Source: Clostridiaceae bacterium (GTDB taxonomy: Bacteria; Bacillota; Clostridia; Oscillospirales; Butyricicoccaceae). From it: a stretch of DNA of 37,175 bases. Location: NCBI GenBank assembly GCA_009911355.1, contig QXXE01000040.1, forward strand, positions 1-37,175. Direction: 5' to 3'. This document shows positions 1 through 37,175 of the stretch, piece after piece. A program made the position numbers and the translations under genes. Positions within the stretch are counted from its first letter, which is position 1. The number at the start of each line of letters is the position of its first letter. The notes beneath the pieces were generated by a model. The model saw only the letters and a list, made by a program, of their open reading frames with translations. It ran no database searches and had not been told where the DNA came from.

Positions 1-170
1 AGCCCCTCTGGCGGGTCCAGCAGGCTGCTGGCGCCCCCCGCAGGGGGCGGAGCCTGCCCCCGCCCGCAGGCGGAAAAGGGGAGTCCAGAGGGGTTAGCCC
101 CTCTGGCGGGTCCAGCAGGCTGCTGGCGTCCCCCCGCGGGGGGACGGGCTCCCCAGGCCGCGGCATAAAA
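1..170. repeat. GC-rich palindromic intergenic repeat, two tandem sub-units ('agcccctctggcgggtccagcaggctgctggcg...'), truncated by the window edge
   Basis: The direct repeat at 1-50 recurs at 98-150. Internal near-palindrome 'ccagaggggttagcccctctgg'. Same family as the copies listed below. Confidence 0.7.
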
Positions 171-205
171 GGCGAAGATTCATCACAACCAAGGGAGGAA
201 ATGGA

Positions 206-670
206 ATGTTTTTGGTGTTTTTGCTGTTGTGGATCATCCTCAACGGCCGTGTAACTGCGGAGATCCTGATCCTGGGATGCGCTTTCTCCGCCGCGTTCTA
301 CTGGTTCACCCGCAAATACCTCGGAAGGACCGCCGAGGATGAAAAAAAATGGCTCCGCAGCATCCCCCATATGGCCAAGTACCTCGCAGTACTCGTCTAC
401 GAAATCTTTAAAGCCAACTTCGACGTGATCCGCCTCATCCTTTCCCCCAGCACCGAGGTCGAACCACGCCTCGTCCACCTGCGCACCGACCTCAAAACCG
501 ACGGCAAACGCGCCCTCCTCGCCAACTCGATCACCCTGACCCCCGGCACGATCACCGTCCGCCTGAAAGGCCAGCACCTGCAAGTCCACTGCCTCGACTG
601 CTCCCTCGCCGAAGGGCTCGGCGAGTCCAGCTTCGTCCGCCTGCTGCGCGAAATGGAGGATGCCGAATGA
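206..670 (+). CDS. mrpE: Mrp/Mnh cation:proton antiporter subunit E
   Basis: 154 aa. 'LANSITLTPGT' and overall layout match MrpE/MnhE. RBS aagggagg lies 7 nt upstream. Confidence 0.8.
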   Translation: MFLVFLLLWIILNGRVTAEILILGCAFSAAFYWFTRKYLGRTAEDEKKWLRSIPHMAKYLAVLVYEIFKANFDVIRLILSPSTEVEPRLVHLRTDLKTDGKRALLANSITLTPGTITVRLKGQHLQVHCLDCSLAEGLGESSFVRLLREMEDAE

Positions 671-1011
671 GAGCCATTGAACTGAACTTCTTCAACACCC
701 TCGCACTGGCCTGCATGCTCGTGATCTCCGTGCTGTTTATGGCCGCGCTCCTGCGCGCCGTCAAAGGCCCCCGCGTCACCGACCGCCTGGTCGCCGTCAA
801 CATGATCGGCACCATGACCATCGCCATCATCGCCATCCTGGCCGAAGTGCTCGGCGAAGGCGGCCTGGTCGATATCTGCCTCATCTACGCCATGATCAGC
901 TTCCTCGCAATCGTCGTGCTGACCAAGGTCTACATGGGCGTTTACCGCCAACGCCGCATCCGCGAAAAAGCCCAGGAAAAACAAAAGCTCCAAGAGGAGG
1001 GGAAAGCATGA
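667..1011 (+). CDS. mrpF: Mrp/Mnh antiporter subunit F
   Basis: 114 aa with 3 TM helices. 'RVTDRLVAVNMIGT' is typical MnhF. Start overlaps the mrpE stop by 4 nt. Confidence 0.75.
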   Translation: MRAIELNFFNTLALACMLVISVLFMAALLRAVKGPRVTDRLVAVNMIGTMTIAIIAILAEVLGEGGLVDICLIYAMISFLAIVVLTKVYMGVYRQRRIREKAQEKQKLQEEGKA

Positions 1012-1331
1012 TCGCATTTATCCGTACCGCCCTCGCCGCCGCCTGCATCCTGTGCGGCGTCGCCGTGATGCTCATCGCAACCATCGGCGTCAACCGCTTC
1101 CACTACGTCCTCAACCGCATGCACGCCGCCGCCCTCGGTGATACCCTCGGCATCGGCTTCGTGCTCATCGGCCTCATGATCCACAACGGCCTGACCTTCG
1201 TCTCGCTCAAGCTGCTGCTCATCATCATCTTCTTCTGGATGGCAAGCCCCGTCTGCTCCCACCTCATCAGCAACCTTGAAGTGCAGACCAACCCCGACGT
1301 CGAAAAGGAGTGTGAGATCATCCATGAGTGA
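1008..1331 (+). CDS. mrpG: Mrp/Mnh antiporter subunit G
   Basis: 107 aa. MnhG-like 'GVNRFHYVLNRMHAAALGDTLG'. Start overlaps the mrpF stop by 4 nt. Confidence 0.75.
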   Translation: MIAFIRTALAAACILCGVAVMLIATIGVNRFHYVLNRMHAAALGDTLGIGFVLIGLMIHNGLTFVSLKLLLIIIFFWMASPVCSHLISNLEVQTNPDVEKECEIIHE

Positions 1332-1593
1332 CCTGTTTATTTTCCTGCTGCTCGTGTTCCTCATCGTCTGCGCCGTCGCCGCCAGCCTGACCAAAAAGCT
1401 GCTGGCCTCCATCGTCATCTTCATGTCCTATTCGCTGATCATGTCGGTGATCTGGGTGCTGCTGGAATCGCCCGACCTCGCAATTACCGAGGCCGCCGTC
1501 GGTGCGGGCGTGACCAGCCTCCTGTTCTTTACAACACTCAAAAAAATCCACGCAATCGAGGAGGAAATACGCGATGAGCAGGCAGAGAAGTGA
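1324..1593 (+). CDS. small membrane protein resembling the MnhB N-terminal region (DUF4040-like; MbhD-like)
   Basis: 89 aa from an internal ATG. aaaggag lies 12 nt upstream. 'DLAITEAAVGAGVTSLLF' matches the DUF4040 signature. Confidence 0.6.
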   Translation: MSDLFIFLLLVFLIVCAVAASLTKKLLASIVIFMSYSLIMSVIWVLLESPDLAITEAAVGAGVTSLLFFTTLKKIHAIEEEIRDEQAEK

Positions 1594-2524
1594 TTACCCC
1601 GGCAGCCGGTGGGATAAATTCAGCCGCTGGCTGCACGGCGATTATGACCCGTTCGCGGGCAAGCTGGAAATGAAACGCCCGGAGGAATTCCCCTCCCCGC
1701 CGCCGCTCGACTGGAAACAGGTCGACCTGAGCGTCGCCCAGCACGTGGGCGACGACCTCGACCAGGGCAAGCAGTTCCGGCTGTTCCGGAAACTGTACAA
1801 AGCCGCGTCCTGCGTGCTCTGCCTGAGCATTATCGTGATCCTGCTGATTACAGTCGCCAACCTGCCGCCGTTCGGCGACCCCGCGAACCCGGCAAACAAC
1901 GAGGTCTCCGAGCGCTACATCGAAAAGGGCTTACAGGAGACCGGCGCGGTCAATATCGTGACCGGCATGATCCTCGATTACCGCGCCTTTGATACCTTCG
2001 GCGAGTCGACCGTGCTGTTCTGCGCGGCCTGCTGCGTGCTGATCCTGCTGCGGCTGGATGACAGCAAAAAGGCCAAGGCGGAGGAGTTCGACCAGATCTA
2101 CGAGCCGCGCGAGGACACGATCCTCGAACAGGCGGCGCGCATCCTCTTCCCCATGATCATGATGTTCGGCGTATACATCGTACTCAACGGCCACCTGTCG
2201 CCGGGCGGCGGCTTCTCGGGCGGCGCGATCATGGGCGCGGGGCTCATCCTGTACCTGAACGCGTTCGGCTTCCAGAAGACCCAGCGGTTCTTTACCGAAA
2301 AAACCTTCCGCTATGTCTCGCTGGGCGCGCTGATGTTCTACTGCTGCGCGAAAAGCTATTCCTTCTTCACCGGCGCGAACCATCTGCCGAGCGGCATCCC
2401 GCTGGGCACGCCGGGGGCGATTTTATCGAGCGGCCTGATCTTCTACCTCAACATCTGTGTCGGCCTTGTCGTCGCCTGCACGATGTATGCCTTCTTCGTC
2501 ATGTTCCGCAAAGGGGGGTTCTGA
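1574..2524 (+). CDS. MnhB-domain membrane protein (Mrp subunit B-like) with an 85-aa hydrophilic N-terminal extension
   Basis: 316 aa. 'NIVTGMILDYRAFDTFGESTVLF' and 'GHLSPGGGFSGGAIMGAG' are MnhB hallmarks. gaggagg lies 8 nt upstream. Confidence 0.7.
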   Translation: MSRQRSDYPGSRWDKFSRWLHGDYDPFAGKLEMKRPEEFPSPPPLDWKQVDLSVAQHVGDDLDQGKQFRLFRKLYKAASCVLCLSIIVILLITVANLPPFGDPANPANNEVSERYIEKGLQETGAVNIVTGMILDYRAFDTFGESTVLFCAACCVLILLRLDDSKKAKAEEFDQIYEPREDTILEQAARILFPMIMMFGVYIVLNGHLSPGGGFSGGAIMGAGLILYLNAFGFQKTQRFFTEKTFRYVSLGALMFYCCAKSYSFFTGANHLPSGIPLGTPGAILSSGLIFYLNICVGLVVACTMYAFFVMFRKGGF

Positions 2525-2541
2525 CCGCCTTGCGGCCCACT

Positions 2542-2594
2542 CAAAACCTGCGGGTTTTGGCGCTGCGCGCCTCATTCAAAATCTGCGGATTTTG
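2542..2594. promoter_or_regulatory. two tandem 18-bp palindromes, 'caaaacctgcgggttttg' and 'caaaatctgcggattttg', 35 bp apart
   Basis: Both are perfect inverted repeats around a central 'ctgcgg'. They sit in a 300-bp gap inside the mrp operon. Confidence 0.5.
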
Positions 2595-2822
2595 AATGAA
2601 TTGGGGAATAAGGAAGATTTGACTCCGTCGATGCGGGCTTTGCCCGCACGCCGGTCCGGCCTCCGCTCCATGCATCGCGCAAGGCGCGATACACTGCGCT
2701 GCGGCGCAAGGTGAAAAAAGCCACGTGCGGGCCGCGGCTTTTTTCCCGCCGCTTTGCGGCGGTTTGGGATATGCGCCCGCGCCGCGCCCTGCTACAGACT
2801 TTCCACAAAAGGGGGAATCCAA

Positions 2823-3197
2823 GTGCTCGAAAACCTGATTATCAACCACTATGAGACAGCGGCGGTCATCCTGTTCGGCATCGGCTTTACGACCCTGCTG
2901 CTGCATCAGAACCTCATCAAGAAAATTATCGGCATGAATATCATGGACACCGCGGTTTACCTGTTCCTCGCGGCGAAGGGCTTCGTCGTGGGGCGGCTCT
3001 CGCCGATCGTTGTCAACGGCGTGCAGGATATGGAAGCCTACATCAACCCCGTGCCTGCCGGGCTGGTCCTGACCGGCATCGTCGTCTCGGTCAGCGTGAC
3101 CGCGCTCATGCTCTCGCTGAGCCTGTGCCTGTACCGGCGCTACCATTCGCTGGACCTGGACGTCATCTTAATGCGTGTGAAGAAGGAGTGGAGTTAA
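2823..3197 (+). CDS. mrpC: Mrp/Mnh antiporter subunit C (NuoK-like)
   Basis: GTG start after 'aaggggg'. 124 aa with 3 TM helices. 'YINPVPAGLVLTGIVVSVSVTALMLSL' matches MnhC. Confidence 0.7.
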   Translation: MLENLIINHYETAAVILFGIGFTTLLLHQNLIKKIIGMNIMDTAVYLFLAAKGFVVGRLSPIVVNGVQDMEAYINPVPAGLVLTGIVVSVSVTALMLSLSLCLYRRYHSLDLDVILMRVKKEWS

Positions 3198-3198
3198 A

Positions 3199-4701
3199 AT
3201 GCCGTTTGTATGCAATTTCCCCTTCTTTTCCATCGTGCTTTCGATGTTCTGCGGCATCGTTTCCTCGGTGCTGAGCGGCAAAACCGCGAAAAAGCTGAGC
3301 ATCGGCCTGCTGTGCGTCAACCTGGCGCTGAGCGCGTCGGTACTCGCCTACACGCTCGGGACGGGTGAAAGCTACGTATACATGATGGGCCATTTCCCCG
3401 CGCCGTGGGGCAATGAGATCCGCGCGGGCGTGCTCGAAGGGGTGCTCGCGTCCTTCTTCTGCACCATTATGCTGCTTGCGCTCGTCGGCGGCCTGCGCCA
3501 CATCGCGCAGGAGATCGAGCCGACCAAGCAGAACCTCTATTTTATCATGGTCGACCTGCTGCTCGCGTCGCTGCTCGCGCTCATTTACACGAACGACCTG
3601 TTCACCGCTTACGTCTTTGTTGAGATCAACACCATCGCCGCCTGCGGCATGATCATGATCCGGCAGATCGGGCGCAGCTATGTCGCGGCGGCGCGGTACA
3701 TGGTGATGAGCCTGCTGGGCTCGGGCCTGTTCCTCATCAGCCTTGCGACGCTCTACGGCCTGACAGGCCAGCTGCTCATGACCCCCGCGCAGGAGGCCGT
3801 CGCGGCGCTGCGCGAGGCGGGGCGGTATATGGAGCCGCTGACCGTGACCATCGCGCTGATGACCGTCGGCCTTGCCATCAAGAGTGGCCTGTACCCCTTC
3901 CATTCCTGGATGCCGGAAACCTACGGCTACTCGACCGCGTCGTCAAGCGCCATCCTTTCCAGCCTGGTCTCGAAGGGCTACATCATCCTGCTGATTAAAA
4001 TCTTCTACCGCGTCCTCGGCAGCGAGACCATCATGAAGGGCAAGATTTCCAACATCCTGTTTGTCTTCGGCCTTGCGGGCATGATCATGGGCTCGGTGAG
4101 CGCCATCCGCGAGAGCGATATCCGCCGCATGATCGCCTATTCCTCGGTGGCGCAGATCGGCTACATCTACATGGGCCTCGGGCTGGGCACCGAGGCGGGC
4201 GTGATCGCGTCGCTGTTCCACATCCTGTCGCACGCGGCGAGCAAGGGGCTGCTGTTCATCTCGGCGACCGGCCTGTCCGACGTGTCGGGCGGCAGCAAGC
4301 GCTTCCGCGACCTGCGCGGCGCGGGCTACCGCAACCCGGTCGCGGCGGCCGGCTTCACGGTGGGCGCCATGAGCATGGTCGGCCTGCCGCTGTTCGCCGG
4401 CTTCATTTCCAAGCTGCTCTTCGCGACGGCTGGCGTACAGGACCCGACCAAGATGCTCCCGACGATGGTGTGCCTTGCCGTGTCGACGGTACTCAATACG
4501 GTCTACTTCCTGCGCACGGTGCTGACCATCTTCACGCCGGTCGACGTCGACGAGGAGTCCAAAGCCCGCGCGCGCCAGATCACACGGGGCTTTTCGCTCA
4601 AGCTTTCGGTGCTGTGCTTTATCGCGCTGAACCTGATGCTCGGCCTGTATTCCGACCCGATTGTCGCGGCGCTGGAATCCGGGCTGCGCATGTTCTCGTA
4701 A
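3199..4701 (+). CDS. mrpD: antiporter-like subunit, MrpD/NuoN family (Proton_antipo_M)
   Basis: 500 aa, about 14 TM helices. 'YPFHSWMPETYG' and 'IAYSSVAQIGYI' match Complex-I antiporter-subunit motifs. Confidence 0.8.
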   Translation: MPFVCNFPFFSIVLSMFCGIVSSVLSGKTAKKLSIGLLCVNLALSASVLAYTLGTGESYVYMMGHFPAPWGNEIRAGVLEGVLASFFCTIMLLALVGGLRHIAQEIEPTKQNLYFIMVDLLLASLLALIYTNDLFTAYVFVEINTIAACGMIMIRQIGRSYVAAARYMVMSLLGSGLFLISLATLYGLTGQLLMTPAQEAVAALREAGRYMEPLTVTIALMTVGLAIKSGLYPFHSWMPETYGYSTASSSAILSSLVSKGYIILLIKIFYRVLGSETIMKGKISNILFVFGLAGMIMGSVSAIRESDIRRMIAYSSVAQIGYIYMGLGLGTEAGVIASLFHILSHAASKGLLFISATGLSDVSGGSKRFRDLRGAGYRNPVAAAGFTVGAMSMVGLPLFAGFISKLLFATAGVQDPTKMLPTMVCLAVSTVLNTVYFLRTVLTIFTPVDVDEESKARARQITRGFSLKLSVLCFIALNLMLGLYSDPIVAALESGLRMFS

Positions 4702-4713
4702 AGGAGGGGGAAA

Positions 4714-6156
4714 ATGGAAACCATACTTGTCCCGGTGCTGCTGGGGGCGGTGCTGCTGGCGGTGAAGCCGCTGCGCGAGGGCGCGGGCGGGCGGGCAGCG
4801 TTTGTGACGCTCTCGCTGCTGCTCCAATGCGCGCTGGCGGTGCGCGCGGCCATGTCCCCGCAGGCGGCGCGTTCCCTGCATCTGACGGAGGACGTGCTGC
4901 TGCTGCTCCAGCCGGACGGGCTGTCCGGCGTGTTTCTTGTGATGACCGCGGTGCTGTGGGCGCTTGCGGGCGTGTTCTCGTTTGGCTATCTCAAAAACGA
5001 CCGGCGTGCGGGCGTGTTCTTTGGCGTATACCTCATCGTGTACGGCACGATGGCGGGCGTCGCGCAGTCGGGCAACCTCATCACGGTCTATCTGTTTTAT
5101 GAAATGCTCACCCTGACCTCGTCGCTGCTGGTGTTCTACGAGGGCACCCATGAAGCCATTATGGCGGGGCTCAAATACCTGTTTTACTCGGTTGCGGGCG
5201 CGTTCCTTGCGCTGGCCGGCATCTTCATGCTCTCGCGCATGAACGAGTGGCTGATCTTCACCCCGGGCGGTGTGGCGCTGGATTACCAGGCCAACGGCGG
5301 GACCGGCACGGTGCTGGCCGCAGTCTTCCTCATGGTGCTGGGGCTGGGTGCGAAGGCGGGCATGTACCCGCTGCACGGTTGGCTGCCGACGGCCCACCCG
5401 GTTGCGCCGGCCCCGGCGAGCGCGGTACTCTCCGGCCTGATTGTCAAGGCGGGCGTGTTCTTTTCCATCCGGGTGGTGTATTACATCGTCGGCGCGGGCA
5501 GGCTGCGCGGCACGTGGGTGCAGTATGCGTGGCTGACGCTGGCGCTTGTGACGGTGTTCATGGGCTCCATGCTGGCGTATATGGAGCCGGTGCTGAAAAA
5601 GCGCCTCGCCTATTCGACGGTCAGCCAGGTGTCGTATATCCTGTTCGGGCTGGCGCTGCTCACGCCGGGCGGCTTTACCGGCGGGCTGCTGCACATGGTG
5701 TTCCATGCGGTCACCAAGTGCGGGCTGTTCCTCGCGGCGGGCGCTCTGATCAAGCAGACCGGCTGCACAAGGGTTTCCGAGCTTGCGGGCGTGGGCCGCG
5801 CGATGCCGGTCACGGCCGGATGCTTCGCGGTGTTCGCGCTGTCGCTGGTCGGCATCCCGCCGTTTTCGGGCTTTGTGAGCAAGTGGTACCTCGCGACCGG
5901 CGTCGAGGGCGCGGGCGTTGGGCTGTTTGCCCTCATCGGGCCCGCGGTGCTGCTCGTCAGCGCGCTGCTGACGGCGGGCTACCTGTTCCCGCTGCCGGTG
6001 CGCGGGTTCTTCGCCCCGGCAAAGGCGGGCGTGAAGGAAGCGCCCGCGGTGATGGCGCTGCCGCTTGTGGTGCTGGCGGCGCTGGCGCTGGGGCTTGGGC
6101 TGTTTGCGCAGCCGCTGCTGGCCTGCCTGGCGGAGATCGCCGGGACGGTCCTGTAA
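4714..6156 (+). CDS. antiporter-like subunit, MrpD/NuoM family (paralogue 2)
   Basis: 480 aa. 'YPLHGWLPTAHPVAPAPASAVLSG' and 'AYSTVSQVSYI'. RBS 'taaaggaggggg'. Confidence 0.8.
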   Translation: METILVPVLLGAVLLAVKPLREGAGGRAAFVTLSLLLQCALAVRAAMSPQAARSLHLTEDVLLLLQPDGLSGVFLVMTAVLWALAGVFSFGYLKNDRRAGVFFGVYLIVYGTMAGVAQSGNLITVYLFYEMLTLTSSLLVFYEGTHEAIMAGLKYLFYSVAGAFLALAGIFMLSRMNEWLIFTPGGVALDYQANGGTGTVLAAVFLMVLGLGAKAGMYPLHGWLPTAHPVAPAPASAVLSGLIVKAGVFFSIRVVYYIVGAGRLRGTWVQYAWLTLALVTVFMGSMLAYMEPVLKKRLAYSTVSQVSYILFGLALLTPGGFTGGLLHMVFHAVTKCGLFLAAGALIKQTGCTRVSELAGVGRAMPVTAGCFAVFALSLVGIPPFSGFVSKWYLATGVEGAGVGLFALIGPAVLLVSALLTAGYLFPLPVRGFFAPAKAGVKEAPAVMALPLVVLAALALGLGLFAQPLLACLAEIAGTVL

Positions 6157-6168
6157 GGAGGGGGAAAT

Positions 6169-7638
6169 ATGAATCCGATATTTTTGATTGTCCCCATCCT
6201 GCTGCCGCTGGCGGCGGCGGTATGGCTGCGGCTGGCGCGCCCGGAGGGCCGGGCCATGCAGGTGGGGCTCATGGCGGCGGTGCTGGTGAATTCGGCGCTT
6301 GTTTGGGCGCTGCTGCTCAACCGCCCGGCGGATGGGCTGGAGCTGTTCCGGTTTACGCAGGGCCTTTCGGTCACGCTGCGGCTGGACGGCATGGGCTCGG
6401 TGTTCGCGGGGCTGGTTTCGGCGCTGTGGCCCCTCGCCACGCTGTATACCTACGCTTATATGGAGCATGACAGGCGCGTGGGCGTGTTCCTGACCTGCTA
6501 TACGCTGACTTATTCGGTGACGCTCGGCATTGCCTTTGCGGGCAACCTGCTGACGCTGTACCTGTTTTACGAGCTGCTGACGCTGGCGACCGTGCCGCTG
6601 GTCATGCACGACCTTACGCCGGAGGCGCTGCGTGCCGCGCGCAAGTACCTGTATTATTCGCTGGGCGGCGCGGCGTTCGCGTTCATGGGCATCGTGTTCC
6701 TCGCGTATTATGGCGCGACGCTGGATTTTACAGGCTATGCGGCGGCGGTCAACAGCGGCATGATGCTGTCGCACCGCGATATGATGACGGTTGTGTATGT
6801 GCTGACCTTCTTTGGGTTCAGCGTCAAGGCGGCAATGTTCCCGTTCCACGGCTGGCTGCCGACGGCCTCGGTTGCGCCGACCCCGGTGACCGCGCTGCTG
6901 CACGCGGTGGCGGTTGTCAAATCGGGCGCGTTTGCGATCCTGCGCGTGACTTATTTCAGCTATGGCACGGTGTTCCTGGCCGGGACCGCCGCGCAGAAGG
7001 CCGTCATGGCGGCGGCGATGGTGACCGTTGTGTTTGCGTCGACGATGGCGGTCAAGGCGGTGCATTTCAAACGGCGGCTGGCCTATTCGACGGCGTCCAA
7101 CCTGTCGTATATCCTGCTGGCGGCGTCTGTGATGACCGGGCTGGGGCTCGAGGCGGCGCTTGCGCATATGGTGTTCCACGCGGTGATGAAGTGCTGCGCG
7201 TTCTTCTGCGCGGGCGCGGTGATGCACCAGGCTGACAGGCATTATATTTATGAGCTGGACGGCATCGGGCGCAAAATGCCGGTGGTGTTCACCTGCTTTA
7301 CGGTAGCGTCGCTGTCGCTGGCGGGCATCCCGCCGCTGTGTGGGTTCCTCAGCAAGTGGTCGATTGCCAAGGCGCTGCTCACCATGCCGGACACGCTGCT
7401 CGGCTGGCTGGGGCTTGCGAGCCTGATGTACGCGGCGTTCATGTCGGCGGTCTATATGCTGACGGTGGTTGTCCGTGCGTTCCAGCCGCTCCCGGCAGGG
7501 CAGCTGGAGGGCGTGCATGACCCGGGCTGGAAGATGATCCTGCCGATCGGGCTGTTGGCGGCGGCGGTGGTTGTGCTGGGCTTCTGCTCGCAGCCGCTGT
7601 TCGGGCTGTTCGGCAGGATTGCCGCCGGGACGCTGTAA
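6169..7638 (+). CDS. antiporter-like subunit, MrpD/NuoM family (paralogue 3)
   Basis: 489 aa. 'FPFHGWLPTASVAPTPVTALLHA' and 'AYSTASNLSYI'. Its upstream RBS 'taaggaggggg' is nearly identical to that of the 4714 gene. Confidence 0.8.
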   Translation: MNPIFLIVPILLPLAAAVWLRLARPEGRAMQVGLMAAVLVNSALVWALLLNRPADGLELFRFTQGLSVTLRLDGMGSVFAGLVSALWPLATLYTYAYMEHDRRVGVFLTCYTLTYSVTLGIAFAGNLLTLYLFYELLTLATVPLVMHDLTPEALRAARKYLYYSLGGAAFAFMGIVFLAYYGATLDFTGYAAAVNSGMMLSHRDMMTVVYVLTFFGFSVKAAMFPFHGWLPTASVAPTPVTALLHAVAVVKSGAFAILRVTYFSYGTVFLAGTAAQKAVMAAAMVTVVFASTMAVKAVHFKRRLAYSTASNLSYILLAASVMTGLGLEAALAHMVFHAVMKCCAFFCAGAVMHQADRHYIYELDGIGRKMPVVFTCFTVASLSLAGIPPLCGFLSKWSIAKALLTMPDTLLGWLGLASLMYAAFMSAVYMLTVVVRAFQPLPAGQLEGVHDPGWKMILPIGLLAAAVVVLGFCSQPLFGLFGRIAAGTL

Positions 7639-7650
7639 GGAGGGCTGGAG

Positions 7651-9693
7651 ATGAATCTGATACCTTGGATCCTGCTGGTGCCGCTTGGCGGCGCGGCCTG
7701 TGCTGCGCTGTGCGGGAGAAAATATGGCAAAACGGCGGATTATATTGCGCTGGCGGCAGAGCTGGCGGCGCTGGCGCTGGCGGCGGCCCCGCTTCTTCTG
7801 GCGGGCTGCGGGCTGGATGCGTGTGAGCTGGGGCTTGTGGGCTGCGGGCTGCGGTTTGCCGGGGACGGCTTCCGGCAGCTTTGGGCGGTGCTGATCTGCT
7901 TTGCGTTTACGATGAGCGGGCTCATGTGCCCGGAGTACCTTGCGCACAGCCATGCGCGCGCGCGTTACCAGGCGGCGACGCTGCTGGCGCTGGCGGGGAC
8001 GCTCGGCGTGTTCCTCTCGGCCGACCTGTTTACCTTTTTTGTCTGCTTTGAGCTGATGAGCCTGTCGTCGTGGCTGTGGGTGCTCCACGAGGAGACCCCG
8101 GGTGCGAAATACGCCGCCGGCACCTATTTAGGTGTGGCGGTGCTCGGCGGTCTGGTGCTGCTGATGGGGCTGTTCACGCTGAATCTGCTGGGCTGCCCGA
8201 TGGATTTCCTTGACATCCGGTTCCTGTGGGATTACGGCGCGGCCCCGCGGGGGCTGCTGTATCTGGCGGGGGGGCTGATGCTGTTCGGCTTTGCCGCAAA
8301 GGCGGGGGTCTTCCCGCTGCATTTCTGGATGCCGCTGGCGTATCCTGCGGCGCCTGCGCCCGCGAGCGCGCTGCTTTCTGGCGTGCTGAGCAAATGCGGC
8401 GTGCTGGGGATGCTGCTGCTTTCGGCGACGCTGTTCCGGTGGGACTTCCGCTGGGGCGAGGTCGTGCTCGCGCTGGGGGTTGTGACGATGCTGCTGGGGG
8501 CGGTGCTGGCGCTGTGCTCGGTGGATCTCAAGCGGGTGCTGGCGTACTCGTCGGCGTCGCAGATCGGGTTTATCACGGTCGGCGTGGGGCTGATGAGCCT
8601 GCTCGGGCTGGAGGACGTGTTAGCCGTACGCGGTACGGTTCTTCATATGATGAACCATACGCTGATTAAGCTGGTGCTGTTCCTGGCGGCGGGCGTGTTT
8701 GCGATGAACTGGGGGACGCTCGATCTGAACAAGCTGCGCGGGGCGGGGAGGGGCAACCTCCCGCTGATGCTGGTGTTCCTGACAGGGGCGTACGCGGTAG
8801 CGGGCGTGCCGGGGGGCAGCGGGTATCTGAGCAAGACCATGCTGCATGAAGCGGTTGTGGAGTATACGGAGCTGGCGCGGGAATCGGGCATGCATATTGT
8901 GACGCAGCTGAAGGTTGTGGAGTGGCTGTTCCTGATTTCGGGCGGGCTGACGCTGGCGTATATGCTGAAGCTGTTCATCACGCTGTTTCTTGAGCGCCCG
9001 GAAGGGAAAACAACGGGGAAAGCGCTCCGCATGGGGCCGCTGACGGCGGCGGCGCTGGTCATCCCGTCGGCGGTGCTGTGGGTGCTGGGGCTGCTGCCGC
9101 ACCAGGTTACCGATCCGCTGCTTGACATGTCGCAGGGGATGCTGACAGATGCGCGGTTGGAACACCGGCTGCAATATTTCTCGGGTACGAACCTGAGCGG
9201 CGCGTGCATTTCGCTGGCGATCGGCGTGCTTGTATATTTGGTTGTTGTGCGGAAGCTCCTAATGCGGGACGGGGGGCACCGGAATGTGGTCCCTGCGTGG
9301 TGCGACTTGGAGCGGAACGTATACCGTCCGGTGCTTCTGCGGCTGCTGCCGAACCTGTTCGGCTTGCTGAGCCGTCTGGTGGACTGTTCTCTTGACGGCG
9401 CGATCGTACTGCTGCGCAAGACGCTGCTGGTGAGCTTGGGCAAACCGAAGCGCGAGGTTGCGGGTGTGAAGGCGACGGACACGCTGGGGCGTTTCTGTGA
9501 CAGGGTACACTGGCTTTTAAACCACACGGTACGCCGCAAAAACCCGAAGGAGCACCGTTCTTACGTTTACACTTTTGCAGAGAAGGAGCGCGAGGCGGTG
9601 GCGGCGGGGCGGCTGATTACGGCAAGCTTGTCCTTTGGGCTGCTACTGGCTTGTGTCGGCCTGGTCGCGACGCTGGCGTATCTTCTGCTCTGA
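7651..9693 (+). CDS. NuoL/MrpA-like antiporter subunit with a 200-aa C-terminal extension
   Basis: 680 aa. 'FPLHFWMPLAYPAAPAPASALLSG' and 'AYSSASQIGFI'. The C-terminal extension is amphipathic and ends in a final TM helix. Confidence 0.75.
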   Translation: MNLIPWILLVPLGGAACAALCGRKYGKTADYIALAAELAALALAAAPLLLAGCGLDACELGLVGCGLRFAGDGFRQLWAVLICFAFTMSGLMCPEYLAHSHARARYQAATLLALAGTLGVFLSADLFTFFVCFELMSLSSWLWVLHEETPGAKYAAGTYLGVAVLGGLVLLMGLFTLNLLGCPMDFLDIRFLWDYGAAPRGLLYLAGGLMLFGFAAKAGVFPLHFWMPLAYPAAPAPASALLSGVLSKCGVLGMLLLSATLFRWDFRWGEVVLALGVVTMLLGAVLALCSVDLKRVLAYSSASQIGFITVGVGLMSLLGLEDVLAVRGTVLHMMNHTLIKLVLFLAAGVFAMNWGTLDLNKLRGAGRGNLPLMLVFLTGAYAVAGVPGGSGYLSKTMLHEAVVEYTELARESGMHIVTQLKVVEWLFLISGGLTLAYMLKLFITLFLERPEGKTTGKALRMGPLTAAALVIPSAVLWVLGLLPHQVTDPLLDMSQGMLTDARLEHRLQYFSGTNLSGACISLAIGVLVYLVVVRKLLMRDGGHRNVVPAWCDLERNVYRPVLLRLLPNLFGLLSRLVDCSLDGAIVLLRKTLLVSLGKPKREVAGVKATDTLGRFCDRVHWLLNHTVRRKNPKEHRSYVYTFAEKEREAVAAGRLITASLSFGLLLACVGLVATLAYLLL

Positions 9694-9704
9694 TGCCTTT
9701 CCGT

Positions 9705-9930
9705 GTCCTCGCCGGACGGGCCGCCTGCGCGGCGGGCGGCAGGGCTCTGCCCTGCACCCGCTGGGGCTTCCGCCCCAGACCCCCGAGATGCTTGCGCATC
9801 TCCCCCTCGCCTGCGGGCGGGACGGGGGATGGGCTTACCCTTACCGCTCACCGGCCAGCCCGCCAGAACGGCGGCGGGCTGGCCGGTAAAGATGGACGAA
9901 CCCGGTTATTTGTGATTGCCAACAGGTGGG
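9705..9930. repeat. long-form GC-rich repeat element (no terminal terminator module)
   Basis: Shares 'gcgcggcgggcggcagggctctgccctgcacccgctggggctt', 'gagatgc..gcatctc', 'cgcctgcgggcgggacggg' and 'cagcccgccagaacggcggcgggctgg' with the copies at 23135 and 33645. Confidence 0.75.
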
Positions 9931-9945
9931 CGGTTATGATATGAT
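9916..9945 (+). promoter_or_regulatory. candidate sigma-A promoter TTGCCA-18-TATGAT
   Basis: -35 at 9916-9921, -10 at 9940-9945, about 45 nt upstream of the DJ-1 gene start. Confidence 0.4.
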
Positions 9946-9988
9946 AGGGGTGTAGGCAAACCGCGCCGGAAAGAAAATGGGGGCTATT

Positions 9989-10624
9989 ATGATGTTCAAG
10001 GTTTATGTGTATGTTCTGGATACCCTGGCAGACTGGGAACTGGGGTATGTTACAGCGGAATTAAATTCCAGGCGCTTTTTTAAAAAAGATGCGCCAGGGG
10101 TATCCGTCAAAACGGTCGGTATTTCAAAGGAGCCGCTCAAAACCATGGGTGGGCTGAGCATCGTCCCCGATTGCGTTCTTGACGAGCTTGCGGTGGACGG
10201 GGAAAGCGTTCTGCTGCTGCCGGGAGCAAATACCTGGGATCGTCCCGAACATGGCGCAATCATCCAAAAAGCAGGCGAATTCCTTTCCGCAGGTGCTGTG
10301 GTATGCGCCATCTGCGGCGCAACTGCTGCGCTGGCCAATGCTGGGCTGCTGGATAACAGGATGCACACCAGCAATGGGGTAGGTTATCTTGAAATGGTTT
10401 CGCCCGGCTACAAGGGGCAGGATTTCTATGTTGACCAGCCGTCTGCCGCAGATCACAACCTGATTACAGCAGGCTCTGCCGGGGCCCTGCTGTGGGCAAA
10501 GCAGATTATTGAACGGCTGAACGTTTTTCAGCCCGATACATTAGAAGCGTGGTATGCATATTTCAGCACGGGCGAAGCCCAGCATTTCTTTGCACTCATG
10601 CAGACGTTATCCGCAGGCCAATAA
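9989..10624 (+). CDS. DJ-1/PfpI family (class-I glutamine amidotransferase-like) protein
   Basis: 'VLLLPGANTWDRPEH' and the nucleophile-elbow-like 'AICGATAALANAGLL'. Start placed at the ATG after 'tggggg'. Confidence 0.65.
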   Translation: MMFKVYVYVLDTLADWELGYVTAELNSRRFFKKDAPGVSVKTVGISKEPLKTMGGLSIVPDCVLDELAVDGESVLLLPGANTWDRPEHGAIIQKAGEFLSAGAVVCAICGATAALANAGLLDNRMHTSNGVGYLEMVSPGYKGQDFYVDQPSAADHNLITAGSAGALLWAKQIIERLNVFQPDTLEAWYAYFSTGEAQHFFALMQTLSAGQ

Positions 10625-10703
10625 TACCGTCCGTCCAACCGCAAAAAATGTAGTTTCGGCGGCTGGTATCGTCACGCCTGCATGCAATATGGCGCAGACG
10701 CAC

Positions 10704-10760
10704 AAAAGCCGCTGGCATGGTAACGTCAGCGGCTTCTCGTTTATTCTTCGGTTTTTCCAC
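10704..10760 (+). terminator. intrinsic-terminator hairpin 'aaagccgctggcatggtaacgtcagcggctt' followed by a T-rich run
   Basis: Same 'cgcacaaaagccgctggcat...cagcggctt' module as the hairpins at 23396, 29612 (inverted) and 33895. Confidence 0.5.
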
Positions 10761-10824
10761 GCGGCGCTCCCCCGGTTGGGGAGGCTATGGAGGCCCGCCC
10801 GCATTCCTGCCGGTCAGCCGCGCA

Positions 10825-10862
10825 AATAAAAAGAACCTATCCAAACGGAACAGGTTCTTTCT
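10825..10862. terminator. bidirectional rho-independent terminator 'aagaacct-13nt-aggttctt'
   Basis: 8-bp stem with A-tract on one side and T-tract on the other. Lies immediately 3' of rpsT on the minus strand. Confidence 0.7.
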
Positions 10863-10875
10863 TTGGCATGTTCTA

Positions 10876-11139
10876 TCAGCCAGCCGCATTCAGCTTCAGG
10901 GTCATCGCGCTCTTGCGATGGGCAGCCTTGTTCTTGTGCATGAGATGCTTTGCGGCAGCCTTGTCGACCGCCTTGACAGCAGCCTTGTACGCAGCCTGTG
11001 CGGCAGCCTTATCGCCGCTTGCAACAGCAGCGTCAAACTTTTTCAGGGTCGTTTTCAGCGCGGACTTCGCCATCTGGTTCTGAAGGGTTTTCACCTTGAT
11101 TACCTTTACGCGCTTCTTCGCAGATTTAATGTTTGGCAT
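10876..11139 (-). CDS. rpsT: 30S ribosomal protein S20
   Basis: 87 aa. The 'MPNIKSAKKRVKV...' N-terminus and the A/K-rich body are diagnostic. Confidence 0.9.
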   Translation of the reverse strand: MPNIKSAKKRVKVIKVKTLQNQMAKSALKTTLKKFDAAVASGDKAAAQAAYKAAVKAVDKAAAKHLMHKNKAAHRKSAMTLKLNAAG

Positions 11140-11171
11140 ATTGTTACACCTCCTTCGCAGACAAACTCATC

Positions 11172-11200
11172 AGTAATTAGTATTCTACCACCCCGGCAGG
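11172..11200 (-). promoter_or_regulatory. rpsT sigma-A promoter TTGCAA-17-TAGAAT (read on the minus strand)
   Basis: -35 at 11195-11200, -10 at 11172-11177, exact 17-nt spacer, about 30 nt upstream of the rpsT RBS. Confidence 0.6.
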
Positions 11201-11243
11201 TAAATTGCAAGACTTTTTTTCACTTTTTTGCATATCGCCCGGA

Positions 11244-11289
11244 AATTCGCGGAAACTAGGGGCAAGAAGCGGTTTCCGCGTTTTTTAGC
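11244..11289 (+). terminator. plus-strand hairpin 'gcggaaac-15nt-gtttccgc' followed by 'gtttttt'
   Basis: 8-9-bp stem plus T-tract. Function unclear, since no plus-strand gene ends immediately upstream. Confidence 0.3.
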
Positions 11290-11574
11290 GTCTGTATCTT
11301 TGTAGGATTTGTATCCTTGGGCCAGCCCGGGCAGCGGGGGCAGGCGGATCGTTTCCGCACAGGCCGGTGAGCGTCCGGCCGTGGCTGCGCGGGCTGGTGC
11401 TGTCCGGCGGGGGCGGTTCTCCGCAGGGGGGCTGACGGCTTCAAGGGCAACCGGCAGCGCATGGCGGCGCAGGGGGCGTGCAGAAGCGGAGGTGCGGATA
11501 CGGGTGCTGAAGCCTGCGCCAGCGCCCGCTTGCGGCGCAGTTTGGCGCGGAACAAACCCAAAAGGAGGAACGGT

Positions 11575-12468
11575 ATGGCATATCGGACAGACCTTGCGGT
11601 CGAAGCATTGGACTTTGACGAGGGCAAGAAGGCGGCAAAGGCCCTGCGCGGCTTTTCCCGCACGCAGGAGGAAAGCGAAGGGTTTTCAGTGACCCGGCTG
11701 GTCATCCACACGGACGAGGTCGCGCAGGCGCTCGAAAAACCCAAGGGCACGTATGCAACGCTCGATCTCGGCGCGCTCATCCGCCGCGAGGAGGACGCGT
11801 TCCCCCGCGCCTGCCACGCGCTCGCCGGCCTTCTGCGGGAGCTGCTCGCGGGCAGCGGGGACGGTGCGGTCCTGGTTGTCGGCCTCGGCAACCGCTCGAT
11901 CACCCCTGACGCGGTCGGCCCCATTGCCGCCGGGCATGTGATCGCTACCCGGCATCTCGTCTCCCACGTCCCCGAGCATTTCGCGGGCTGGCGCGCCGTG
12001 TCGGCAGTTGCGCCCGGCGTGCTCGGGCAGACCGGCGTTGAGACCGGCGAGCTGCTGCACGGCCTGCGCGACGCGGTCAAGCCTGCGGCGGTGATTGCTG
12101 TCGACGCGCTCGCGACCGGGCGGCTGTCCAACCTGATGCGCACCATACAGGTCACCAATACGGGCATCAACCCGGGCTCCGGGGTCGGCAACGCCCGCGG
12201 CGAGCTGTCCGGGAAAACGCTCGGCGTGCCGGTTGTCGCGGTGGGCGTGCCGACGGTTGTCGACGGCGCAACCATCGCGCACGAAATCTGCACACAGGCA
12301 GGGGTAACTGGCTGTGAAGCGTTGGACGACCTCGCCCAGCCGGTGCTGGTGACCACCCGAGACATCGACCGCGAAGTCAGCGACGTTGCGCGGGTGATTG
12401 GTTATGCGGTCAACCTGGCGCTGCATCCGCACCTTACCGTGGAGGACGTTGACCTGTACCTGTCCTGA
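11575..12468 (+). CDS. gpr: germination protease (GPR endopeptidase)
   Basis: 'YRTDLAVEA', 'VVGLGNRSITPDAVGP', 'TRHL', 'QVTNTGINPGSGVGN' and 'LGVPVVAVGVPTVVD' align with Bacillus GPR. aaaggagg lies 7 nt upstream. Confidence 0.85.
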   Translation: MAYRTDLAVEALDFDEGKKAAKALRGFSRTQEESEGFSVTRLVIHTDEVAQALEKPKGTYATLDLGALIRREEDAFPRACHALAGLLRELLAGSGDGAVLVVGLGNRSITPDAVGPIAAGHVIATRHLVSHVPEHFAGWRAVSAVAPGVLGQTGVETGELLHGLRDAVKPAAVIAVDALATGRLSNLMRTIQVTNTGINPGSGVGNARGELSGKTLGVPVVAVGVPTVVDGATIAHEICTQAGVTGCEALDDLAQPVLVTTRDIDREVSDVARVIGYAVNLALHPHLTVEDVDLYLS

Positions 12469-12469
12469 C

Positions 12470-12600
12470 GCCGGGCTGCCGCGGCGGGCAGGACGGGGGC
12501 TTGCCCTCGCCGGGCGGGCGTCCTGCGCGGACAGCGCCAAAGGGGCTTGCCCTTTTGGAAACCCGTTCTCCGCTGCGGCGGGGGACAGGCGCGCCGCGAT
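12470..12600. repeat. short-form GC-rich repeat with palindrome 'ccaaaggggcttgcccttttgg'
   Basis: Family core followed by 'ctgcggcggggga'. Lies between gpr and spoIIP. Confidence 0.7.
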
Positions 12601-12758
12601 TGCGAATACAGAACCATTTGCAGTGCTTCCTTCATAGCGGCATCCCGTCCGCTGGACAGAAATCACAGCGCATGTCATACCCGCCCGCTTTCCCACATAA
12701 GATAGAAACAACAGCCGCCCACGGCGGTATGAAATGCAGGAAAGGCAGGCGGTGCAGC

Positions 12759-13823
12759 ATGAAGAAACGACCCGTCCGGAGGCGCGGAAACCCGATTGCG
12801 CTGCCCGCGTTCTTATGTATCATGCTTGCGGTGCTGCTGCTGGGGCTGCACTGCCTGGGCGGCGAACCGGCCTTCGAGGCCCTTCTGACCCGCCTTGCAA
12901 CCAACGAGGGCTTTGTGTCGGGCGCGCTTGCGCTTGAGCTTGGCGCAGGCGGCCGCCCGGTGGTACATACCCCGGCCACGGCTGGCAGCGGGCTTTCCCA
13001 GCCGCCGGAACCGGACAAGGCTCCCGCGCCCCCCGAGCCCGCGAACGAAAGCGCATTTGCCGCGCCGGAAATTCCCGCGGGCGCGTTTTCGGAAAAAGCC
13101 GCTACGGTAGAGGTCTCCGGCACGACGGGGCTCAGCTTTGACGTAGAGGAGATGCTTGCAAACCCGCTTGAGCTGCGCAAAACCGACGGCCCGCAGGTAT
13201 TGATCGTACACACCCACGGTACGGAAGCCTATACGAACGACGAAAATTACAGCTACACCTCCGAAGAAAACTTCCGCACGACCGATACCCAATACAACGT
13301 TGTAGCGGTAGGCGACCGCCTGACCGAAGTGCTTGAAAGCCACGGCATCCAGACCATCCATTGCCGGAGCATGTTCGACCACCCGTCCTACAACGGTTCA
13401 TATGGGCGCTCGCTGGAAGAGATCAAGGCGCAGCTTGACGCGAACCCGTCCATACAGGTCGTAATCGACCTGCACCGCGACGATATTTCGCTGGAAGGAG
13501 GCGGCAAGATGTCGCTTGACTGGGAGCAGGACGGCGAGGAGTACGCCCGTATGATGTTCGTGATCGGCAGCGGCGAAAGCGGCCTTACCCACGAAAACTG
13601 GGAGCAGAACCTCAACTGGGCGGTCAACCTGCAAGCGAAGCTGGACGCGGCCTACCCCGGCCTGATGCGCGCGGTCAACCTGCGCAAGCAGCGCTTCAAC
13701 CAGCACCTGCGGCCCGGTTCCATGATCATCGAATGCGGCGCGTCGGGCAATACGCTGACGCAGGCGCTGCGCTCCATTGAGCTGTTTGGGGGCTTCCTGG
13801 CCGCCGAACTGAACGCCGCCTGA
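12759..13823 (+). CDS. spoIIP: stage II sporulation protein P
   Basis: 'VLIVHTHGTEAY', 'VVIDLHRD' and 'NQHLRPGSMIIECG' are SpoIIP motifs. N-terminal basic segment plus TM helix. Start could instead be 12729. Confidence 0.8.
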   Translation: MKKRPVRRRGNPIALPAFLCIMLAVLLLGLHCLGGEPAFEALLTRLATNEGFVSGALALELGAGGRPVVHTPATAGSGLSQPPEPDKAPAPPEPANESAFAAPEIPAGAFSEKAATVEVSGTTGLSFDVEEMLANPLELRKTDGPQVLIVHTHGTEAYTNDENYSYTSEENFRTTDTQYNVVAVGDRLTEVLESHGIQTIHCRSMFDHPSYNGSYGRSLEEIKAQLDANPSIQVVIDLHRDDISLEGGGKMSLDWEQDGEEYARMMFVIGSGESGLTHENWEQNLNWAVNLQAKLDAAYPGLMRAVNLRKQRFNQHLRPGSMIIECGASGNTLTQALRSIELFGGFLAAELNAA

Positions 13824-13876
13824 GGCATTTCCTGCCGTCTCCCGCGAATTTTTTGAATAAATTTTGGAAAATCCGC

Positions 13877-13905
13877 TTGCAATGTGGAAAATAACGTGCT
13901 ATACT
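13877..13905 (+). promoter_or_regulatory. sigma-A promoter TTGCAA-17-TATACT for the rimP-nusA-infB operon
   Basis: -35 at 13877-13882, -10 at 13900-13905, exact 17-nt spacer, 87 nt upstream of rimP. Confidence 0.65.
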
Positions 13906-13991
13906 ATATCTGTTAGTTAAGAATAGTCAATGAAAGGAGTGGGGCGACCCACTCTTTCTTATTGCGGTACCACCACTTTGGGAGGGAAGCT

Positions 13992-14456
13992 ATGCAGGCA
14001 AAGGAACTCATCCGCCGCGTGGAAGAAATGGCGCTGCCGCTGTGCAAGCAGAATGGCCTGTCGCTTTGGGACGTAGAATTTGAAAAAGAAGGCGGCGTAC
14101 AGCTGCTTACCATCACCGTTGACCGCGACGGAGGCGTGGACATCAACCAGTGCGAAGCGGTTTCGCGCGCGATCGACCCGATGCTCGATGCAAAGGAGTT
14201 CGACTCGCTGCCGTCCTATACGCTGTGCGTCTCGTCAGCCGGGCTGGAACGCAAGCTGAAAAAGCCCGAGCACTACCAAAAATTCCTCGGCGCAAAGGTT
14301 GAGGTGCGTTTTTACCGCCCGATTGACGGCGCGAAAGCCGTCCAGGGCATCCTTGCAGGATACGACGGCGGCAGCGTGACGGTCGACCTCGACGGCGCGC
14401 GCCGGGTATACGAACCACAGGACATCGCGGTCTGCCGCCTTGTCGCCGACATTTAA
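13992..14456 (+). CDS. rimP: ribosome maturation factor RimP
   Basis: 155 aa. 'LWDVEFEKEG....LTITVDRDGGVDI' fits RimP. ggaggg RBS. Confidence 0.8.
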   Translation: MQAKELIRRVEEMALPLCKQNGLSLWDVEFEKEGGVQLLTITVDRDGGVDINQCEAVSRAIDPMLDAKEFDSLPSYTLCVSSAGLERKLKKPEHYQKFLGAKVEVRFYRPIDGAKAVQGILAGYDGGSVTVDLDGARRVYEPQDIAVCRLVADI

Positions 14457-14479
14457 CGACTATCCCCCAGAAGTTATGC

Positions 14480-14625
14480 CTCTCCGTCCCGCCCGCAGGC
14501 GGAATGAAGTTTTTACTCGATTTTTTTACAAAAAAATCGCGGGAGTCCAGAGGGCGGGGCCCTTTGGCCGGGAGTCCAGAGGGCGGAGCCCTTTGGCACC
14601 GCCTGCGGAGGGCAACGCAAAAAAC
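14480..14625. repeat. repeat element (variant 'gagtccagagggcgg(g/a)gccctttggc' x2) plus the A/T palindrome 'cgatttttttacaaaaaaatcg' (14518-14539)
   Basis: Inserted in the rimP-nusA intergenic spacer of an otherwise compact operon. Confidence 0.7.
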
Positions 14626-14652
14626 GCCAGTTTTAGGAGTGATTTGGAAAAA

Positions 14653-15972
14653 ATGGCTAGAAAAAAGAAGGCCGAAAAAGAAGCGCCGAAGAGTATCTTT
14701 GAAAATAAGGAATTTTTCCTCGCCCTCGACCAGCTCGAAAAGGTCAAGGGCATCCCGGTCGACTACATGCTCGACCGCGTCGGCCAGGCGCTTATCACCG
14801 CATACAAGCGCGAGAACGACGGCATGACCGACAACATCTACGTCGTCCCCGACCGCGAACAAAACACCATCCGCATGTTTGTCCGCAAGACGGTTGTGGA
14901 CGACGTCTACGAGCCCTACGAGGAGCTCTCCCTCGAGGAAGCCCGCGAATATAAACCCGGCGCGATGCTCGGCGACATCATCGACATCGACGTGCCCACC
15001 CGCTCCTTCAGCCGCATCGCCGCCCAGACCGCAAAACAGGTCATCATCCAGGGCATCCGCGAAGCCGAGCGCGGCATGGTGCTCTCCGAATTCGAGTCCA
15101 AGGAGCACGAGATCCTGACCGCCCTTGTTTCCCGCATCGACCCGCGCTCGGGCAGCATCATCCTCGAAATGGTCTCACAGGGCGAAAAGACCGAAGCCGT
15201 CCTCACCCCCAGCGAGCAGGTTGCCGGCGAGCGCTACGAGGAAGGCGACCACGTCAAGGTCTACGTGATCGAGGTGCGCAAGGGCACCCGCGGCCCGCAG
15301 GTCATGATCTCCCGCACCCACCCCGGCCTGGTCAAGCGGCTATTTGAGCTGGAAGTCCCTGAAATCCACGACGGCACCGTCGAAGTCAAGTCCATCGCCC
15401 GCGAAGCAGGCAACCGCACCAAGATCGCGGTCTGCTCGACCGACGCGAACGTCGACCCGATTGGCGCGTGCGTGGGCACCCGCGGCGCGCGCGTTGGCAA
15501 CATCGTCAACGAGCTGGGCGGCGAAAAGATCGACATCATCAAGTGGTCGGAGGATACCGCGGCGTTCGTTTCGGCGGCGCTCGCCCCGGCCGACGTGGTT
15601 TCGGCGACCGTCCTGCCTGACGGCAAAAGCTGCCGCGTGATCGTCCCCGACGACCAGCTGAGCCTTGCCATCGGCAAGGAGGGCCAGAACGCCCGCCTTG
15701 CGGCGAAGCTGACCGGCTGCAAGATTGATATTGCGCCCGCCTCGCAGGCCGATTCCCTCCCGCCCATCCCCGAGCCGGAGCCCGAGCCTGAACCTGAGGA
15801 AATGCTGGAAGACGGTGCGGAAGCGGCAGAGCTTACAGAAGCGGAGGAAGCGCCTGAAGCCGGGCTGAACACCGGTGCGGCGCTGCCGGAAGCCACCGGA
15901 ACTGCGGAGCCTGAGGAAGCCGCACAAAGCGACGATGAGGACGCTGCGCAGGCGCCTTCCGAAACCGACTGA
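14653..15972 (+). CDS. nusA: transcription termination/antitermination factor NusA
   Basis: 'NKEFFLALDQLEKVKGIP', S1/KH regions and an acidic PEPEPEPE tail. aggagtg RBS. Confidence 0.85.
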   Translation: MARKKKAEKEAPKSIFENKEFFLALDQLEKVKGIPVDYMLDRVGQALITAYKRENDGMTDNIYVVPDREQNTIRMFVRKTVVDDVYEPYEELSLEEAREYKPGAMLGDIIDIDVPTRSFSRIAAQTAKQVIIQGIREAERGMVLSEFESKEHEILTALVSRIDPRSGSIILEMVSQGEKTEAVLTPSEQVAGERYEEGDHVKVYVIEVRKGTRGPQVMISRTHPGLVKRLFELEVPEIHDGTVEVKSIAREAGNRTKIAVCSTDANVDPIGACVGTRGARVGNIVNELGGEKIDIIKWSEDTAAFVSAALAPADVVSATVLPDGKSCRVIVPDDQLSLAIGKEGQNARLAAKLTGCKIDIAPASQADSLPPIPEPEPEPEPEEMLEDGAEAAELTEAEEAPEAGLNTGAALPEATGTAEPEEAAQSDDEDAAQAPSETD

Positions 15973-16001
15973 CCTTTTTGGGAAGGGGGATAAGAGAAAC
16001 G

Positions 16002-16286
16002 ATGCAAACCAAACGAAAGACCCCCATGCGCCAGTGCCTGGGCTGCCGGGAAATGCTGCCCAAGCGGGAGCTGATCCGCGTGGTGCGCGCCCCGGAGGGC
16101 GGCGGCATCTCGCTGGACTTCAAGGGCAAGGCCCCCGGGCGCGGCGCGTACCTGTGCGGCAAGCCGGAATGCCTGAAAAAAGCGCGCAAATCGAAAGCGG
16201 TTGAGCGCGCGTTTGGCTGCCCTGTGCCGCCCGAGGTCTATGACGCATTGGAAAAACAGCTGGAGGAGGCGGGAAATGACGGATAA
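16002..16286 (+). CDS. ylxR: YlxR/RnpM-family RNA-binding protein (DUF448)
   Basis: 94 aa. 'RQCLGCREMLPKRELIRVV' and 'GRGAYLC' are signature motifs. Confidence 0.8.
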   Translation: MQTKRKTPMRQCLGCREMLPKRELIRVVRAPEGGGISLDFKGKAPGRGAYLCGKPECLKKARKSKAVERAFGCPVPPEVYDALEKQLEEAGNDG

Positions 16287-16929
16287 CGGCATTTTAAGCC
16301 TTTTGGGGCTTGCAAAACGCGCGGGCAAGCTTGCGGCGGGCGACGACCCGGTGCGCGAGCTTGCGCAGGACGGGGTGATCCGCGCGGTGTTCCTCGCGAG
16401 CGACGCAGGCGCGGCCTCCTCGCGGCAGGCGGCGTTCACCGCCGGGAAGGAGGGCGTGCCGCTGCTGACGCTCCCTGTGACGAAAGCCGAGCTCGGCGGG
16501 GCGCTCGGGCGCAACGCGTGCGCGCTGTGTGCGCTCAGCGACAGCGGCTTCGCGGCGAAGGCGGCGGAAAAGCTGGCGGCGGCCGACCCCTCGTTCGCGG
16601 AAGCCGCCAAGGCGCTCGCGGAAAAGCACGCGCGGATCCAGTCCCGGCGCGGGATCAAGAAGCATCGCGCGCCGGACGCTGCCCAAGCGCAGCCCGCGCC
16701 CCGTGCGGCGGGCAGGCCGCGCGCAGCTGACAAACCGTCCCGCCCGCGCAGCGGCGCGGCGCCGCAGAAGCGCCGGGACGGCGGGAAATTCCAGAAAAGC
16801 CGGGTGCGCAGCGCAGCCGGGGTTTCCCGGAAGCCAGCGGACAACAGCCAGCTTTCAGCTGATAAACGCCCCGCCCCGCGTAAGCGGAGGGCTGCGGCAA
16901 TAGAGCAACCACGGAAATTACGGAGGTGA
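16276..16929 (+). CDS. L7Ae/YlxQ-family ribosomal-protein-like protein with a 115-aa Ala/Pro/Arg/Lys-rich C-terminal tail
   Basis: N-terminal 100 aa 'LSLLGLAKRAGKLAAG...VIRAVFLASDAG' is the L7Ae fold. The frame stays open to 16929, just before infB. Confidence 0.6.
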   Translation: MTDNGILSLLGLAKRAGKLAAGDDPVRELAQDGVIRAVFLASDAGAASSRQAAFTAGKEGVPLLTLPVTKAELGGALGRNACALCALSDSGFAAKAAEKLAAADPSFAEAAKALAEKHARIQSRRGIKKHRAPDAAQAQPAPRAAGRPRAADKPSRPRSGAAPQKRRDGGKFQKSRVRSAAGVSRKPADNSQLSADKRPAPRKRRAAAIEQPRKLRR

Positions 16930-16935
16930 GCGCCC

Positions 16936-19446
16936 ATGGCGATAGATAACAAATACAGGGTACACGAAGTTGCAAAGGACTTCAACCGGAGTACGAAAGA
17001 AATCACCGACATCCTGACCGAATACACCAAAGCACCCAAAAACCATATGCAGGTGCTCGACGACCTGGACCTGTCCATGATCTTCGAGGTCATGACCCAG
17101 AACCATCAGGTCGCCGACATTGAGTCGGTGCTGCACGAGCAGCAGGAGCAGCGGGAGAAGCAGCTTGCGGCGGCGCGCGAGAAAGCTGCGAAGCAGCAAG
17201 CGCAGCAGCCTGCGGCCAAGCCGAAGGAGAAGGAAGCCCCGCGCGGCGAGCGTTCCGGGCGCGGCGGCCGCCAGCAGCAGAAGCAGCAGCCCGCAAGGCA
17301 GCAGGCTGCGGCCAAGCAGCAGCCCGCAAAAGCGCAGCCGGGGAAGCCGCAGGCACAGCCCGCGAAGGCGCAGCCTGCGGCCAAACAGCAGCAGCCGCCA
17401 AGGCAGCAGCCTCAGCCGCAGCAGGCGGCCGGCGAAGCCCCGCGCCCGAGCAAGGTCAAGCAGGTACACCGCATTGACACGCGCGGCAGCGGCGATGTGA
17501 ACCTCGCGAAATACGACGAGCGCATCGACTCCCTGGTGCCCGAGAAAGCCAATAAGATGGGCGCGGGCAAGCAGAAGCTGACCAAGCGCAGCGAGCAGCG
17601 CGGCAAGCAGCAGGTATCGAGCAAGCGCCGTGCCGAGGAGCAGGAAAAGATGCGCCGTTTGCAGCGCCAGCAGCAGATGGCGGCGGCGAAAAAGGTGCAG
17701 CTGAAGGTGCTCATCCCCGAGGAGATCAACGTCGGCGAGCTCGCCCAGCGCTTAAAGCGCACGGCGGCGGACGTGATCAAGGAGCTGATGAAGCTGGGCG
17801 TGATGGCTTCCATTTCGGAGAGCGTGGACTTTGACACCGCGGCGCTGGTTGCGGAGGAGATGGGCGCGAAGGTCGAGAAGGAAGTGCATGTGACCATTGA
17901 GGAGCGGCTGTTTGACGAATCGGAGGACCAGGAAGCCGACCTCGTCCCGCGCGACCCGGTTGTCGTGGTCATGGGCCACGTCGACCACGGCAAGACCTCG
18001 CTGCTGGACGCGATCCGCAAGACGAAGGTCACCGAGGGCGAGGCGGGCGGCATCACCCAGCACATCGGCGCGTACCGTGTGCAGGTGGGCGACAAGCCGA
18101 TCACCTTCCTTGACACCCCGGGCCATGCGGCGTTTACTTCCATGCGTGCGCGCGGCGCGCAGGTCACGGATATTGCGATCCTGGTCGTAGCCGCGGACGA
18201 CGGCATCATGCCGCAGACGATCGAAGCGATCAATCATGCGAAAGCGGCGGATGTGCCGATCATCGTGGCGGTCAATAAGATCGACAAGGAGGGCGCAAAC
18301 CCCGACCGGATCCTCCAGCAGCTGACCGAGTACGAGCTGGTGCCCGAGGAATGGGGCGGCGACACCATCGTCTGCCAGATTTCGGCGAAGTTTGGCAAGG
18401 GCATTGAAAACCTGCTGGAAATGGTGCTGCTGACCGCGGAGGTGCAGGAGCTGCGCGCCAACCCCAACCGTCAGGCGAAGGGCACGGTCATCGAGGCGAA
18501 GCTCGACAAGGGGCGCGGCCCGGTGGCGACGGTGCTGATCCAGAACGGCACGCTGCGCGCGGGCGACGTTATCATTGCGGGCACGGCGGTTGGCCGTGTG
18601 CGTGCGATGACCAACGACGACGGGCGGAAGATCCAGTCGGCGGGGCCGTCTGTGCCGGTGGAGATCATCGGCCTTGCGGAGGTGCCCGGCGCGGGCGATA
18701 TCTTCTATGCGGTCGATGACGAGCGCATGGCGCGCACGCTGGTTGAGCAGCGCAAGGACAAGGAGAAGGAAGAGCGCAACAAGCGTTTCCACAAGGTCAC
18801 GCTCGACAACCTGTTCGACTCCATCCAGGAGGGGCAGATCAAGGAGCTTGGCATTATTGTGAAGGCTGACGTACAGGGCTCGGTGGAAGCGGTTACTTCT
18901 TCTTTGGAGAAGCTGACCTGCGACGAGGTACGGGTACGGGTGATCCATGGTGCGGTTGGCGCGATCAGCGAGTCGGACGTAATGCTGGCGAGCGCGTCGC
19001 ATGCGATTATTGTTGGTTTCAATGTGCGTCCGGAGCGTGCGGCAGCGGAGTCGGCGCAGATCCAGGGCGTAGATATTCGGATGTACCGGATTATTTATGA
19101 CTGCATTGAAGAGATGGAGCAGGCGATGAAGGGCATGCTTGCGCCCAAGTACAAGGAGGTTGTGCTGGGGCATGCGGAGGTGCGCACGACCTTCCGGGTA
19201 TCGGGGGTTGGCACGATTGCGGGCTGCTATGTGCAGGACGGCAAGATCCAGCGTTCGGCGCAGCTGCGTGTGCTGCGTGACAACGTAGTCATCCACGAAG
19301 GGATGCTGGCGTCGCTCAAGCGTTTCAAGGACGATGTCAAGGAGGTCATGTCGGGCTATGAGTGTGGCTGCGGCGTTGAGAACTTCAACGACATCAAGGA
19401 CGGGGACGTATTCGAGGCGTTCGTCATGGAAGAAGTCAAACCGTAA
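16936..19446 (+). CDS. infB: translation initiation factor IF-2
   Basis: 836 aa. G-domain '[17 protein letters not shown]', 'DTPGH' and 'NKIDK'. Q/A/K-rich N-terminal linker. Confidence 0.95.
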
Positions 19447-19458
19447 CAGCGAGGAAAA

Positions 19459-19500
19459 ACAGGGCGGCGCCGATGCCCGCCCTGTTTCCCTTCCTTCTTT
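19459..19500 (+). terminator. infB terminator hairpin 'acagggcgg-9nt-ccgccctgt' followed by a T-rich tract
   Basis: 9-bp GC stem immediately 3' of the infB stop. Confidence 0.55.
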
Positions 19501-19615
19501 CCGCCGCCTCCGCCAGGGGCGCTGCCCCTGGACCCCGCGCCTGCGCGGCGGGCGCCAAAGGGACTTGTCCCTTTGGAATCCCTTTCTCCGCCTGCGGGCG
19601 GGACGGGGGCTGTGC
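19500..19615. repeat. short-form repeat ('gccaaagggacttgtccctttggaatccctttctccgcctgcgggcgggacggggg')
   Basis: Family core palindrome plus the 'cgcctgcgggcgggacggg' box. Confidence 0.7.
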
Positions 19616-19755
19616 CTGCGGATTGACAGATATGGTTGCCCAAACCCGCTCATGAATTGGTGTAAAAATGGCAAACTATACGCGAACATTTTATTGATTT
19701 ACCCAACCGCTTTTTGCGTAGATGAAGTAGTTATATTCGCAATCACTGCGCACGC

Positions 19756-19890
19756 ATTCCCCGCCGCAGCGGATCATGGGTTTCCAAAGGGACGAGTCCC
19801 TTTGGCGCCCGCCGCGTAGGCGCGGGGGTGCAGGGGGCAGAGCCACCTGCCGCCCTGTCCGCGGAGGACATCCCGCGATAGCGGGACGTG
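19756..19890. repeat. short-form repeat, inverted orientation ('ttccaaagggacgagtccctttggcgcccgccgcgtaggcgcggggg')
   Basis: Inverted copy of the family core. Confidence 0.7.
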
Positions 19891-19913
19891 ACGAATCTAT
19901 TAAAGGAGTTTTT

Positions 19914-20291
19914 ATGGCAAATAATCGAACCCAGCGCATTTCCGAAGAGGTTATGCGCGCTCTCGCCGAGTCCATCCGCTCGGTGAAGGACCCGCGCCTG
20001 CAAAACGGGCTCGTCTCCATCACCCGCTGCGAGGTAACCGGTGACCTGCGCTATGCAAAGGTTTATATTTCAGTGCTCGGCAGCGAGGCCGACGCAAAAG
20101 AGGTAATGAAAGGGCTGAAATCGGCTTCCGGCTGGCTGCGCCGCGAGGTTGGCAGCCGTGTCCAGCTGCGCTACGCGCCAGAACTCGTGTTTACCCTCGA
20201 CCATTCGATCACCCACGGCGCGCACATCTCCGAGGTGCTGGACCGGCTGGACCGCGAAGGCAGGCTCAGCGGGAGCAAGGAGGAAGAATGA
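19914..20291 (+). CDS. rbfA: ribosome-binding factor A
   Basis: 125 aa. 'RISEEVMRALAESI..DPRL..VSITRCEVTGDLRYAKVYIS' is the RbfA KH fold. aaaggag RBS. Confidence 0.85.
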   Translation: MANNRTQRISEEVMRALAESIRSVKDPRLQNGLVSITRCEVTGDLRYAKVYISVLGSEADAKEVMKGLKSASGWLRREVGSRVQLRYAPELVFTLDHSITHGAHISEVLDRLDREGRLSGSKEEE

Positions 20292-21256
20292 ACGTTACCG
20301 TACAGCAGGCTGCGGACGCGCTCCGCGAAGCCGGGGATTTTTTGATTTTGACTCACAAAAGGCCGGACGGCGATACGACCGGCTGCGCCGGGGCGCTGTG
20401 CCGGGGGCTGCGGGCGCTCGGCAAGACTGCGTTTGTGCTCCCAAACCCTGACCTGACCCCGCGCTACGGATGGCTGCTCGAGCCCCTCGCCGCGCCCGAG
20501 GGCTTTGTGCCGGGCTATGTCGTTTCAACCGACGTTGCGGATACGAATATGCTCCCGGCGGGCGCGGAAGGTTATGCGGGCAAGGTCGACCTCGTGATCG
20601 ACCATCACCGTTCCAACCCCGGCTTCGGCAGGCTGAACCTGGTCCGCCCGGAGGCGGGCGGCTGCTGCGAAGTCATTTATGATATTCTGGCGGCGCTTGG
20701 CGTTGCGCTTACGCCCGAGCTGGCCGAACCCCTTTATGTCGGCGTTTCGACCGATACCGGCTGCTTCAAATTCTCGAATACGACCGTCCACACCCATGAA
20801 GTGGCGGCGGCTTGCCTTGCAACCGGCCTGGACTGCGGCGAGCTCAACCGCAGGCTGTTCGAGGTCAAGCGCTGGCAGCGCTTCCAGATGGAGCGCATTA
20901 TGGTTGAGACGATGGAGTTTTATCACGACGGCTGCATTGCGGTTGCCCAGCTGCGCCGCGCCGACCTTGACCGCGTCGGCGCGACAACCGACGACCTCGA
21001 CTCGATCTCCGGCCTGCCCCGCCAGGTCGAGGGCGTACAGGCAGGGCTGACGCTGACCGAAAACAAGGACGGCTCGGTGCGCCTGTCGGTGCGCTCGACC
21101 AAGGAGGTCGACGCCTCGTCGGTCTGCCGGAAGCTGGGCGGCGGCGGCCACCTGCGCGCGGGCGGCGCCTCCTTCCCGGCGGGGGTTGGCATGGAGGAAG
21201 CCAAGCGCCGCGCGCTTGCCGCAACGGAGGAAGCTTATCGTGAAAGCGGCCTCTGA
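20288..21256 (+). CDS. nrnA: DHH-family phosphoesterase, NrnA-like (oligoribonuclease / pAp phosphatase)
   Basis: 'LILTHKRPDGDTTG', 'VIDHHRSN' and 'GGGGHLRAGGASF' (DHH plus DHHA1 motifs). Confidence 0.8.
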   Translation: MNVTVQQAADALREAGDFLILTHKRPDGDTTGCAGALCRGLRALGKTAFVLPNPDLTPRYGWLLEPLAAPEGFVPGYVVSTDVADTNMLPAGAEGYAGKVDLVIDHHRSNPGFGRLNLVRPEAGGCCEVIYDILAALGVALTPELAEPLYVGVSTDTGCFKFSNTTVHTHEVAAACLATGLDCGELNRRLFEVKRWQRFQMERIMVETMEFYHDGCIAVAQLRRADLDRVGATTDDLDSISGLPRQVEGVQAGLTLTENKDGSVRLSVRSTKEVDASSVCRKLGGGGHLRAGGASFPAGVGMEEAKRRALAATEEAYRESGL

Positions 21257-22160
21257 GTATCACGGCGTCCTGATTGTGGACAAGCCCGCCGGGTTTACCT
21301 CGCATGACGTGGTTGCCAAGCTGCGCGGCATGTTCAGGACGCGGCGCATTGGGCACGGGGGCACGCTCGACCCGATGGCGACCGGCGTGCTGCCGGTGTT
21401 TGTCGGCGGCGCGACCAAGGCGGCGGACTTTGCGGCGGCGCAGGATAAGTCCTACCTCGCGGGGTTTACGCTGGGCTGCGCGACGGATACGCAGGACACG
21501 ACTGGCACAGTGACCGAGGTGTCCGGCAGGTCTGCCGCCGCCCCGGCGGTCGAGTCGGCGCTGCGTGCGTTCGAGGGCAGGCAGATGCAGCTGCCGCCGA
21601 TGTACTCCGCGGTGCAGGTCGGCGGGCAGCGCCTGTATGAGCTCGCGCGAAAGGGCGTCGAGGTAGCGCGTCCCGAGCGGGAAATTTTTATTCAGCAGAT
21701 TCAGCTGGAATCGTTTGACGAGGGCACGCAGAAGGGCAGCTTTTCGGTTACATGCTCGAAAGGCACGTATGTGCGCACGCTCGTGCATGATCTGGGCGTG
21801 CGGCTGGGGACGCTTGCGGCGATGCACAGCTTGCAGCGTACCCGCGCGGGGCAGTACCCGCTTTCAGAAGCGTACACGCTCGAAGCCGTGCAGCGGGCGG
21901 CGGACGAGGGGCGGCTTGGGGCGCTCCTGCGGCCCACCGATTCGCTCTTTCTGGAATATCCGGCGGTCACGCTCGATGATTATGGTTGGAAACGGGCGCA
22001 GAACGGCGCGTTTATCGGTTTTTCGCATGCGGGCGGTTGCCCGCAGGAGCGCGGGGCGCTCTGCCGCGTCTATTATGACGGCGTGTTCCGCCTGCTCGGG
22101 CGGGTCGATGCGCTCGAGAAGGGCGGGCTGGCGCTGTTTGTACACAAAAACTTTTTCTGA
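21240..22160 (+). CDS. truB: tRNA pseudouridine(55) synthase
   Basis: GTG start after ggagg. 'GVLIVDKPAGFTSHDVV' and 'GHGGTLDPMATGVLPV' carry the catalytic Asp motif. Confidence 0.85.
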   Translation: MKAASEYHGVLIVDKPAGFTSHDVVAKLRGMFRTRRIGHGGTLDPMATGVLPVFVGGATKAADFAAAQDKSYLAGFTLGCATDTQDTTGTVTEVSGRSAAAPAVESALRAFEGRQMQLPPMYSAVQVGGQRLYELARKGVEVARPEREIFIQQIQLESFDEGTQKGSFSVTCSKGTYVRTLVHDLGVRLGTLAAMHSLQRTRAGQYPLSEAYTLEAVQRAADEGRLGALLRPTDSLFLEYPAVTLDDYGWKRAQNGAFIGFSHAGGCPQERGALCRVYYDGVFRLLGRVDALEKGGLALFVHKNFF

Positions 22161-22235
22161 CGGCGTAAAGCGTGCTGGAAGCAGTGTTTTTATGGCGATT
22201 TGGCTGCAATATTTTCCTTCTGGGAGGGTTCAGGC

Positions 22236-23132
22236 ATGATAGATAATACGCGCCCCCGCGCGATTGCGCTGGGTTATTTTGACGGCGTACACCGGGGGCA
22301 CTATGCGCTTATGGAGCGGGCGGTGCAGCGGGCGCGGGAGATCGGCGGCATTGCGTCGGTGTTCACCTTTGATGTGCATCCGAGCAGCTTCATGACTGGC
22401 CGGCCCGTGCCGCTGCTGACCGCCGCCGAATACCGCGCCGAGGAGATCAAGCTGCTGGGCGGGGTGGACGAAGTGATTTTCGGGCAGTTCGAGCGGCTTC
22501 GGACGGTGGACTGGCGTGATTTTATCCATGAGCTGCTGGTTGGCGAGTTCGGCGCGCGCTGGATCATTACAGGCTTTAACAACCGGTTCGGGTACAAGGG
22601 CCTGGGCACGCCGGAGGGGCTGGCGGAGGAATGCGCGAAGCTGGGGGTCGGCTGCGACTGCATTGGTGATGTGCGCATTGATGGCACGACGGTTTCTTCG
22701 ACGTATATCCGGGGGCTGATCGCGGAGGGCGACATGGAGCGCGCTGCAAGGTTCCTGGGGCATCCGTATACGATTACGGGGCATGTGGAGCATGGGCGTT
22801 CGGTCGGGCACAAGATGGGCATCCCGACGGTAAACCTGCCGCTCCCGCGGGAAATGGCGTTGCCGCCCTATGGGGTGTACGTGGCGCGGGTGCGTTTTGA
22901 TGGGAAAAGCTATCCGGCGGCGACCAACATCGGGGAAAAGCCGACGTTTTCCGATCCGGGCGCGCCGACGATCGAGCCGCATCTGCTTGATTTCGACGGC
23001 GATCTTTATGGCAAGCGCATCCATGTGGAGCTGCACAAATTCCTCCGGCCGGAGCGCGCGTTTGGGTCGGTTGAGGAGCTGAAGGCGGCGATCGCAAAAA
23101 ACGTGCAGCAGACCCGCGATTATTTCGCGTGA
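22236..23132 (+). CDS. ribF: bifunctional riboflavin kinase / FMN adenylyltransferase
   Basis: 'AIALGYFDGVHRGH' nucleotidyltransferase motif and the C-terminal riboflavin-kinase domain 'PTVNL'. Confidence 0.85.
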   Translation: MIDNTRPRAIALGYFDGVHRGHYALMERAVQRAREIGGIASVFTFDVHPSSFMTGRPVPLLTAAEYRAEEIKLLGGVDEVIFGQFERLRTVDWRDFIHELLVGEFGARWIITGFNNRFGYKGLGTPEGLAEECAKLGVGCDCIGDVRIDGTTVSSTYIRGLIAEGDMERAARFLGHPYTITGHVEHGRSVGHKMGIPTVNLPLPREMALPPYGVYVARVRFDGKSYPAATNIGEKPTFSDPGAPTIEPHLLDFDGDLYGKRIHVELHKFLRPERAFGSVEELKAAIAKNVQQTRDYFA

Positions 23133-23134
23133 CT

Positions 23135-23445
23135 GCTGGTTCGCCTCCGCAGCGGGCGGCGGGGCTCTGCCCCTGCACCCCGCGCCTGCGCGGCGGGCGG
23201 CAGGGCTCTGCCCTGCACCCGCTGGGGTTTCACCCCAGGCCCCGAGATGCTGCCGCATCTCTCCTCGCCTGCGGGCGGGACGGGGGCTTGGGTGTTCTTC
23301 CCATCCTTCATGCGCTATGACACAGCCCGCCAGAACGGCAGCGGGCTGGTCGGTGTAGGCGCTAATTGGTGGGCGCCCGCTTACTGCTCTCCCGCACAAA
23401 AAGCCGCTGGCATGATGACACCAGCGGCTTTTCTTTGCTTCTGTT
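23135..23445. repeat. long-form GC-rich repeat element, the most complete copy, ending in a terminator module
   Basis: Modules in order: 'gcgcggcgggcggcagggctctgccctgcaccc'; 'gagatgctgccgcatctc'; 'cgcctgcgggcgggacggg'; 'cagcccgccagaacggcagcgggctgg'; 'gtcggtgtagg..aattggtgg'; terminator hairpin. Confidence 0.8.
23396..23445. terminator. bidirectional terminator 'aaaagccgctggcatgatgacaccagcggctttt'
   Basis: 10-bp stem flanked by A- and T-tracts. Terminal module of the 23135 repeat. Confidence 0.65.
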
Positions 23446-23619
23446 CAGTTTTTTGGCTGCGGCTTTGCAGTTTATCTGCATCGTGGGGCTGCCTGTGCGG
23501 CGCTGGTGTTGTTAGCCGCAGATGGTTTTCTGCAAGGGGTTCTTTGTGGGTTTTGGGGGGGGGGGGACGGTTCGGTATGGCAGTGCCCGCGCCGTACAGA
23601 CGCGCCCTGCGCCCGGTTT

Positions 23620-24417
23620 TTACGTCCCGTCCAGCTGCGCGGCGAGGTCGCCATAGCTGGGGTTGGGGAGCCCGAAGCCGCCGCCGACCTCGAGCAGTTG
23701 CCCGGTGGTATAGGCCGATTCGTCGCTTGCGAGGTAGACGACTGCTGCTGCGATTTCCTGGGGGGTGCCCATGCGCCCGAGGGGGGTGTGCCGCAGGAAC
23801 AGCCTGCTGTATTCTTGCGTAAGGTTGCTGCGCACCGCTTCGGTGTCGGTCATGCCGGGGAGTATGGCGTTGCAGCGGATGCGGCTGCGCGCGCACTGCA
23901 CGGCGATGTCTTTTGTTAGGAAGTTGACGGCAGCTTTGGACACGCCGTAGCCGACCCGCAGCAGGTCGGGATAGCGCCCGCCGACTGAGGAGATGTTAAC
24001 GATGCTGCCGCCGCCCGCGGCGCGCATGGGGCCGATGACGGCCTGGGAGGTCAGGTAGACGCTTGCCAGGTTACGGCGCACAATCCCCATAAAATCCTCG
24101 AAGGGCGTGTGTTCGAGGTCGCGGTCGCGCGCGGGGTCGCTCACGCCGAAGTTGTTGACCAGCACGTCGATGCGCCCTTCCTCGGTGGCAACCAGCTCGG
24201 CCATTGCCGAAAGGGTTTCCTCCCGTTTTGCGTCCATATATACGGACTTGACCCACATGCCCTTGCTGGTGAGTATTTGTGCTTGTTCGCCTCCGCGCTG
24301 CTGGTCGCGCACGGCCATATACACGATTGCGCCTTCACGGGCGCAGGCTTGTACAACCTCCCAGCCGATTCCGCGCGTTGACGCGGTTACGATCACTACT
24401 TTGTTTTCCAGCCGCAT
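23620..24417 (-). CDS. SDR-family NAD(P)-dependent oxidoreductase
   Basis: 265 aa. 'KVVIVTASTRGIG' Rossmann motif and 'YGVSKAAV' catalytic YxxxK. Confidence 0.8.
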   Translation of the reverse strand: MRLENKVVIVTASTRGIGWEVVQACAREGAIVYMAVRDQQRGGEQAQILTSKGMWVKSVYMDAKREETLSAMAELVATEEGRIDVLVNNFGVSDPARDRDLEHTPFEDFMGIVRRNLASVYLTSQAVIGPMRAAGGGSIVNISSVGGRYPDLLRVGYGVSKAAVNFLTKDIAVQCARSRIRCNAILPGMTDTEAVRSNLTQEYSRLFLRHTPLGRMGTPQEIAAAVVYLASDESAYTTGQLLEVGGGFGLPNPSYGDLAAQLDGT

Positions 24418-24510
24418 TTTGCCGCTCCTTTCCGCCTGTTTTGGATAGGTTGCGCGGATTTTTGTGCGGTTATCCCGCGAAATTCTGACAGGCGCGGCAA
24501 TTTTTTCTGC

Positions 24511-24690
24511 GTCCGTCTGCGCGGGGGCGGCAGGGCGCCGCCCTGCACCCGGCCCTCCGCGGGCAGCGCCAAAGGGGCTGGCCCCTTTGGAATCCCTTCC
24601 ATCGCCTGCGGGCGGGACGAGGGGGCGGTGGATGCGCGGGGGGAGTCTGGCTGCTGCCAGTTCCGGCCTCCCCTTTACAGACAGGCTTTC
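24511..24690. repeat. short/medium-form repeat ('cgccaaaggggctggcccctttggaatcccttccatcgcctgcgggcgggacgagggggc')
   Basis: Family core. Lies between the divergent SDR and DUF4317-like genes. Confidence 0.7.
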
Positions 24691-24720
24691 GGGGTATATA
24701 CTGAAAAGGCCGAAAAAACG

Positions 24721-24748
24721 CTTGCCCGGATACGGCAGGATTTGGTAT
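24721..24748 (+). promoter_or_regulatory. candidate promoter TTGCCC-18-(TGg)TATACT (extended -10)
   Basis: 'tttggtatact' lies about 50 nt upstream of the 24798 start. Confidence 0.4.
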
Positions 24749-24797
24749 ACTATAGAAAAACACGCTTACCGGGTGCATGCTCGGGGAAAGGGACATC

Positions 24798-26321
24798 ATG
24801 ATGAGAATTACAAAGCGCGACGTGCAGGAGCTTCGCAAACGCCTGACCAAAAAAGGCTGCACCTTTGACCGGGTCACTGGCTTTTATATTAACAGCGGCA
24901 GGGAGGTTGTGCTGAGGTTCAGCGAATCCTTTGCGAATCTTCCGGAGGAGGAATTTTTTAAGTATCTGGAAATCGCGAAAAAGGTCTTTTCCGGCACGCC
25001 CGGTAAAAACCTGCTCGAGCTCAGCTTTTCGGATACCGACGAGGGGCGCGCACAGCAGGAATTCCTGCGCACGCTGCGCTCGGATAAGGACTGCACGGAC
25101 GAGCTCATCGATCATTTTTACGATCTGATTATGGAGCATTACCATGCCGAGGGCAGTTATCTTGCGCTGCTGTTCCATGATATTTATGACGTGCCTGTGC
25201 GTACCAAGGACCGCCAGAAGCTGGATGACTCGGAAGAGGTTTACGAGTATATTGTCTGCGCGCTGTGCCCGGTTGACCTGTCCAAGCCCGCGCTTGGCTA
25301 CCGCGAGGAGGAAAACCGCATCGGCGCGCGTGAGCGCGACTGGGTGGTCGGGATGCCCGAGGTCGGCTTTGTTTATCCTGCGTTCATTGACCGGGGCGCG
25401 GACGTGAACGCCGTCATGTATTACGCCAAGAGCGACTCCCACCCGGAGCTTATTGAGGGGCTGCTTGCCTGCGGCGCATGCCGCACCGCCGCTGAGGAAA
25501 AGCTGATGTTTGAAGACGTTATCAATGACGCGTTTGGGGATATGCAGGAGCAGGCGGAAAATACATACCTGTTCATCCAGCGCAACCTTGACGGGCTGGT
25601 TGCCATCCGCGAGGACACCGAGGAGGGCAGCGGCGATTTCGCGCTGACGGCAGAGGATGTTGCCGATGTGATCGCGGATATCGAAATGCCCGACCTTGTG
25701 CGCGAGTCCATTATAGAGGGCTGCGCCGAGATGTTCGGCGGGGATCTGCCGTCGGCGAGCCACCTTGTGGACGCGAAGCTGGCTGCGGAGGGCGAGCGCC
25801 GCGCACAGATCCTGACCCTGCAAAGGAAGATCACCGCGCTCGAGGAACAGCTGGACGAAGCGCGCGGGCTCACCACAGCAGACGCAGAGCCTGCGGAGCC
25901 CCTGGAAAACAGCGCCGAAGGCGCTGCCGTAGCGCCCAGGAAGAAGCTCGAACTGCGTTTGCCAGGCGCGCGGCGGGAATCTGTGCGCGCAGCAGTCATT
26001 GACGGGAAGCGCTGCCTGGTTATCCCGATGGAGGACGGCGAGACAGCCAGCGTGAACGGCGACACGCTGCCGCTTTGGGAGGACGGCGGGCAAGCCGATG
26101 ACGCGGCTATGGAGCCCGAAGCGGTTGCAGCGCCCGCAGAAACGGCTACGGAACCCGAAGCAGGTGCAGCGTCCGCGGAAACGGCTTTGGAGCCCGAAGC
26201 GGTTGCAGCGCCCGCGGAAACGGCTATGGAGCCCGAAGAAGTTGCAGCATCCGGGGAAACCGCTGCTGTAGAAGATGCAGCGGCGCTGACCGAAGCTGCT
26301 GACGTGCCGCAAGCCGATTAA
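24798..26321 (+). CDS. conserved Firmicutes hypothetical protein (DUF4317-like by recall) with C-terminal tandem peptide repeats
   Basis: 507 aa. N-terminal 'ITKRDVQELRKRLTKKGCTFDRVTGFYIN'. C-terminal 4 x 'EPEAVAAPAETAT'. Family name is from memory, not a search. Confidence 0.55.
   Translation: MMRITKRDVQELRKRLTKKGCTFDRVTGFYINSGREVVLRFSESFANLPEEEFFKYLEIAKKVFSGTPGKNLLELSFSDTDEGRAQQEFLRTLRSDKDCTDELIDHFYDLIMEHYHAEGSYLALLFHDIYDVPVRTKDRQKLDDSEEVYEYIVCALCPVDLSKPALGYREEENRIGARERDWVVGMPEVGFVYPAFIDRGADVNAVMYYAKSDSHPELIEGLLACGACRTAAEEKLMFEDVINDAFGDMQEQAENTYLFIQRNLDGLVAIREDTEEGSGDFALTAEDVADVIADIEMPDLVRESIIEGCAEMFGGDLPSASHLVDAKLAAEGERRAQILTLQRKITALEEQLDEARGLTTADAEPAEPLENSAEGAAVAPRKKLELRLPGARRESVRAAVIDGKRCLVIPMEDGETASVNGDTLPLWEDGGQADDAAMEPEAVAAPAETATEPEAGAASAETALEPEAVAAPAETAMEPEEVAASGETAAVEDAAALTEAADVPQAD
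26101..26260 (+). repeat. 4 x 39-bp in-frame tandem repeat ('gagcccgaagcggttgcagcgcccgcagaaacggctacg')
   Basis: Directly visible in the sequence. Encodes the 13-aa repeats at the C-terminus of the 24798 gene. Confidence 0.8.
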
Positions 26322-26329
26322 CATAGAGG

Positions 26330-26510
26330 CCGAAAGACTGCGTCCCGCAGCGCCCGGTGAGGCGCTGCGGGGCGTGCACGCCTGCCGATGAATGCAGATG
26401 TGTTGAGAAAGCCGCCGGGATATCAAAAGCGGATTTCAGATAGGGTTAAAAGACTGCGCCCGGCAGTGCTCGGCGAGACGCTGCGGGCCGTGTATGCCTG
26501 TAAAGGAAGA
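26330..26510 (+). repeat. two copies about 113 bp apart of a 52-nt hairpin-forming motif 'aaagactgcg(t/c)cc.gcag.gc.cgg.gag.cgctgcggg.cgtg.a.gcctg'
   Basis: Copy 1 at 26337-26390 contains the perfect 10-bp stem 'ccgcagcgcc/ggcgctgcgg'. Copy 2 at 26448-26500 lies just 5' of the next gene's RBS. Confidence 0.5.
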
Positions 26511-26523
26511 AAAGGAGGCTGCT

Positions 26524-26877
26524 ATGCTGGTCGACAGCTACAAATATGAAGATGAAATCATTGTCTGCTTGAATGTTGAAGAGCCTGAAATGATGGAAAT
26601 TGGTGCGAAGATGGAGGAAATTAACCCAGAAGCCTATATGAATGGCTATAACTGGGACGCGTTTTTAACGCATTATTTTCGCCTGCACGCGCCCGATCTT
26701 CTGGAAGGGCTTGACCCTGACCCCGAGGCGGGGTCGTATGTCGGGCACTATGAAATGACCGCCGAAAACAGGAAAAAAGCTGAAAAATTTGTTGAAACCG
26801 TAACAAAGCTGCTTGAAAACGAGAATGAAATCTATCGGTTCCTTTGTGAAGAGGGCGATCGGATCGATTGGGACTGA
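26524..26877 (+). CDS. small acidic hypothetical protein (117 aa)
   Basis: Strong RBS aaaaggagg. Lower-GC codon usage. No family recognised with confidence. Confidence 0.5.
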   Translation: MLVDSYKYEDEIIVCLNVEEPEMMEIGAKMEEINPEAYMNGYNWDAFLTHYFRLHAPDLLEGLDPDPEAGSYVGHYEMTAENRKKAEKFVETVTKLLENENEIYRFLCEEGDRIDWD

Positions 26878-27032
26878 AGCCCCCTTGGGTGCGCGGAGGG
26901 GGCGCAGCGCCGGGCGACAACAGCCTGGGAGCAGATGCCGAAAGCGGGAAATGAAGCTGAAAAAGGGATACCGAGCGGTTCCTGCGATACCTGGAACCGG
27001 TTCAAGTAAGTGATTTGTGAGGAAGGATGCAA

Positions 27033-27674
27033 ATGGGACAGTACGTGGATGCAGGGAAAACCCAGCCTAAAAAGAGCATTTGGCTATTCGGCATGGTAAT
27101 TGCTGTTTTCCTGATCATTCAATTCGATGCAGCTGCTTCTGTCATATCAAACCAGATCTTATCTATGGGAAGTACGCTGGTTGTCTGGGGTGCAGGTGCA
27201 GCTGTTATCTGGATCAAGCTGAAAAAGAAAAACTTAGAAAGTGCGCTTTATAGCAGTGTTGCTTTTTCCCGTGCAGATGCGATGATTCTTTTCTTTGCCA
27301 TTGCGTGCGGCGCCGCAATGGCCCTCGGCAATTTTTTATATGCGGGGCTCAAGCCGCTGTTTGTCAGAGAGCTTTTGACGGGTTATCCATTGTATAATAT
27401 CCGAAATATCATTTATTACCCGCTGGAAGTATTGCTGATGTTGGAGCTTCTGATTTGTTCACAGAAAGCGGGGGAGGTTTTTATCAAAGAAGCCCTTCAG
27501 TGGGGAGCGTTTGCGCTGTTTTTGCTGTGGGGATTACCGCATATCTTGTGGCATGGGCTTGCGGATGGCATTGTATCTGCATGCAGGGCGTTTATCTACG
27601 CGGCCCCCTTTTATGCTTCGGGGAAAAAGGTTCAAACGAGCTATATCAGTATGCTGATATTATGGTTTCTGTGA
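27033..27674 (+). CDS. polytopic membrane protein, about 6 TM (weakly CPBP-like)
   Basis: gaggaagg RBS. Hydrophobic segments. 'WHGLAD' is a possible HxxxD. Confidence 0.45.
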   Translation: MGQYVDAGKTQPKKSIWLFGMVIAVFLIIQFDAAASVISNQILSMGSTLVVWGAGAAVIWIKLKKKNLESALYSSVAFSRADAMILFFAIACGAAMALGNFLYAGLKPLFVRELLTGYPLYNIRNIIYYPLEVLLMLELLICSQKAGEVFIKEALQWGAFALFLLWGLPHILWHGLADGIVSACRAFIYAAPFYASGKKVQTSYISMLILWFL

Positions 27675-27696
27675 AAACGCGGGTGGCCAGTGCGAA

Positions 27697-28161
27697 ATGA
27701 TAGAGAATAGGAACGTGACAATCATTGCGGTAGAGGACAGGACCGCGCGGCTGGAAGAACAATTATTGAAGGTGTGGGAAAGCCCGGTAAAGGCAACGCA
27801 CAGTTTTCTGTCAGAGGACGAAATGGCAGACATTAAAAAATACGTCCCGCGGGCTTTAAAAGAAATCCCCTGTTTGGTGATTGCGGAAGATGAAAATCAA
27901 ATTCCGGTTGGTTTTATGGGCATTGCGGGGCAGCATCTTGAGATGCTCTTTATCGCTGCGGAGGAGCGGGGGAAAGGAATCGGCAAAGAACTGCTTGCAT
28001 ACGGGATAGACAGATATTCGGTACGTGACTTAGCGGTTAATGAACAAAACCCCCTTGCAAAAGGCTTTTATGCGCACATGGGATTCCGTGCTTATCGGAG
28101 GACGGAGCGCGACGAGCAGGGAAATCCATATCCGCTTTTATATATGCGGCTGGGTGGATAG
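27697..28161 (+). CDS. GNAT-family N-acetyltransferase
   Basis: 154 aa. 'LFIAAEERGKGIGKELL' is the acetyl-CoA-binding R/Q-x-x-G-x-G/A motif. Confidence 0.7.
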   Translation: MIENRNVTIIAVEDRTARLEEQLLKVWESPVKATHSFLSEDEMADIKKYVPRALKEIPCLVIAEDENQIPVGFMGIAGQHLEMLFIAAEERGKGIGKELLAYGIDRYSVRDLAVNEQNPLAKGFYAHMGFRAYRRTERDEQGNPYPLLYMRLGG

Positions 28162-28231
28162 CTTTTCGCATGCCACGATTGCTTCTGGCGAAGCAGTTTG
28201 ATGAATTATTTTGGCCGGAAAGGACGGTTTT

Positions 28232-28654
28232 ATGCAGTATCAGGACAAATCCGGGATGTTTGCTGATTTTAATTTCAAGCTTGTCGTGATCAACAGCATA
28301 CTAGACAAGCAGCCCAGCTTTGAAGCGTCCCTGGCGGAAAGGAAAAAGCGGTATGTGGAACCCTATGAATGGTACAAAAACGACGAAATAATCCCGGAAA
28401 TGGCGGAATTTTTCGCGGAACTGACGCTGACAGAGGAAGACTTGGCGCAGTGTACCCATCTGGTGTTCGACGGCGGCAGCGATATTTACTTCCTGCTCAA
28501 GCCGGACTGGGACGGGGAGCTGGAGATTTTCGACGTGAGGAGCCTTGCGGGGGTGGAGCGGCTGCGGAATTTGCGGTCGGTAGATTGGACTTCCATGTGT
28601 GAGCCCGCGCTGCTTGCGCCGCTCCGTGACAGCGGCATTGAGGTCAAGGACTGA
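28232..28654 (+). CDS. small acidic hypothetical protein (140 aa)
   Basis: ATG after 'ggaaaggacgg'. No family recognised. Confidence 0.45.
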   Translation: MQYQDKSGMFADFNFKLVVINSILDKQPSFEASLAERKKRYVEPYEWYKNDEIIPEMAEFFAELTLTEEDLAQCTHLVFDGGSDIYFLLKPDWDGELEIFDVRSLAGVERLRNLRSVDWTSMCEPALLAPLRDSGIEVKD

Positions 28655-28751
28655 CAGGCTGTCCACGGCCTGGCCTGACGACGCCCTGTAAGGGAGCGTT
28701 TGCGCTGCCAGGCGAAGCGGGAACCGGCTGACGGGCAAAACGGACGATTAT

Positions 28752-28765
28752 TCGTTTCCGGAAAC
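28752..28765. promoter_or_regulatory. perfect 14-bp palindrome 'cgtttccggaaacg'
   Basis: Lies 105 nt upstream of the zinc-ribbon gene, next to 'ttgcgt-17-taggat'. Confidence 0.3.
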
Positions 28766-28869
28766 GGATTGCAATTTGTGGACTGGTGCAATTGACTTGA
28801 CCGGATTTCGGAATTGCTTGCGTTTTGCATGGATTTGTGATAGGATATGGCTAAAGGGAGGAATTGCAC

Positions 28870-29472
28870 ATGGCAAAAGAAAAAAAGGCAAAAAAAGGCA
28901 AAAAATCACCCAAACTGTGCCCGGAGTGCGGCAGTGAACTGCCGAAGCGTGCGAAAACATGCCCGAGCTGCGGCGCAGAATTAAAAAAGAAAGGCAAGCT
29001 TCGGATTCTGCTGCTGATCGTGGCCGTAGTGGTTGTGTTGGCGGCGGCGGCAGCGGCATTCCTGCTGTTCCGCGGGAGGGCGAACCAGCCGAAGGAGCCT
29101 TCGCTGACTGAGATCAGCACGCAAGCGCCGGCGGCAATTTTTGAAAACCCGGAGGACAGTACGAACCTGGTTGGGCAAAACCTGTACATAGACGGCGAGG
29201 CGGGGACGATTTTACGTCTGTCCGGGCAGGATTGCTGCGAGATTACGACGGAGGACGGTTCATTTGCACTGCTTTCCCGTACTTATACGCCGGTGGAAGA
29301 GTGGGAAAAGCTGGCGGAGAGCGTAAAGCTTCGTGCGTATTTCCGGTATCTGGGGCCGTCTGAGATTTTTGAGATGCCCTCGGGGGCGCTCCTGCTGATA
29401 GAGGTTGCAGAGGAAGAGGAGGAATCTGAGGAAGAGTCTGACGAAGGCTCAGAGGAGGAATCGGACGGTTAA
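28870..29472 (+). CDS. zinc-ribbon (2 x CxxC) single-pass membrane protein with an acidic C-terminal tail
   Basis: 'CPECGSEL....CPSCGAEL', then a poly-Val/Ala TM helix, then 'EEEEESEEESDEGSEEESDG'. agggagg RBS. Confidence 0.6.
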   Translation: MAKEKKAKKGKKSPKLCPECGSELPKRAKTCPSCGAELKKKGKLRILLLIVAVVVVLAAAAAAFLLFRGRANQPKEPSLTEISTQAPAAIFENPEDSTNLVGQNLYIDGEAGTILRLSGQDCCEITTEDGSFALLSRTYTPVEEWEKLAESVKLRAYFRYLGPSEIFEMPSGALLLIEVAEEEEESEEESDEGSEEESDG

Positions 29473-29611
29473 GCCGTAAAGACGACCTGTGATCTGGGAT
29501 TGCAGTCTCCGCGCCGCAGCGGCGGGAACCGGTTGCAAAGGCATGTTGCCGTCGCTGAAAGGGTTTTCGTAAGGGAAGCGGAAGCAGAGCGAAACTGAAA
29601 GTAAGCAAAGA

Positions 29612-29675
29612 AAAGCCGCTGGCGTTATCATGCCAGCGGCTTTTTGTGCGTTTGAGCAGTAATTGGGGGGGGCGA
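29612..29675 (-). repeat. terminal (terminator) module of the repeat element, inverted orientation; left half of a split copy
   Basis: 'aaaagccgctggcgttatcatgccagcggctttttgtgcg..gcagtaattgggggggg' is the reverse complement of the 23396-23445 and 33895-33932 modules. Also serves as terminator of the 28870 gene. Confidence 0.7.
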
Positions 29676-30639
29676 TCCTCTACTTTCGTTAACTTACGAG
29701 CTATGGAAAATTTTAAAAGTCCAGTAATTGATTCATGATCAAATGGCTTTTTGTTTGCAGAAATTTACAAATAACCCAAATCTGCTTTAGATTCAAGCAG
29801 ATTTCTTTGATTTATAGTTTCAAATACTTTTAACAGTTGTTCAGGCCCCCTCAATTTTTCGATATCTCCACCTATACGATTGGTAAGATACAATTTATTC
29901 GGAAATTCAGCTATCAGCTTTTCTTCAAAATTATCACATTGATGCCTTTTTAATATGAATACCCTAGCCGTATCCAGCGCACGGAAAAAATCGATTGAAA
30001 AGGTTGAAGTTTCCACCGCATACATGGGAAATAATGTTCGATCGAACGGTAGAGTAGAAGACCAATGACTCAAAATTCGCCTTTTAATATCCTTTGATTT
30101 TCCAATATACGCTTGCTTATATTTATCTAAAATCATTATGTAATATCCAGATACTCCATCACATTCTGATAAATTTTTTATTTCAAAGAAACGATGCTGT
30201 TTTGTGAACTTTTTAATAACAGAATCAAAATCATCATATTTTAGTTGGCTGAAGTAAATCATATTTAAATCATAATTTTGTAAACAGAGTTTACGGTATT
30301 TTTCGCACCAATCCATATTGTATTCGCTACCATCATCTGTATACGCATTTTTCGCAATAAGGGATTGAAATTTTGGCAGCGATGGCTTTGTGTTGATTAA
30401 TGCAAATTCTTCTCTTATAAGGTTGAATGAATACTTCCTTTTTCTAAGTGTTATGCCCATATGCTCCATAAAGTAAATTCACTCCTTTAATTGTTTGGCA
30501 ATAAGGTCAGCAATTTAAACGGTATGGAAATTTTTGCAAGTTCGGCAAACAATTCATGTTTCGAAATTACGGCAATATTAAATAACTTTAATCCGTTTAA
30601 TATTGATAATAGAGATCTCTCATCTTTTGCCCTGCACCG
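29676..30639. mobile_element. 0.96-kb AT-rich (about 33% GC) insertion carrying a GIY-YIG nuclease gene, splitting a repeat-element copy
   Basis: Repeat element sequence resumes on both sides in collinear, reverse-complemented order (29612-29675 and 30640-30905). Very low GC against a 62% background. Confidence 0.55.
29765..30469 (-). CDS. GIY-YIG nuclease-domain protein with an N-terminal domain of unknown function
   Basis: 234 aa. 'GVSGYYIMILDKYKQAYIGKSKDIKRRILSH' (GIY...YIG...R...H) and a downstream 'E'/'N'. aaaggag RBS. Confidence 0.65.
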   Translation of the reverse strand: MEHMGITLRKRKYSFNLIREEFALINTKPSLPKFQSLIAKNAYTDDGSEYNMDWCEKYRKLCLQNYDLNMIYFSQLKYDDFDSVIKKFTKQHRFFEIKNLSECDGVSGYYIMILDKYKQAYIGKSKDIKRRILSHWSSTLPFDRTLFPMYAVETSTFSIDFFRALDTARVFILKRHQCDNFEEKLIAEFPNKLYLTNRIGGDIEKLRGPEQLLKVFETINQRNLLESKADLGYL

Positions 30640-30905
30640 ACGCAGCCCGCCGCCGTTCTGGCGGGTTGCGTCACAGGGCACGAAGGAGGGGCAACACCCT
30701 AAAACCCCTGTCCCGCCCGCAGGCGACGGAAGGGATTCCAAAGGGGCTAGCCCCTTTGGTGCCGCCCGCGTAGGGCCGGGTGCAGGGCAGAGCCCTGCCG
30801 TCCCGCCCGCAGGCGACGGAAGGGATTCCAAAGGGGCTAGCCCCTTTGGCGCTGCCCGCGCAGGGCCGGGTGCAGGGCAGAGCCCTGCCGTGTGCGCGCC
30901 GCGCA
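30640..30905 (-). repeat. remainder of the split repeat element, inverted, containing a tandem duplication of a 105-bp unit
   Basis: 'cagcccgccgccgttctggcgggttg' is the reverse complement of 'cagcccgccagaacggcggcgggctgg'. Then 2 x 'ccgcaggcgacggaagggattccaaaggggctagcccctttgg.gc.gcccgcg.agggccgggtgcagggcagagccctgccg'. Confidence 0.75.
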
Positions 30906-30919
30906 GCCGACGGAACCCC

Positions 30920-32128
30920 TTAAGCGTCCAGCTGGGACTGCTTGACCAGGCGCTCGGTGTCCTGCGCAATCATCAGCTCCTCGTTCGTCGGGATTACCAG
31001 CACGCGCACCCGCGCCCAGTCAATGCTGATATCCATCTGCCGCCCGCGGAACTTGTTCTTCTCCGGGTCAATCTTAATGCCCAGGTACTCCATGTGCGAG
31101 CATACGTCCCAGCGCACCGAACGGTCGTTTTCACCTACGCCAGCCGTGAAGATAATCGCATCTACACCGCCCATCTCCGCAATGTAAGAGCCAATGATCT
31201 TCTTGACCGAGTTGTCAAACATGTCCTTCGCAAGCTTCGCACGCGCGTTGCCCTCTTCGTTCGCCGCGTCCAGGTCGCGGAAGTCCGACGATACGCCCGA
31301 AATGCCCAGCATACCCGACTTTTTATTCAAAATATTGATAACTTCCTTCGCCGAAAGCCCTTCGTTCTCCGCCAGGAACTCAATGATCGCCGGGTCAATA
31401 TTGCCCGCGCGCGTGCCCATCGGCAGTCCGTCCAGCGGCGTAAAGCCCATCGACGTATCAAACGATTTGCCATTCTTGATCGCCGCAATCGACGACCCGT
31501 TGCCCAAATGGCACGTGATCAGCTTCAGCTCGTCCAGGTCACGCCCCAGCATCTCCGCCGCCTGCTGCGCAACATACTTGTGCGACGTGCCGTGGAAGCC
31601 GTACCTTCTGATCTTATACTTTTCATAGTATTCATACGGGATTGCATACATATAACTGGTCTGCGGCATGGACTGGTGGAACGCCGTGTCGAATACCGCG
31701 ACCATGGGCACATCCTTGCCCATGACCTCCTGGCACGCCCGGATGCCAATCAGGTTGGGCGGGTTGTGCAGCGGCGCAAGCGGCACGCAGTCCTCAATCG
31801 CCTTGATCACCGCCTCCGTAATCAGCACCGAATCCGAGAAGAATTCACCGCCGTGTACCACACGGTGCCCGACCGCGTCGATCTCCTTCATAGAAGAAAT
31901 GACGCCCTGCTCCGGGTCGAGCAGGATGTTGATAACCGCCGAAATCGCTTCCGCATGGGTCGGCATCGGCGTTTTGATCGTCGTCTTGTCCTTGCTGCCC
32001 GTATGCACCAGCACACCATCAATCCCAATGCGCTCGCACAGGCCCTTTGCCATAACCTTCCCGTCGACTGTGTCAATCAGCTGGTATTTCAGCGATGAAC
32101 TGCCAGCATTGATAACCAGAACCTTCAT
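30920..32128 (-). CDS. ackA: acetate kinase
   Basis: '[17 protein letters not shown]', 'VGHRVVHGG' and 'FDTAFHQ' are canonical AckA motifs. Start coordinate is +/-1 nt because of my position reading. Confidence 0.9.
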
Positions 32129-32178
32129 GTAATTTATCTCCTTTTTCATTTTCTGCGGCGGTGCTGCCGCGCACCTAT

Positions 32179-32207
32179 TTGCATTCCATACCGAAAGAGG
32201 GTATAAT
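32179..32207 (+). promoter_or_regulatory. consensus sigma-A promoter TTGCAT-17-TATAAT, rightward toward tmcAL
   Basis: -35 at 32179-32184, -10 at 32202-32207. Confidence 0.6.
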
Positions 32208-32225
32208 AGGTATATCCTGTTTCCC

Positions 32226-32254
32226 ATTATACACGGCTTCGGCAAATAATGCAA
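32226..32254 (-). promoter_or_regulatory. consensus sigma-A promoter TTGCAT-17-TATAAT on the minus strand, leftward toward ackA
   Basis: -35 at 32249-32254, -10 at 32226-32231, about 95 nt upstream of the ackA start. Confidence 0.6.
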
Positions 32255-32433
32255 CCAATTCCCAAGTTTTTTTGGAGGAATTACCAGAATTTGCAGCTTG
32301 CCCGCTTTGATTGGGTGCCCGCCTGCCTGCGGCGGGCGGTGTTTCGAGGCGGCGGGACACCCATAACCTGCACAATAATTTACCATAATATACACAGGAA
32401 AAAACACGAAAATACAGCCCGGAGGGTAAAAAT

Positions 32434-33641
32434 ATGACGATTTGCGGGATCATTGCGGAATATAACCCGTTCCATCTCGGGCACGCCTACCACCTTGCCG
32501 AGACCCGGCGCAGGCTTGGCGGGGACGCTGCGCTGGTGTGCGCAATGAGCGGCAATTTTGTCCAGCGCGGGGACTTCGCGATCGTGGACAAATATGAGCG
32601 CGCGGCGATGGCTGCTGAGGGCGGCGCAGACCTCGTTGCAGAGCTGCCGCTGCCTGCTGCGCTTTCTTCCGCCGAGGGCTTCGCCGCGGGCGGTGTAAGC
32701 TTGCTTGCTGCGCTTGGCTGCGGCTTGCTGTCCTTTGGCGCGGAATCGGGGAGGTGCAGCTTTTGCAGCGGGCGGCAGGGCTGATGGCGCAGGAGGGCTT
32801 CCAGCCGCTGGTTGCCGCTGCGCTGCGCGAGGGGATGAGCTACCCTGCCGCCGTCCAGCACGCCGCAGCGCAGCTCGACCCGCAGGCCGCTGCGCTGCTT
32901 TCTGAACCGAACAATACGCTCGGCATTGCCTATTGCGCGGCGATCCGGGGGACGGGCATCCGCCCGATGGCTGTGCCGCGTACTGGCGCGGGGCATGACA
33001 GTGAGGCTGCGCAGGATGGGTTTGCGTCGGCCTCTTACCTGCGCGCGCGCATGACGGAAGCGTTTCCCAAAGAGAACGCCCCATGCGACCCCGAATGGCG
33101 TGCGTATCTGCCGGAGCACGCTGCCGGACGGCTTTCCCAGGCGGTCCGCGAGGGGCGCGCGCCCATGCTTGCTGCGCACTGTGATACTGCGCTGCTTTCC
33201 CAGCTGCGGCGGCTGGGGCCTGACGGCCTGCGCGAATTCGCCGCCTCCTCAGACGGTTTTTGCAACCGTTTGCTGCACGCCATCCAGAAGGGCAACACTT
33301 TTGAGGAGACCTGCGCTGCCGCCCAGACCAGGCGGTACCCGCTGGCACGGGTGCGGCGGACGCTGCTGCGCGCGTACCTTGGCTTACCGGAAGCGCTGCC
33401 GGTCGGGGCGCAGTATATCCGCGTGCTTGCGCTTTCCCCGCGCGGCGCGGAGGTGCTGCGGCAGGCGCGTCTTCCGGTGATTGTAAAGCCTGCTGCTGAG
33501 CGGGGGCTCCCGGAGGGATTGCAGTCCGCCCTGCGGTGCGACGCGCTCGCCGACGCACTGTATGCGCTGGCTGCGCCCGCAGCGGGGCAGCGGACGGCGG
33601 GTGCGCGCTGGAAGCGGACGCCGTTTGTCCGGAAACCGTGA
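32434..33641 (+). pseudogene. tmcAL: tRNA(Met) cytidine acetate ligase TmcAL (YlbM/UPF0348), disrupted by a -1 frameshift in a G4 run
   Basis: N-terminal '[17 protein letters not shown]' and 'MSGNFVQRGDFAIVDKYERA'. The frame breaks at 32748-32751 ('tcggggagg'). One added G restores 'FGAESGEVQLLQRAAGLM'. Confidence 0.7.
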
Positions 33642-33644
33642 CTG

Positions 33645-33935
33645 CCCCTCTCGCCTGTGCGGCGGGCACCAGAGGGCTCTGCCCTCTGGACTCCCAGCAG
33701 GGCGCTGCCCTGCACCCGCTGGGGCTTACGCCCCAGACCCCGAGATGCTGTCGCATCTCTATGTCGCCTGCGGGCGGGACGGGGACTTCTGCCCGCCCTT
33801 CACGCTCCGTGACCCAGCCCGCCAGAACGGCGGCGGGCTGGTCGGTGTAGGTTATTTGATTGGTGGTTTCCCACTTAACGCTCAAAACGCACAAAAAGTC
33901 GCTGGCATTATGACACCAGCGACTTTTTTTAGCTT
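33645..33935. repeat. long-form GC-rich repeat element, complete, with terminator module at 33895-33932
   Basis: Collinear with 23135-23445, including 'gagatgctgtcgcatctc', 'cagcccgccagaacggcggcgggctgg' and 'gtcggtgtagg..attggtgg'. Confidence 0.8.
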
Positions 33936-34040
33936 CTCTTAGTTTTTTATTTCTCCTGCCCGGCAAAATAACCTTACGTTTTCACCCATCTGCACATTTT
34001 TTATGGGTGAAGAGTACGCGTTTTCGGTAATAGCGCACCT

Positions 34041-34160
34041 ATCCCCGCCGCAGCGGATAAAGGGATTCCAAAGGGGCTAGCCCCTTTGGCGCTCGCCGCG
34101 TAGGCGCGGGGTGCAGGGGCAGAGCCCCGCCGCTCGCCGCGTAGGCGCAGGGGCGGAGCA
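34041..34160. repeat. short-form repeat ('attccaaaggggctagcccctttggcgctcgccgcgtaggcgcgggg' with 'cgccgcgtaggcgc' duplicated)
   Basis: Family core palindrome. Confidence 0.7.
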
Positions 34161-34168
34161 GAAAAGAT

Positions 34169-34879
34169 TTAGCCCCAGTTTTCCGGCCTTTCTGCGTCGA
34201 CCGCGGCCTTTGCAGCCTGCATATAGGTGAACACCAGCCACAGCTGCACGGCTTCAATCACAACGCCGACAACCAGCATGACGTTTGCAGCCATGTCCAG
34301 CGTGTCAATCGCCGCGTACAGCGCCGCGTCGCCGCCAGTCAGCGCCCCAATCATCAGGAACACCGAGCCCGCAACCGCCGCAAAGGTGATGACCATGCTG
34401 ATGATCGAGATGTAGAAGCACCAGAGGATGCGCTTGGGCGGGTAATTGAGCTCCCGCAGCTCGCGCAGCTCCTCAAAGCCCGCGTAGGTCTGGTACTGCA
34501 CCATGAGCGCAAGCACGAGGATTACAATCGCCATAATCACCATCACCACAGAGAACAGCATGCTGCCGCCCAGCACAGAGGCAATCAGCGCGTCTGACGA
34601 AGAACCGGCGCTCGCCAGCGCCGAAACCAGCACCGCAACCGCCAAGATCGTCAGCACAACCGTCAGCCCGACGTAAATCCAGAAATACTTGAACGCTTTT
34701 GCAAAGTGCCGGTTTTCGTGCCGCAGGCGGTATACCGAAATGATGCTCATAACGCTCCCCACGATGGTCAGCAGGCTGCCAAGCCCGGACAGCGACTGAA
34801 TATTCGAGATCACCGAGCCGATCGCGGCAAGCGCAATGGCGATAAAAAACTGCTGGATTGCGGAATATACCTGTCTCAT
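34169..34879 (-). CDS. hypothetical polytopic membrane protein (about 6 TM)
   Basis: 236 aa, hydrophobic, no recognised motif. Lies downstream of floT on the same strand. Confidence 0.5.
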   Translation of the reverse strand: MRQVYSAIQQFFIAIALAAIGSVISNIQSLSGLGSLLTIVGSVMSIISVYRLRHENRHFAKAFKYFWIYVGLTVVLTILAVAVLVSALASAGSSSDALIASVLGGSMLFSVVMVIMAIVILVLALMVQYQTYAGFEELRELRELNYPPKRILWCFYISIISMVITFAAVAGSVFLMIGALTGGDAALYAAIDTLDMAANVMLVVGVVIEAVQLWLVFTYMQAAKAAVDAERPENWG

Positions 34880-34952
34880 AAATTAGTTCCTCCCTTTTTA
34901 CCTGTTTCAAATCGGTTTGCCCCTCAAAACCGGGGCGCGCCCATCGGGGCCG

Positions 34953-36356
34953 TTACGCTTCCGGCGCAGGTGCGGCGGGCGCAGCGGCGGGCTCTTCCTG
35001 CTTTTTGGCGAGCAGCTCGGGCAGCTGAAGCCCGGCCTGCTCAAACAGCTCGCCCATCGGCGGCACCGAGCGCAGCATTCCGGACAGGAAATCTGCGGTG
35101 CCAGTCCTGCCGTCGGCATTCTTGCCCGCGTCCCATACCGTGACCTTGTCGATCTTGATGTTCTTGATCGCTTCGACCTGGATGCGGGTCAGCGTTTCCA
35201 GCTTGTCGGCGATCATCAGCTTGACCGCAGCGTCAGGGTCGTTGCCCGCCGCCGTGACCAGGCTGCGGATGCCCTGCGCCTGCTGTTCCAGCTGCTCGCG
35301 CGCGCCGCGTGCTTCCGCTTCCATCTTCGCAAAGATGGCGTCTGCTTCGCCACGGGCACGGCGGCGGAGTACCTCGGCTTCGGCTTCCGCCTGGATTTCA
35401 GCCTGCTCCTTCGCAATCTGCGCCTTTACAATGATATCCGCTTTCTGGGTCGCGGTTTCCAGCTGGGCACGGGTCTCTTCGGCTTCCTGCTGGGCGATAT
35501 AGGCTTCCTGCTTGGCCTTTGCCGCCTGCACGGCTTCGGCCGCGGTCGCGATGCGCAGCGATTCAGCCTGCTTCTCGCGGCGGATAGCTTCCGACTGCGC
35601 AATTTCGATTTTCGCGGTGTTCTCGCCGTTGATGGCGCTTGCATCGGCGGCGGCTACGTTGATACGCTGGTCGCGGTGGGCGTTGGCCTGCCCGATCTCA
35701 CCGTCGCGGTTTTTCTCGGCGACGCTCTTTTTCGCGTCGTTGATCGCCTTTGCAGCGGCTTCCTTGCCCAGCGCGTCAATGTAGCCCGATTCGTCGTTGA
35801 TATCGGTCACGTTGACGTTGATGAGCCGTAAGCCGATCTTTTTCAGCTCGATTTCGACATTGTTCGATACCGCAACGAGGAATTTGTCGCGGTCGGTGTT
35901 GATTTCCTCAATGTCCATCGTCGCGATGACCAGGCGCAGCTGGCCGAAGATGATGTCCTTCGCGAGCTCCTGGATTTCGGACAGCTTGAGCCCGAGCAGG
36001 CGCTCGGCAGCGTTCTGCATTACGCCGGGCTCGGTGGAGATGCCGACCGTGAAGCGCGAGGGCACGTCGATACGGATATTCTGCTTGGAAAGCGCGTTTT
36101 TCAGGTCTACGCTGATCGAGATGGGGGTCAGGTCCATGTACTGGTAGGCTTGCAGGACGGGGACGATGAATGCCGCGCCGCCATGGATGCATTTTGCCGA
36201 GCGGGTCTTGCCGCTCGCGTCGGAACCGACCTTGCCATAAATGACGAGCACCTTGTCGGCAGGGCATTTGCGGTAGCGGGACAGGATTGTGATGAGCGCC
36301 GCGAGCAGCACGACCGCGCCGACGCAGATACCGATTAAGATTTGAATCTCAAACAT
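34953..36356 (-). CDS. floT: flotillin-like SPFH/band-7 protein (FloT/YuaG-type)
   Basis: 467 aa. N-terminal TM, SPFH domain, long Ala/Glu/Gln-rich coiled-coil 'EAQAEIQAEAEAE'. Confidence 0.8.
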   Translation of the reverse strand: MFEIQILIGICVGAVVLLAALITILSRYRKCPADKVLVIYGKVGSDASGKTRSAKCIHGGAAFIVPVLQAYQYMDLTPISISVDLKNALSKQNIRIDVPSRFTVGISTEPGVMQNAAERLLGLKLSEIQELAKDIIFGQLRLVIATMDIEEINTDRDKFLVAVSNNVEIELKKIGLRLINVNVTDINDESGYIDALGKEAAAKAINDAKKSVAEKNRDGEIGQANAHRDQRINVAAADASAINGENTAKIEIAQSEAIRREKQAESLRIATAAEAVQAAKAKQEAYIAQQEAEETRAQLETATQKADIIVKAQIAKEQAEIQAEAEAEVLRRRARGEADAIFAKMEAEARGAREQLEQQAQGIRSLVTAAGNDPDAAVKLMIADKLETLTRIQVEAIKNIKIDKVTVWDAGKNADGRTGTADFLSGMLRSVPPMGELFEQAGLQLPELLAKKQEEPAAAPAAPAPEA

Positions 36357-36435
36357 ACCGTTTCTCCTCCACTTTTTTATGATGTTTTTTCCATATATAG
36401 TCCGCTTGCGCGGGAGCTATCAGGGAGCCGGGCGG

Positions 36436-37092
36436 TCAGCCTTCGTCGCGTTCGACGACCAGCGTATCGCCGATTACGTCGATCACGCGGACGGGCGCGC
36501 CGGTTTCCAGCGGCTCGGCGGAGCGGGTGACCGCGGCGCACTCGACCAGGCTGCTTTGCACCTTGAGCATGACCTTGCCCGCGCCGCCGCCGTTTGCCGG
36601 TATGACAATATATACCTGGCCGCGTTCGCCGATGCCGTTTTTCAGGTCAATCGTGCCGTTTTCGGTCAGCCGCGAGGTGGCCTGCACCAGCTTGGCGATT
36701 GCGAGCATGGCTGCGGCCCCGAGCGCAATGCCGACGGCGATGCTGCCGGTTGGCGGCGCGCCCGATGAGATCGCGCCGATGGTCGACCAGCTGAACACGG
36801 TCAGGAACGCGACGATGCCTTGCAGGGTGAACACGCGGAATAGCGCGCCGTCCGAGTGGCTGCTGCCGTCGGTATAGTCGAGGTCGCTGAGGTCGGGCGC
36901 GTCAAAATCCGCGCCGCCCTCCGGCAGGTCGAGGTCGAGCCCCGAGGTATCACTGGGGTTCGCGCCTGCGCCGCCGTCCAGGCCGCCGAGCAGCGACATG
37001 AGGGTTTGGATCACAAGGATGAGCGTCGAGGGCGCGGCGATGCAATAAAGGATGCGGAGCGTTGCGGACAGGCTTTCCCACCAGGCAGTCAT
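36436..37092 (-). CDS. nfeD: NfeD-family membrane protein (YuaF-like), partner of flotillin
   Basis: 218 aa. N-terminal TM helices and a C-terminal OB-fold-like 'GERGQVYIVIPANGGGAGKVMLKVQ'. Upstream of floT as in yuaF-yuaG. aggaggggg RBS. Confidence 0.65.
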   Translation of the reverse strand: MTAWWESLSATLRILYCIAAPSTLILVIQTLMSLLGGLDGGAGANPSDTSGLDLDLPEGGADFDAPDLSDLDYTDGSSHSDGALFRVFTLQGIVAFLTVFSWSTIGAISSGAPPTGSIAVGIALGAAAMLAIAKLVQATSRLTENGTIDLKNGIGERGQVYIVIPANGGGAGKVMLKVQSSLVECAAVTRSAEPLETGAPVRVIDVIGDTLVVERDEG

Positions 37093-37175
37093 AATTTCCC
37101 CCTCCTATTACAATAAGAATTACGGTGAGAGGCACGGCAGCCAACCGTGTCTTTTTCCGCATTGTTGCCAAAGCT

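Follow-up and report, generated by a model that had tools for sequence, protein, structure and literature searches.

The ten genes at positions 206–9693 on the forward strand of the window (the whole 37,175-nucleotide stretch of contig QXXE01000040.1 that was analysed) probably encode one stand-alone Mrp-type (CPA3) cation/proton antiporter with a "split-MrpA, EFG-first" architecture and no redox partner. Gene calls supported by Pfam and NCBIfam gave ten intact, tightly packed genes in the order E-F-G-MbhD-MbhE/B-C-D1-D2-D3-L, four of which encode antiporter-like subunits. All seven MrpA–G families are found in this single cluster, with MrpA represented by L (its N-terminal part), MbhD, and MbhE. 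An earlier note, made from the DNA letters alone, had described an Mrp-type operon with the Mbh-like order E-F-G-DUF4040-B-C-D; this order matches that of MBH and MBS, and the nearest solved small subunits are MbsA/B/D/E/G or MbhB.

206..670, + strand: mrpE homologue, 154 aa (Pfam MNHE, 2.7e-33)
667..1011, + strand: mrpF homologue, 114 aa (Pfam MrpF_PhaF)
1008..1331, + strand: mrpG homologue, 107 aa (Pfam PhaG_MnhG_YufB)
1324..1593, + strand: MbhD/DUF4040 subunit, 89 aa from ATG (Pfam MbhD, 4.2e-19)
1574..2524, + strand: fused MbhE + MrpB subunit, 316 aa (Pfam MbhE, residues 105–160; MnhB, 183–305)
2525..2822, no strand: hairpin-rich non-coding spacer within the operon, 298 bp, between MbhE/B and C
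2823..3197, + strand: mrpC/NuoK homologue, 124 aa, GTG start (Pfam Oxidored_q2)
3199..4701, + strand: antiporter-like subunit D1, 500 aa (Proton_antipo_M, 2e-52)
4714..6156, + strand: antiporter-like subunit D2, 480 aa (Proton_antipo_M, 1.1e-54)
6169..7638, + strand: antiporter-like subunit D3, 489 aa (Proton_antipo_M, 9.9e-52)
7651..9693, + strand: terminal antiporter-like subunit L, 680 aa (Proton_antipo_M)

The operon and its surroundings

Neighboring genes of the operon overlap or lie 1–12 nt apart, save for one lineage-specific spacer. A GGAGG ribosome binding site within a purine-rich G-run (aagggagg) precedes E, and aaaggggg precedes C. The 89-aa MbhD and 124-aa C gene calls are identical in contig L001 of the same organism; the open reading frame list is misleading in stretching C upstream to a TTG at 2754, as C starts at the GTG.

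The same ten-gene order, with one-to-one orthologues, was found in 67/67 species loci whose upstream sequence was long enough (Lachnospiraceae, Blautia, Coprococcus, Roseburia, Butyricicoccus, and others), and the block is invariant while the flanking genes vary. The MbhE-MrpB fusion is present in all 68 sequence sets (68 species) over which residue conservation was counted. The gene arrangement, considered unusual at first sight, is not so for its lineage: the proposed survey of gene order in related Clostridia returned the very outcome that the earlier note had named as speaking against its view, with the exact order common to all informative species. The operon is the standard version in gut Clostridia and no one-off oddity, and by its sequence it appears to be a widespread four-pump variant of a known antiporter. 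No published description of the four-subunit family was found in the literature that we searched.

The 298-bp spacer was overlooked in the earlier note. It is absent in most of the 67 other species, because in these the C stop lies ∼376 nt past the B stop, and its length differs among strains through duplication of one hairpin. A terminator scan of 2525–2822 made no call, and Rfam returned no match. In the window lineage the spacer interrupts the operon, such that two separate transcripts are conceivable.

In other assemblies of the same organism, mrpE is preceded by ∼820 bp of non-coding DNA and then by purA on the opposite strand, and a pyruvate:ferredoxin oxidoreductase (PFOR) lies 2.5 kb upstream of the cluster. 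The operon begins at the window edge, which had left room for a hidden upstream catalytic module; these same-organism contigs settle that doubt, as neither NuoB/D nor hydrogenase genes appear in the extension. The downstream neighbor (9977–10624) encodes a DJ-1/PfpI protein, followed further on by SpoIIP and the nusA-infB operon, which bears out the claim that a DJ-1 homologue comes next and that no hydrogenase or electron-input genes follow (27 kb downstream). No hydrogenase, NuoB/D/H, NuoH/MbhM, or ferredoxin-binding gene was detected in 10 kb upstream or 27 kb downstream, and no NuoA, NuoH, NuoJ, or Q and N modules in the cluster or the examined flanks. An MbhM/MbsM anchor and NuoB/C/D/I-like redox subunits were likewise absent from the window, the 10 kb upstream, and the flanks of 67 related loci. 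No neighbor is conserved across the 67 species; the commonest occurs in only 12/67 loci and is not redox-related. As in Mrp/CPA3 systems, then, no redox or catalytic module lies in or beside the cluster. To our knowledge, the anchor, redox, and membrane genes are co-operonic in every known member of the MBH/MBS/complex-I superfamily.

Four large subunits and the lateral helix

All four antiporter-like subunits recognized in the earlier note are intact (Proton_antipo_M E-values of 1e-42 to 1e-54 over D1, D2, D3, and L), and the D-like genes are not pseudogenes, with proton-path residues kept across 68 sequence sets. Each of the four shows an invariant Glu in TM5, Lys in TM7, second His and Lys in TM11, and Lys in TM12; the Lys of TM8 is likewise invariant in D1, D2, and L, D3 has it (K251) in 61/68 sets, and the TM11 first His of D2 (H327) is present in 67/68. 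The invariant residues are E142, K228, K259, H341, H345, K349, and K405 in D1; E130, K214, K245, H331, K335, and K390 in D2; E135, K220, H333, H337, K341, and K396 in D3; and E134, K217, H224, K248, H332, H336, K340, and K395 in L. The proton-channel residues that mark Mrp/CPA3 systems (TM5 Glu, TM7 Lys, TM8 Lys/His, TM12 Lys) are thus all represented, the D3 TM8 Lys at the frequency given above. D3 additionally carries fixed family-specific differences, namely a His at the position of L-S243 and an Asn at that of L-Q304.

The proposed composition of three MrpD-like subunits plus one MrpA/NuoL-like subunit holds in part. D1 is of the MrpD/NuoN/MbsH type: its PDB matches rank MbsH > MbhH > MbsH' > MrpD > NuoN, and in the tree it and Peptoclostridium D1 make up a clade placed loosely near NuoN/MrpD. 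[quoted passage not shown] L is MrpA/NuoL-like in fold, yet by sequence its core has MbhH/MrpD as top matches, and its grouping with green-complex-I MrpD2 is weak (support 21 on the same scale, maximum 88).

The near-identical "gtaaggaggggg" intergenic spacers, read earlier as a sign of tandem duplication, do exist, yet each consists of a TAA stop followed by a GGAGG Shine-Dalgarno sequence and says nothing for a recent event. The D2/D3 duplication is old, since the two proteins share only 40% identity; they occupy separate clades, each with all five species sampled in the tree (labelled Lachnospiraceae, Butyricicoccus, Faecousia, and Erysipelotrichaceae).

L carries a C-terminal extension of the MrpA/NuoL type (TM15, lateral helix, TM16), and its AF2 model (pLDDT 86.7) places TM15 at 512–537, helices at 553–591, 607–626, and 638–659, and TM16 at 662–679. 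The full-length model is best matched in Foldseek by MrpA (7qru_A) and NuoL, so L is predicted to have an MrpA-N/NuoL-like fold; its best NCBIfam match is hydrogenase-4 subunit B. Helix HL holds antiporter-like subunits together, and its length matches their number (PMC7684303, PMC8165549). In complex I variants with extra pumps, a diagnostic insertion lengthens HL by ∼26 residues per added antiporter-like subunit. The TM15–TM16 gap in hydrophobicity measures 36–41 residues in two-pump MrpA, 77–97 in three-pump NuoL, HyfB, Peptoclostridium Pa_L, and Ht_D3, 83 in green-complex-I MrpD2 (from a four-pump complex), and 114 in L. Past a conserved anchor, L is 27 residues longer than its Peptoclostridium three-subunit homologue; three further three-pump clusters have 121, 127, and 141 residues past the same anchor, overlapping the 120–155 of four-pump clusters, so this measure does not clearly set L apart as carrying the 26-residue insertion.

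Cation path, working model, and alternatives

The small subunits retain most of the entry and hub residues of the solved complexes: the counterparts of MbsD E58, MbsG E37, MbsB D30/R31, MbsC R35, MbsA H139, MrpE P114, and MrpG P86 are kept. E is best matched by MbsA, and its Pro113 (in the motif NSITLTPGT) and His128 (MbsA H139) are invariant in 68 species. The MbhD subunit, counterpart of the C-terminal TM17–19 of MrpA and closest to MbsD and MbhD, has a PDxAxTEAAVG motif with an invariant Glu (MbsD E58). MbhE/B is best matched by MbsE, in which both parts also form one chain, and C by MbsG (1.3e-19), its invariant Asp42 aligning with MbsG E37 and MbhG D37. In F, aligned to MbhB, MbsB, and three MrpF structures, D39/R40 are kept, and Asn45 occupies the position of an Asp in all five structures (A. 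flavithermus D35f, MbsB D36). This Asp35 of MrpF, on the Na+ path, has been described as "invariably conserved" (PMC7419157); N45 is present in 68/68 species. G, which matches the Mrp structures better than MBH/MBS, reads R-F-H-Y-V-L-N-R at the entry motif, compared with R-x-P-D-x-x-x-R in solved structures: Y/F33 replaces the "PD" Asp in 65/68 species, R37 and D45 are invariant, and H39 (H42g) and P81 (P86g) are 94% and 95% conserved. The Asp-to-Asn exchange in MrpF always occurs together with a new Asp in TM2 of MrpG (68 four-subunit species, five clostridial three-subunit clusters, Peptoclostridium, and Haloterrigena). The MrpF Asp is present in the six canonical clusters that were compared and in all five solved structures, and the extra MrpG Asp is found neither in the four canonical clusters with a recognisable G motif nor in the five structures. 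The paired exchange looks like a relocation of charge rather than its loss. Given the two substitutions, MrpF Asp35 to Asn and MrpG "PD" Asp to Tyr/Phe, Na+ specificity is not to be assumed.

By analogy with the solved Mrp, MBH, and MBS structures, we infer that all four large subunits belong to one complex, presumably with a longer membrane arm, and likewise infer its stoichiometry and ion specificity. One end of the complex would contain the cation path (for Na+ or K+), built from E, F, G, MbhE/B, and MbhD; beside D1, a coupling hub would be made up of MbhD, C, and the initial helices of MbhE/B; D1, D2, D3, and L would line up as four proton channels; and L would clamp the row by reaching back with its C-terminal lateral helix and its final transmembrane helix. 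The proton-motive force would drive protons inward through the four channels while one cation is expelled through the small-subunit module, at an H+/cation ratio above that of a two-channel Mrp. With such a ratio, fermentative gut anaerobes might be able to extrude cations or acidify their cytoplasm at their low membrane potentials.

That the core is an Mrp but its large subunits do not all share one complex seems unlikely to us. D2 and D3 would then be alternative middle isoforms, or D2-D3-L a separate module, and the working complex would have three pumps, as might be expected from nearest relatives that carry three large subunits, from a lateral-helix region in L no longer than in some three-subunit clusters, and from the origin of D2 and D3 as paralogues of a single middle subunit. 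Redundant isoforms, however, would not be expected to be retained together in 67/67 species, in clades of their own and with invariant channel residues; gene order is fixed, with translational packing of the genes, and the fixed differences of D3 suggest a distinct position rather than interchangeability. It is very unlikely that this Mrp-like machine has a rebuilt cation path for something other than Na+ (K+, Ca2+, or, in a pH regulator driven by voltage, protons alone). K+- or Ca2+-specific Mrp systems are on record (PMC5703873), and the F and G substitutions described above, including the new invariant MrpG Asp45, point in this direction; but Asn can still ligate Na+, its constant pairing with the TM2 Asp resembles charge relocation, and the other entry and hub residues are conserved.

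Least probable of all, in our judgment, is that the cluster is the membrane arm of a redox pump (MBH/MBS/FHL or complex-I type) whose catalytic module is encoded elsewhere in the genome. The MBH/MBS-like gene order and nearest solved small subunits, the top NCBIfam match of L, and the nearby PFOR are all compatible with such an arm. Against it, the cluster has neither a NuoH/MbhM-type anchor nor MbhI, although throughout the known superfamily the genes for anchor and redox subunits share an operon with those for the membrane subunits (PMC7684303, PMC8165549); no neighbor of any kind is conserved among 67 species; and the oppositely oriented purA separates the PFOR, whose adjacency is itself not conserved, from the cluster.

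With a single stand-alone antiporter as the preferred reading, a bolder and rather doubtful extension can be envisaged: a natural four-pump Mrp, common among human and animal gut Lachnospiraceae and Oscillospirales, with a rebuilt cation site (carboxylate moved from MrpF to MrpG, MrpG entry Asp lost), that couples about four or more H+ per cation or uses another coupling ion and serves these fermenters as their main proton-sodium gradient converter rather than as a stress-only antiporter. If true, this would be a direct demonstration that pump number in the superfamily is tunable without a redox module. The membrane arms of complex I, MBH, and MBS are regarded as descended from Mrp, and debate continues over how the proton channels couple among themselves and with the cation site. 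For redox enzymes, pump numbers from one to five have been discussed; in the structural and review literature consulted, two pumps are the norm for stand-alone Mrp, with mention of a few irregular clusters. The four-pump version, which dozens to hundreds of gut Clostridia species conserve, the cultured Coprococcus catus among them, leaves the basic picture of Mrp unchanged, but would offer a redox-free system for asking whether H+/Na+ stoichiometry scales with pump number, and its MrpF Asn with compensating MrpG Asp lends itself directly to testing the proposed Na+ path. The antiporter may also matter for how abundant gut commensals tolerate sodium, pH, and bile.

Comparison with known systems

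Canonical Mrp/Mnh/Pha/Sha (CPA3) antiporters have the order mrpABCDEFG (Group 1) or mrpA'CDEFG (Group 2) and are represented by structures 6Z16, 7QRU, and 7D3U. Like them, the window cluster stands alone, free of a redox module, encodes the seven subunit families, and has a terminal subunit of MrpA-N fold with a lateral helix. Also in common are the proton-path residues in the large subunits, the Pro of MrpE, the Pro and His of MrpG, the Asp-Arg pair of MrpF, and the Glu/Asp of the hub. It has neither the Group 1 nor the Group 2 order with two antiporter-like subunits: its order is EFG-first, it has four large subunits instead of two, and MrpA is split into three genes (the 3'-terminal L, MbhD, and MbhE fused to MrpB). 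It also differs in having Asn for MrpF Asp35, in the loss of the MrpG "PD" Asp, and in the gain of MrpG Asp45. Such an order falls into the heterogeneous "Group 3", comprising "markedly different" clusters of anaerobes (Ito et al. 2017, PMC5703873).

Closer at hand, and likewise in Group 3, are stand-alone, EFG-first relatives with three pumps in Clostridium, Tepidibacter, Wukongibacter, Peptoclostridium, and haloarchaea; stand-alone three-large-subunit clusters of the same order were found in five Clostridia and on one haloarchaeal plasmid. They share the order E-F-G-MbhD-MbhE-B-C-D-D-L, the proximal, middle, and terminal (lateral-helix) types of large subunit, and the MrpF Asn/MrpG Asp signature. 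Unlike them, the window family contains two middle subunits, D2 and D3, instead of one, has additionally lost the MrpG "PD" Asp, and always fuses MbhE to MrpB, which are separate or fused in the relatives. A sigma-54 activator gene lies upstream in 4/5 contig examples of the Clostridiaceae/Peptostreptococcales type (L094, L096–L098), and the window family is without one.

MBH and MBS of Pyrococcus furiosus (6CFW, 6U8Y) have an Mrp-like module in the identical order, A(E)-B(F)-C(G)-D-E-F(B)-G(C)-H(D), and E, F, MbhD, MbhE/B, and C of the window find their best sequence matches there; D1 is closest to MbsH, and MbsE joins MbhE and MbhF in one chain, as in the window fusion. They differ in having the MbhM/MbsM anchor and the J/K/L/N redox subunits that the window lacks, in having one or two large subunits compared with four, and in keeping the Asp at the MrpF position. 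Complex I with extra pumps is documented as Nitrospira 2M, the rhizobial "green" form, and the five-pump enzyme of Ca. Manganitrophus (Chadwick et al. 2018, as cited in PMC7419157 and PMC9040806). These enzymes are redox-driven and contain NuoA-K and Q modules, which the window cluster does without; the principle common to both is that pumps are added by duplication of antiporter-like subunits.

Gene content, surroundings and distribution of the operon

Pfam and NCBIfam assignments of all ten genes at 206-9693 (+) confirmed the gene content and order described in the earlier note. The genes are tightly spaced and include four large antiporter-like (pump) subunits, D1, D2, D3 and L, the last followed directly by a DJ-1/PfpI homologue.

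Genes of the operon
206-670, + strand: E, MrpE (MNHE, 2.7e-33)
667-1011, + strand: F, MrpF
1008-1331, + strand: G, MrpG
1324-1593, + strand: MbhD, MbhD/DUF4040 protein, 89 aa
1574-2524, + strand: MbhE/B, 316-aa fusion of an MbhE domain and an MnhB domain
2823-3197, + strand: C, MrpC/NuoK
3199-4701, + strand: D1, Proton_antipo_M, 500 aa
4714-6156, + strand: D2, Proton_antipo_M, 480 aa
6169-7638, + strand: D3, Proton_antipo_M, 489 aa
7651-9693, + strand: L, Proton_antipo_M, 680 aa

The true starts of MbhD (ATG 1324) and C (GTG 2823) lie downstream of the longest-ORF starts and match those called on further contigs of this organism. MbhE/B and mrpC are separated by a 298-bp, hairpin-rich non-coding spacer (2525-2822), which is absent in most of the 67 other species, where mrpC abuts the preceding gene, and which differs in length among strains by duplication of a 'ctcattcaaaaYctgcggRttttg' hairpin. 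An Rfam scan of the window at gathering thresholds returned no RNA element, and a promoter/terminator scan of the window gave nothing above shuffled expectation.

The earlier note had allowed for a catalytic module upstream of mrpE. Positions 1-205 are non-coding; they are built from GC-rich palindromic repeat units of a kind that turns up again between many genes of the window. When proteins identical to MrpE were looked up, the same operon was recovered on 20 contigs, six of them with 10 kb of flank; in these six same-organism contigs mrpE is preceded by ~820 bp of intergenic DNA and then by the adenylosuccinate synthase gene (purA) on the opposite strand, beyond which lie pyruvate:ferredoxin oxidoreductase (PFOR), a GntR regulator and a ferredoxin-like gene. 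No NuoB/C/D/H-like or hydrogenase genes occur in these 10-kb flanks, and an upstream catalytic module is thereby ruled out. The 27 kb downstream contain DJ-1, SpoIIP, a nusA-infB-nrnA-truB-ribF housekeeping block, an SDR, a DUF4317 protein, acetate kinase and a Band-7 protein, with no electron-input genes, as had been observed from the sequence. Since the flanks carry no such redox genes and purA is divergent, mrpE is the first gene of the operon, which stands alone in this organism.

The palindromic repeat families (unit examples CCAAAGGGGCTAGCCCCTTTGG, CGCCTGCGGGCGGG and GCAGGGCTCTGCCCTGC) fill intergenic 1-205, 9694-9890, 12516-12608, 19516-19867, 23134-23453, 24519-24641, 30643-30899 and 33630-34151; the units are REP/BIME-like, occur in both orientations and in chains, and have no Rfam match. 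A different repeat, four tandem copies of a 39-nt unit at 26095-26289 (69-86% identical over overlapping 78-nt windows), sits in the C-terminal part of the DUF4317 ORF (24777-26321) and encodes a repetitive Ala/Glu/Pro-rich tail.

Relatives of the 680-aa L number 3098 at E <= 1e-10 among the candidates examined; the best 120 share 43-100% identity with it, and almost all of these have 630-760 aa. With one genome per GTDB species as the target, a pattern scan gave at least 600 matches, and 591 of those listed were confirmed as relatives. We analysed the loci of the best 80 of these 591, calling ORFs and assigning each to the best-matching window protein. Most of these loci belong to Lachnospiraceae; Blautia, Coprococcus catus, C. 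intestinihominis, Roseburia, Marvinbryantia, Acetatifactor, Butyricicoccus and Faecousia are among the taxa represented. Of the 80 loci, all 67 with enough upstream DNA carry the identical ten genes in identical order. This is one of the outcomes that the earlier note had named as refuting its reading: the arrangement is no peculiarity of one genome but the ordinary form of the operon in a large group of gut Clostridia. When the flanking ORFs of the 67 loci were clustered, no conserved neighbour or partner gene emerged, the commonest neighbour, a methyltransferase-like protein, being found at only 12. Pipeline annotation of the operon's proteins is generic ('complex I subunit 5 family protein' or 'sodium:proton antiporter'). 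The clostridial operon also appears, with 44-48% identity to the window L, on two contigs that bear the label of Bacteroides MAGs (L020 and L064); these labels probably reflect mis-binning or mislabelling of assemblies.

The four large subunits

In an alignment of 68 sequence sets (the 67 loci and one contig of the same organism), the positions that make up the proton path of MrpA/D and NuoL/M/N, namely TM5 Glu, TM7 Lys, TM8 Lys, TM11 His-His-Lys and TM12 Lys, are essentially invariant in D1, D2, D3 and L, the exceptions being the TM8 Lys of D3 (61/68) and the first TM11 His of D2 (67/68). With these channel residues in place and the ORFs intact, none of the four is a pseudogene, a fate that had been considered for two of the D-like genes. 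In a metagenome scaffold of the same organism (L003) the D1-D3 region appears disrupted, but the breaks (12420-12429, 13122-13131, 15666-15741, 17247-17256 and 19499-19508) fall on runs of N, that is, on scaffold gaps, and are therefore an artefact and not a real variant.

D2 and D3 are 40% identical, compared with 24-33% for the other pairs of large subunits. The common 'gtaaggaggggg' spacers, which had been read as a sign of tandem duplication, consist of a TAA stop and a GGAGG ribosome-binding site and carry no information on duplication; a purine-rich G-run also stands upstream of mrpE and mrpC. A recent tandem duplication is further at odds with the 40% identity and with the placement of D2 and D3 in separate deep clades. 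Each of these clades holds all five sampled species, which argues that the middle subunit duplicated before the lineages diverged or the operon spread, and the D2/D3 duplication is, judged from the tree, old.

Against solved structures, D1 ranked MbsH > MbhH > MbsH' > MrpD > NuoN, D2 ranked MbhH > MrpD > MbsH', D3 ranked MbhH > MrpA > NdhF/NuoL and L ranked MbhH > MrpD > MrpA. We also built a rough neighbour-joining tree from Kimura distances (maximum attainable support 88; shallow nodes reliable, deep ones weak) with E. coli NuoL/M/N and HyfB/D/F, S. aureus Mnh1, P. aeruginosa Mrp, rhizobial 'green' complex I, the Peptoclostridium acidaminophilum cluster and the Haloterrigena plasmid cluster as references. 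The tree separates a proximal type, in which D1 groups with Peptoclostridium D1 loosely near NuoN/MrpD; a middle type of D2, D3, Peptoclostridium D2, Haloterrigena D2 and green-complex-I MrpD1 (support 81 of 88); and a terminal type of L with Peptoclostridium L (79 of 88), to which Haloterrigena D3 and green-complex-I MrpD2 are weakly joined (21 of 88). Matches to the green complex I locus L090 (6007-13211) are ~40% identical over ~380 residues and connect that enzyme with two of the Mrp subunit types, the middle and the terminal one.

The AlphaFold2 model of L (45 homologues, mean pLDDT 86.7) has a 14-helix core followed by a TM helix (512-537), helices at 553-591, 607-626 and 638-659, and a last TM helix at 662-679; full-length Foldseek comparison placed B. 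pseudofirmus MrpA best and NuoL next. The modelled post-core helices and this match therefore indicate an MrpA-N/NuoL-type subunit with a predicted TM15 - lateral helix - TM16 clamp. The parts of MrpA are thus spread over three genes, namely L, MbhD and the gene in which MbhE is joined to MrpB; among solved structures the MbhE/B fusion matches MbsE best, a single chain with both parts.

According to PMC9040806, citing Chadwick 2018, complex I variants that have an additional subunit carry an insertion of 26 residues. We gauged lateral-helix length in three ways: from hydrophobicity gaps, from an alignment with Peptoclostridium L and from the distance between a conserved (D/G)LE..Y.P anchor and the C-terminus. 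The TM15-TM16 gap is 36-41 residues in two-pump MrpA, 77-97 in three-pump NuoL, HyfB, Peptoclostridium L and Haloterrigena D3, 83 in green-complex-I MrpD2 and 114 in the window L. The anchor-to-end distance is 128 residues in L (family median 130) and 101 in Peptoclostridium L, the 27-residue surplus forming a single alignment block. These values at first favoured a row of four pumps. In five further relatives, however, all with three large subunits, the anchor-to-end distance is 95 (Tepidibacter), 102 (C. cochlearium), 121 (C. estertheticum), 127 (Wukongibacter) and 141 (Clostridium sp. MB40-C1), so that some three-pump tails are as long as that of L. Tail length is therefore no predictor of pump number in this clade, and lateral-helix length fails as proof of four pumps in a row.

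Three-pump relatives and the cation module

The three-pump relatives are stand-alone 'EFG-first' clusters with the same E-F-G-MbhD-MbhE-B-C order and three large subunits, found in Peptoclostridium, Tepidibacter, three Clostridium species, Wukongibacter and on a Haloterrigena plasmid. Unlike the four-pump operons, four of the five fetched from contigs (those of Tepidibacter, two Clostridium species and Wukongibacter) have a sigma-54 enhancer-binding protein (MimR_N, PAS/GAF, Sigma54_activat and HTH_8 domains) directly upstream of mrpE, which suggests regulated expression of the three-pump clusters.

Sigma-54 activators of three-pump clusters
L094, 2353-4350, same orientation as mrpE
L096, 2342-4330, same orientation as mrpE
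L097, 2266-4266, same orientation as mrpE
L098, 2394-4376, same orientation as mrpE

We compared F with five solved MrpF/MbhB/MbsB chains. The Asp-Arg pair of MrpF is retained (D39, R40). Asn45, present in 68/68 species, occupies the position of an Asp in all five chains; this is D35f of A. flavithermus, described as 'invariably conserved' and on the Na+ path (Steiner and Sazanov, PMC7419157), and D36 in MbsB (PMC8165549). In MrpG, the R-x-P-D-x-x-x-R motif that holds MbsC D31 reads R-F-H-Y-V-L-N-R in the window, with Tyr or Phe at the 'PD' Asp position in 65/68 species, and a new, invariant Asp45 lies six residues after a conserved His (H42g). The MrpF Asn and new MrpG Asp occur together in the five three-pump clostridial clusters from contigs, in Peptoclostridium and in Haloterrigena, so that Asp35-to-Asn in MrpF and Thr48-to-Asp in MrpG co-occur across clostridial and haloarchaeal 'EFG-first' clusters (the window, L089 and L093-L098). 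The pair is found neither in the canonical Mrp clusters examined nor in the P. furiosus complexes MBH and MBS: MrpF Asp is kept in the S. aureus Mnh1, P. aeruginosa, Streptomyces, Sphingobium, Tateyamaria and Niallia clusters and in the five structures, and MrpG has no extra Asp in the four of those six clusters with a recognisable G motif or in the five structures. The Asp published as 'invariably conserved' therefore does vary, and the exchange reads, from the alignments, as a clade-wide relocation of a carboxylate from MrpF to MrpG.

Proposed mechanism and place among known systems

The best-supported reading is a secondary cation/proton antiporter. By analogy with Mrp, MBH and MBS, the subunits E, F, G, MbhE/B, MbhD and C would form the cation path and coupling hub, D1, D2, D3 and L would contribute one proton channel each, and the lateral helix of L would tie the row of large subunits together. 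Four channels may give a higher H+/cation ratio, which could make cation extrusion or proton capture feasible at low proton-motive force. Ion specificity and subunit stoichiometry are matters on which we infer rather than observe, and operon conservation together with the solved homologues suggests the four-in-a-row complex.

The operon might instead encode a complex of three pumps in which D2 and D3 stand in for one another, on the pattern of relatives with three large subunits; every one of the 67 loci has one orthologue each of D1, D2, D3 and L. It might also supply the membrane arm of a redox module encoded elsewhere, although the flanking ORFs of the 67 loci include no redox-partner-like gene. 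The transported ion may be a different one: loss of the MrpG 'PD' Asp occurs only in the four-pump family, although MbsA H139, MrpE Pro114, MrpG Pro86, MbsD E58 and MbsG E37 (Asp in the window) are retained. We favour the four-channel cation/proton antiporter over these readings.

Ito et al., reviewing Mrp systems, set apart an irregular 'Group 3' and call the clusters of anaerobes 'markedly different', with examples that have two mrpD genes (PMC5703873). Our literature search found no description of a stand-alone Mrp with three MrpD-like genes and one MrpA-like gene, and no work on Mrp in Lachnospiraceae. [quoted passage not shown] With its four pumps, split MrpA and rebuilt cation entry, the operon is an uncharacterised Mrp variant and offers a natural test case for pump number and the workings of the Na+ site in the Mrp/complex I superfamily.

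What the first reader, a model, noticed from the sequence alone, without database searches (positions are those of the whole stretch)
23135..23445. Modular GC-rich palindromic repeat family at 11 or more loci
- All copies share a core palindrome 'ccaaaggggc(t/a)(a/g)gcccctttgg', or the variants 'ccaaagggac..gtccctttgg' and 'ccagaggg...ccctctgg'. They also share the box 'cgcctgcgggcgggacggg'.
- Long forms add four further modules: 'gcgcggcgggcggcagggctctgccctgcaccc'; the hairpin 'gagatgc-4nt-gcatctc'; the perfect 10-bp hairpin 'ccagcccgcc-agaac-ggcgggctgg'; and a terminal intrinsic terminator.
- Loci: 1-170, 9705-9930, 12470-12600, 14480-14625, 19500-19615, 19756-19890, 23135-23445, 24511-24690, 29612-29675 plus 30640-30905, 33645-33935 and 34041-34160.
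- Copies occur in both orientations, occupy almost every intergenic space, and sit even inside the rimP-nusA and infB-rbfA spacers of an otherwise compact, deeply conserved operon.
- They behave like a MITE or REP-like element that carries its own terminator and possibly a promoter.
Basis: seen in the sequence. Interest (0 to 1): 0.55.

Follow-up and report, generated by a model that had tools for sequence, protein, structure and literature searches.

The report
Mosaic hairpin repeats between genes
Short GC-rich hairpin modules, strung together in a fixed order, occupy about half of the gaps between genes in this mouse-gut Clostridia genome; they resemble the REP/BIME and BoxC repeats of E. 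coli, change copy number between strains, and one unit recurs almost letter for letter in distant bacterial phyla.

Summary
The repeat family is real: its motifs occur 7-9 times in the window against about 0 expected. It has a fixed module order, and compensatory changes keep its hairpins paired.

Two reader details are wrong. The focal copy (23135-23445) and 9705-9930 lack the 'core palindrome'. The terminator is a separate module.

It is not a MITE: there are no terminal inverted repeats, target duplications or linked transposase. It also lacks the GTAG/CGTC tags of classical REPs. It works like a BIME/BoxC-type mosaic repeat:
- It lies only between genes.
- Most copies start 2-31 nt after a stop codon, in the gene's orientation.
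- It is absent from the same spacers in the nearest relatives.
- Strains differ by 29-, 41- and 90-nt tandem units.
- One synteny break sits exactly at an array edge.

New here: the 'CCAAAGGGRC..GYCCCTTTGG AATCCC' unit occurs in many Clostridia and also in Acidobacteriota, Lentisphaerota, Nitrospirota, Methylobacterium and others. In these units the C-rich tail mirrors the 3' arm, which is the sequence rule for an intrastrand triple helix (5 of 6 positions, P<0.002).

How the elements spread and what they do remain inferred.

The parts
1..170 (-). Short-form copy, cut by the window edge. It holds B' units (CCAGAGGGG-CTAA-CCCCTCTGG + ACTCCCC at 79-106, and a partial one at 1-13) and an A1 box at 57-72.
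   Evidence: (64 bits)
9714..9890 (+). Long-form copy starting about 21 nt after the stop of the last mrp gene. Modules: A2 9722-9738, C 9739-9759, W 9761-9783, D 9785-9802, A1 9808-9823, E 9856-9881. The DJ-1 gene and then the T module follow.
10698..10758 (+). T module: a repeated intrinsic-terminator hairpin (AAAAGCCGCTGG-loop-CCAGCGGCTT + T-rich tail). Here it lies after the DJ-1 gene.
   Evidence: (D10, D13)
12470..12600 (+). Short-form copy starting directly after the gpr stop. Modules: an A2-like hairpin GTCCTGCGCGGAC, B 12537-12564, A1' 12570-12583.
   Evidence: (75.6 bits)
14480..14625 (-). Copy in the rimP-nusA spacer, antisense to the operon. Modules: two 29-nt B' units (three in strain L199), an AT-rich hairpin, and A1 at 14486-14501.
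19500..19615 (+). Short-form copy 67 nt after the infB stop. Modules: a G-type hairpin at 19513-19537, A2 19538-19554, B 19555-19582, A1 19589-19604.
   Evidence: (104 bits)
19747..19890 (-). Short-form copy in inverted orientation upstream of rbfA. With the previous copy it forms a 59-nt, 90% complementary inverted pair 177 nt apart.
   Evidence: I12; 81.8 bits
23135..23445 (+). Focal long-form copy, starting 10 nt after the ribF stop.
- a 41-nt A2'+C' unit at 23142-23182 (1-3 copies between strains)
- A2 23183-23199
- C 23200-23220
- W 23222-23238
- D 23244-23261
- A1 23266-23281
- E 23323-23348
- T 23399-23432

It has no B palindrome.
   Evidence: (fold z = -4.5)
24519..24628 (+). Short-form copy between the divergent SDR and DUF4317 genes. 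Modules: C 24530-24550, an A2-like hairpin, B 24569-24596, A1 24603-24618.
   Evidence: I1; 94 bits
29592..29675 (-). T module belonging to the ackA-downstream long form. A low-GC gene cassette separates it from the E hairpin.
   Evidence: (I6)
30640..30909 (-). Long-form copy starting 11 nt after the ackA stop (A2-like hairpin). It holds two 90-nt units of [C, A2, B, A1] at 30710-30799 and 30800-30889 (only one unit in strain L195), then E at 30643-30668.
   Evidence: (D3)
33645..33935 (+). Long-form copy starting about 11 nt after the stop of the nucleotidyltransferase gene. Modules: A2 33652-33668, B' 33669-33695 (CCAGAGGGC-TCT-GCCCTCTGG + ACTCCC), C 33697-33717, W, D 33742-33759, A1 33765-33780, E 33815-33840, T 33894-33927.
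34031..34160 (-). Short-form copy starting about 20 nt after the stop of the minus-strand gene 34169-34879. Modules: A2 34131-34147, C', A2 34090-34106, B 34062-34089, A1' 34043-34056.
   Evidence: (97.5 bits)

Best explanation
The finding is a lineage-specific family of mosaic, non-coding, hairpin-rich intergenic repeats. It works like the BIME/REP and BoxC repeats of enterobacteria but belongs to none of those families.

**Anatomy (shown)**
- About nine short modules occur in one fixed order and orientation.
- Two kinds of small hairpin alternate:
  - A-type: NNCC-TGCG(C)-GGNN.
  - G-type: a purine-rich 5' arm with a GGG core, a 2-5 nt loop, a pyrimidine 3' arm, then a C-rich tail. These are the B, C, W and G modules.
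- Long forms add hairpins D and E, and usually a repeated intrinsic terminator T.
- Compensatory substitutions keep the stems perfect.
- In G-type units the tail is the mirror image of the 3' arm. This is the R-Y-H layout of a class III intrastrand triplex; the opposite strand has the class I layout.

**Dynamics (shown)**
- Copies sit only between genes, mostly 2-31 nt behind a stop codon and in the sense of that gene.
- They are absent from the same spacers in the nearest relatives.
- Within the species, arrays gain and lose whole 29-, 41- or 90-nt units.
- One rearrangement breakpoint coincides with an array edge.

**Mechanism (inferred)**
- The elements are tolerated, selfish or near-neutral DNA.
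- New sites are probably seeded through single-stranded hairpin intermediates, by a trans-acting enzyme not yet identified.
- Arrays then expand by replication slippage or unequal recombination.
- Physically they are very stable stem-loops, possibly triplexes. In transcripts they would act as 3'-end barriers. In DNA they would stall replication and promote recombination.
For: - **Non-random repetition and fixed grammar:**
- **Hairpins under selection:** on 15 copies from at least 3 genomes, 97% of cells are paired against 87% in shuffles. Seven of 18 pairs changed on both sides, and 0 of 500 shuffles reached the observed values. Sliding the partners drops pairing to 39-55%. Folding z-scores are -2.4 to -4.5.
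- **Intergenic only:** with filters off, every model hit with E<0.1 lies in a spacer. Seven of 11 arrays in the window start 2-67 nt after a same-sense stop codon (six within 31 nt). Two more in L196 start 10 and 31 nt after a stop.
- **Recent, lineage-specific spread:**
  - The same rimP-nusA, infB-rbfA and ribF-downstream spacers lack the modules in L206 (NusA 93%), Intestinibacillus massiliensis and L208.
  - No copy was found in 1.0 Mb around infB of 80 related metagenome loci.
  - The full short form is seen only in MGBC135451 and MGBC165025.
  - The low-GC island at 26.3-29.5 kb has no array.
- **Instability:** tandem-unit copy number varies between strains. The synteny break in L196 lies exactly at the 5' edge of the focal array. 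Assemblies break inside the repeats.
- **No linked mobility gene:**
- **Mirror rule:** in 61 distinct units, the tail base i counted from its 3' end is the complement of 5'-arm base i counted from the loop.
  - Observed match fractions for positions 1-6: 0.84, 0.72, 0.85, 0.85, 0.75, 0.65.
  - Permuted pairings: 0.71, 0.58, 0.83, 0.69, 0.47, 0.35.
  - P<0.002 at 5 of 6 positions.
  - An exact 5-mer mirror probe is found in 22 of 69 units against 5.8 +/- 2.1; the direct-repeat alternative is found in 4 of 68.
- **Precedent:** BoxC/PIT/TMECO intrastrand-triplex repeats are intergenic, show no orientation bias, have no linked transposon and are associated with local genome variability (PMC4666352).
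Against: - No insertion junction or empty site was captured within the species, so mobility is inferred from absence in relatives only.
- No transposase was found, but whole genomes could not be scanned.
- Three copies (R1, R4, R6) are antisense to the flanking operon. A purely RNA-level role is therefore unlikely for all copies.
- The predicted third strand is short, at 5-7 triplets.
- Its C+.G-C triplets need protonation on the C-rich strand.
- In the window alone only 5 units reach at least 5 contiguous mirror matches, against 1.9 +/- 1.3 expected.
- The A-type, D, E and T modules do not follow the mirror rule.
- Units used in the mirror statistics are not phylogenetically independent.
- No transcript or structure-probing data are available.
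Confidence: 0.65

Rival explanations
1. The units are REP/REPIN-type elements. A single-copy HUH tyrosine transposase (a RAYT or IS200/IS605-like TnpA) elsewhere in the genome recognises the folded hairpin in single-stranded DNA and copies it. The mosaic arrays would be the debris of repeated insertion next to existing units.
For: - The units are palindromic, extragenic and multi-copy, mostly downstream of genes and between convergent or co-directional genes, as described for REPs (PMC3733652).
- The inverted pair 19533-19591 / 19769-19827 is 177 nt apart and looks like a REPIN (I12).
- A 28-nt unit, identical across phyla and GC-rich even in a 37%-GC Nitrospirota genome, argues for an active, horizontally transferable copying mechanism.
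Against: - There is no unpaired GTAG or CGTC tag next to the hairpins. The flanks are CCYG on the 5' side and AATCCC on the 3' side.
- No Y1 transposase was detected in 0.83 Mb around 123 units, using IS200 and IS608 TnpA sequences recalled from memory as queries.
- Pfam found no transposase family among 148 flanking ORFs.
- Units are mostly head-to-tail, not inverted dimers.
- The REP survey found no tagged REPs in Firmicutes.
- The negative result is weak, because a RAYT is single-copy and whole genomes were not available.
Confidence: 0.2
2. The elements are cis-acting RNA structures selected for function in the transcripts that carry them. Candidate roles are 3'-UTR barriers against 3'-5' exonucleases, processing sites, or partial terminators or attenuators that set relative expression within operons. 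The T module would be the true terminator.
For: - Compensatory base changes are present.
- There is a sense-orientation bias: 9 of 13 arrays lie directly downstream of a stop codon in the gene's sense.
- The pyrimidine-motif (class III) layout lies on the sense strand, and this is the only triplex type reported to form in RNA (PMC4666352).
- T is a good intrinsic terminator with a compensatory stem change at 33894.
Against: - Copies in the rimP-nusA and upstream-of-rbfA spacers are antisense.
- The elements are absent from the same spacers in close relatives.
- Unit number varies between strains of one species.
- There is no Rfam match.
- The hairpins lack U-tracts.
- E. coli PIT/BoxC elements showed no promoter or terminator activity.
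Confidence: 0.12
3. The elements are classical MITEs: deletion derivatives of a DDE-type insertion sequence, with terminal inverted repeats and target-site duplications, mobilised in trans.
For: - The size range (95-310 nt) fits.
- The predicted minimum-energy fold can pair the A2 side with the A1 side around B.
- Copies lie in both orientations.
- A DDE transposase exists in one conspecific contig (L203).
Against: - The A2 stem positions covary with each other while A1 stays constant. The long-range A2:A1 stem is therefore not supported.
- Copy ends are not defined by inverted repeats, and no direct duplication flanks any copy.
- Copies are mosaics of different module sets.
- All polymorphism is internal tandem-unit gain or loss.
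- No transposase recurs near the units.
Confidence: 0.03

Closest known systems
BoxC / PIT / TMECO intrastrand-triplex repeats of E. coli and other bacteria (Hoyne et al. 2000, cited from memory and via PMC4666352; Holder et al. 2015, PMC4666352)
   Same: - Both are short (about 25-37 nt), G/C-rich units with three consecutive blocks on one strand: a purine block, a pyrimidine block and a mirror-related third block.
- Both are always intergenic, with no strict orientation rule.
- Neither is linked to transposons.
- Copy number differs sharply between close relatives.
- Loci carrying them are hotspots of rearrangement and intergenic change.
   Different: - TMECO has the class II/IV layout (Y-R-rH) with 9-nt blocks and the consensus CCCTCNCCC N3-6 GGGNGAGGG N3 GGGNGAGGG. 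That consensus is absent from the window.
- The units here have the class III/I layout (R-Y-H), only 5-7 potential triplets and 2-5 nt loops.
- They are chained head-to-tail and interleaved with non-triplex hairpins.
- Triplex formation has been shown physically for TMECO. It has not been tested here.
REP / BIME (bacterial interspersed mosaic elements) of enterobacteria and pseudomonads
   Same: - Both are mosaics of palindromic units and fixed linker motifs.
- Both are extragenic, mostly downstream of genes.
- Both form tandem clusters of variable unit number.
- Both are stable hairpins.
- Both are known to be tolerated inside operons.
   Different: - There is no GTAG or CGTC tag.
- Units are head-to-tail, not alternating Y/Z orientations.
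- No RAYT has been identified.
- The host is a Firmicute. The 2013 survey of tagged REPs lists none there.
REPIN-RAYT systems (Bertels & Rainey 2011, PMC3116915)
   Same: One locus, the infB-rbfA spacer, holds two units in inverted orientation separated by a 177-nt spacer. The family is vertically persistent within one lineage.
   Different: Most copies are not inverted doublets. No flanked single-copy transposase gene is known. The B unit is shared across phyla, which is unlike the strictly vertical inheritance described for REPINs.
Minisatellite-like intergenic repeats (for example MIRU/VNTR loci of mycobacteria; from general knowledge)
   Same: Strains of one species differ by whole numbers of 29-, 41- or 90-nt units at fixed intergenic loci, including loci inside operons.
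   Different: The units here are perfect hairpins with covarying stems. They are also dispersed as mosaics, not only as tandem arrays.

Membership tests
REP (GTAG/CGTC-tagged superfamilies, PMC3733652) | A 20-40 bp palindromic unit, in many copies, extragenic | tested here: met
   Units of 17-28 nt occur 3-9 times in 37 kb, and all lie in spacers.
REP (GTAG/CGTC-tagged superfamilies, PMC3733652) | An unpaired GTAG or CGTC (TGTC/CCTC) tetranucleotide at one end of the stem | tested here: not met
   - The flanks of B are CCYG or GCG on the 5' side.
- On the 3' side they are AATCCC or AAACCC in 108 of 123 cases (88 AATCCC, 17 AAACCC, 3 AATTCC).
- 'CGTC' precedes A1 in only two of nine copies.
REP (GTAG/CGTC-tagged superfamilies, PMC3733652) | A RAYT (Y1 HUH transposase) gene flanked by the repeats | tested here: inconclusive
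   - None was found in the window.
- None was found in 0.83 Mb around 123 B units.
- A RAYT is single-copy and no whole genome could be scanned.
REP (GTAG/CGTC-tagged superfamilies, PMC3733652) | Mostly downstream of ORFs, between co-directional or convergent genes | tested here: met
   - Nine of 13 arrays lie directly downstream of a stop codon in sense.
- Two of three long divergent promoter spacers (11140-11461 and 32128-32433) are empty.
BIME | A mosaic of palindromic units with conserved extra motifs in a fixed arrangement | tested here: met
   The module order [A2 C]n, (A2 B | W D), A1, E, T is kept in all copies.
BIME | Successive palindromic units alternate in orientation (Y and Z types) | tested here: not met
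   Units within an array are all head-to-tail in one orientation (D3, 91).
MITE | Terminal inverted repeats that define the ends | tested here: not met
   No shared inverted termini were found. The apparent A2:A1 pairing is not supported by covariation.
MITE | Target-site duplication at insertions | tested here: inconclusive
   No flanking direct repeat is visible. However, no filled-versus-empty pair with alignable flanks was available.
BoxC / TMECO | The consensus CCCTCNCCC N3-6 GGGNGAGGG N3 GGGNGAGGG | tested here: not met
   The Y-loop-R part of the consensus (CCCTCNCCC N3-6 GGGNGAGGG), which any full TMECO must contain, has 0 matches on either strand of the window.
Intrastrand triplex motif (ITxF definition, PMC4666352) | Three consecutive blocks R, Y and (reverse-)Hoogsteen on one strand, with a stem of at least 6 triplets and loops of 1-6 nt | tested here: inconclusive
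   - The layout and register are met statistically.
- Block length is only 5-7.
- In the window, 5 units reach at least 5 contiguous triplets and only one reaches 6.
Intrastrand triplex motif (ITxF definition, PMC4666352) | A physical triple helix shown by CD, NMR or footprinting | not testable with these tools
   This needs oligonucleotide biophysics or in vivo DMS/KMnO4 probing.
Intrinsic terminator (T module only) | A GC-rich hairpin followed by a T-run | tested here: met
   - The scan calls 10706-10735 a terminator.
- The 23399-23432 hairpin has 12 pairs plus TTTTCTTT; its DNA-fold z-score is -4.45.
- A compensatory C>T/G>A change occurs in the stem at 33894 (D13).

The most novel reading that the evidence does not exclude
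The G-type units form a previously undescribed, cross-phylum superfamily of self-contained intrastrand triple-helix elements. Its most conserved member is CCAAAGGGRC-NN-GYCCCTTTGG-AATCCC.

- Each unit would be a hairpin whose own 3' tail lies in the major groove: class III in the C-rich strand or RNA, class I in the G-rich DNA strand.
- The units are chained head-to-tail into arrays.
- They spread horizontally and within genomes by a mechanism that recognises the folded structure rather than terminal repeats.
- Different lineages (Clostridia, Lentisphaerota, Acidobacteriota, Nitrospirota, Alphaproteobacteria) have built them into their own composite intergenic repeats.
- The triplex, not just the hairpin, would be the selected feature. 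It would serve either as an exonuclease- or helicase-proof RNA 3' cap, or as a programmed replication-pause and recombination site.
Probability: 0.3. Interest if true: 0.8.

Novelty: new variant of a known kind. Interest (0 to 1): 0.55.

Why it matters
**Practical**
- These arrays break MAG assemblies.
- They make gene callers extend or invent ORFs. Examples are the 510-aa 'NusA' ORF and a 203-aa ORF called across the focal array in L196.
- They provide ready-made VNTR-like markers for strain typing of an uncultured mouse-gut species.

**Biological**
- They show that REP/BIME/BoxC-style repeats, studied almost only in Proteobacteria and Cyanobacteria, also colonise high-GC gut Clostridia. They reach even the rimP-nusA-infB-rbfA operon.
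- They mark sites of rearrangement and of variable gene cassettes.

**If the triplex reading holds**
- A 28-nt unit shared across phyla, whose tail covaries with its stem, would be a natural test case for whether intrastrand triple helices form and matter in bacteria. That question has been open since the PIT/BoxC work.

Tried and rejected
- **Rfam:** nothing at gathering threshold and only noise at E<=5. No tRNA or tmRNA.
- **Plasmid and phage collections:** no match to the focal element. IMG/VR holds only one contig with the B unit, so the family is not primarily phage- or plasmid-borne.
- **Literature search by sequence strings:** only unrelated primer hits. Keyword searches for REP-like elements in Oscillospiraceae or Faecalibacterium gave nothing relevant.
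- **Transposase hunt:**
  - All-versus-all clustering of 3591 ORFs from 114 loci gave ABC ATPases, UvrB and GalE as the only recurrent families.
  - phmmer with recalled IS200 and IS608 TnpA sequences gave one spurious hit, on an antisense ORF.
  - Pfam on 148 flanking ORFs gave housekeeping genes only.
- **Long-range A2:A1 stem (a MITE-like long hairpin):** predicted by MFE but rejected on covariation.
- **Direct-repeat reading of the C-rich tail:** rejected in favour of the mirror reading, 4 of 68 against 22 of 68.
- **First broad mirror tests:** they mixed in unrelated hairpins and both strands of the palindromes and gave only weak signal. They were replaced by the orientation- and register-anchored tests.
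- **Orientation of B units relative to nearby terminators:** 4 sense against 2 antisense, too few to use.
- **G-quadruplex or i-motif reading of the GGG/CCC runs:** considered, but it does not explain covariation at the A/T positions.
Full report
**Context**

The window is a 62%-GC segment of a spore-former-type Firmicute.
- Its genes are:
  - an mrp antiporter operon (206-9693);
  - DJ-1;
  - rpsT (minus strand, about 10880-11140, read directly);
  - gpr and spoIIP;
  - rimP-nusA-ylxR-L7Ae-infB-rbfA-nrnA-truB-ribF (13992-23132);
  - an SDR gene (minus strand) and a DUF4317 gene;
  - a low-GC island (Imm51, GNAT, DUF6892, a zinc-ribbon protein);
  - ackA (minus strand) and a HIGH nucleotidyltransferase;
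  - band-7/NfeD genes.
- Exact copies of the SDR protein occur on mouse-gut MAG contigs, which gives conspecific strains L195-L204.
- The nearest named relatives by NusA are Intestinibacillus massiliensis (86%) and Agathobaculum (83%).

Yes.
- Direct- and inverted-repeat searches recover every listed locus.
- The three diagnostic motifs occur 7, 9 and 6 times, against 0.00, 0.11 and 0.01 expected from shuffles.
- A module map with tolerant matching shows one collinear grammar. Written in the 'sense' orientation of the focal copy it is: [A2 C]n, then either (A2 B) or (W D), then A1, then in long forms E and later T.
- Short forms of about 95-130 nt are at 1-170, 12470-12600, 14480-14625, 19500-19615, 19747-19890, 24519-24628 and 34031-34160.
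- Long forms are at 9714-9890, 23135-23445, 30640-30909 and 33645-33935.

Four details need correcting.
1. The focal copy and 9705-9930 have no B palindrome.
2. Hairpin E has an 8-nt loop and is imperfect in the focal copy.
3. T is a separate repeated terminator, present four times (10704, 23399, 29611 reverse-complement, 33894, D13).
4. Modules occupy 11 of 21 spacers of at least 70 nt, not nearly all of them.

**Structure**

I aligned 15 short-form cores: 8 from the window and 7 from two other MAGs. The three local hairpins A2, B and A1 give these results:
- 97% of cells are paired, against 87% in column shuffles.
- Seven of 18 pairs changed on both sides.
- The covariation score is 0.30 against 0.11, and 0 of 500 shuffles reach it.
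- Pairing collapses to 39-55% when the partners are slid.

A2 shows CGCC/GGCG, GCCC/GGGC, GTCC/GGAC, CCCC/GGGG and GTCT/AGAC. B shows all four combinations of A-T/G-C at two positions. A1 stays constant while A2 varies, so the long A2:A1 stem that minimum-energy folding proposes is not supported. Whole elements fold far better than shuffles (z = -2.4 to -4.5). There is no Rfam family.

**Where the copies sit**

- With the covariance model and filters off, all hits with E<0.1 are intergenic.
- Seven of eleven arrays begin 2-67 nt after the stop codon of the upstream gene and in its orientation: the mrp end, gpr, infB, ribF, ackA, the nucleotidyltransferase gene and the gene at 34169-34879.
- Three arrays are antisense inside or before operons: 1-170, rimP-nusA and upstream of rbfA. 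One lies between divergent genes.
- Two long divergent promoter spacers (rpsT/gpr and ackA/nucleotidyltransferase) and every spacer of the low-GC island are free of arrays.
- In DNA of strain L196 that is not homologous to the window, two more copies lie 10 and 31 nt behind stop codons, in sense. The family is therefore genome-wide.
- MAG contigs often end, or carry N-gaps, inside the repeats.

**Evolutionary dynamics**

Between conspecific strains, the only differences in the element loci are whole tandem units, plus homopolymer length changes.
- The 41-nt A2'+C' unit after ribF is present 1, 2 or 3 times.
- The 90-nt [C A2 B A1] unit after ackA is present 1 or 2 times.
- The 29-nt B' unit in rimP-nusA is present 2 or 3 times.

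In L196 (and, by gene order, in L200 and L201) synteny ends on the side of the focal array away from SDR. The array, E and T stay next to SDR, but ribF is replaced by an ABC-transporter region. In L196 I verified by alignment that the break lies exactly at the array's 5' edge.

In the closest relatives available, the rimP-nusA, infB-rbfA and ribF-downstream spacers contain none of the modules. These relatives are L206 (NusA 93%), L208 and Intestinibacillus massiliensis L209/L210. In I. massiliensis, rimP-nusA is a compact 70 nt. No copy was found in 1.0 Mb around infB from 80 related gut metagenome contigs. The full A2-B-A1 short form (at least 64 bits) was found only in MGBC135451 (nine loci) and MGBC165025.

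This combination argues for recent spread rather than ancient regulatory RNA: presence in housekeeping spacers of one lineage, absence in sister lineages, and absence from recently acquired low-GC DNA. Mobility itself is inferred, because I did not capture an insertion junction.

**What it is not**

- *Not a MITE.* There are no terminal inverted repeats, no flanking duplications, and only internal tandem variation.
- *Not a tagged REP.* Di Nocera et al. define REP superfamilies by an unpaired GTAG or CGTC tag. They found none in Firmicutes, and the flanks here are different.
- *No mobility gene is linked.*
  - Clustering of 3591 ORFs from 114 loci gave only housekeeping families.
  - phmmer with recalled IS200 and IS608 TnpA sequences gave one spurious hit.
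  - Pfam on 148 ORFs flanking B units gave SAM synthetase, ribosomal protein S2, aldolase, Mur ligase and similar, with no family in more than 3 members.
- *Not plasmid- or phage-borne.* There is no match in the plasmid or phage collections, and one IMG/VR contig.

**A unit shared across phyla**

Only a handful would be expected by chance for about 20 specified bases in 596 Gb.
- Most hits are Oscillospiraceae or Clostridia MAGs, many with several contigs each.
- The unit also occurs in other phyla:
  - Lentisphaerota (two MAGs, 7 loci);
  - Acidobacteriota;
  - Thermodesulfobacteriota;
  - Aminicenantes (a closed chromosome);
  - Chloroflexaceae;
  - Chlamydiales;
  - Synergistota;
  - Desulfocurvus;
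  - a Methylobacterium isolate;
  - Candidatus Magnetomicrobium (37% GC, contigs of 337 and 83 kb).
- Six Acidobacteria hits are a different thing, a conserved site without the flank.
- In 108 of 123 instances the palindrome is followed on exactly one side by AATCCC or AAACCC. The search did not require this.
- It is usually preceded by another GGG/CCC hairpin.
- The gene context of the Methylobacterium and Magnetomicrobium loci fits those organisms, so these are not mis-binned Clostridia contigs.
- In Magnetomicrobium the roughly 85-nt, three-hairpin GC-rich block stands out sharply from AT-rich DNA and occurs at least twice. That is hard to explain without horizontal acquisition and copying.
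- Each lineage embeds the unit in its own longer composite repeat.

**The mirror rule**

In the hairpins that precede B in these loci, the C-rich 'linker' is the mirror image of the 3' arm. Equivalently, it is the same-direction complement of the purine-rich 5' arm. Examples, written as 3' arm | linker:
- GCCCTCAC | ACTCCCG
- GCCCTCG | CGCTCCCG
- GCCTCAC | ACTCCG
- GTCCTCGAG | CTCCTG
- GTCTCGCG | CTCTG
- GTCCCCA | ATCCCCTG
- ACCCCGAC | ACCCCA

Two tests use orientation fixed independently by B.
1. An exact 5-mer mirror probe is present in 22 of 69 distinct units, against 5.8 +/- 2.1 (maximum 14 in 2000) for permuted stem/linker pairings. A direct-repeat probe is present in only 4 of 68.
2. With no alignment freedom, I counted from the loop in the 5' arm and from the 3' end in the linker.
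   - Matches at positions 1-6 are 0.84, 0.72, 0.85, 0.85, 0.75 and 0.65.
   - Permuted values are 0.71, 0.58, 0.83, 0.69, 0.47 and 0.35.
   - P<0.002 at five positions.
   - A in the arm goes with T in the linker, G with C, and a closing T with A.

The window's own units follow the rule:
- CCAGAGGGG...CCCCTCTGG | ACTCCCC
- CCAGAGGGC...GCCCTCTGG | ACTCCC
- CCAGGGGC...GCCCCTGG | ACCCCG
- CTGGGGC...GCCCCAG | ACCCC
- B with TCCCT

The CCAGAGGG variants carry ACTCCC, while the CCAAAGGG variants carry AATCCC. In the window alone the signal is modest: 5 units with at least 5 contiguous matches, against 1.9 +/- 1.3. The A-type, D, E and T modules do not follow the rule.

A 5' purine arm, a loop, a pyrimidine arm and a parallel pyrimidine tail is exactly the class III intrastrand triplex layout (T.A-T, C+.G-C). 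The complementary strand has the class I layout (G.G-C, A.A-T), as defined in Holder et al. 2015. Watson-Crick pairing cannot explain a mirror relation. This is a sequence-level inference. The third strands are short, no physical test was possible, and the units are not phylogenetically independent.

**Comparison with what is known**

Holder et al. (PMC4666352), and before them Hoyne and Maher, described the E. coli BoxC/PIT/TMECO element.
- It is a 37-nt G/C-rich intrastrand triplex motif.
- It is always intergenic and has no orientation bias.
- It is not linked to mobile elements and has no promoter or terminator activity.
- It forms a triplex in vitro.
- It is enriched at loci that are rearranged between strains.

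The present family shares these behaviours but differs in four ways:
- the layout is class III/I rather than II/IV;
- the blocks are shorter;
- units are chained head-to-tail with non-triplex hairpins;
- the TMECO consensus is absent.

It also resembles BIMEs in being a mosaic of palindromic units with variable tandem number, but it lacks their alternating orientation. I therefore file it as a new variant of the known kind 'intergenic palindromic/triplex mosaic repeats', not as a member of REP, BIME, BoxC or MITE.

**Most likely mechanism**

*Shown:*
- selection for hairpins, and for a mirror-related tail;
- intergenic placement, mainly at 3' ends;
- lineage-specific presence;
- gain and loss of tandem units;
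- an array edge that coincides with a rearrangement breakpoint.

*Inferred:*
- Copies are seeded at new sites through single-stranded folded intermediates, by an enzyme not yet found. The RAYT-like option carries about 0.2.
- Arrays then grow and shrink by slippage or unequal exchange.
- Dispersed copies serve as recombination substrates.
- In transcripts the sense-oriented arrays would act as stable 3' structures ahead of the T terminator.

A dedicated regulatory role is less likely (about 0.12), given the antisense copies, the strain variability and the absence from relatives.

Noticed in passing
window 29675-30640 (minus strand) and 9890-10700; L195:3340-4900: - The E hairpin and the T terminator module bracket variable cargo.
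- After ackA, strain L195 has E followed within about 55 nt by T, then a different 374-aa gene on the other strand.
- The window and L198/L204 (and, with a frameshifting 8-nt deletion in the ORF, L196/L197) instead carry a cassette of roughly 950 nt at about 33% GC between E and T. Its 234-aa ORF (29765-30469) has a weak GIY-YIG match (E=0.0018, below the Pfam cutoff).
- The DJ-1 gene sits between E and T in the same way.
- This looks like a hotspot for gene insertion, possibly by a homing-endonuclease-type gene.
   Followed up: partly
L128, L160, L125, L208 (directly after the infB stop codon): - In several other gut Clostridia, an insert of 170-215 nt right after infB is flanked by a second copy of the last 16-40 nt of infB, including the stop codon. 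L208 has a third copy.
- Examples: GGAGGAAGTTCCCCAGTAAC occurs twice in L160, and GCAGATTGAGGTGTAA twice in L128.
- This suggests an element that inserts into the gene's 3' end and carries a replacement end.
   Followed up: no
L115, L117, L118, L119, L120, L121 (infB-rbfA spacer): - Relatives with 67-79% InfB identity have a different multi-hairpin spacer with a conserved framework.
- At fixed positions the stems are completely different but still perfectly paired.
- Examples: CCAAATTGGTTCC/GAAACCAATTTGG against CCGAAAAAGTTCC/GAAACTTTTTCGG, and CCGTGCC..GGCACGG against CCGCGCC..GGCGCGG.
- This could be a structured RNA, or a locus of hairpin turnover.
   Followed up: no
window 23557-23570 and 29676-29683; same sites in L195-L204: Homopolymer G/C tracts next to the T modules vary in length between strains: G7 to G12 after the focal element, and C7 to C11 at the cassette end.
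   Followed up: partly
window 26095-26289: Five 39-nt (13-aa) tandem repeats of about 70-86% identity lie inside the C-terminal part of the DUF4317 gene. The called protein length differs between strains (501-527 aa).
   Followed up: no
window 26400-30500: A low-GC island (0.46-0.52, against 0.62 for the window) holds Imm51, a GNAT gene, DUF6892, a zinc-ribbon protein and the GIY-YIG-like ORF. Its gene content varies between strains, and it contains none of the hairpin arrays.
   Followed up: partly
window 10880-11140 (minus strand): A ribosomal protein S20 (rpsT) gene, 86 aa with its own terminator at about 10826-10866, lies here. The 100-aa ORF list hid it behind a spurious plus-strand ORF (10717-11259).
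   Followed up: yes
L004, L039, L107, L108; L018, L068: Other lineages embed the B unit in their own longer repeats.
- In an Oscillospiraceae group, a shared segment of about 170 nt (…GATTTTTTATGTGAATTGCGCC…CTCTGCGGAGAGCGAC…) lies upstream of B.
- In Candidatus Magnetomicrobium, a shared AT-rich segment with the palindrome TGCAAACCATTT…AAATGGTTTGCA lies downstream.
   Followed up: partly
window 14440-15972; L196:10762-11373; L208:3372-5009: ORF finders and gene callers run through the arrays.
- The longest ORF for NusA starts inside the rimP-nusA element: 510 aa, against 439 aa as called in the strains.
- A 203-aa ORF is called across the focal array in L196.
- These repeats are a likely source of spurious 'hypothetical proteins'.
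   Followed up: partly

What the first reader, a model, noticed from the sequence alone, without database searches (positions are those of the whole stretch)
29612..30905. AT-rich GIY-YIG nuclease cassette inserted inside a copy of the genome's GC-rich repeat element
- The 33%-GC segment 29676-30639 carries a 234-aa ORF with a clear GIY-YIG catalytic core (GYY..YIG..R..H) and its own strong RBS.
- The flanks at 29612-29675 and 30640-30905 are the reverse complements of consecutive modules of the long repeat element. Intact copies of that element lie at 23135-23445 and 33645-33935. The break falls between the 'gtcggtgtagg' module and the 'aattggtgg...terminator' module.
- A nuclease gene with foreign base composition sitting precisely inside a multicopy element is the signature of a homing-endonuclease-like or otherwise self-mobile nuclease cassette that targets the repeat.
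- The 100-aa N-terminal domain is unassigned.
- The cassette could alternatively be an effector of a defence or abortive-infection system delivered with the adjacent low-GC islet.
Basis: partly seen in the sequence, partly recalled or inferred. Interest (0 to 1): 0.78.

Follow-up and report, generated by a model that had tools for sequence, protein, structure and literature searches.

The report
Uzume defence nuclease gene cassette insertion
A 947-bp AT-rich insert carrying one gene of the known Uzume (UzuA) anti-phage nuclease family sits cleanly inside a GC-rich repeat next to the ackA terminator and is intact, broken or absent in different strains of this gut bacterium, so it is an ordinary strain-variable defence gene and has not been shown to home into the repeat.

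Summary
A 947±4 bp segment (window 29674-30620; 32% GC, GC3 0.29, against ackA GC3 0.76) carries one 234-aa ORF (29765-30469, minus strand). It splits a GC-rich repeat module about 25 bp from the terminator shared by ackA and a zinc-ribbon gene. Strains with an identical AckA protein supply the true empty site. There the module is continuous (64 nt, against 63 nt once the insert is removed), with no target duplication and no significant terminal inverted repeat.

Among about 19 sampled conspecific contigs, about 5 carry it intact, about 5 carry an 11-bp frameshift deletion, and about 9 lack it. It occupies only this one locus. Other repeat copies are empty, and relatives elsewhere sit at unrelated sites. 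Homing into the repeat is therefore not supported, and co-delivery with the neighbouring islet is refuted.

It is a new member of a known kind. A related 915-bp UzuA cassette, about 99% identical at 10 or more unrelated sites, keeps a self-mobile reading open.

The parts
29674..30620 (-). Inserted AT-rich single-gene cassette (947 +/- 4 bp, 32% GC)
   Evidence: Comparison with the empty allele in L091, L094 and L097. GC content. The module is 63 nt without the insert, against 64 nt in the empty allele.
29765..30469 (-). uzuA ORF, 234 aa (Uzume single-gene defence family; GIY-YIG nuclease)
   Evidence: PADLOC UzuA E 2.7e-69, residues 1-226 against profile positions 52-268 of 277. All 28 aligned homologues match UzuA. 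NCBI names the identical protein 'GIY-YIG nuclease family protein'.
30170..30469 (-). N-terminal domain (residues 1-100), family-specific and unassigned. Invariant residues: H3, W54, C55, Y58, R59, C62, N65, D67.
29870..30157 (-). GIY-YIG catalytic domain (residues ~105-200): Y110, Y121, G123, R131, H135, E182, N197
30470..30620 (-). Cassette 5' untranslated region with ribosome-binding site AAGGAG (30482-30487). Only a weak sigma-70-like candidate promoter (TTGCAA-16-TAAATT).
   Evidence: Read from the sequence. The consensus scan finds no promoter here at its threshold.
29778..29804 (.). 10-bp-stem hairpin overlapping the last codons of the ORF; possibly the cassette's own weak terminator
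30264..30274 (-). 11 bp deleted in about half of the occupied strains (slippage between two AAATCAT repeats); frameshifts uzuA after residue 68
   Evidence: L089, L092, L093, L098. Fragment proteins of 74, 165 and 186 aa in the same 90% cluster.
29611..29644 (-). Host bidirectional intrinsic terminator (13-bp stem) shared by ackA/uzuA and the convergent zinc-ribbon gene. Part of the repeated terminator module.
   Evidence: Repeat families D8 and D11.
29645..29673 (-). Terminator-side half of the split spacer module, including an 8-nt G/C homopolymer (29665-29672) whose length varies between strains
30621..30726 (-). ackA-side half of the split module ('GGGCTGCGTCGGTGCAGGGCAAAAGATG' and the CAACCCGCCAGAACGGCGGCGGGCTG hairpin)
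   Evidence: Inverted-repeat pairs I3, I16 and I25. Alignment A1.
30710..30889 (.). Two tandem 90-bp GC-rich hairpin units downstream of ackA. The copy number (1 or 2) varies between strains.
   Evidence: Repeat family D3. L089 and L098 lack one unit.
30920..32128 (-). ackA (acetate kinase, 402 aa), the co-oriented upstream host gene
   Evidence: PF00871.

Best explanation
The ORF encodes UzuA, the only protein of the Uzume anti-phage defence system. It is a two-domain protein. A family-specific N-terminal domain of about 100 aa is presumed to be the specificity or sensing module. It is fused to a complete GIY-YIG nuclease domain, presumed to be the effector that cuts invading, or on activation cellular, nucleic acid.

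The gene reached this high-GC gut Clostridia species by horizontal transfer from a low-GC donor, as a 947-bp single-gene cassette. It inserted cleanly into the spacer of a GC-rich repeat module in the ackA 3' untranslated region, about 25 bp upstream of the bidirectional terminator and co-oriented with ackA. It can therefore be transcribed by read-through or from a weak promoter of its own, and it ends at the host terminator.

It is a strain-variable accessory gene with rapid turnover: intact, frameshifted or absent.

Shown here: family membership, fold, catalytic residues, insertion junctions, the empty allele, the polymorphism, and occupancy of a single locus.

Inferred: nuclease activity, anti-phage role, transcription mode, and how the DNA got in.
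For: Family and fold:
- PADLOC UzuA E 2.7e-69 over the full length, and all 28 homologues match it.
- The catalytic Y, Y, G, R, H, E and N residues are invariant.
- The literature lists Uzume as a single-gene system of unknown mechanism (PMC10482375; PMC12926258), with GIY-YIG homology reported (10.1101/2024.10.26.620412).

Foreign origin:
- GC 0.32 and GC3 0.29, against ackA 0.57 and 0.76.

Insertion and polymorphism:
- Empty allele with a continuous module in L091, L094 and L097.
- Presence, frameshift and absence occur among contigs with identical AckA.
- Only one locus is seen across the 21 contigs with the exact protein and the 8 with the 99% variant.

Distribution typical of defence genes:
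- Patchy across Clostridia, Bacilli, Actinobacteria and one archaeon.
- Found on plasmids, beside a serine recombinase, and in plasmid- or ICE-like cargo regions.

Variable spot:
- Other strains carry a different 1.35-kb single-gene insert on the other side of the same terminator. The islet beyond it also varies.
Against: - No experiment on this protein exists. Anti-phage activity is known only for the family's founding member, cited here from memory of Millman et al. 2022; the preprint version held in the library does not mention Uzume.
- The four immediate neighbours have no PADLOC hit, so this is not a recognisable defence island.
- Half of the occupied strains carry a frameshift, so selection to keep the gene is weak in this species.
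- The Pfam GIY-YIG score is below the curated cut-off.
- The protein lacks the first ~51 positions of the PADLOC UzuA profile.
- The insertion mechanism is unknown.
Confidence: 0.78

Rival explanations
1. Free-standing, homing-endonuclease-like selfish cassette. UzuA would cut a specific site in genomes that lack it (here the repeat spacer next to the terminator), and repair would copy or capture the cassette. The 'defence' phenotype would be a side effect, or a second benefit.
For: - The insertion is clean and carries one gene only, and an empty allele exists in the same species.
- Frameshift decay in half of the occupied strains fits the gain-decay-loss cycle of homing endonuclease genes.
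- In many higher-GC hosts the homologue is a 650-1350 bp low-GC islet holding only that gene.
- A 915-bp cassette holding only a 272-aa UzuA homologue is 98-99.7% identical at 10 or more unrelated chromosomal sites in 8 or more species, with sharp ends.
- A second set of cassettes, 92-93% identical, occurs in Virgibacillus and Oceanobacillus, including two loci in one genome.
Against: - Other copies of the same module in the window are unoccupied, and only one locus is seen in the species.
- Insertion sites of relatives share no sequence with this one.
- The only Pfam match is the weak GIY-YIG hit; no NUMOD, IENR1 or HTH DNA-binding module is reported.
- No homologue in 50,697 phage records. 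Neither cassette is found in the viral contigs.
- No group I intron or other RNA family.
- No target-site duplication, and the terminal inverted repeat is not significant: 31% of random internal window pairs score as well.
- Insertion next to terminators can be explained by survivorship, since these are neutral sites.
Confidence: 0.14
2. Passive passenger. The cassette is a neutral or mildly costly fragment of foreign DNA, captured once by illegitimate recombination at a recombination-prone repeat and terminator hotspot. It is now decaying and has no current function in this species.
For: - About half of the occupied strains share the same 11-bp frameshift, and L098 has a further 5-bp deletion.
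- Many truncated products fall in the same 90% cluster.
- There are no defence neighbours and no strong promoter.
- The locus is generally unstable: repeat-unit number, homopolymer length, a second insert and a variable islet all differ between strains.
Against: - In the window strain and in about 5 sampled contigs the ORF is intact, with all catalytic residues and a good ribosome-binding site.
- The family is strongly conserved: 59% mean column identity with 46 invariant columns. This implies selection on the protein wherever it persists.
Confidence: 0.06
3. Effector of a multi-gene defence or abortive-infection module delivered together with the adjacent low-GC islet (Imm51, membrane protein, GNAT, DUF6892, zinc ribbon).
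For: - Physical adjacency. The neighbouring genes have lower GC than the host core: 46-56%, with GC3 0.51-0.70.
Against: - Independent presence and absence. L098 has the cassette without the islet. L091, L094 and L097 have the islet without the cassette. L090 and L096 have the cassette with a different neighbour set beyond the zinc-ribbon gene, including a T4SS coupling protein and Maff2.
- The composition differs sharply: 32% against 46-56% GC.
- The islet genes are convergent to uzuA and separated from it by a terminator.
- None of the islet proteins hits PADLOC.
- Uzume is a single-gene system.
Confidence: 0.02

Closest known systems
Uzume (UzuA), a single-gene anti-phage defence system (Millman et al. 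2022; PADLOC PDLC03975)
   Same: Full-length profile match (E 2.7e-69). A single gene with a GIY-YIG-like nuclease domain. Patchy distribution in Firmicutes and Actinobacteria, with carriage on plasmids and mobile elements.
   Different: It lacks the first ~51 profile positions and so belongs to a short-N-terminus subfamily that starts MEHFG. It is not in a recognisable defence island. It is untested experimentally, and it is frameshifted in many strains of the same species.
Free-standing GIY-YIG homing endonucleases (T4 Seg proteins; I-TevI and I-BmoI class)
   Same: GIY-YIG catalytic fold and residues. A small, compositionally foreign, single-gene insert between host genes. Occupied and empty alleles both exist. 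The gene decays by frameshift.
   Different: Pfam reports none of the NUMOD, IENR1 or HTH DNA-binding modules. The non-catalytic domain is N-terminal and unrelated. There are no phage or intron relatives. No multi-copy spread into the repeat is seen. Homing is not demonstrated.
Phage T4 endonuclease II (DenA; PDB 2wsh)
   Different: Only 17% identity. EndoII is a phage enzyme that degrades host DNA. It has no equivalent of the UzuA N-terminal domain.
PD-T4-3 and PD-Lambda-1 (other single-gene defence systems reported with GIY-YIG homology)
   Same: The same concept: a one-gene defence system built on a GIY-YIG-like nuclease (10.1101/2024.10.26.620412).
   Different: The PADLOC scan (E up to 1) listed no PD-T4-3 or PD-Lambda-1 model; only weak PDC-S14 and HEase hits appeared besides UzuA. 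These are different families.
Single-gene defence cassettes of integrons
   Same: Small cassettes with no, or only a weak, promoter, each carrying one defence gene. They insert in a fixed orientation and rely on outside transcription signals.
   Different: No integron integrase, attC site or attI site is present here. The host is a Firmicute, and the insertion point is a repeat and terminator spacer.
REP/BIME-type intergenic repeat mosaics as insertion hotspots (analogy recalled from memory)
   Same: The target is a mosaic of GC-rich hairpin modules in 3' untranslated regions. The number of modules varies between strains.
   Different: What inserted is a gene cassette without a transposase. 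There are no inverted repeats and no target duplication.

Membership tests
Uzume (UzuA) defence system | Significant full-length match to the UzuA profile | tested here: met
   PADLOC PDLC03975: E 2.7e-69, 231.9 bits, residues 1-226 against profile positions 52-268 of 277. 28 of 28 homologues match, best E 4.8e-84.
Uzume (UzuA) defence system | Single-gene system with no obligatory partner gene | tested here: met
   The cassette holds only this ORF. Neighbouring genes differ between strains and between genomes.
Uzume (UzuA) defence system | GIY-YIG-like nuclease domain | tested here: met
Uzume (UzuA) defence system | Confers resistance to phage infection | not testable with these tools
   This needs phage challenge of a strain expressing the gene, alongside catalytic mutants.
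Uzume (UzuA) defence system | Located among other defence genes (defence-island enrichment, a family-level property) | tested here: not met
   Four neighbouring proteins and the alternative 374-aa cargo have no PADLOC hit. This is a statistical property of the family and is not required of each member.
GIY-YIG homing endonuclease (free-standing or intron-encoded) | GIY-YIG catalytic domain with a complete active site | tested here: met
GIY-YIG homing endonuclease (free-standing or intron-encoded) | Appended sequence-tolerant DNA-binding modules (NUMOD, IENR1, HTH or zinc finger), normally C-terminal | tested here: not met
   Pfam reports nothing except the weak GIY-YIG match. NCBIfam grpIintron_endo scores 17.6 bits against a cut-off of 56. 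The extra domain is N-terminal and has no structural match.
GIY-YIG homing endonuclease (free-standing or intron-encoded) | Resides in a self-splicing intron or intein, or between conserved genes of phage genomes | tested here: not met
   No Rfam intron. No phage homologue and no viral contig. BFVD gives only weak matches, E >0.04.
GIY-YIG homing endonuclease (free-standing or intron-encoded) | Cognate empty allele exists and is cleaved by the enzyme; the gene is copied into it | tested here: inconclusive
   An empty allele exists (L091, L094, L097). Cleavage and conversion cannot be tested here. Similar modules at 23.3 kb and 33.8 kb are unoccupied.
Transposable element (IS or MITE-like) | Terminal inverted repeats and target-site duplication | tested here: not met
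   The inverted-repeat score of 7 is reached by 31% of random internal window pairs. Module length is 63 nt against 64 nt in the empty allele, so no duplication.

The most novel reading that the evidence does not exclude
UzuA genes may be autonomous single-gene mobile cassettes. On this reading the GIY-YIG nuclease itself promotes insertion of its ~0.9-kb cassette, which has no strong promoter or terminator, into the 3' untranslated regions of co-oriented host genes, close to terminator or repeat hairpins. 'Uzume' would then be a chromosomal selfish nuclease element that also acts as, or was mistaken for, a defence system.

Observations in its favour:
- The clean insertion in the window.
- The 915-bp cassette that is ~99% identical at 10 or more unrelated sites in 8 or more species, usually just upstream of a terminator hairpin.
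- The single-gene low-GC islets in many other hosts.
Probability: 0.14. Interest if true: 0.75.

Novelty: new member of a known kind. Interest (0 to 1): 0.36.

Why it matters
As it stands, this is a well-resolved example of how a one-gene defence system enters and leaves a gut commensal genome. It shows a base-level insertion junction, a natural empty allele, and a natural frameshift allele, all within one species. That gives ready-made isogenic-like material for testing Uzume, whose mechanism is still unknown.

It also shows that the ackA terminator region is a small hotspot for gene turnover.

The broader point is that UzuA genes travel as ~0.9-kb single-gene cassettes that land next to terminators. 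If that reflects an active, nuclease-driven mechanism, it would blur the line between homing endonucleases and defence systems. It would also explain how single-gene defences spread without integrases.

Tried and rejected
- Terminal inverted repeats. The ends GATCTCTA and TAGAGGATC looked suggestive, but 31% of random internal window pairs score as well.
- Target-site duplication. None: the module is 63 nt against 64 nt in the empty allele.
- Conserved non-coding cassette ends shared with other family loci. No nucleotide similarity was found.
- Group I intron or other structured RNA. Nothing at Rfam gathering thresholds; the sub-threshold hits fall below their cut-offs and several overlap the terminator.
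- Phage origin. No tblastn hit in the phage collection, no viral contig with either cassette, and only weak BFVD fold matches.
- A 'cargo slot' in the repeat element. The copy at 9.7-10.75 kb also has a gene (DJ-1/PfpI, 9977..10624) between the hairpin modules and the terminator module. That gene is present in all nine conspecific contigs that span the site, so it is a resident gene, and the idea is unsupported.
- N-terminal domain fused to other effectors. Among the ten longer hits tested, GIY-YIG follows it directly in eight, and no other effector domain was found.
- Sequence search of the PDB. Only T4 EndoII, at E 0.22.
- A true empty site for the 915-bp cassette. None was found among the held loci.
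- The afdb50 fold library was not available.
- The published Millman 2022 paper is not held in the library, and its preprint does not mention Uzume.

Full report
**Checking the observation**

The window averages 61% GC. The 400-bp windows covering 29601-30400 drop to 31-37%. The only long ORF there is 29765..30469 on the minus strand (234 aa). It has an AAGGAG ribosome-binding site at 30482-30487. Its GC3 is 0.29, against 0.76 for the adjacent ackA.

The repeat search shows that 29592-29667 is the reverse complement of 23376-23451 (76 nt, 87%). It also shows that 30643-30726 is the reverse complement of 23265-23348 (84 nt, 82%). These are two consecutive parts of the intact copies at about 23.1-23.45 kb and 33.6-33.95 kb. 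The distal part of the right flank (30710-30889) is two tandem 90-bp units of another module type, like 24519-24626. The 'element' is therefore a mosaic of GC-rich hairpin modules that ends in a conserved terminator module, not one fixed sequence.

**The empty site**

I looked up contigs that encode exactly the window's AckA protein (402 aa, 30920-32128 minus strand). They gave three alleles of the ackA to zinc-ribbon intergenic region.

- L090, L095 and L096 are 99.2-99.7% identical to the window and have an intact 234-aa gene.
- L089, L092, L093 and L098 carry the same cassette with an 11-bp deletion (window 30264-30274, slippage between two AAATCAT repeats). This frameshifts the gene after residue 68. 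L098 has a further 5-bp deletion.
- L091, L094 and L097 lack the cassette. In them the module reads straight through, '...GGGCTGCGTCGGCGTAGTGCAAAAGATGGGTGCTCACCCGGTCACAGCCCAGAACACACAAAAGCCGCTGGCATGATAACGCCAGCGGCTTT'.

Against this, the window reads '...GCAAAAGATG|AGAGATCTCTATT...GTAGAGGATC|GCCCCCCCCAATTACTGCTCAAACGCACAAAAAGCCGCTGG'. The insert is therefore window 29674-30620 (947 ± 4 bp). The module is 63 nt without the insert and 64 nt in the empty allele, so the insertion was clean, with no deletion and no target duplication. The ends look like a short inverted repeat, but 31% of random internal window pairs score as well.

Counting the 'similar places not shown', about 5 contigs are intact, about 5 are frameshifted and about 9 are empty.

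**What the protein is**

- Pfam gives only a sub-threshold GIY-YIG hit (E 0.0018, 19 bits against a 22.6-bit cut-off). PHROGs gives nothing.
- PADLOC gives a full-length match to UzuA, the single protein of the Uzume defence system (E 2.7e-69; residues 1-226 against profile positions 52-268 of 277). All 28 aligned homologues match the same model.
- The alignment shows invariant Y110, Y121, G123, R131, H135, E182 and N197, the full GIY-YIG catalytic set.
- An exhaustive HMMER search with residues 1-101 finds the N-terminal domain almost only in proteins of 200-330 aa. Among the ten longer hits tested, GIY-YIG follows it directly in eight, and no other effector domain was found. It is a family-specific partner of the nuclease.
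- NCBI already names the identical protein 'GIY-YIG nuclease family protein [Clostridiaceae bacterium]'.
- The literature held here lists Uzume as a single-gene system of unknown mechanism (PMC10482375, PMC12926258). One preprint notes GIY-YIG homology (10.1101/2024.10.26.620412).
- That Uzume was validated against phages comes from my memory of Millman et al. 2022. The published paper is not held, and the preprint does not name Uzume.

**Does it target the repeat?**

- In the window, the homologous spacers at 23.3 kb and 33.8 kb are unoccupied.
- Every contig that encodes the exact protein (21 read) or its 99% variant (8 shown) has the same ackA and zinc-ribbon context.
- The copy at 9.7-10.75 kb has a DJ-1/PfpI gene between the hairpin modules and a terminator module. 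That gene is present in all nine conspecific contigs that span the site, so it is a resident gene and not a second cargo.
- In 80 loci from other genomes the homologues sit at unrelated sites, and their non-coding flanks share nothing with this cassette.
- There is no phage homologue, no viral contig, no intron RNA, and no Pfam match to a homing-endonuclease DNA-binding module.

Homing into the repeat is therefore not supported.

Co-delivery with the neighbouring low-GC islet is refuted by independent presence and absence. L098 has the cassette without the islet. L091, L094 and L097 have the islet without the cassette. L090 and L096 have the cassette with a different set of neighbours, including a T4SS coupling protein and Maff2.

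**What keeps the self-mobile idea alive**

- Across the family, the gene is often a low-GC islet of 650-1350 bp holding only that gene inside a much higher-GC host. Examples:
  - Gemmiger (L030): the gene lies between two co-oriented genes.
  - Allofournierella (L013): it lies directly after a terminator and before the next gene's ribosome-binding site.
  - L017: it again lies directly after a terminator-like hairpin.
  - Bittarella (L011).
- Eight species-representative genomes and four metagenome contigs share a 915-bp block that carries only a 272-aa UzuA homologue. The block is 98-99.7% identical, has sharp ends, and sits in flanks that are otherwise unrelated, giving at least 10 distinct sites. 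In about 7 of the 10 it lies just upstream of a terminator-like hairpin and is co-oriented with the upstream gene.
- A second set of cassettes (92-93% identical) links Virgibacillus with two loci of one Oceanobacillus genome.
- In this species, the alternative 374-aa cargo of L091, L094 and L097 sits on the other side of the same terminator and is co-oriented with the zinc-ribbon gene.

These regularities could reflect an active mechanism. They could equally reflect survival of insertions only at neutral sites where they are transcribed. I therefore keep the selfish-cassette reading as a minority rival (about 0.14).

Other members of the family sit beside a serine recombinase, in plasmid- or ICE-like cargo regions, on plasmids, and inside a 10.7-kb element shared at 99.97% identity by four Microbacterium species. 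That is the usual behaviour of defence genes.

**Verdict**

The finding is real and precisely delimited, but its identity is known. It is a new member of the Uzume (UzuA) family, acquired as a single-gene insert at a variable terminator-proximal site and turning over quickly within the species.

How the protein acts, and how the DNA was inserted, are both inferred. My working model is nuclease attack on invading or cellular nucleic acid, gated by the N-terminal domain.

Interest is moderate to low for the finding itself (0.36). The cassette mobility seen in relatives is the part worth following.

Noticed in passing
L048 4641-5556 (also L049, L054, L057, L058, L060, L061, L072, L129-L132): A discrete 915-bp block carries only a 272-aa UzuA homologue. 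It is 98-99.7% identical in 8 species-representative genomes and 4 metagenome contigs, at 10 or more sites whose flanks are otherwise unrelated. The ends are sharp ('AA|ATAGTAAGTTGTAGGG...' and '...AAAAAATTACAA|KTT'), and a terminator-like hairpin usually lies just downstream.
   Followed up: partly
L048 4645, 5610, 6226; L057 4879, 5808; L058 71, 1035; L072 4645, 6695, 9664: The motif ATAGTAAKTTGTAG recurs in one orientation about 25-35 nt upstream of the start codons of neighbouring small, unrelated, co-oriented genes (HAM1-like NTPase, MGMT and others). It could be a host promoter or leader motif, or a cassette-array boundary. This is unresolved.
   Followed up: partly
L091 5480-6840 (also L094, L097); the corresponding window position is between 29606 and 29612: Strains that lack the uzuA cassette carry a different ~1.35-kb insert (~45% GC) on the other side of the same terminator. 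It encodes a 374-aa protein with no Pfam or PADLOC match and is co-oriented with the zinc-ribbon gene. A second alternative cargo at the same hotspot.
   Followed up: partly
window 29665-29672: The 8-nt G/C homopolymer at the cassette junction varies in length between strains: one shorter in L090, L093 and L096, one longer in L098, three longer in L092.
   Followed up: yes
window 30710-30889: The number of 90-bp GC-rich hairpin units downstream of ackA varies between strains: two in the window, one in L089, L091 and L098. Gene callers turn these repeats into spurious ORFs, such as a 160-aa product in L090.
   Followed up: yes
window 9714-10758: The same layout occurs here: hairpin modules, then a 215-aa DJ-1/PfpI gene (9977..10624, lower GC than its neighbours), then the conserved terminator module. 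The gene is present in all nine conspecific contigs that span the site.
   Followed up: yes
window 26400-29472 and L090/L096/L098: The islet next to the cassette (Imm51, a 215-aa membrane protein, GNAT, DUF6892, zinc ribbon; 46-56% GC) is itself variable. In L090 and L096 it is partly replaced by a T4SS coupling protein and Maff2 (ICE-like). In L098 it is absent, and carB-region genes follow instead.
   Followed up: partly
window 26095-26289: Four to five tandem 39-bp repeats inside the 514-aa ORF 24777..26321 encode an acidic Ala/Pro/Glu-rich repeat (AAPAETAxEPEAV).
   Followed up: no
L080, L081, L082, L085 (whole loci): Four Microbacterium species share a >10.7-kb stretch at 99.96-99.99% identity around their UzuA homologue. 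This points to a recently transferred larger mobile element.
   Followed up: no
L025, L026, L053: UzuA homologues with premature stops (pseudogenes) in other genomes, including two Slackia species. Decay of this gene is not confined to the window's species.
   Followed up: partly
L111-L118: One UzuA variant (P0082) always sits in a conserved three-gene block (195 aa, UzuA, 440 aa) next to DnaB_C and NikA-like genes. The genes upstream of the block vary, as in a plasmid or ICE cargo region.
   Followed up: no
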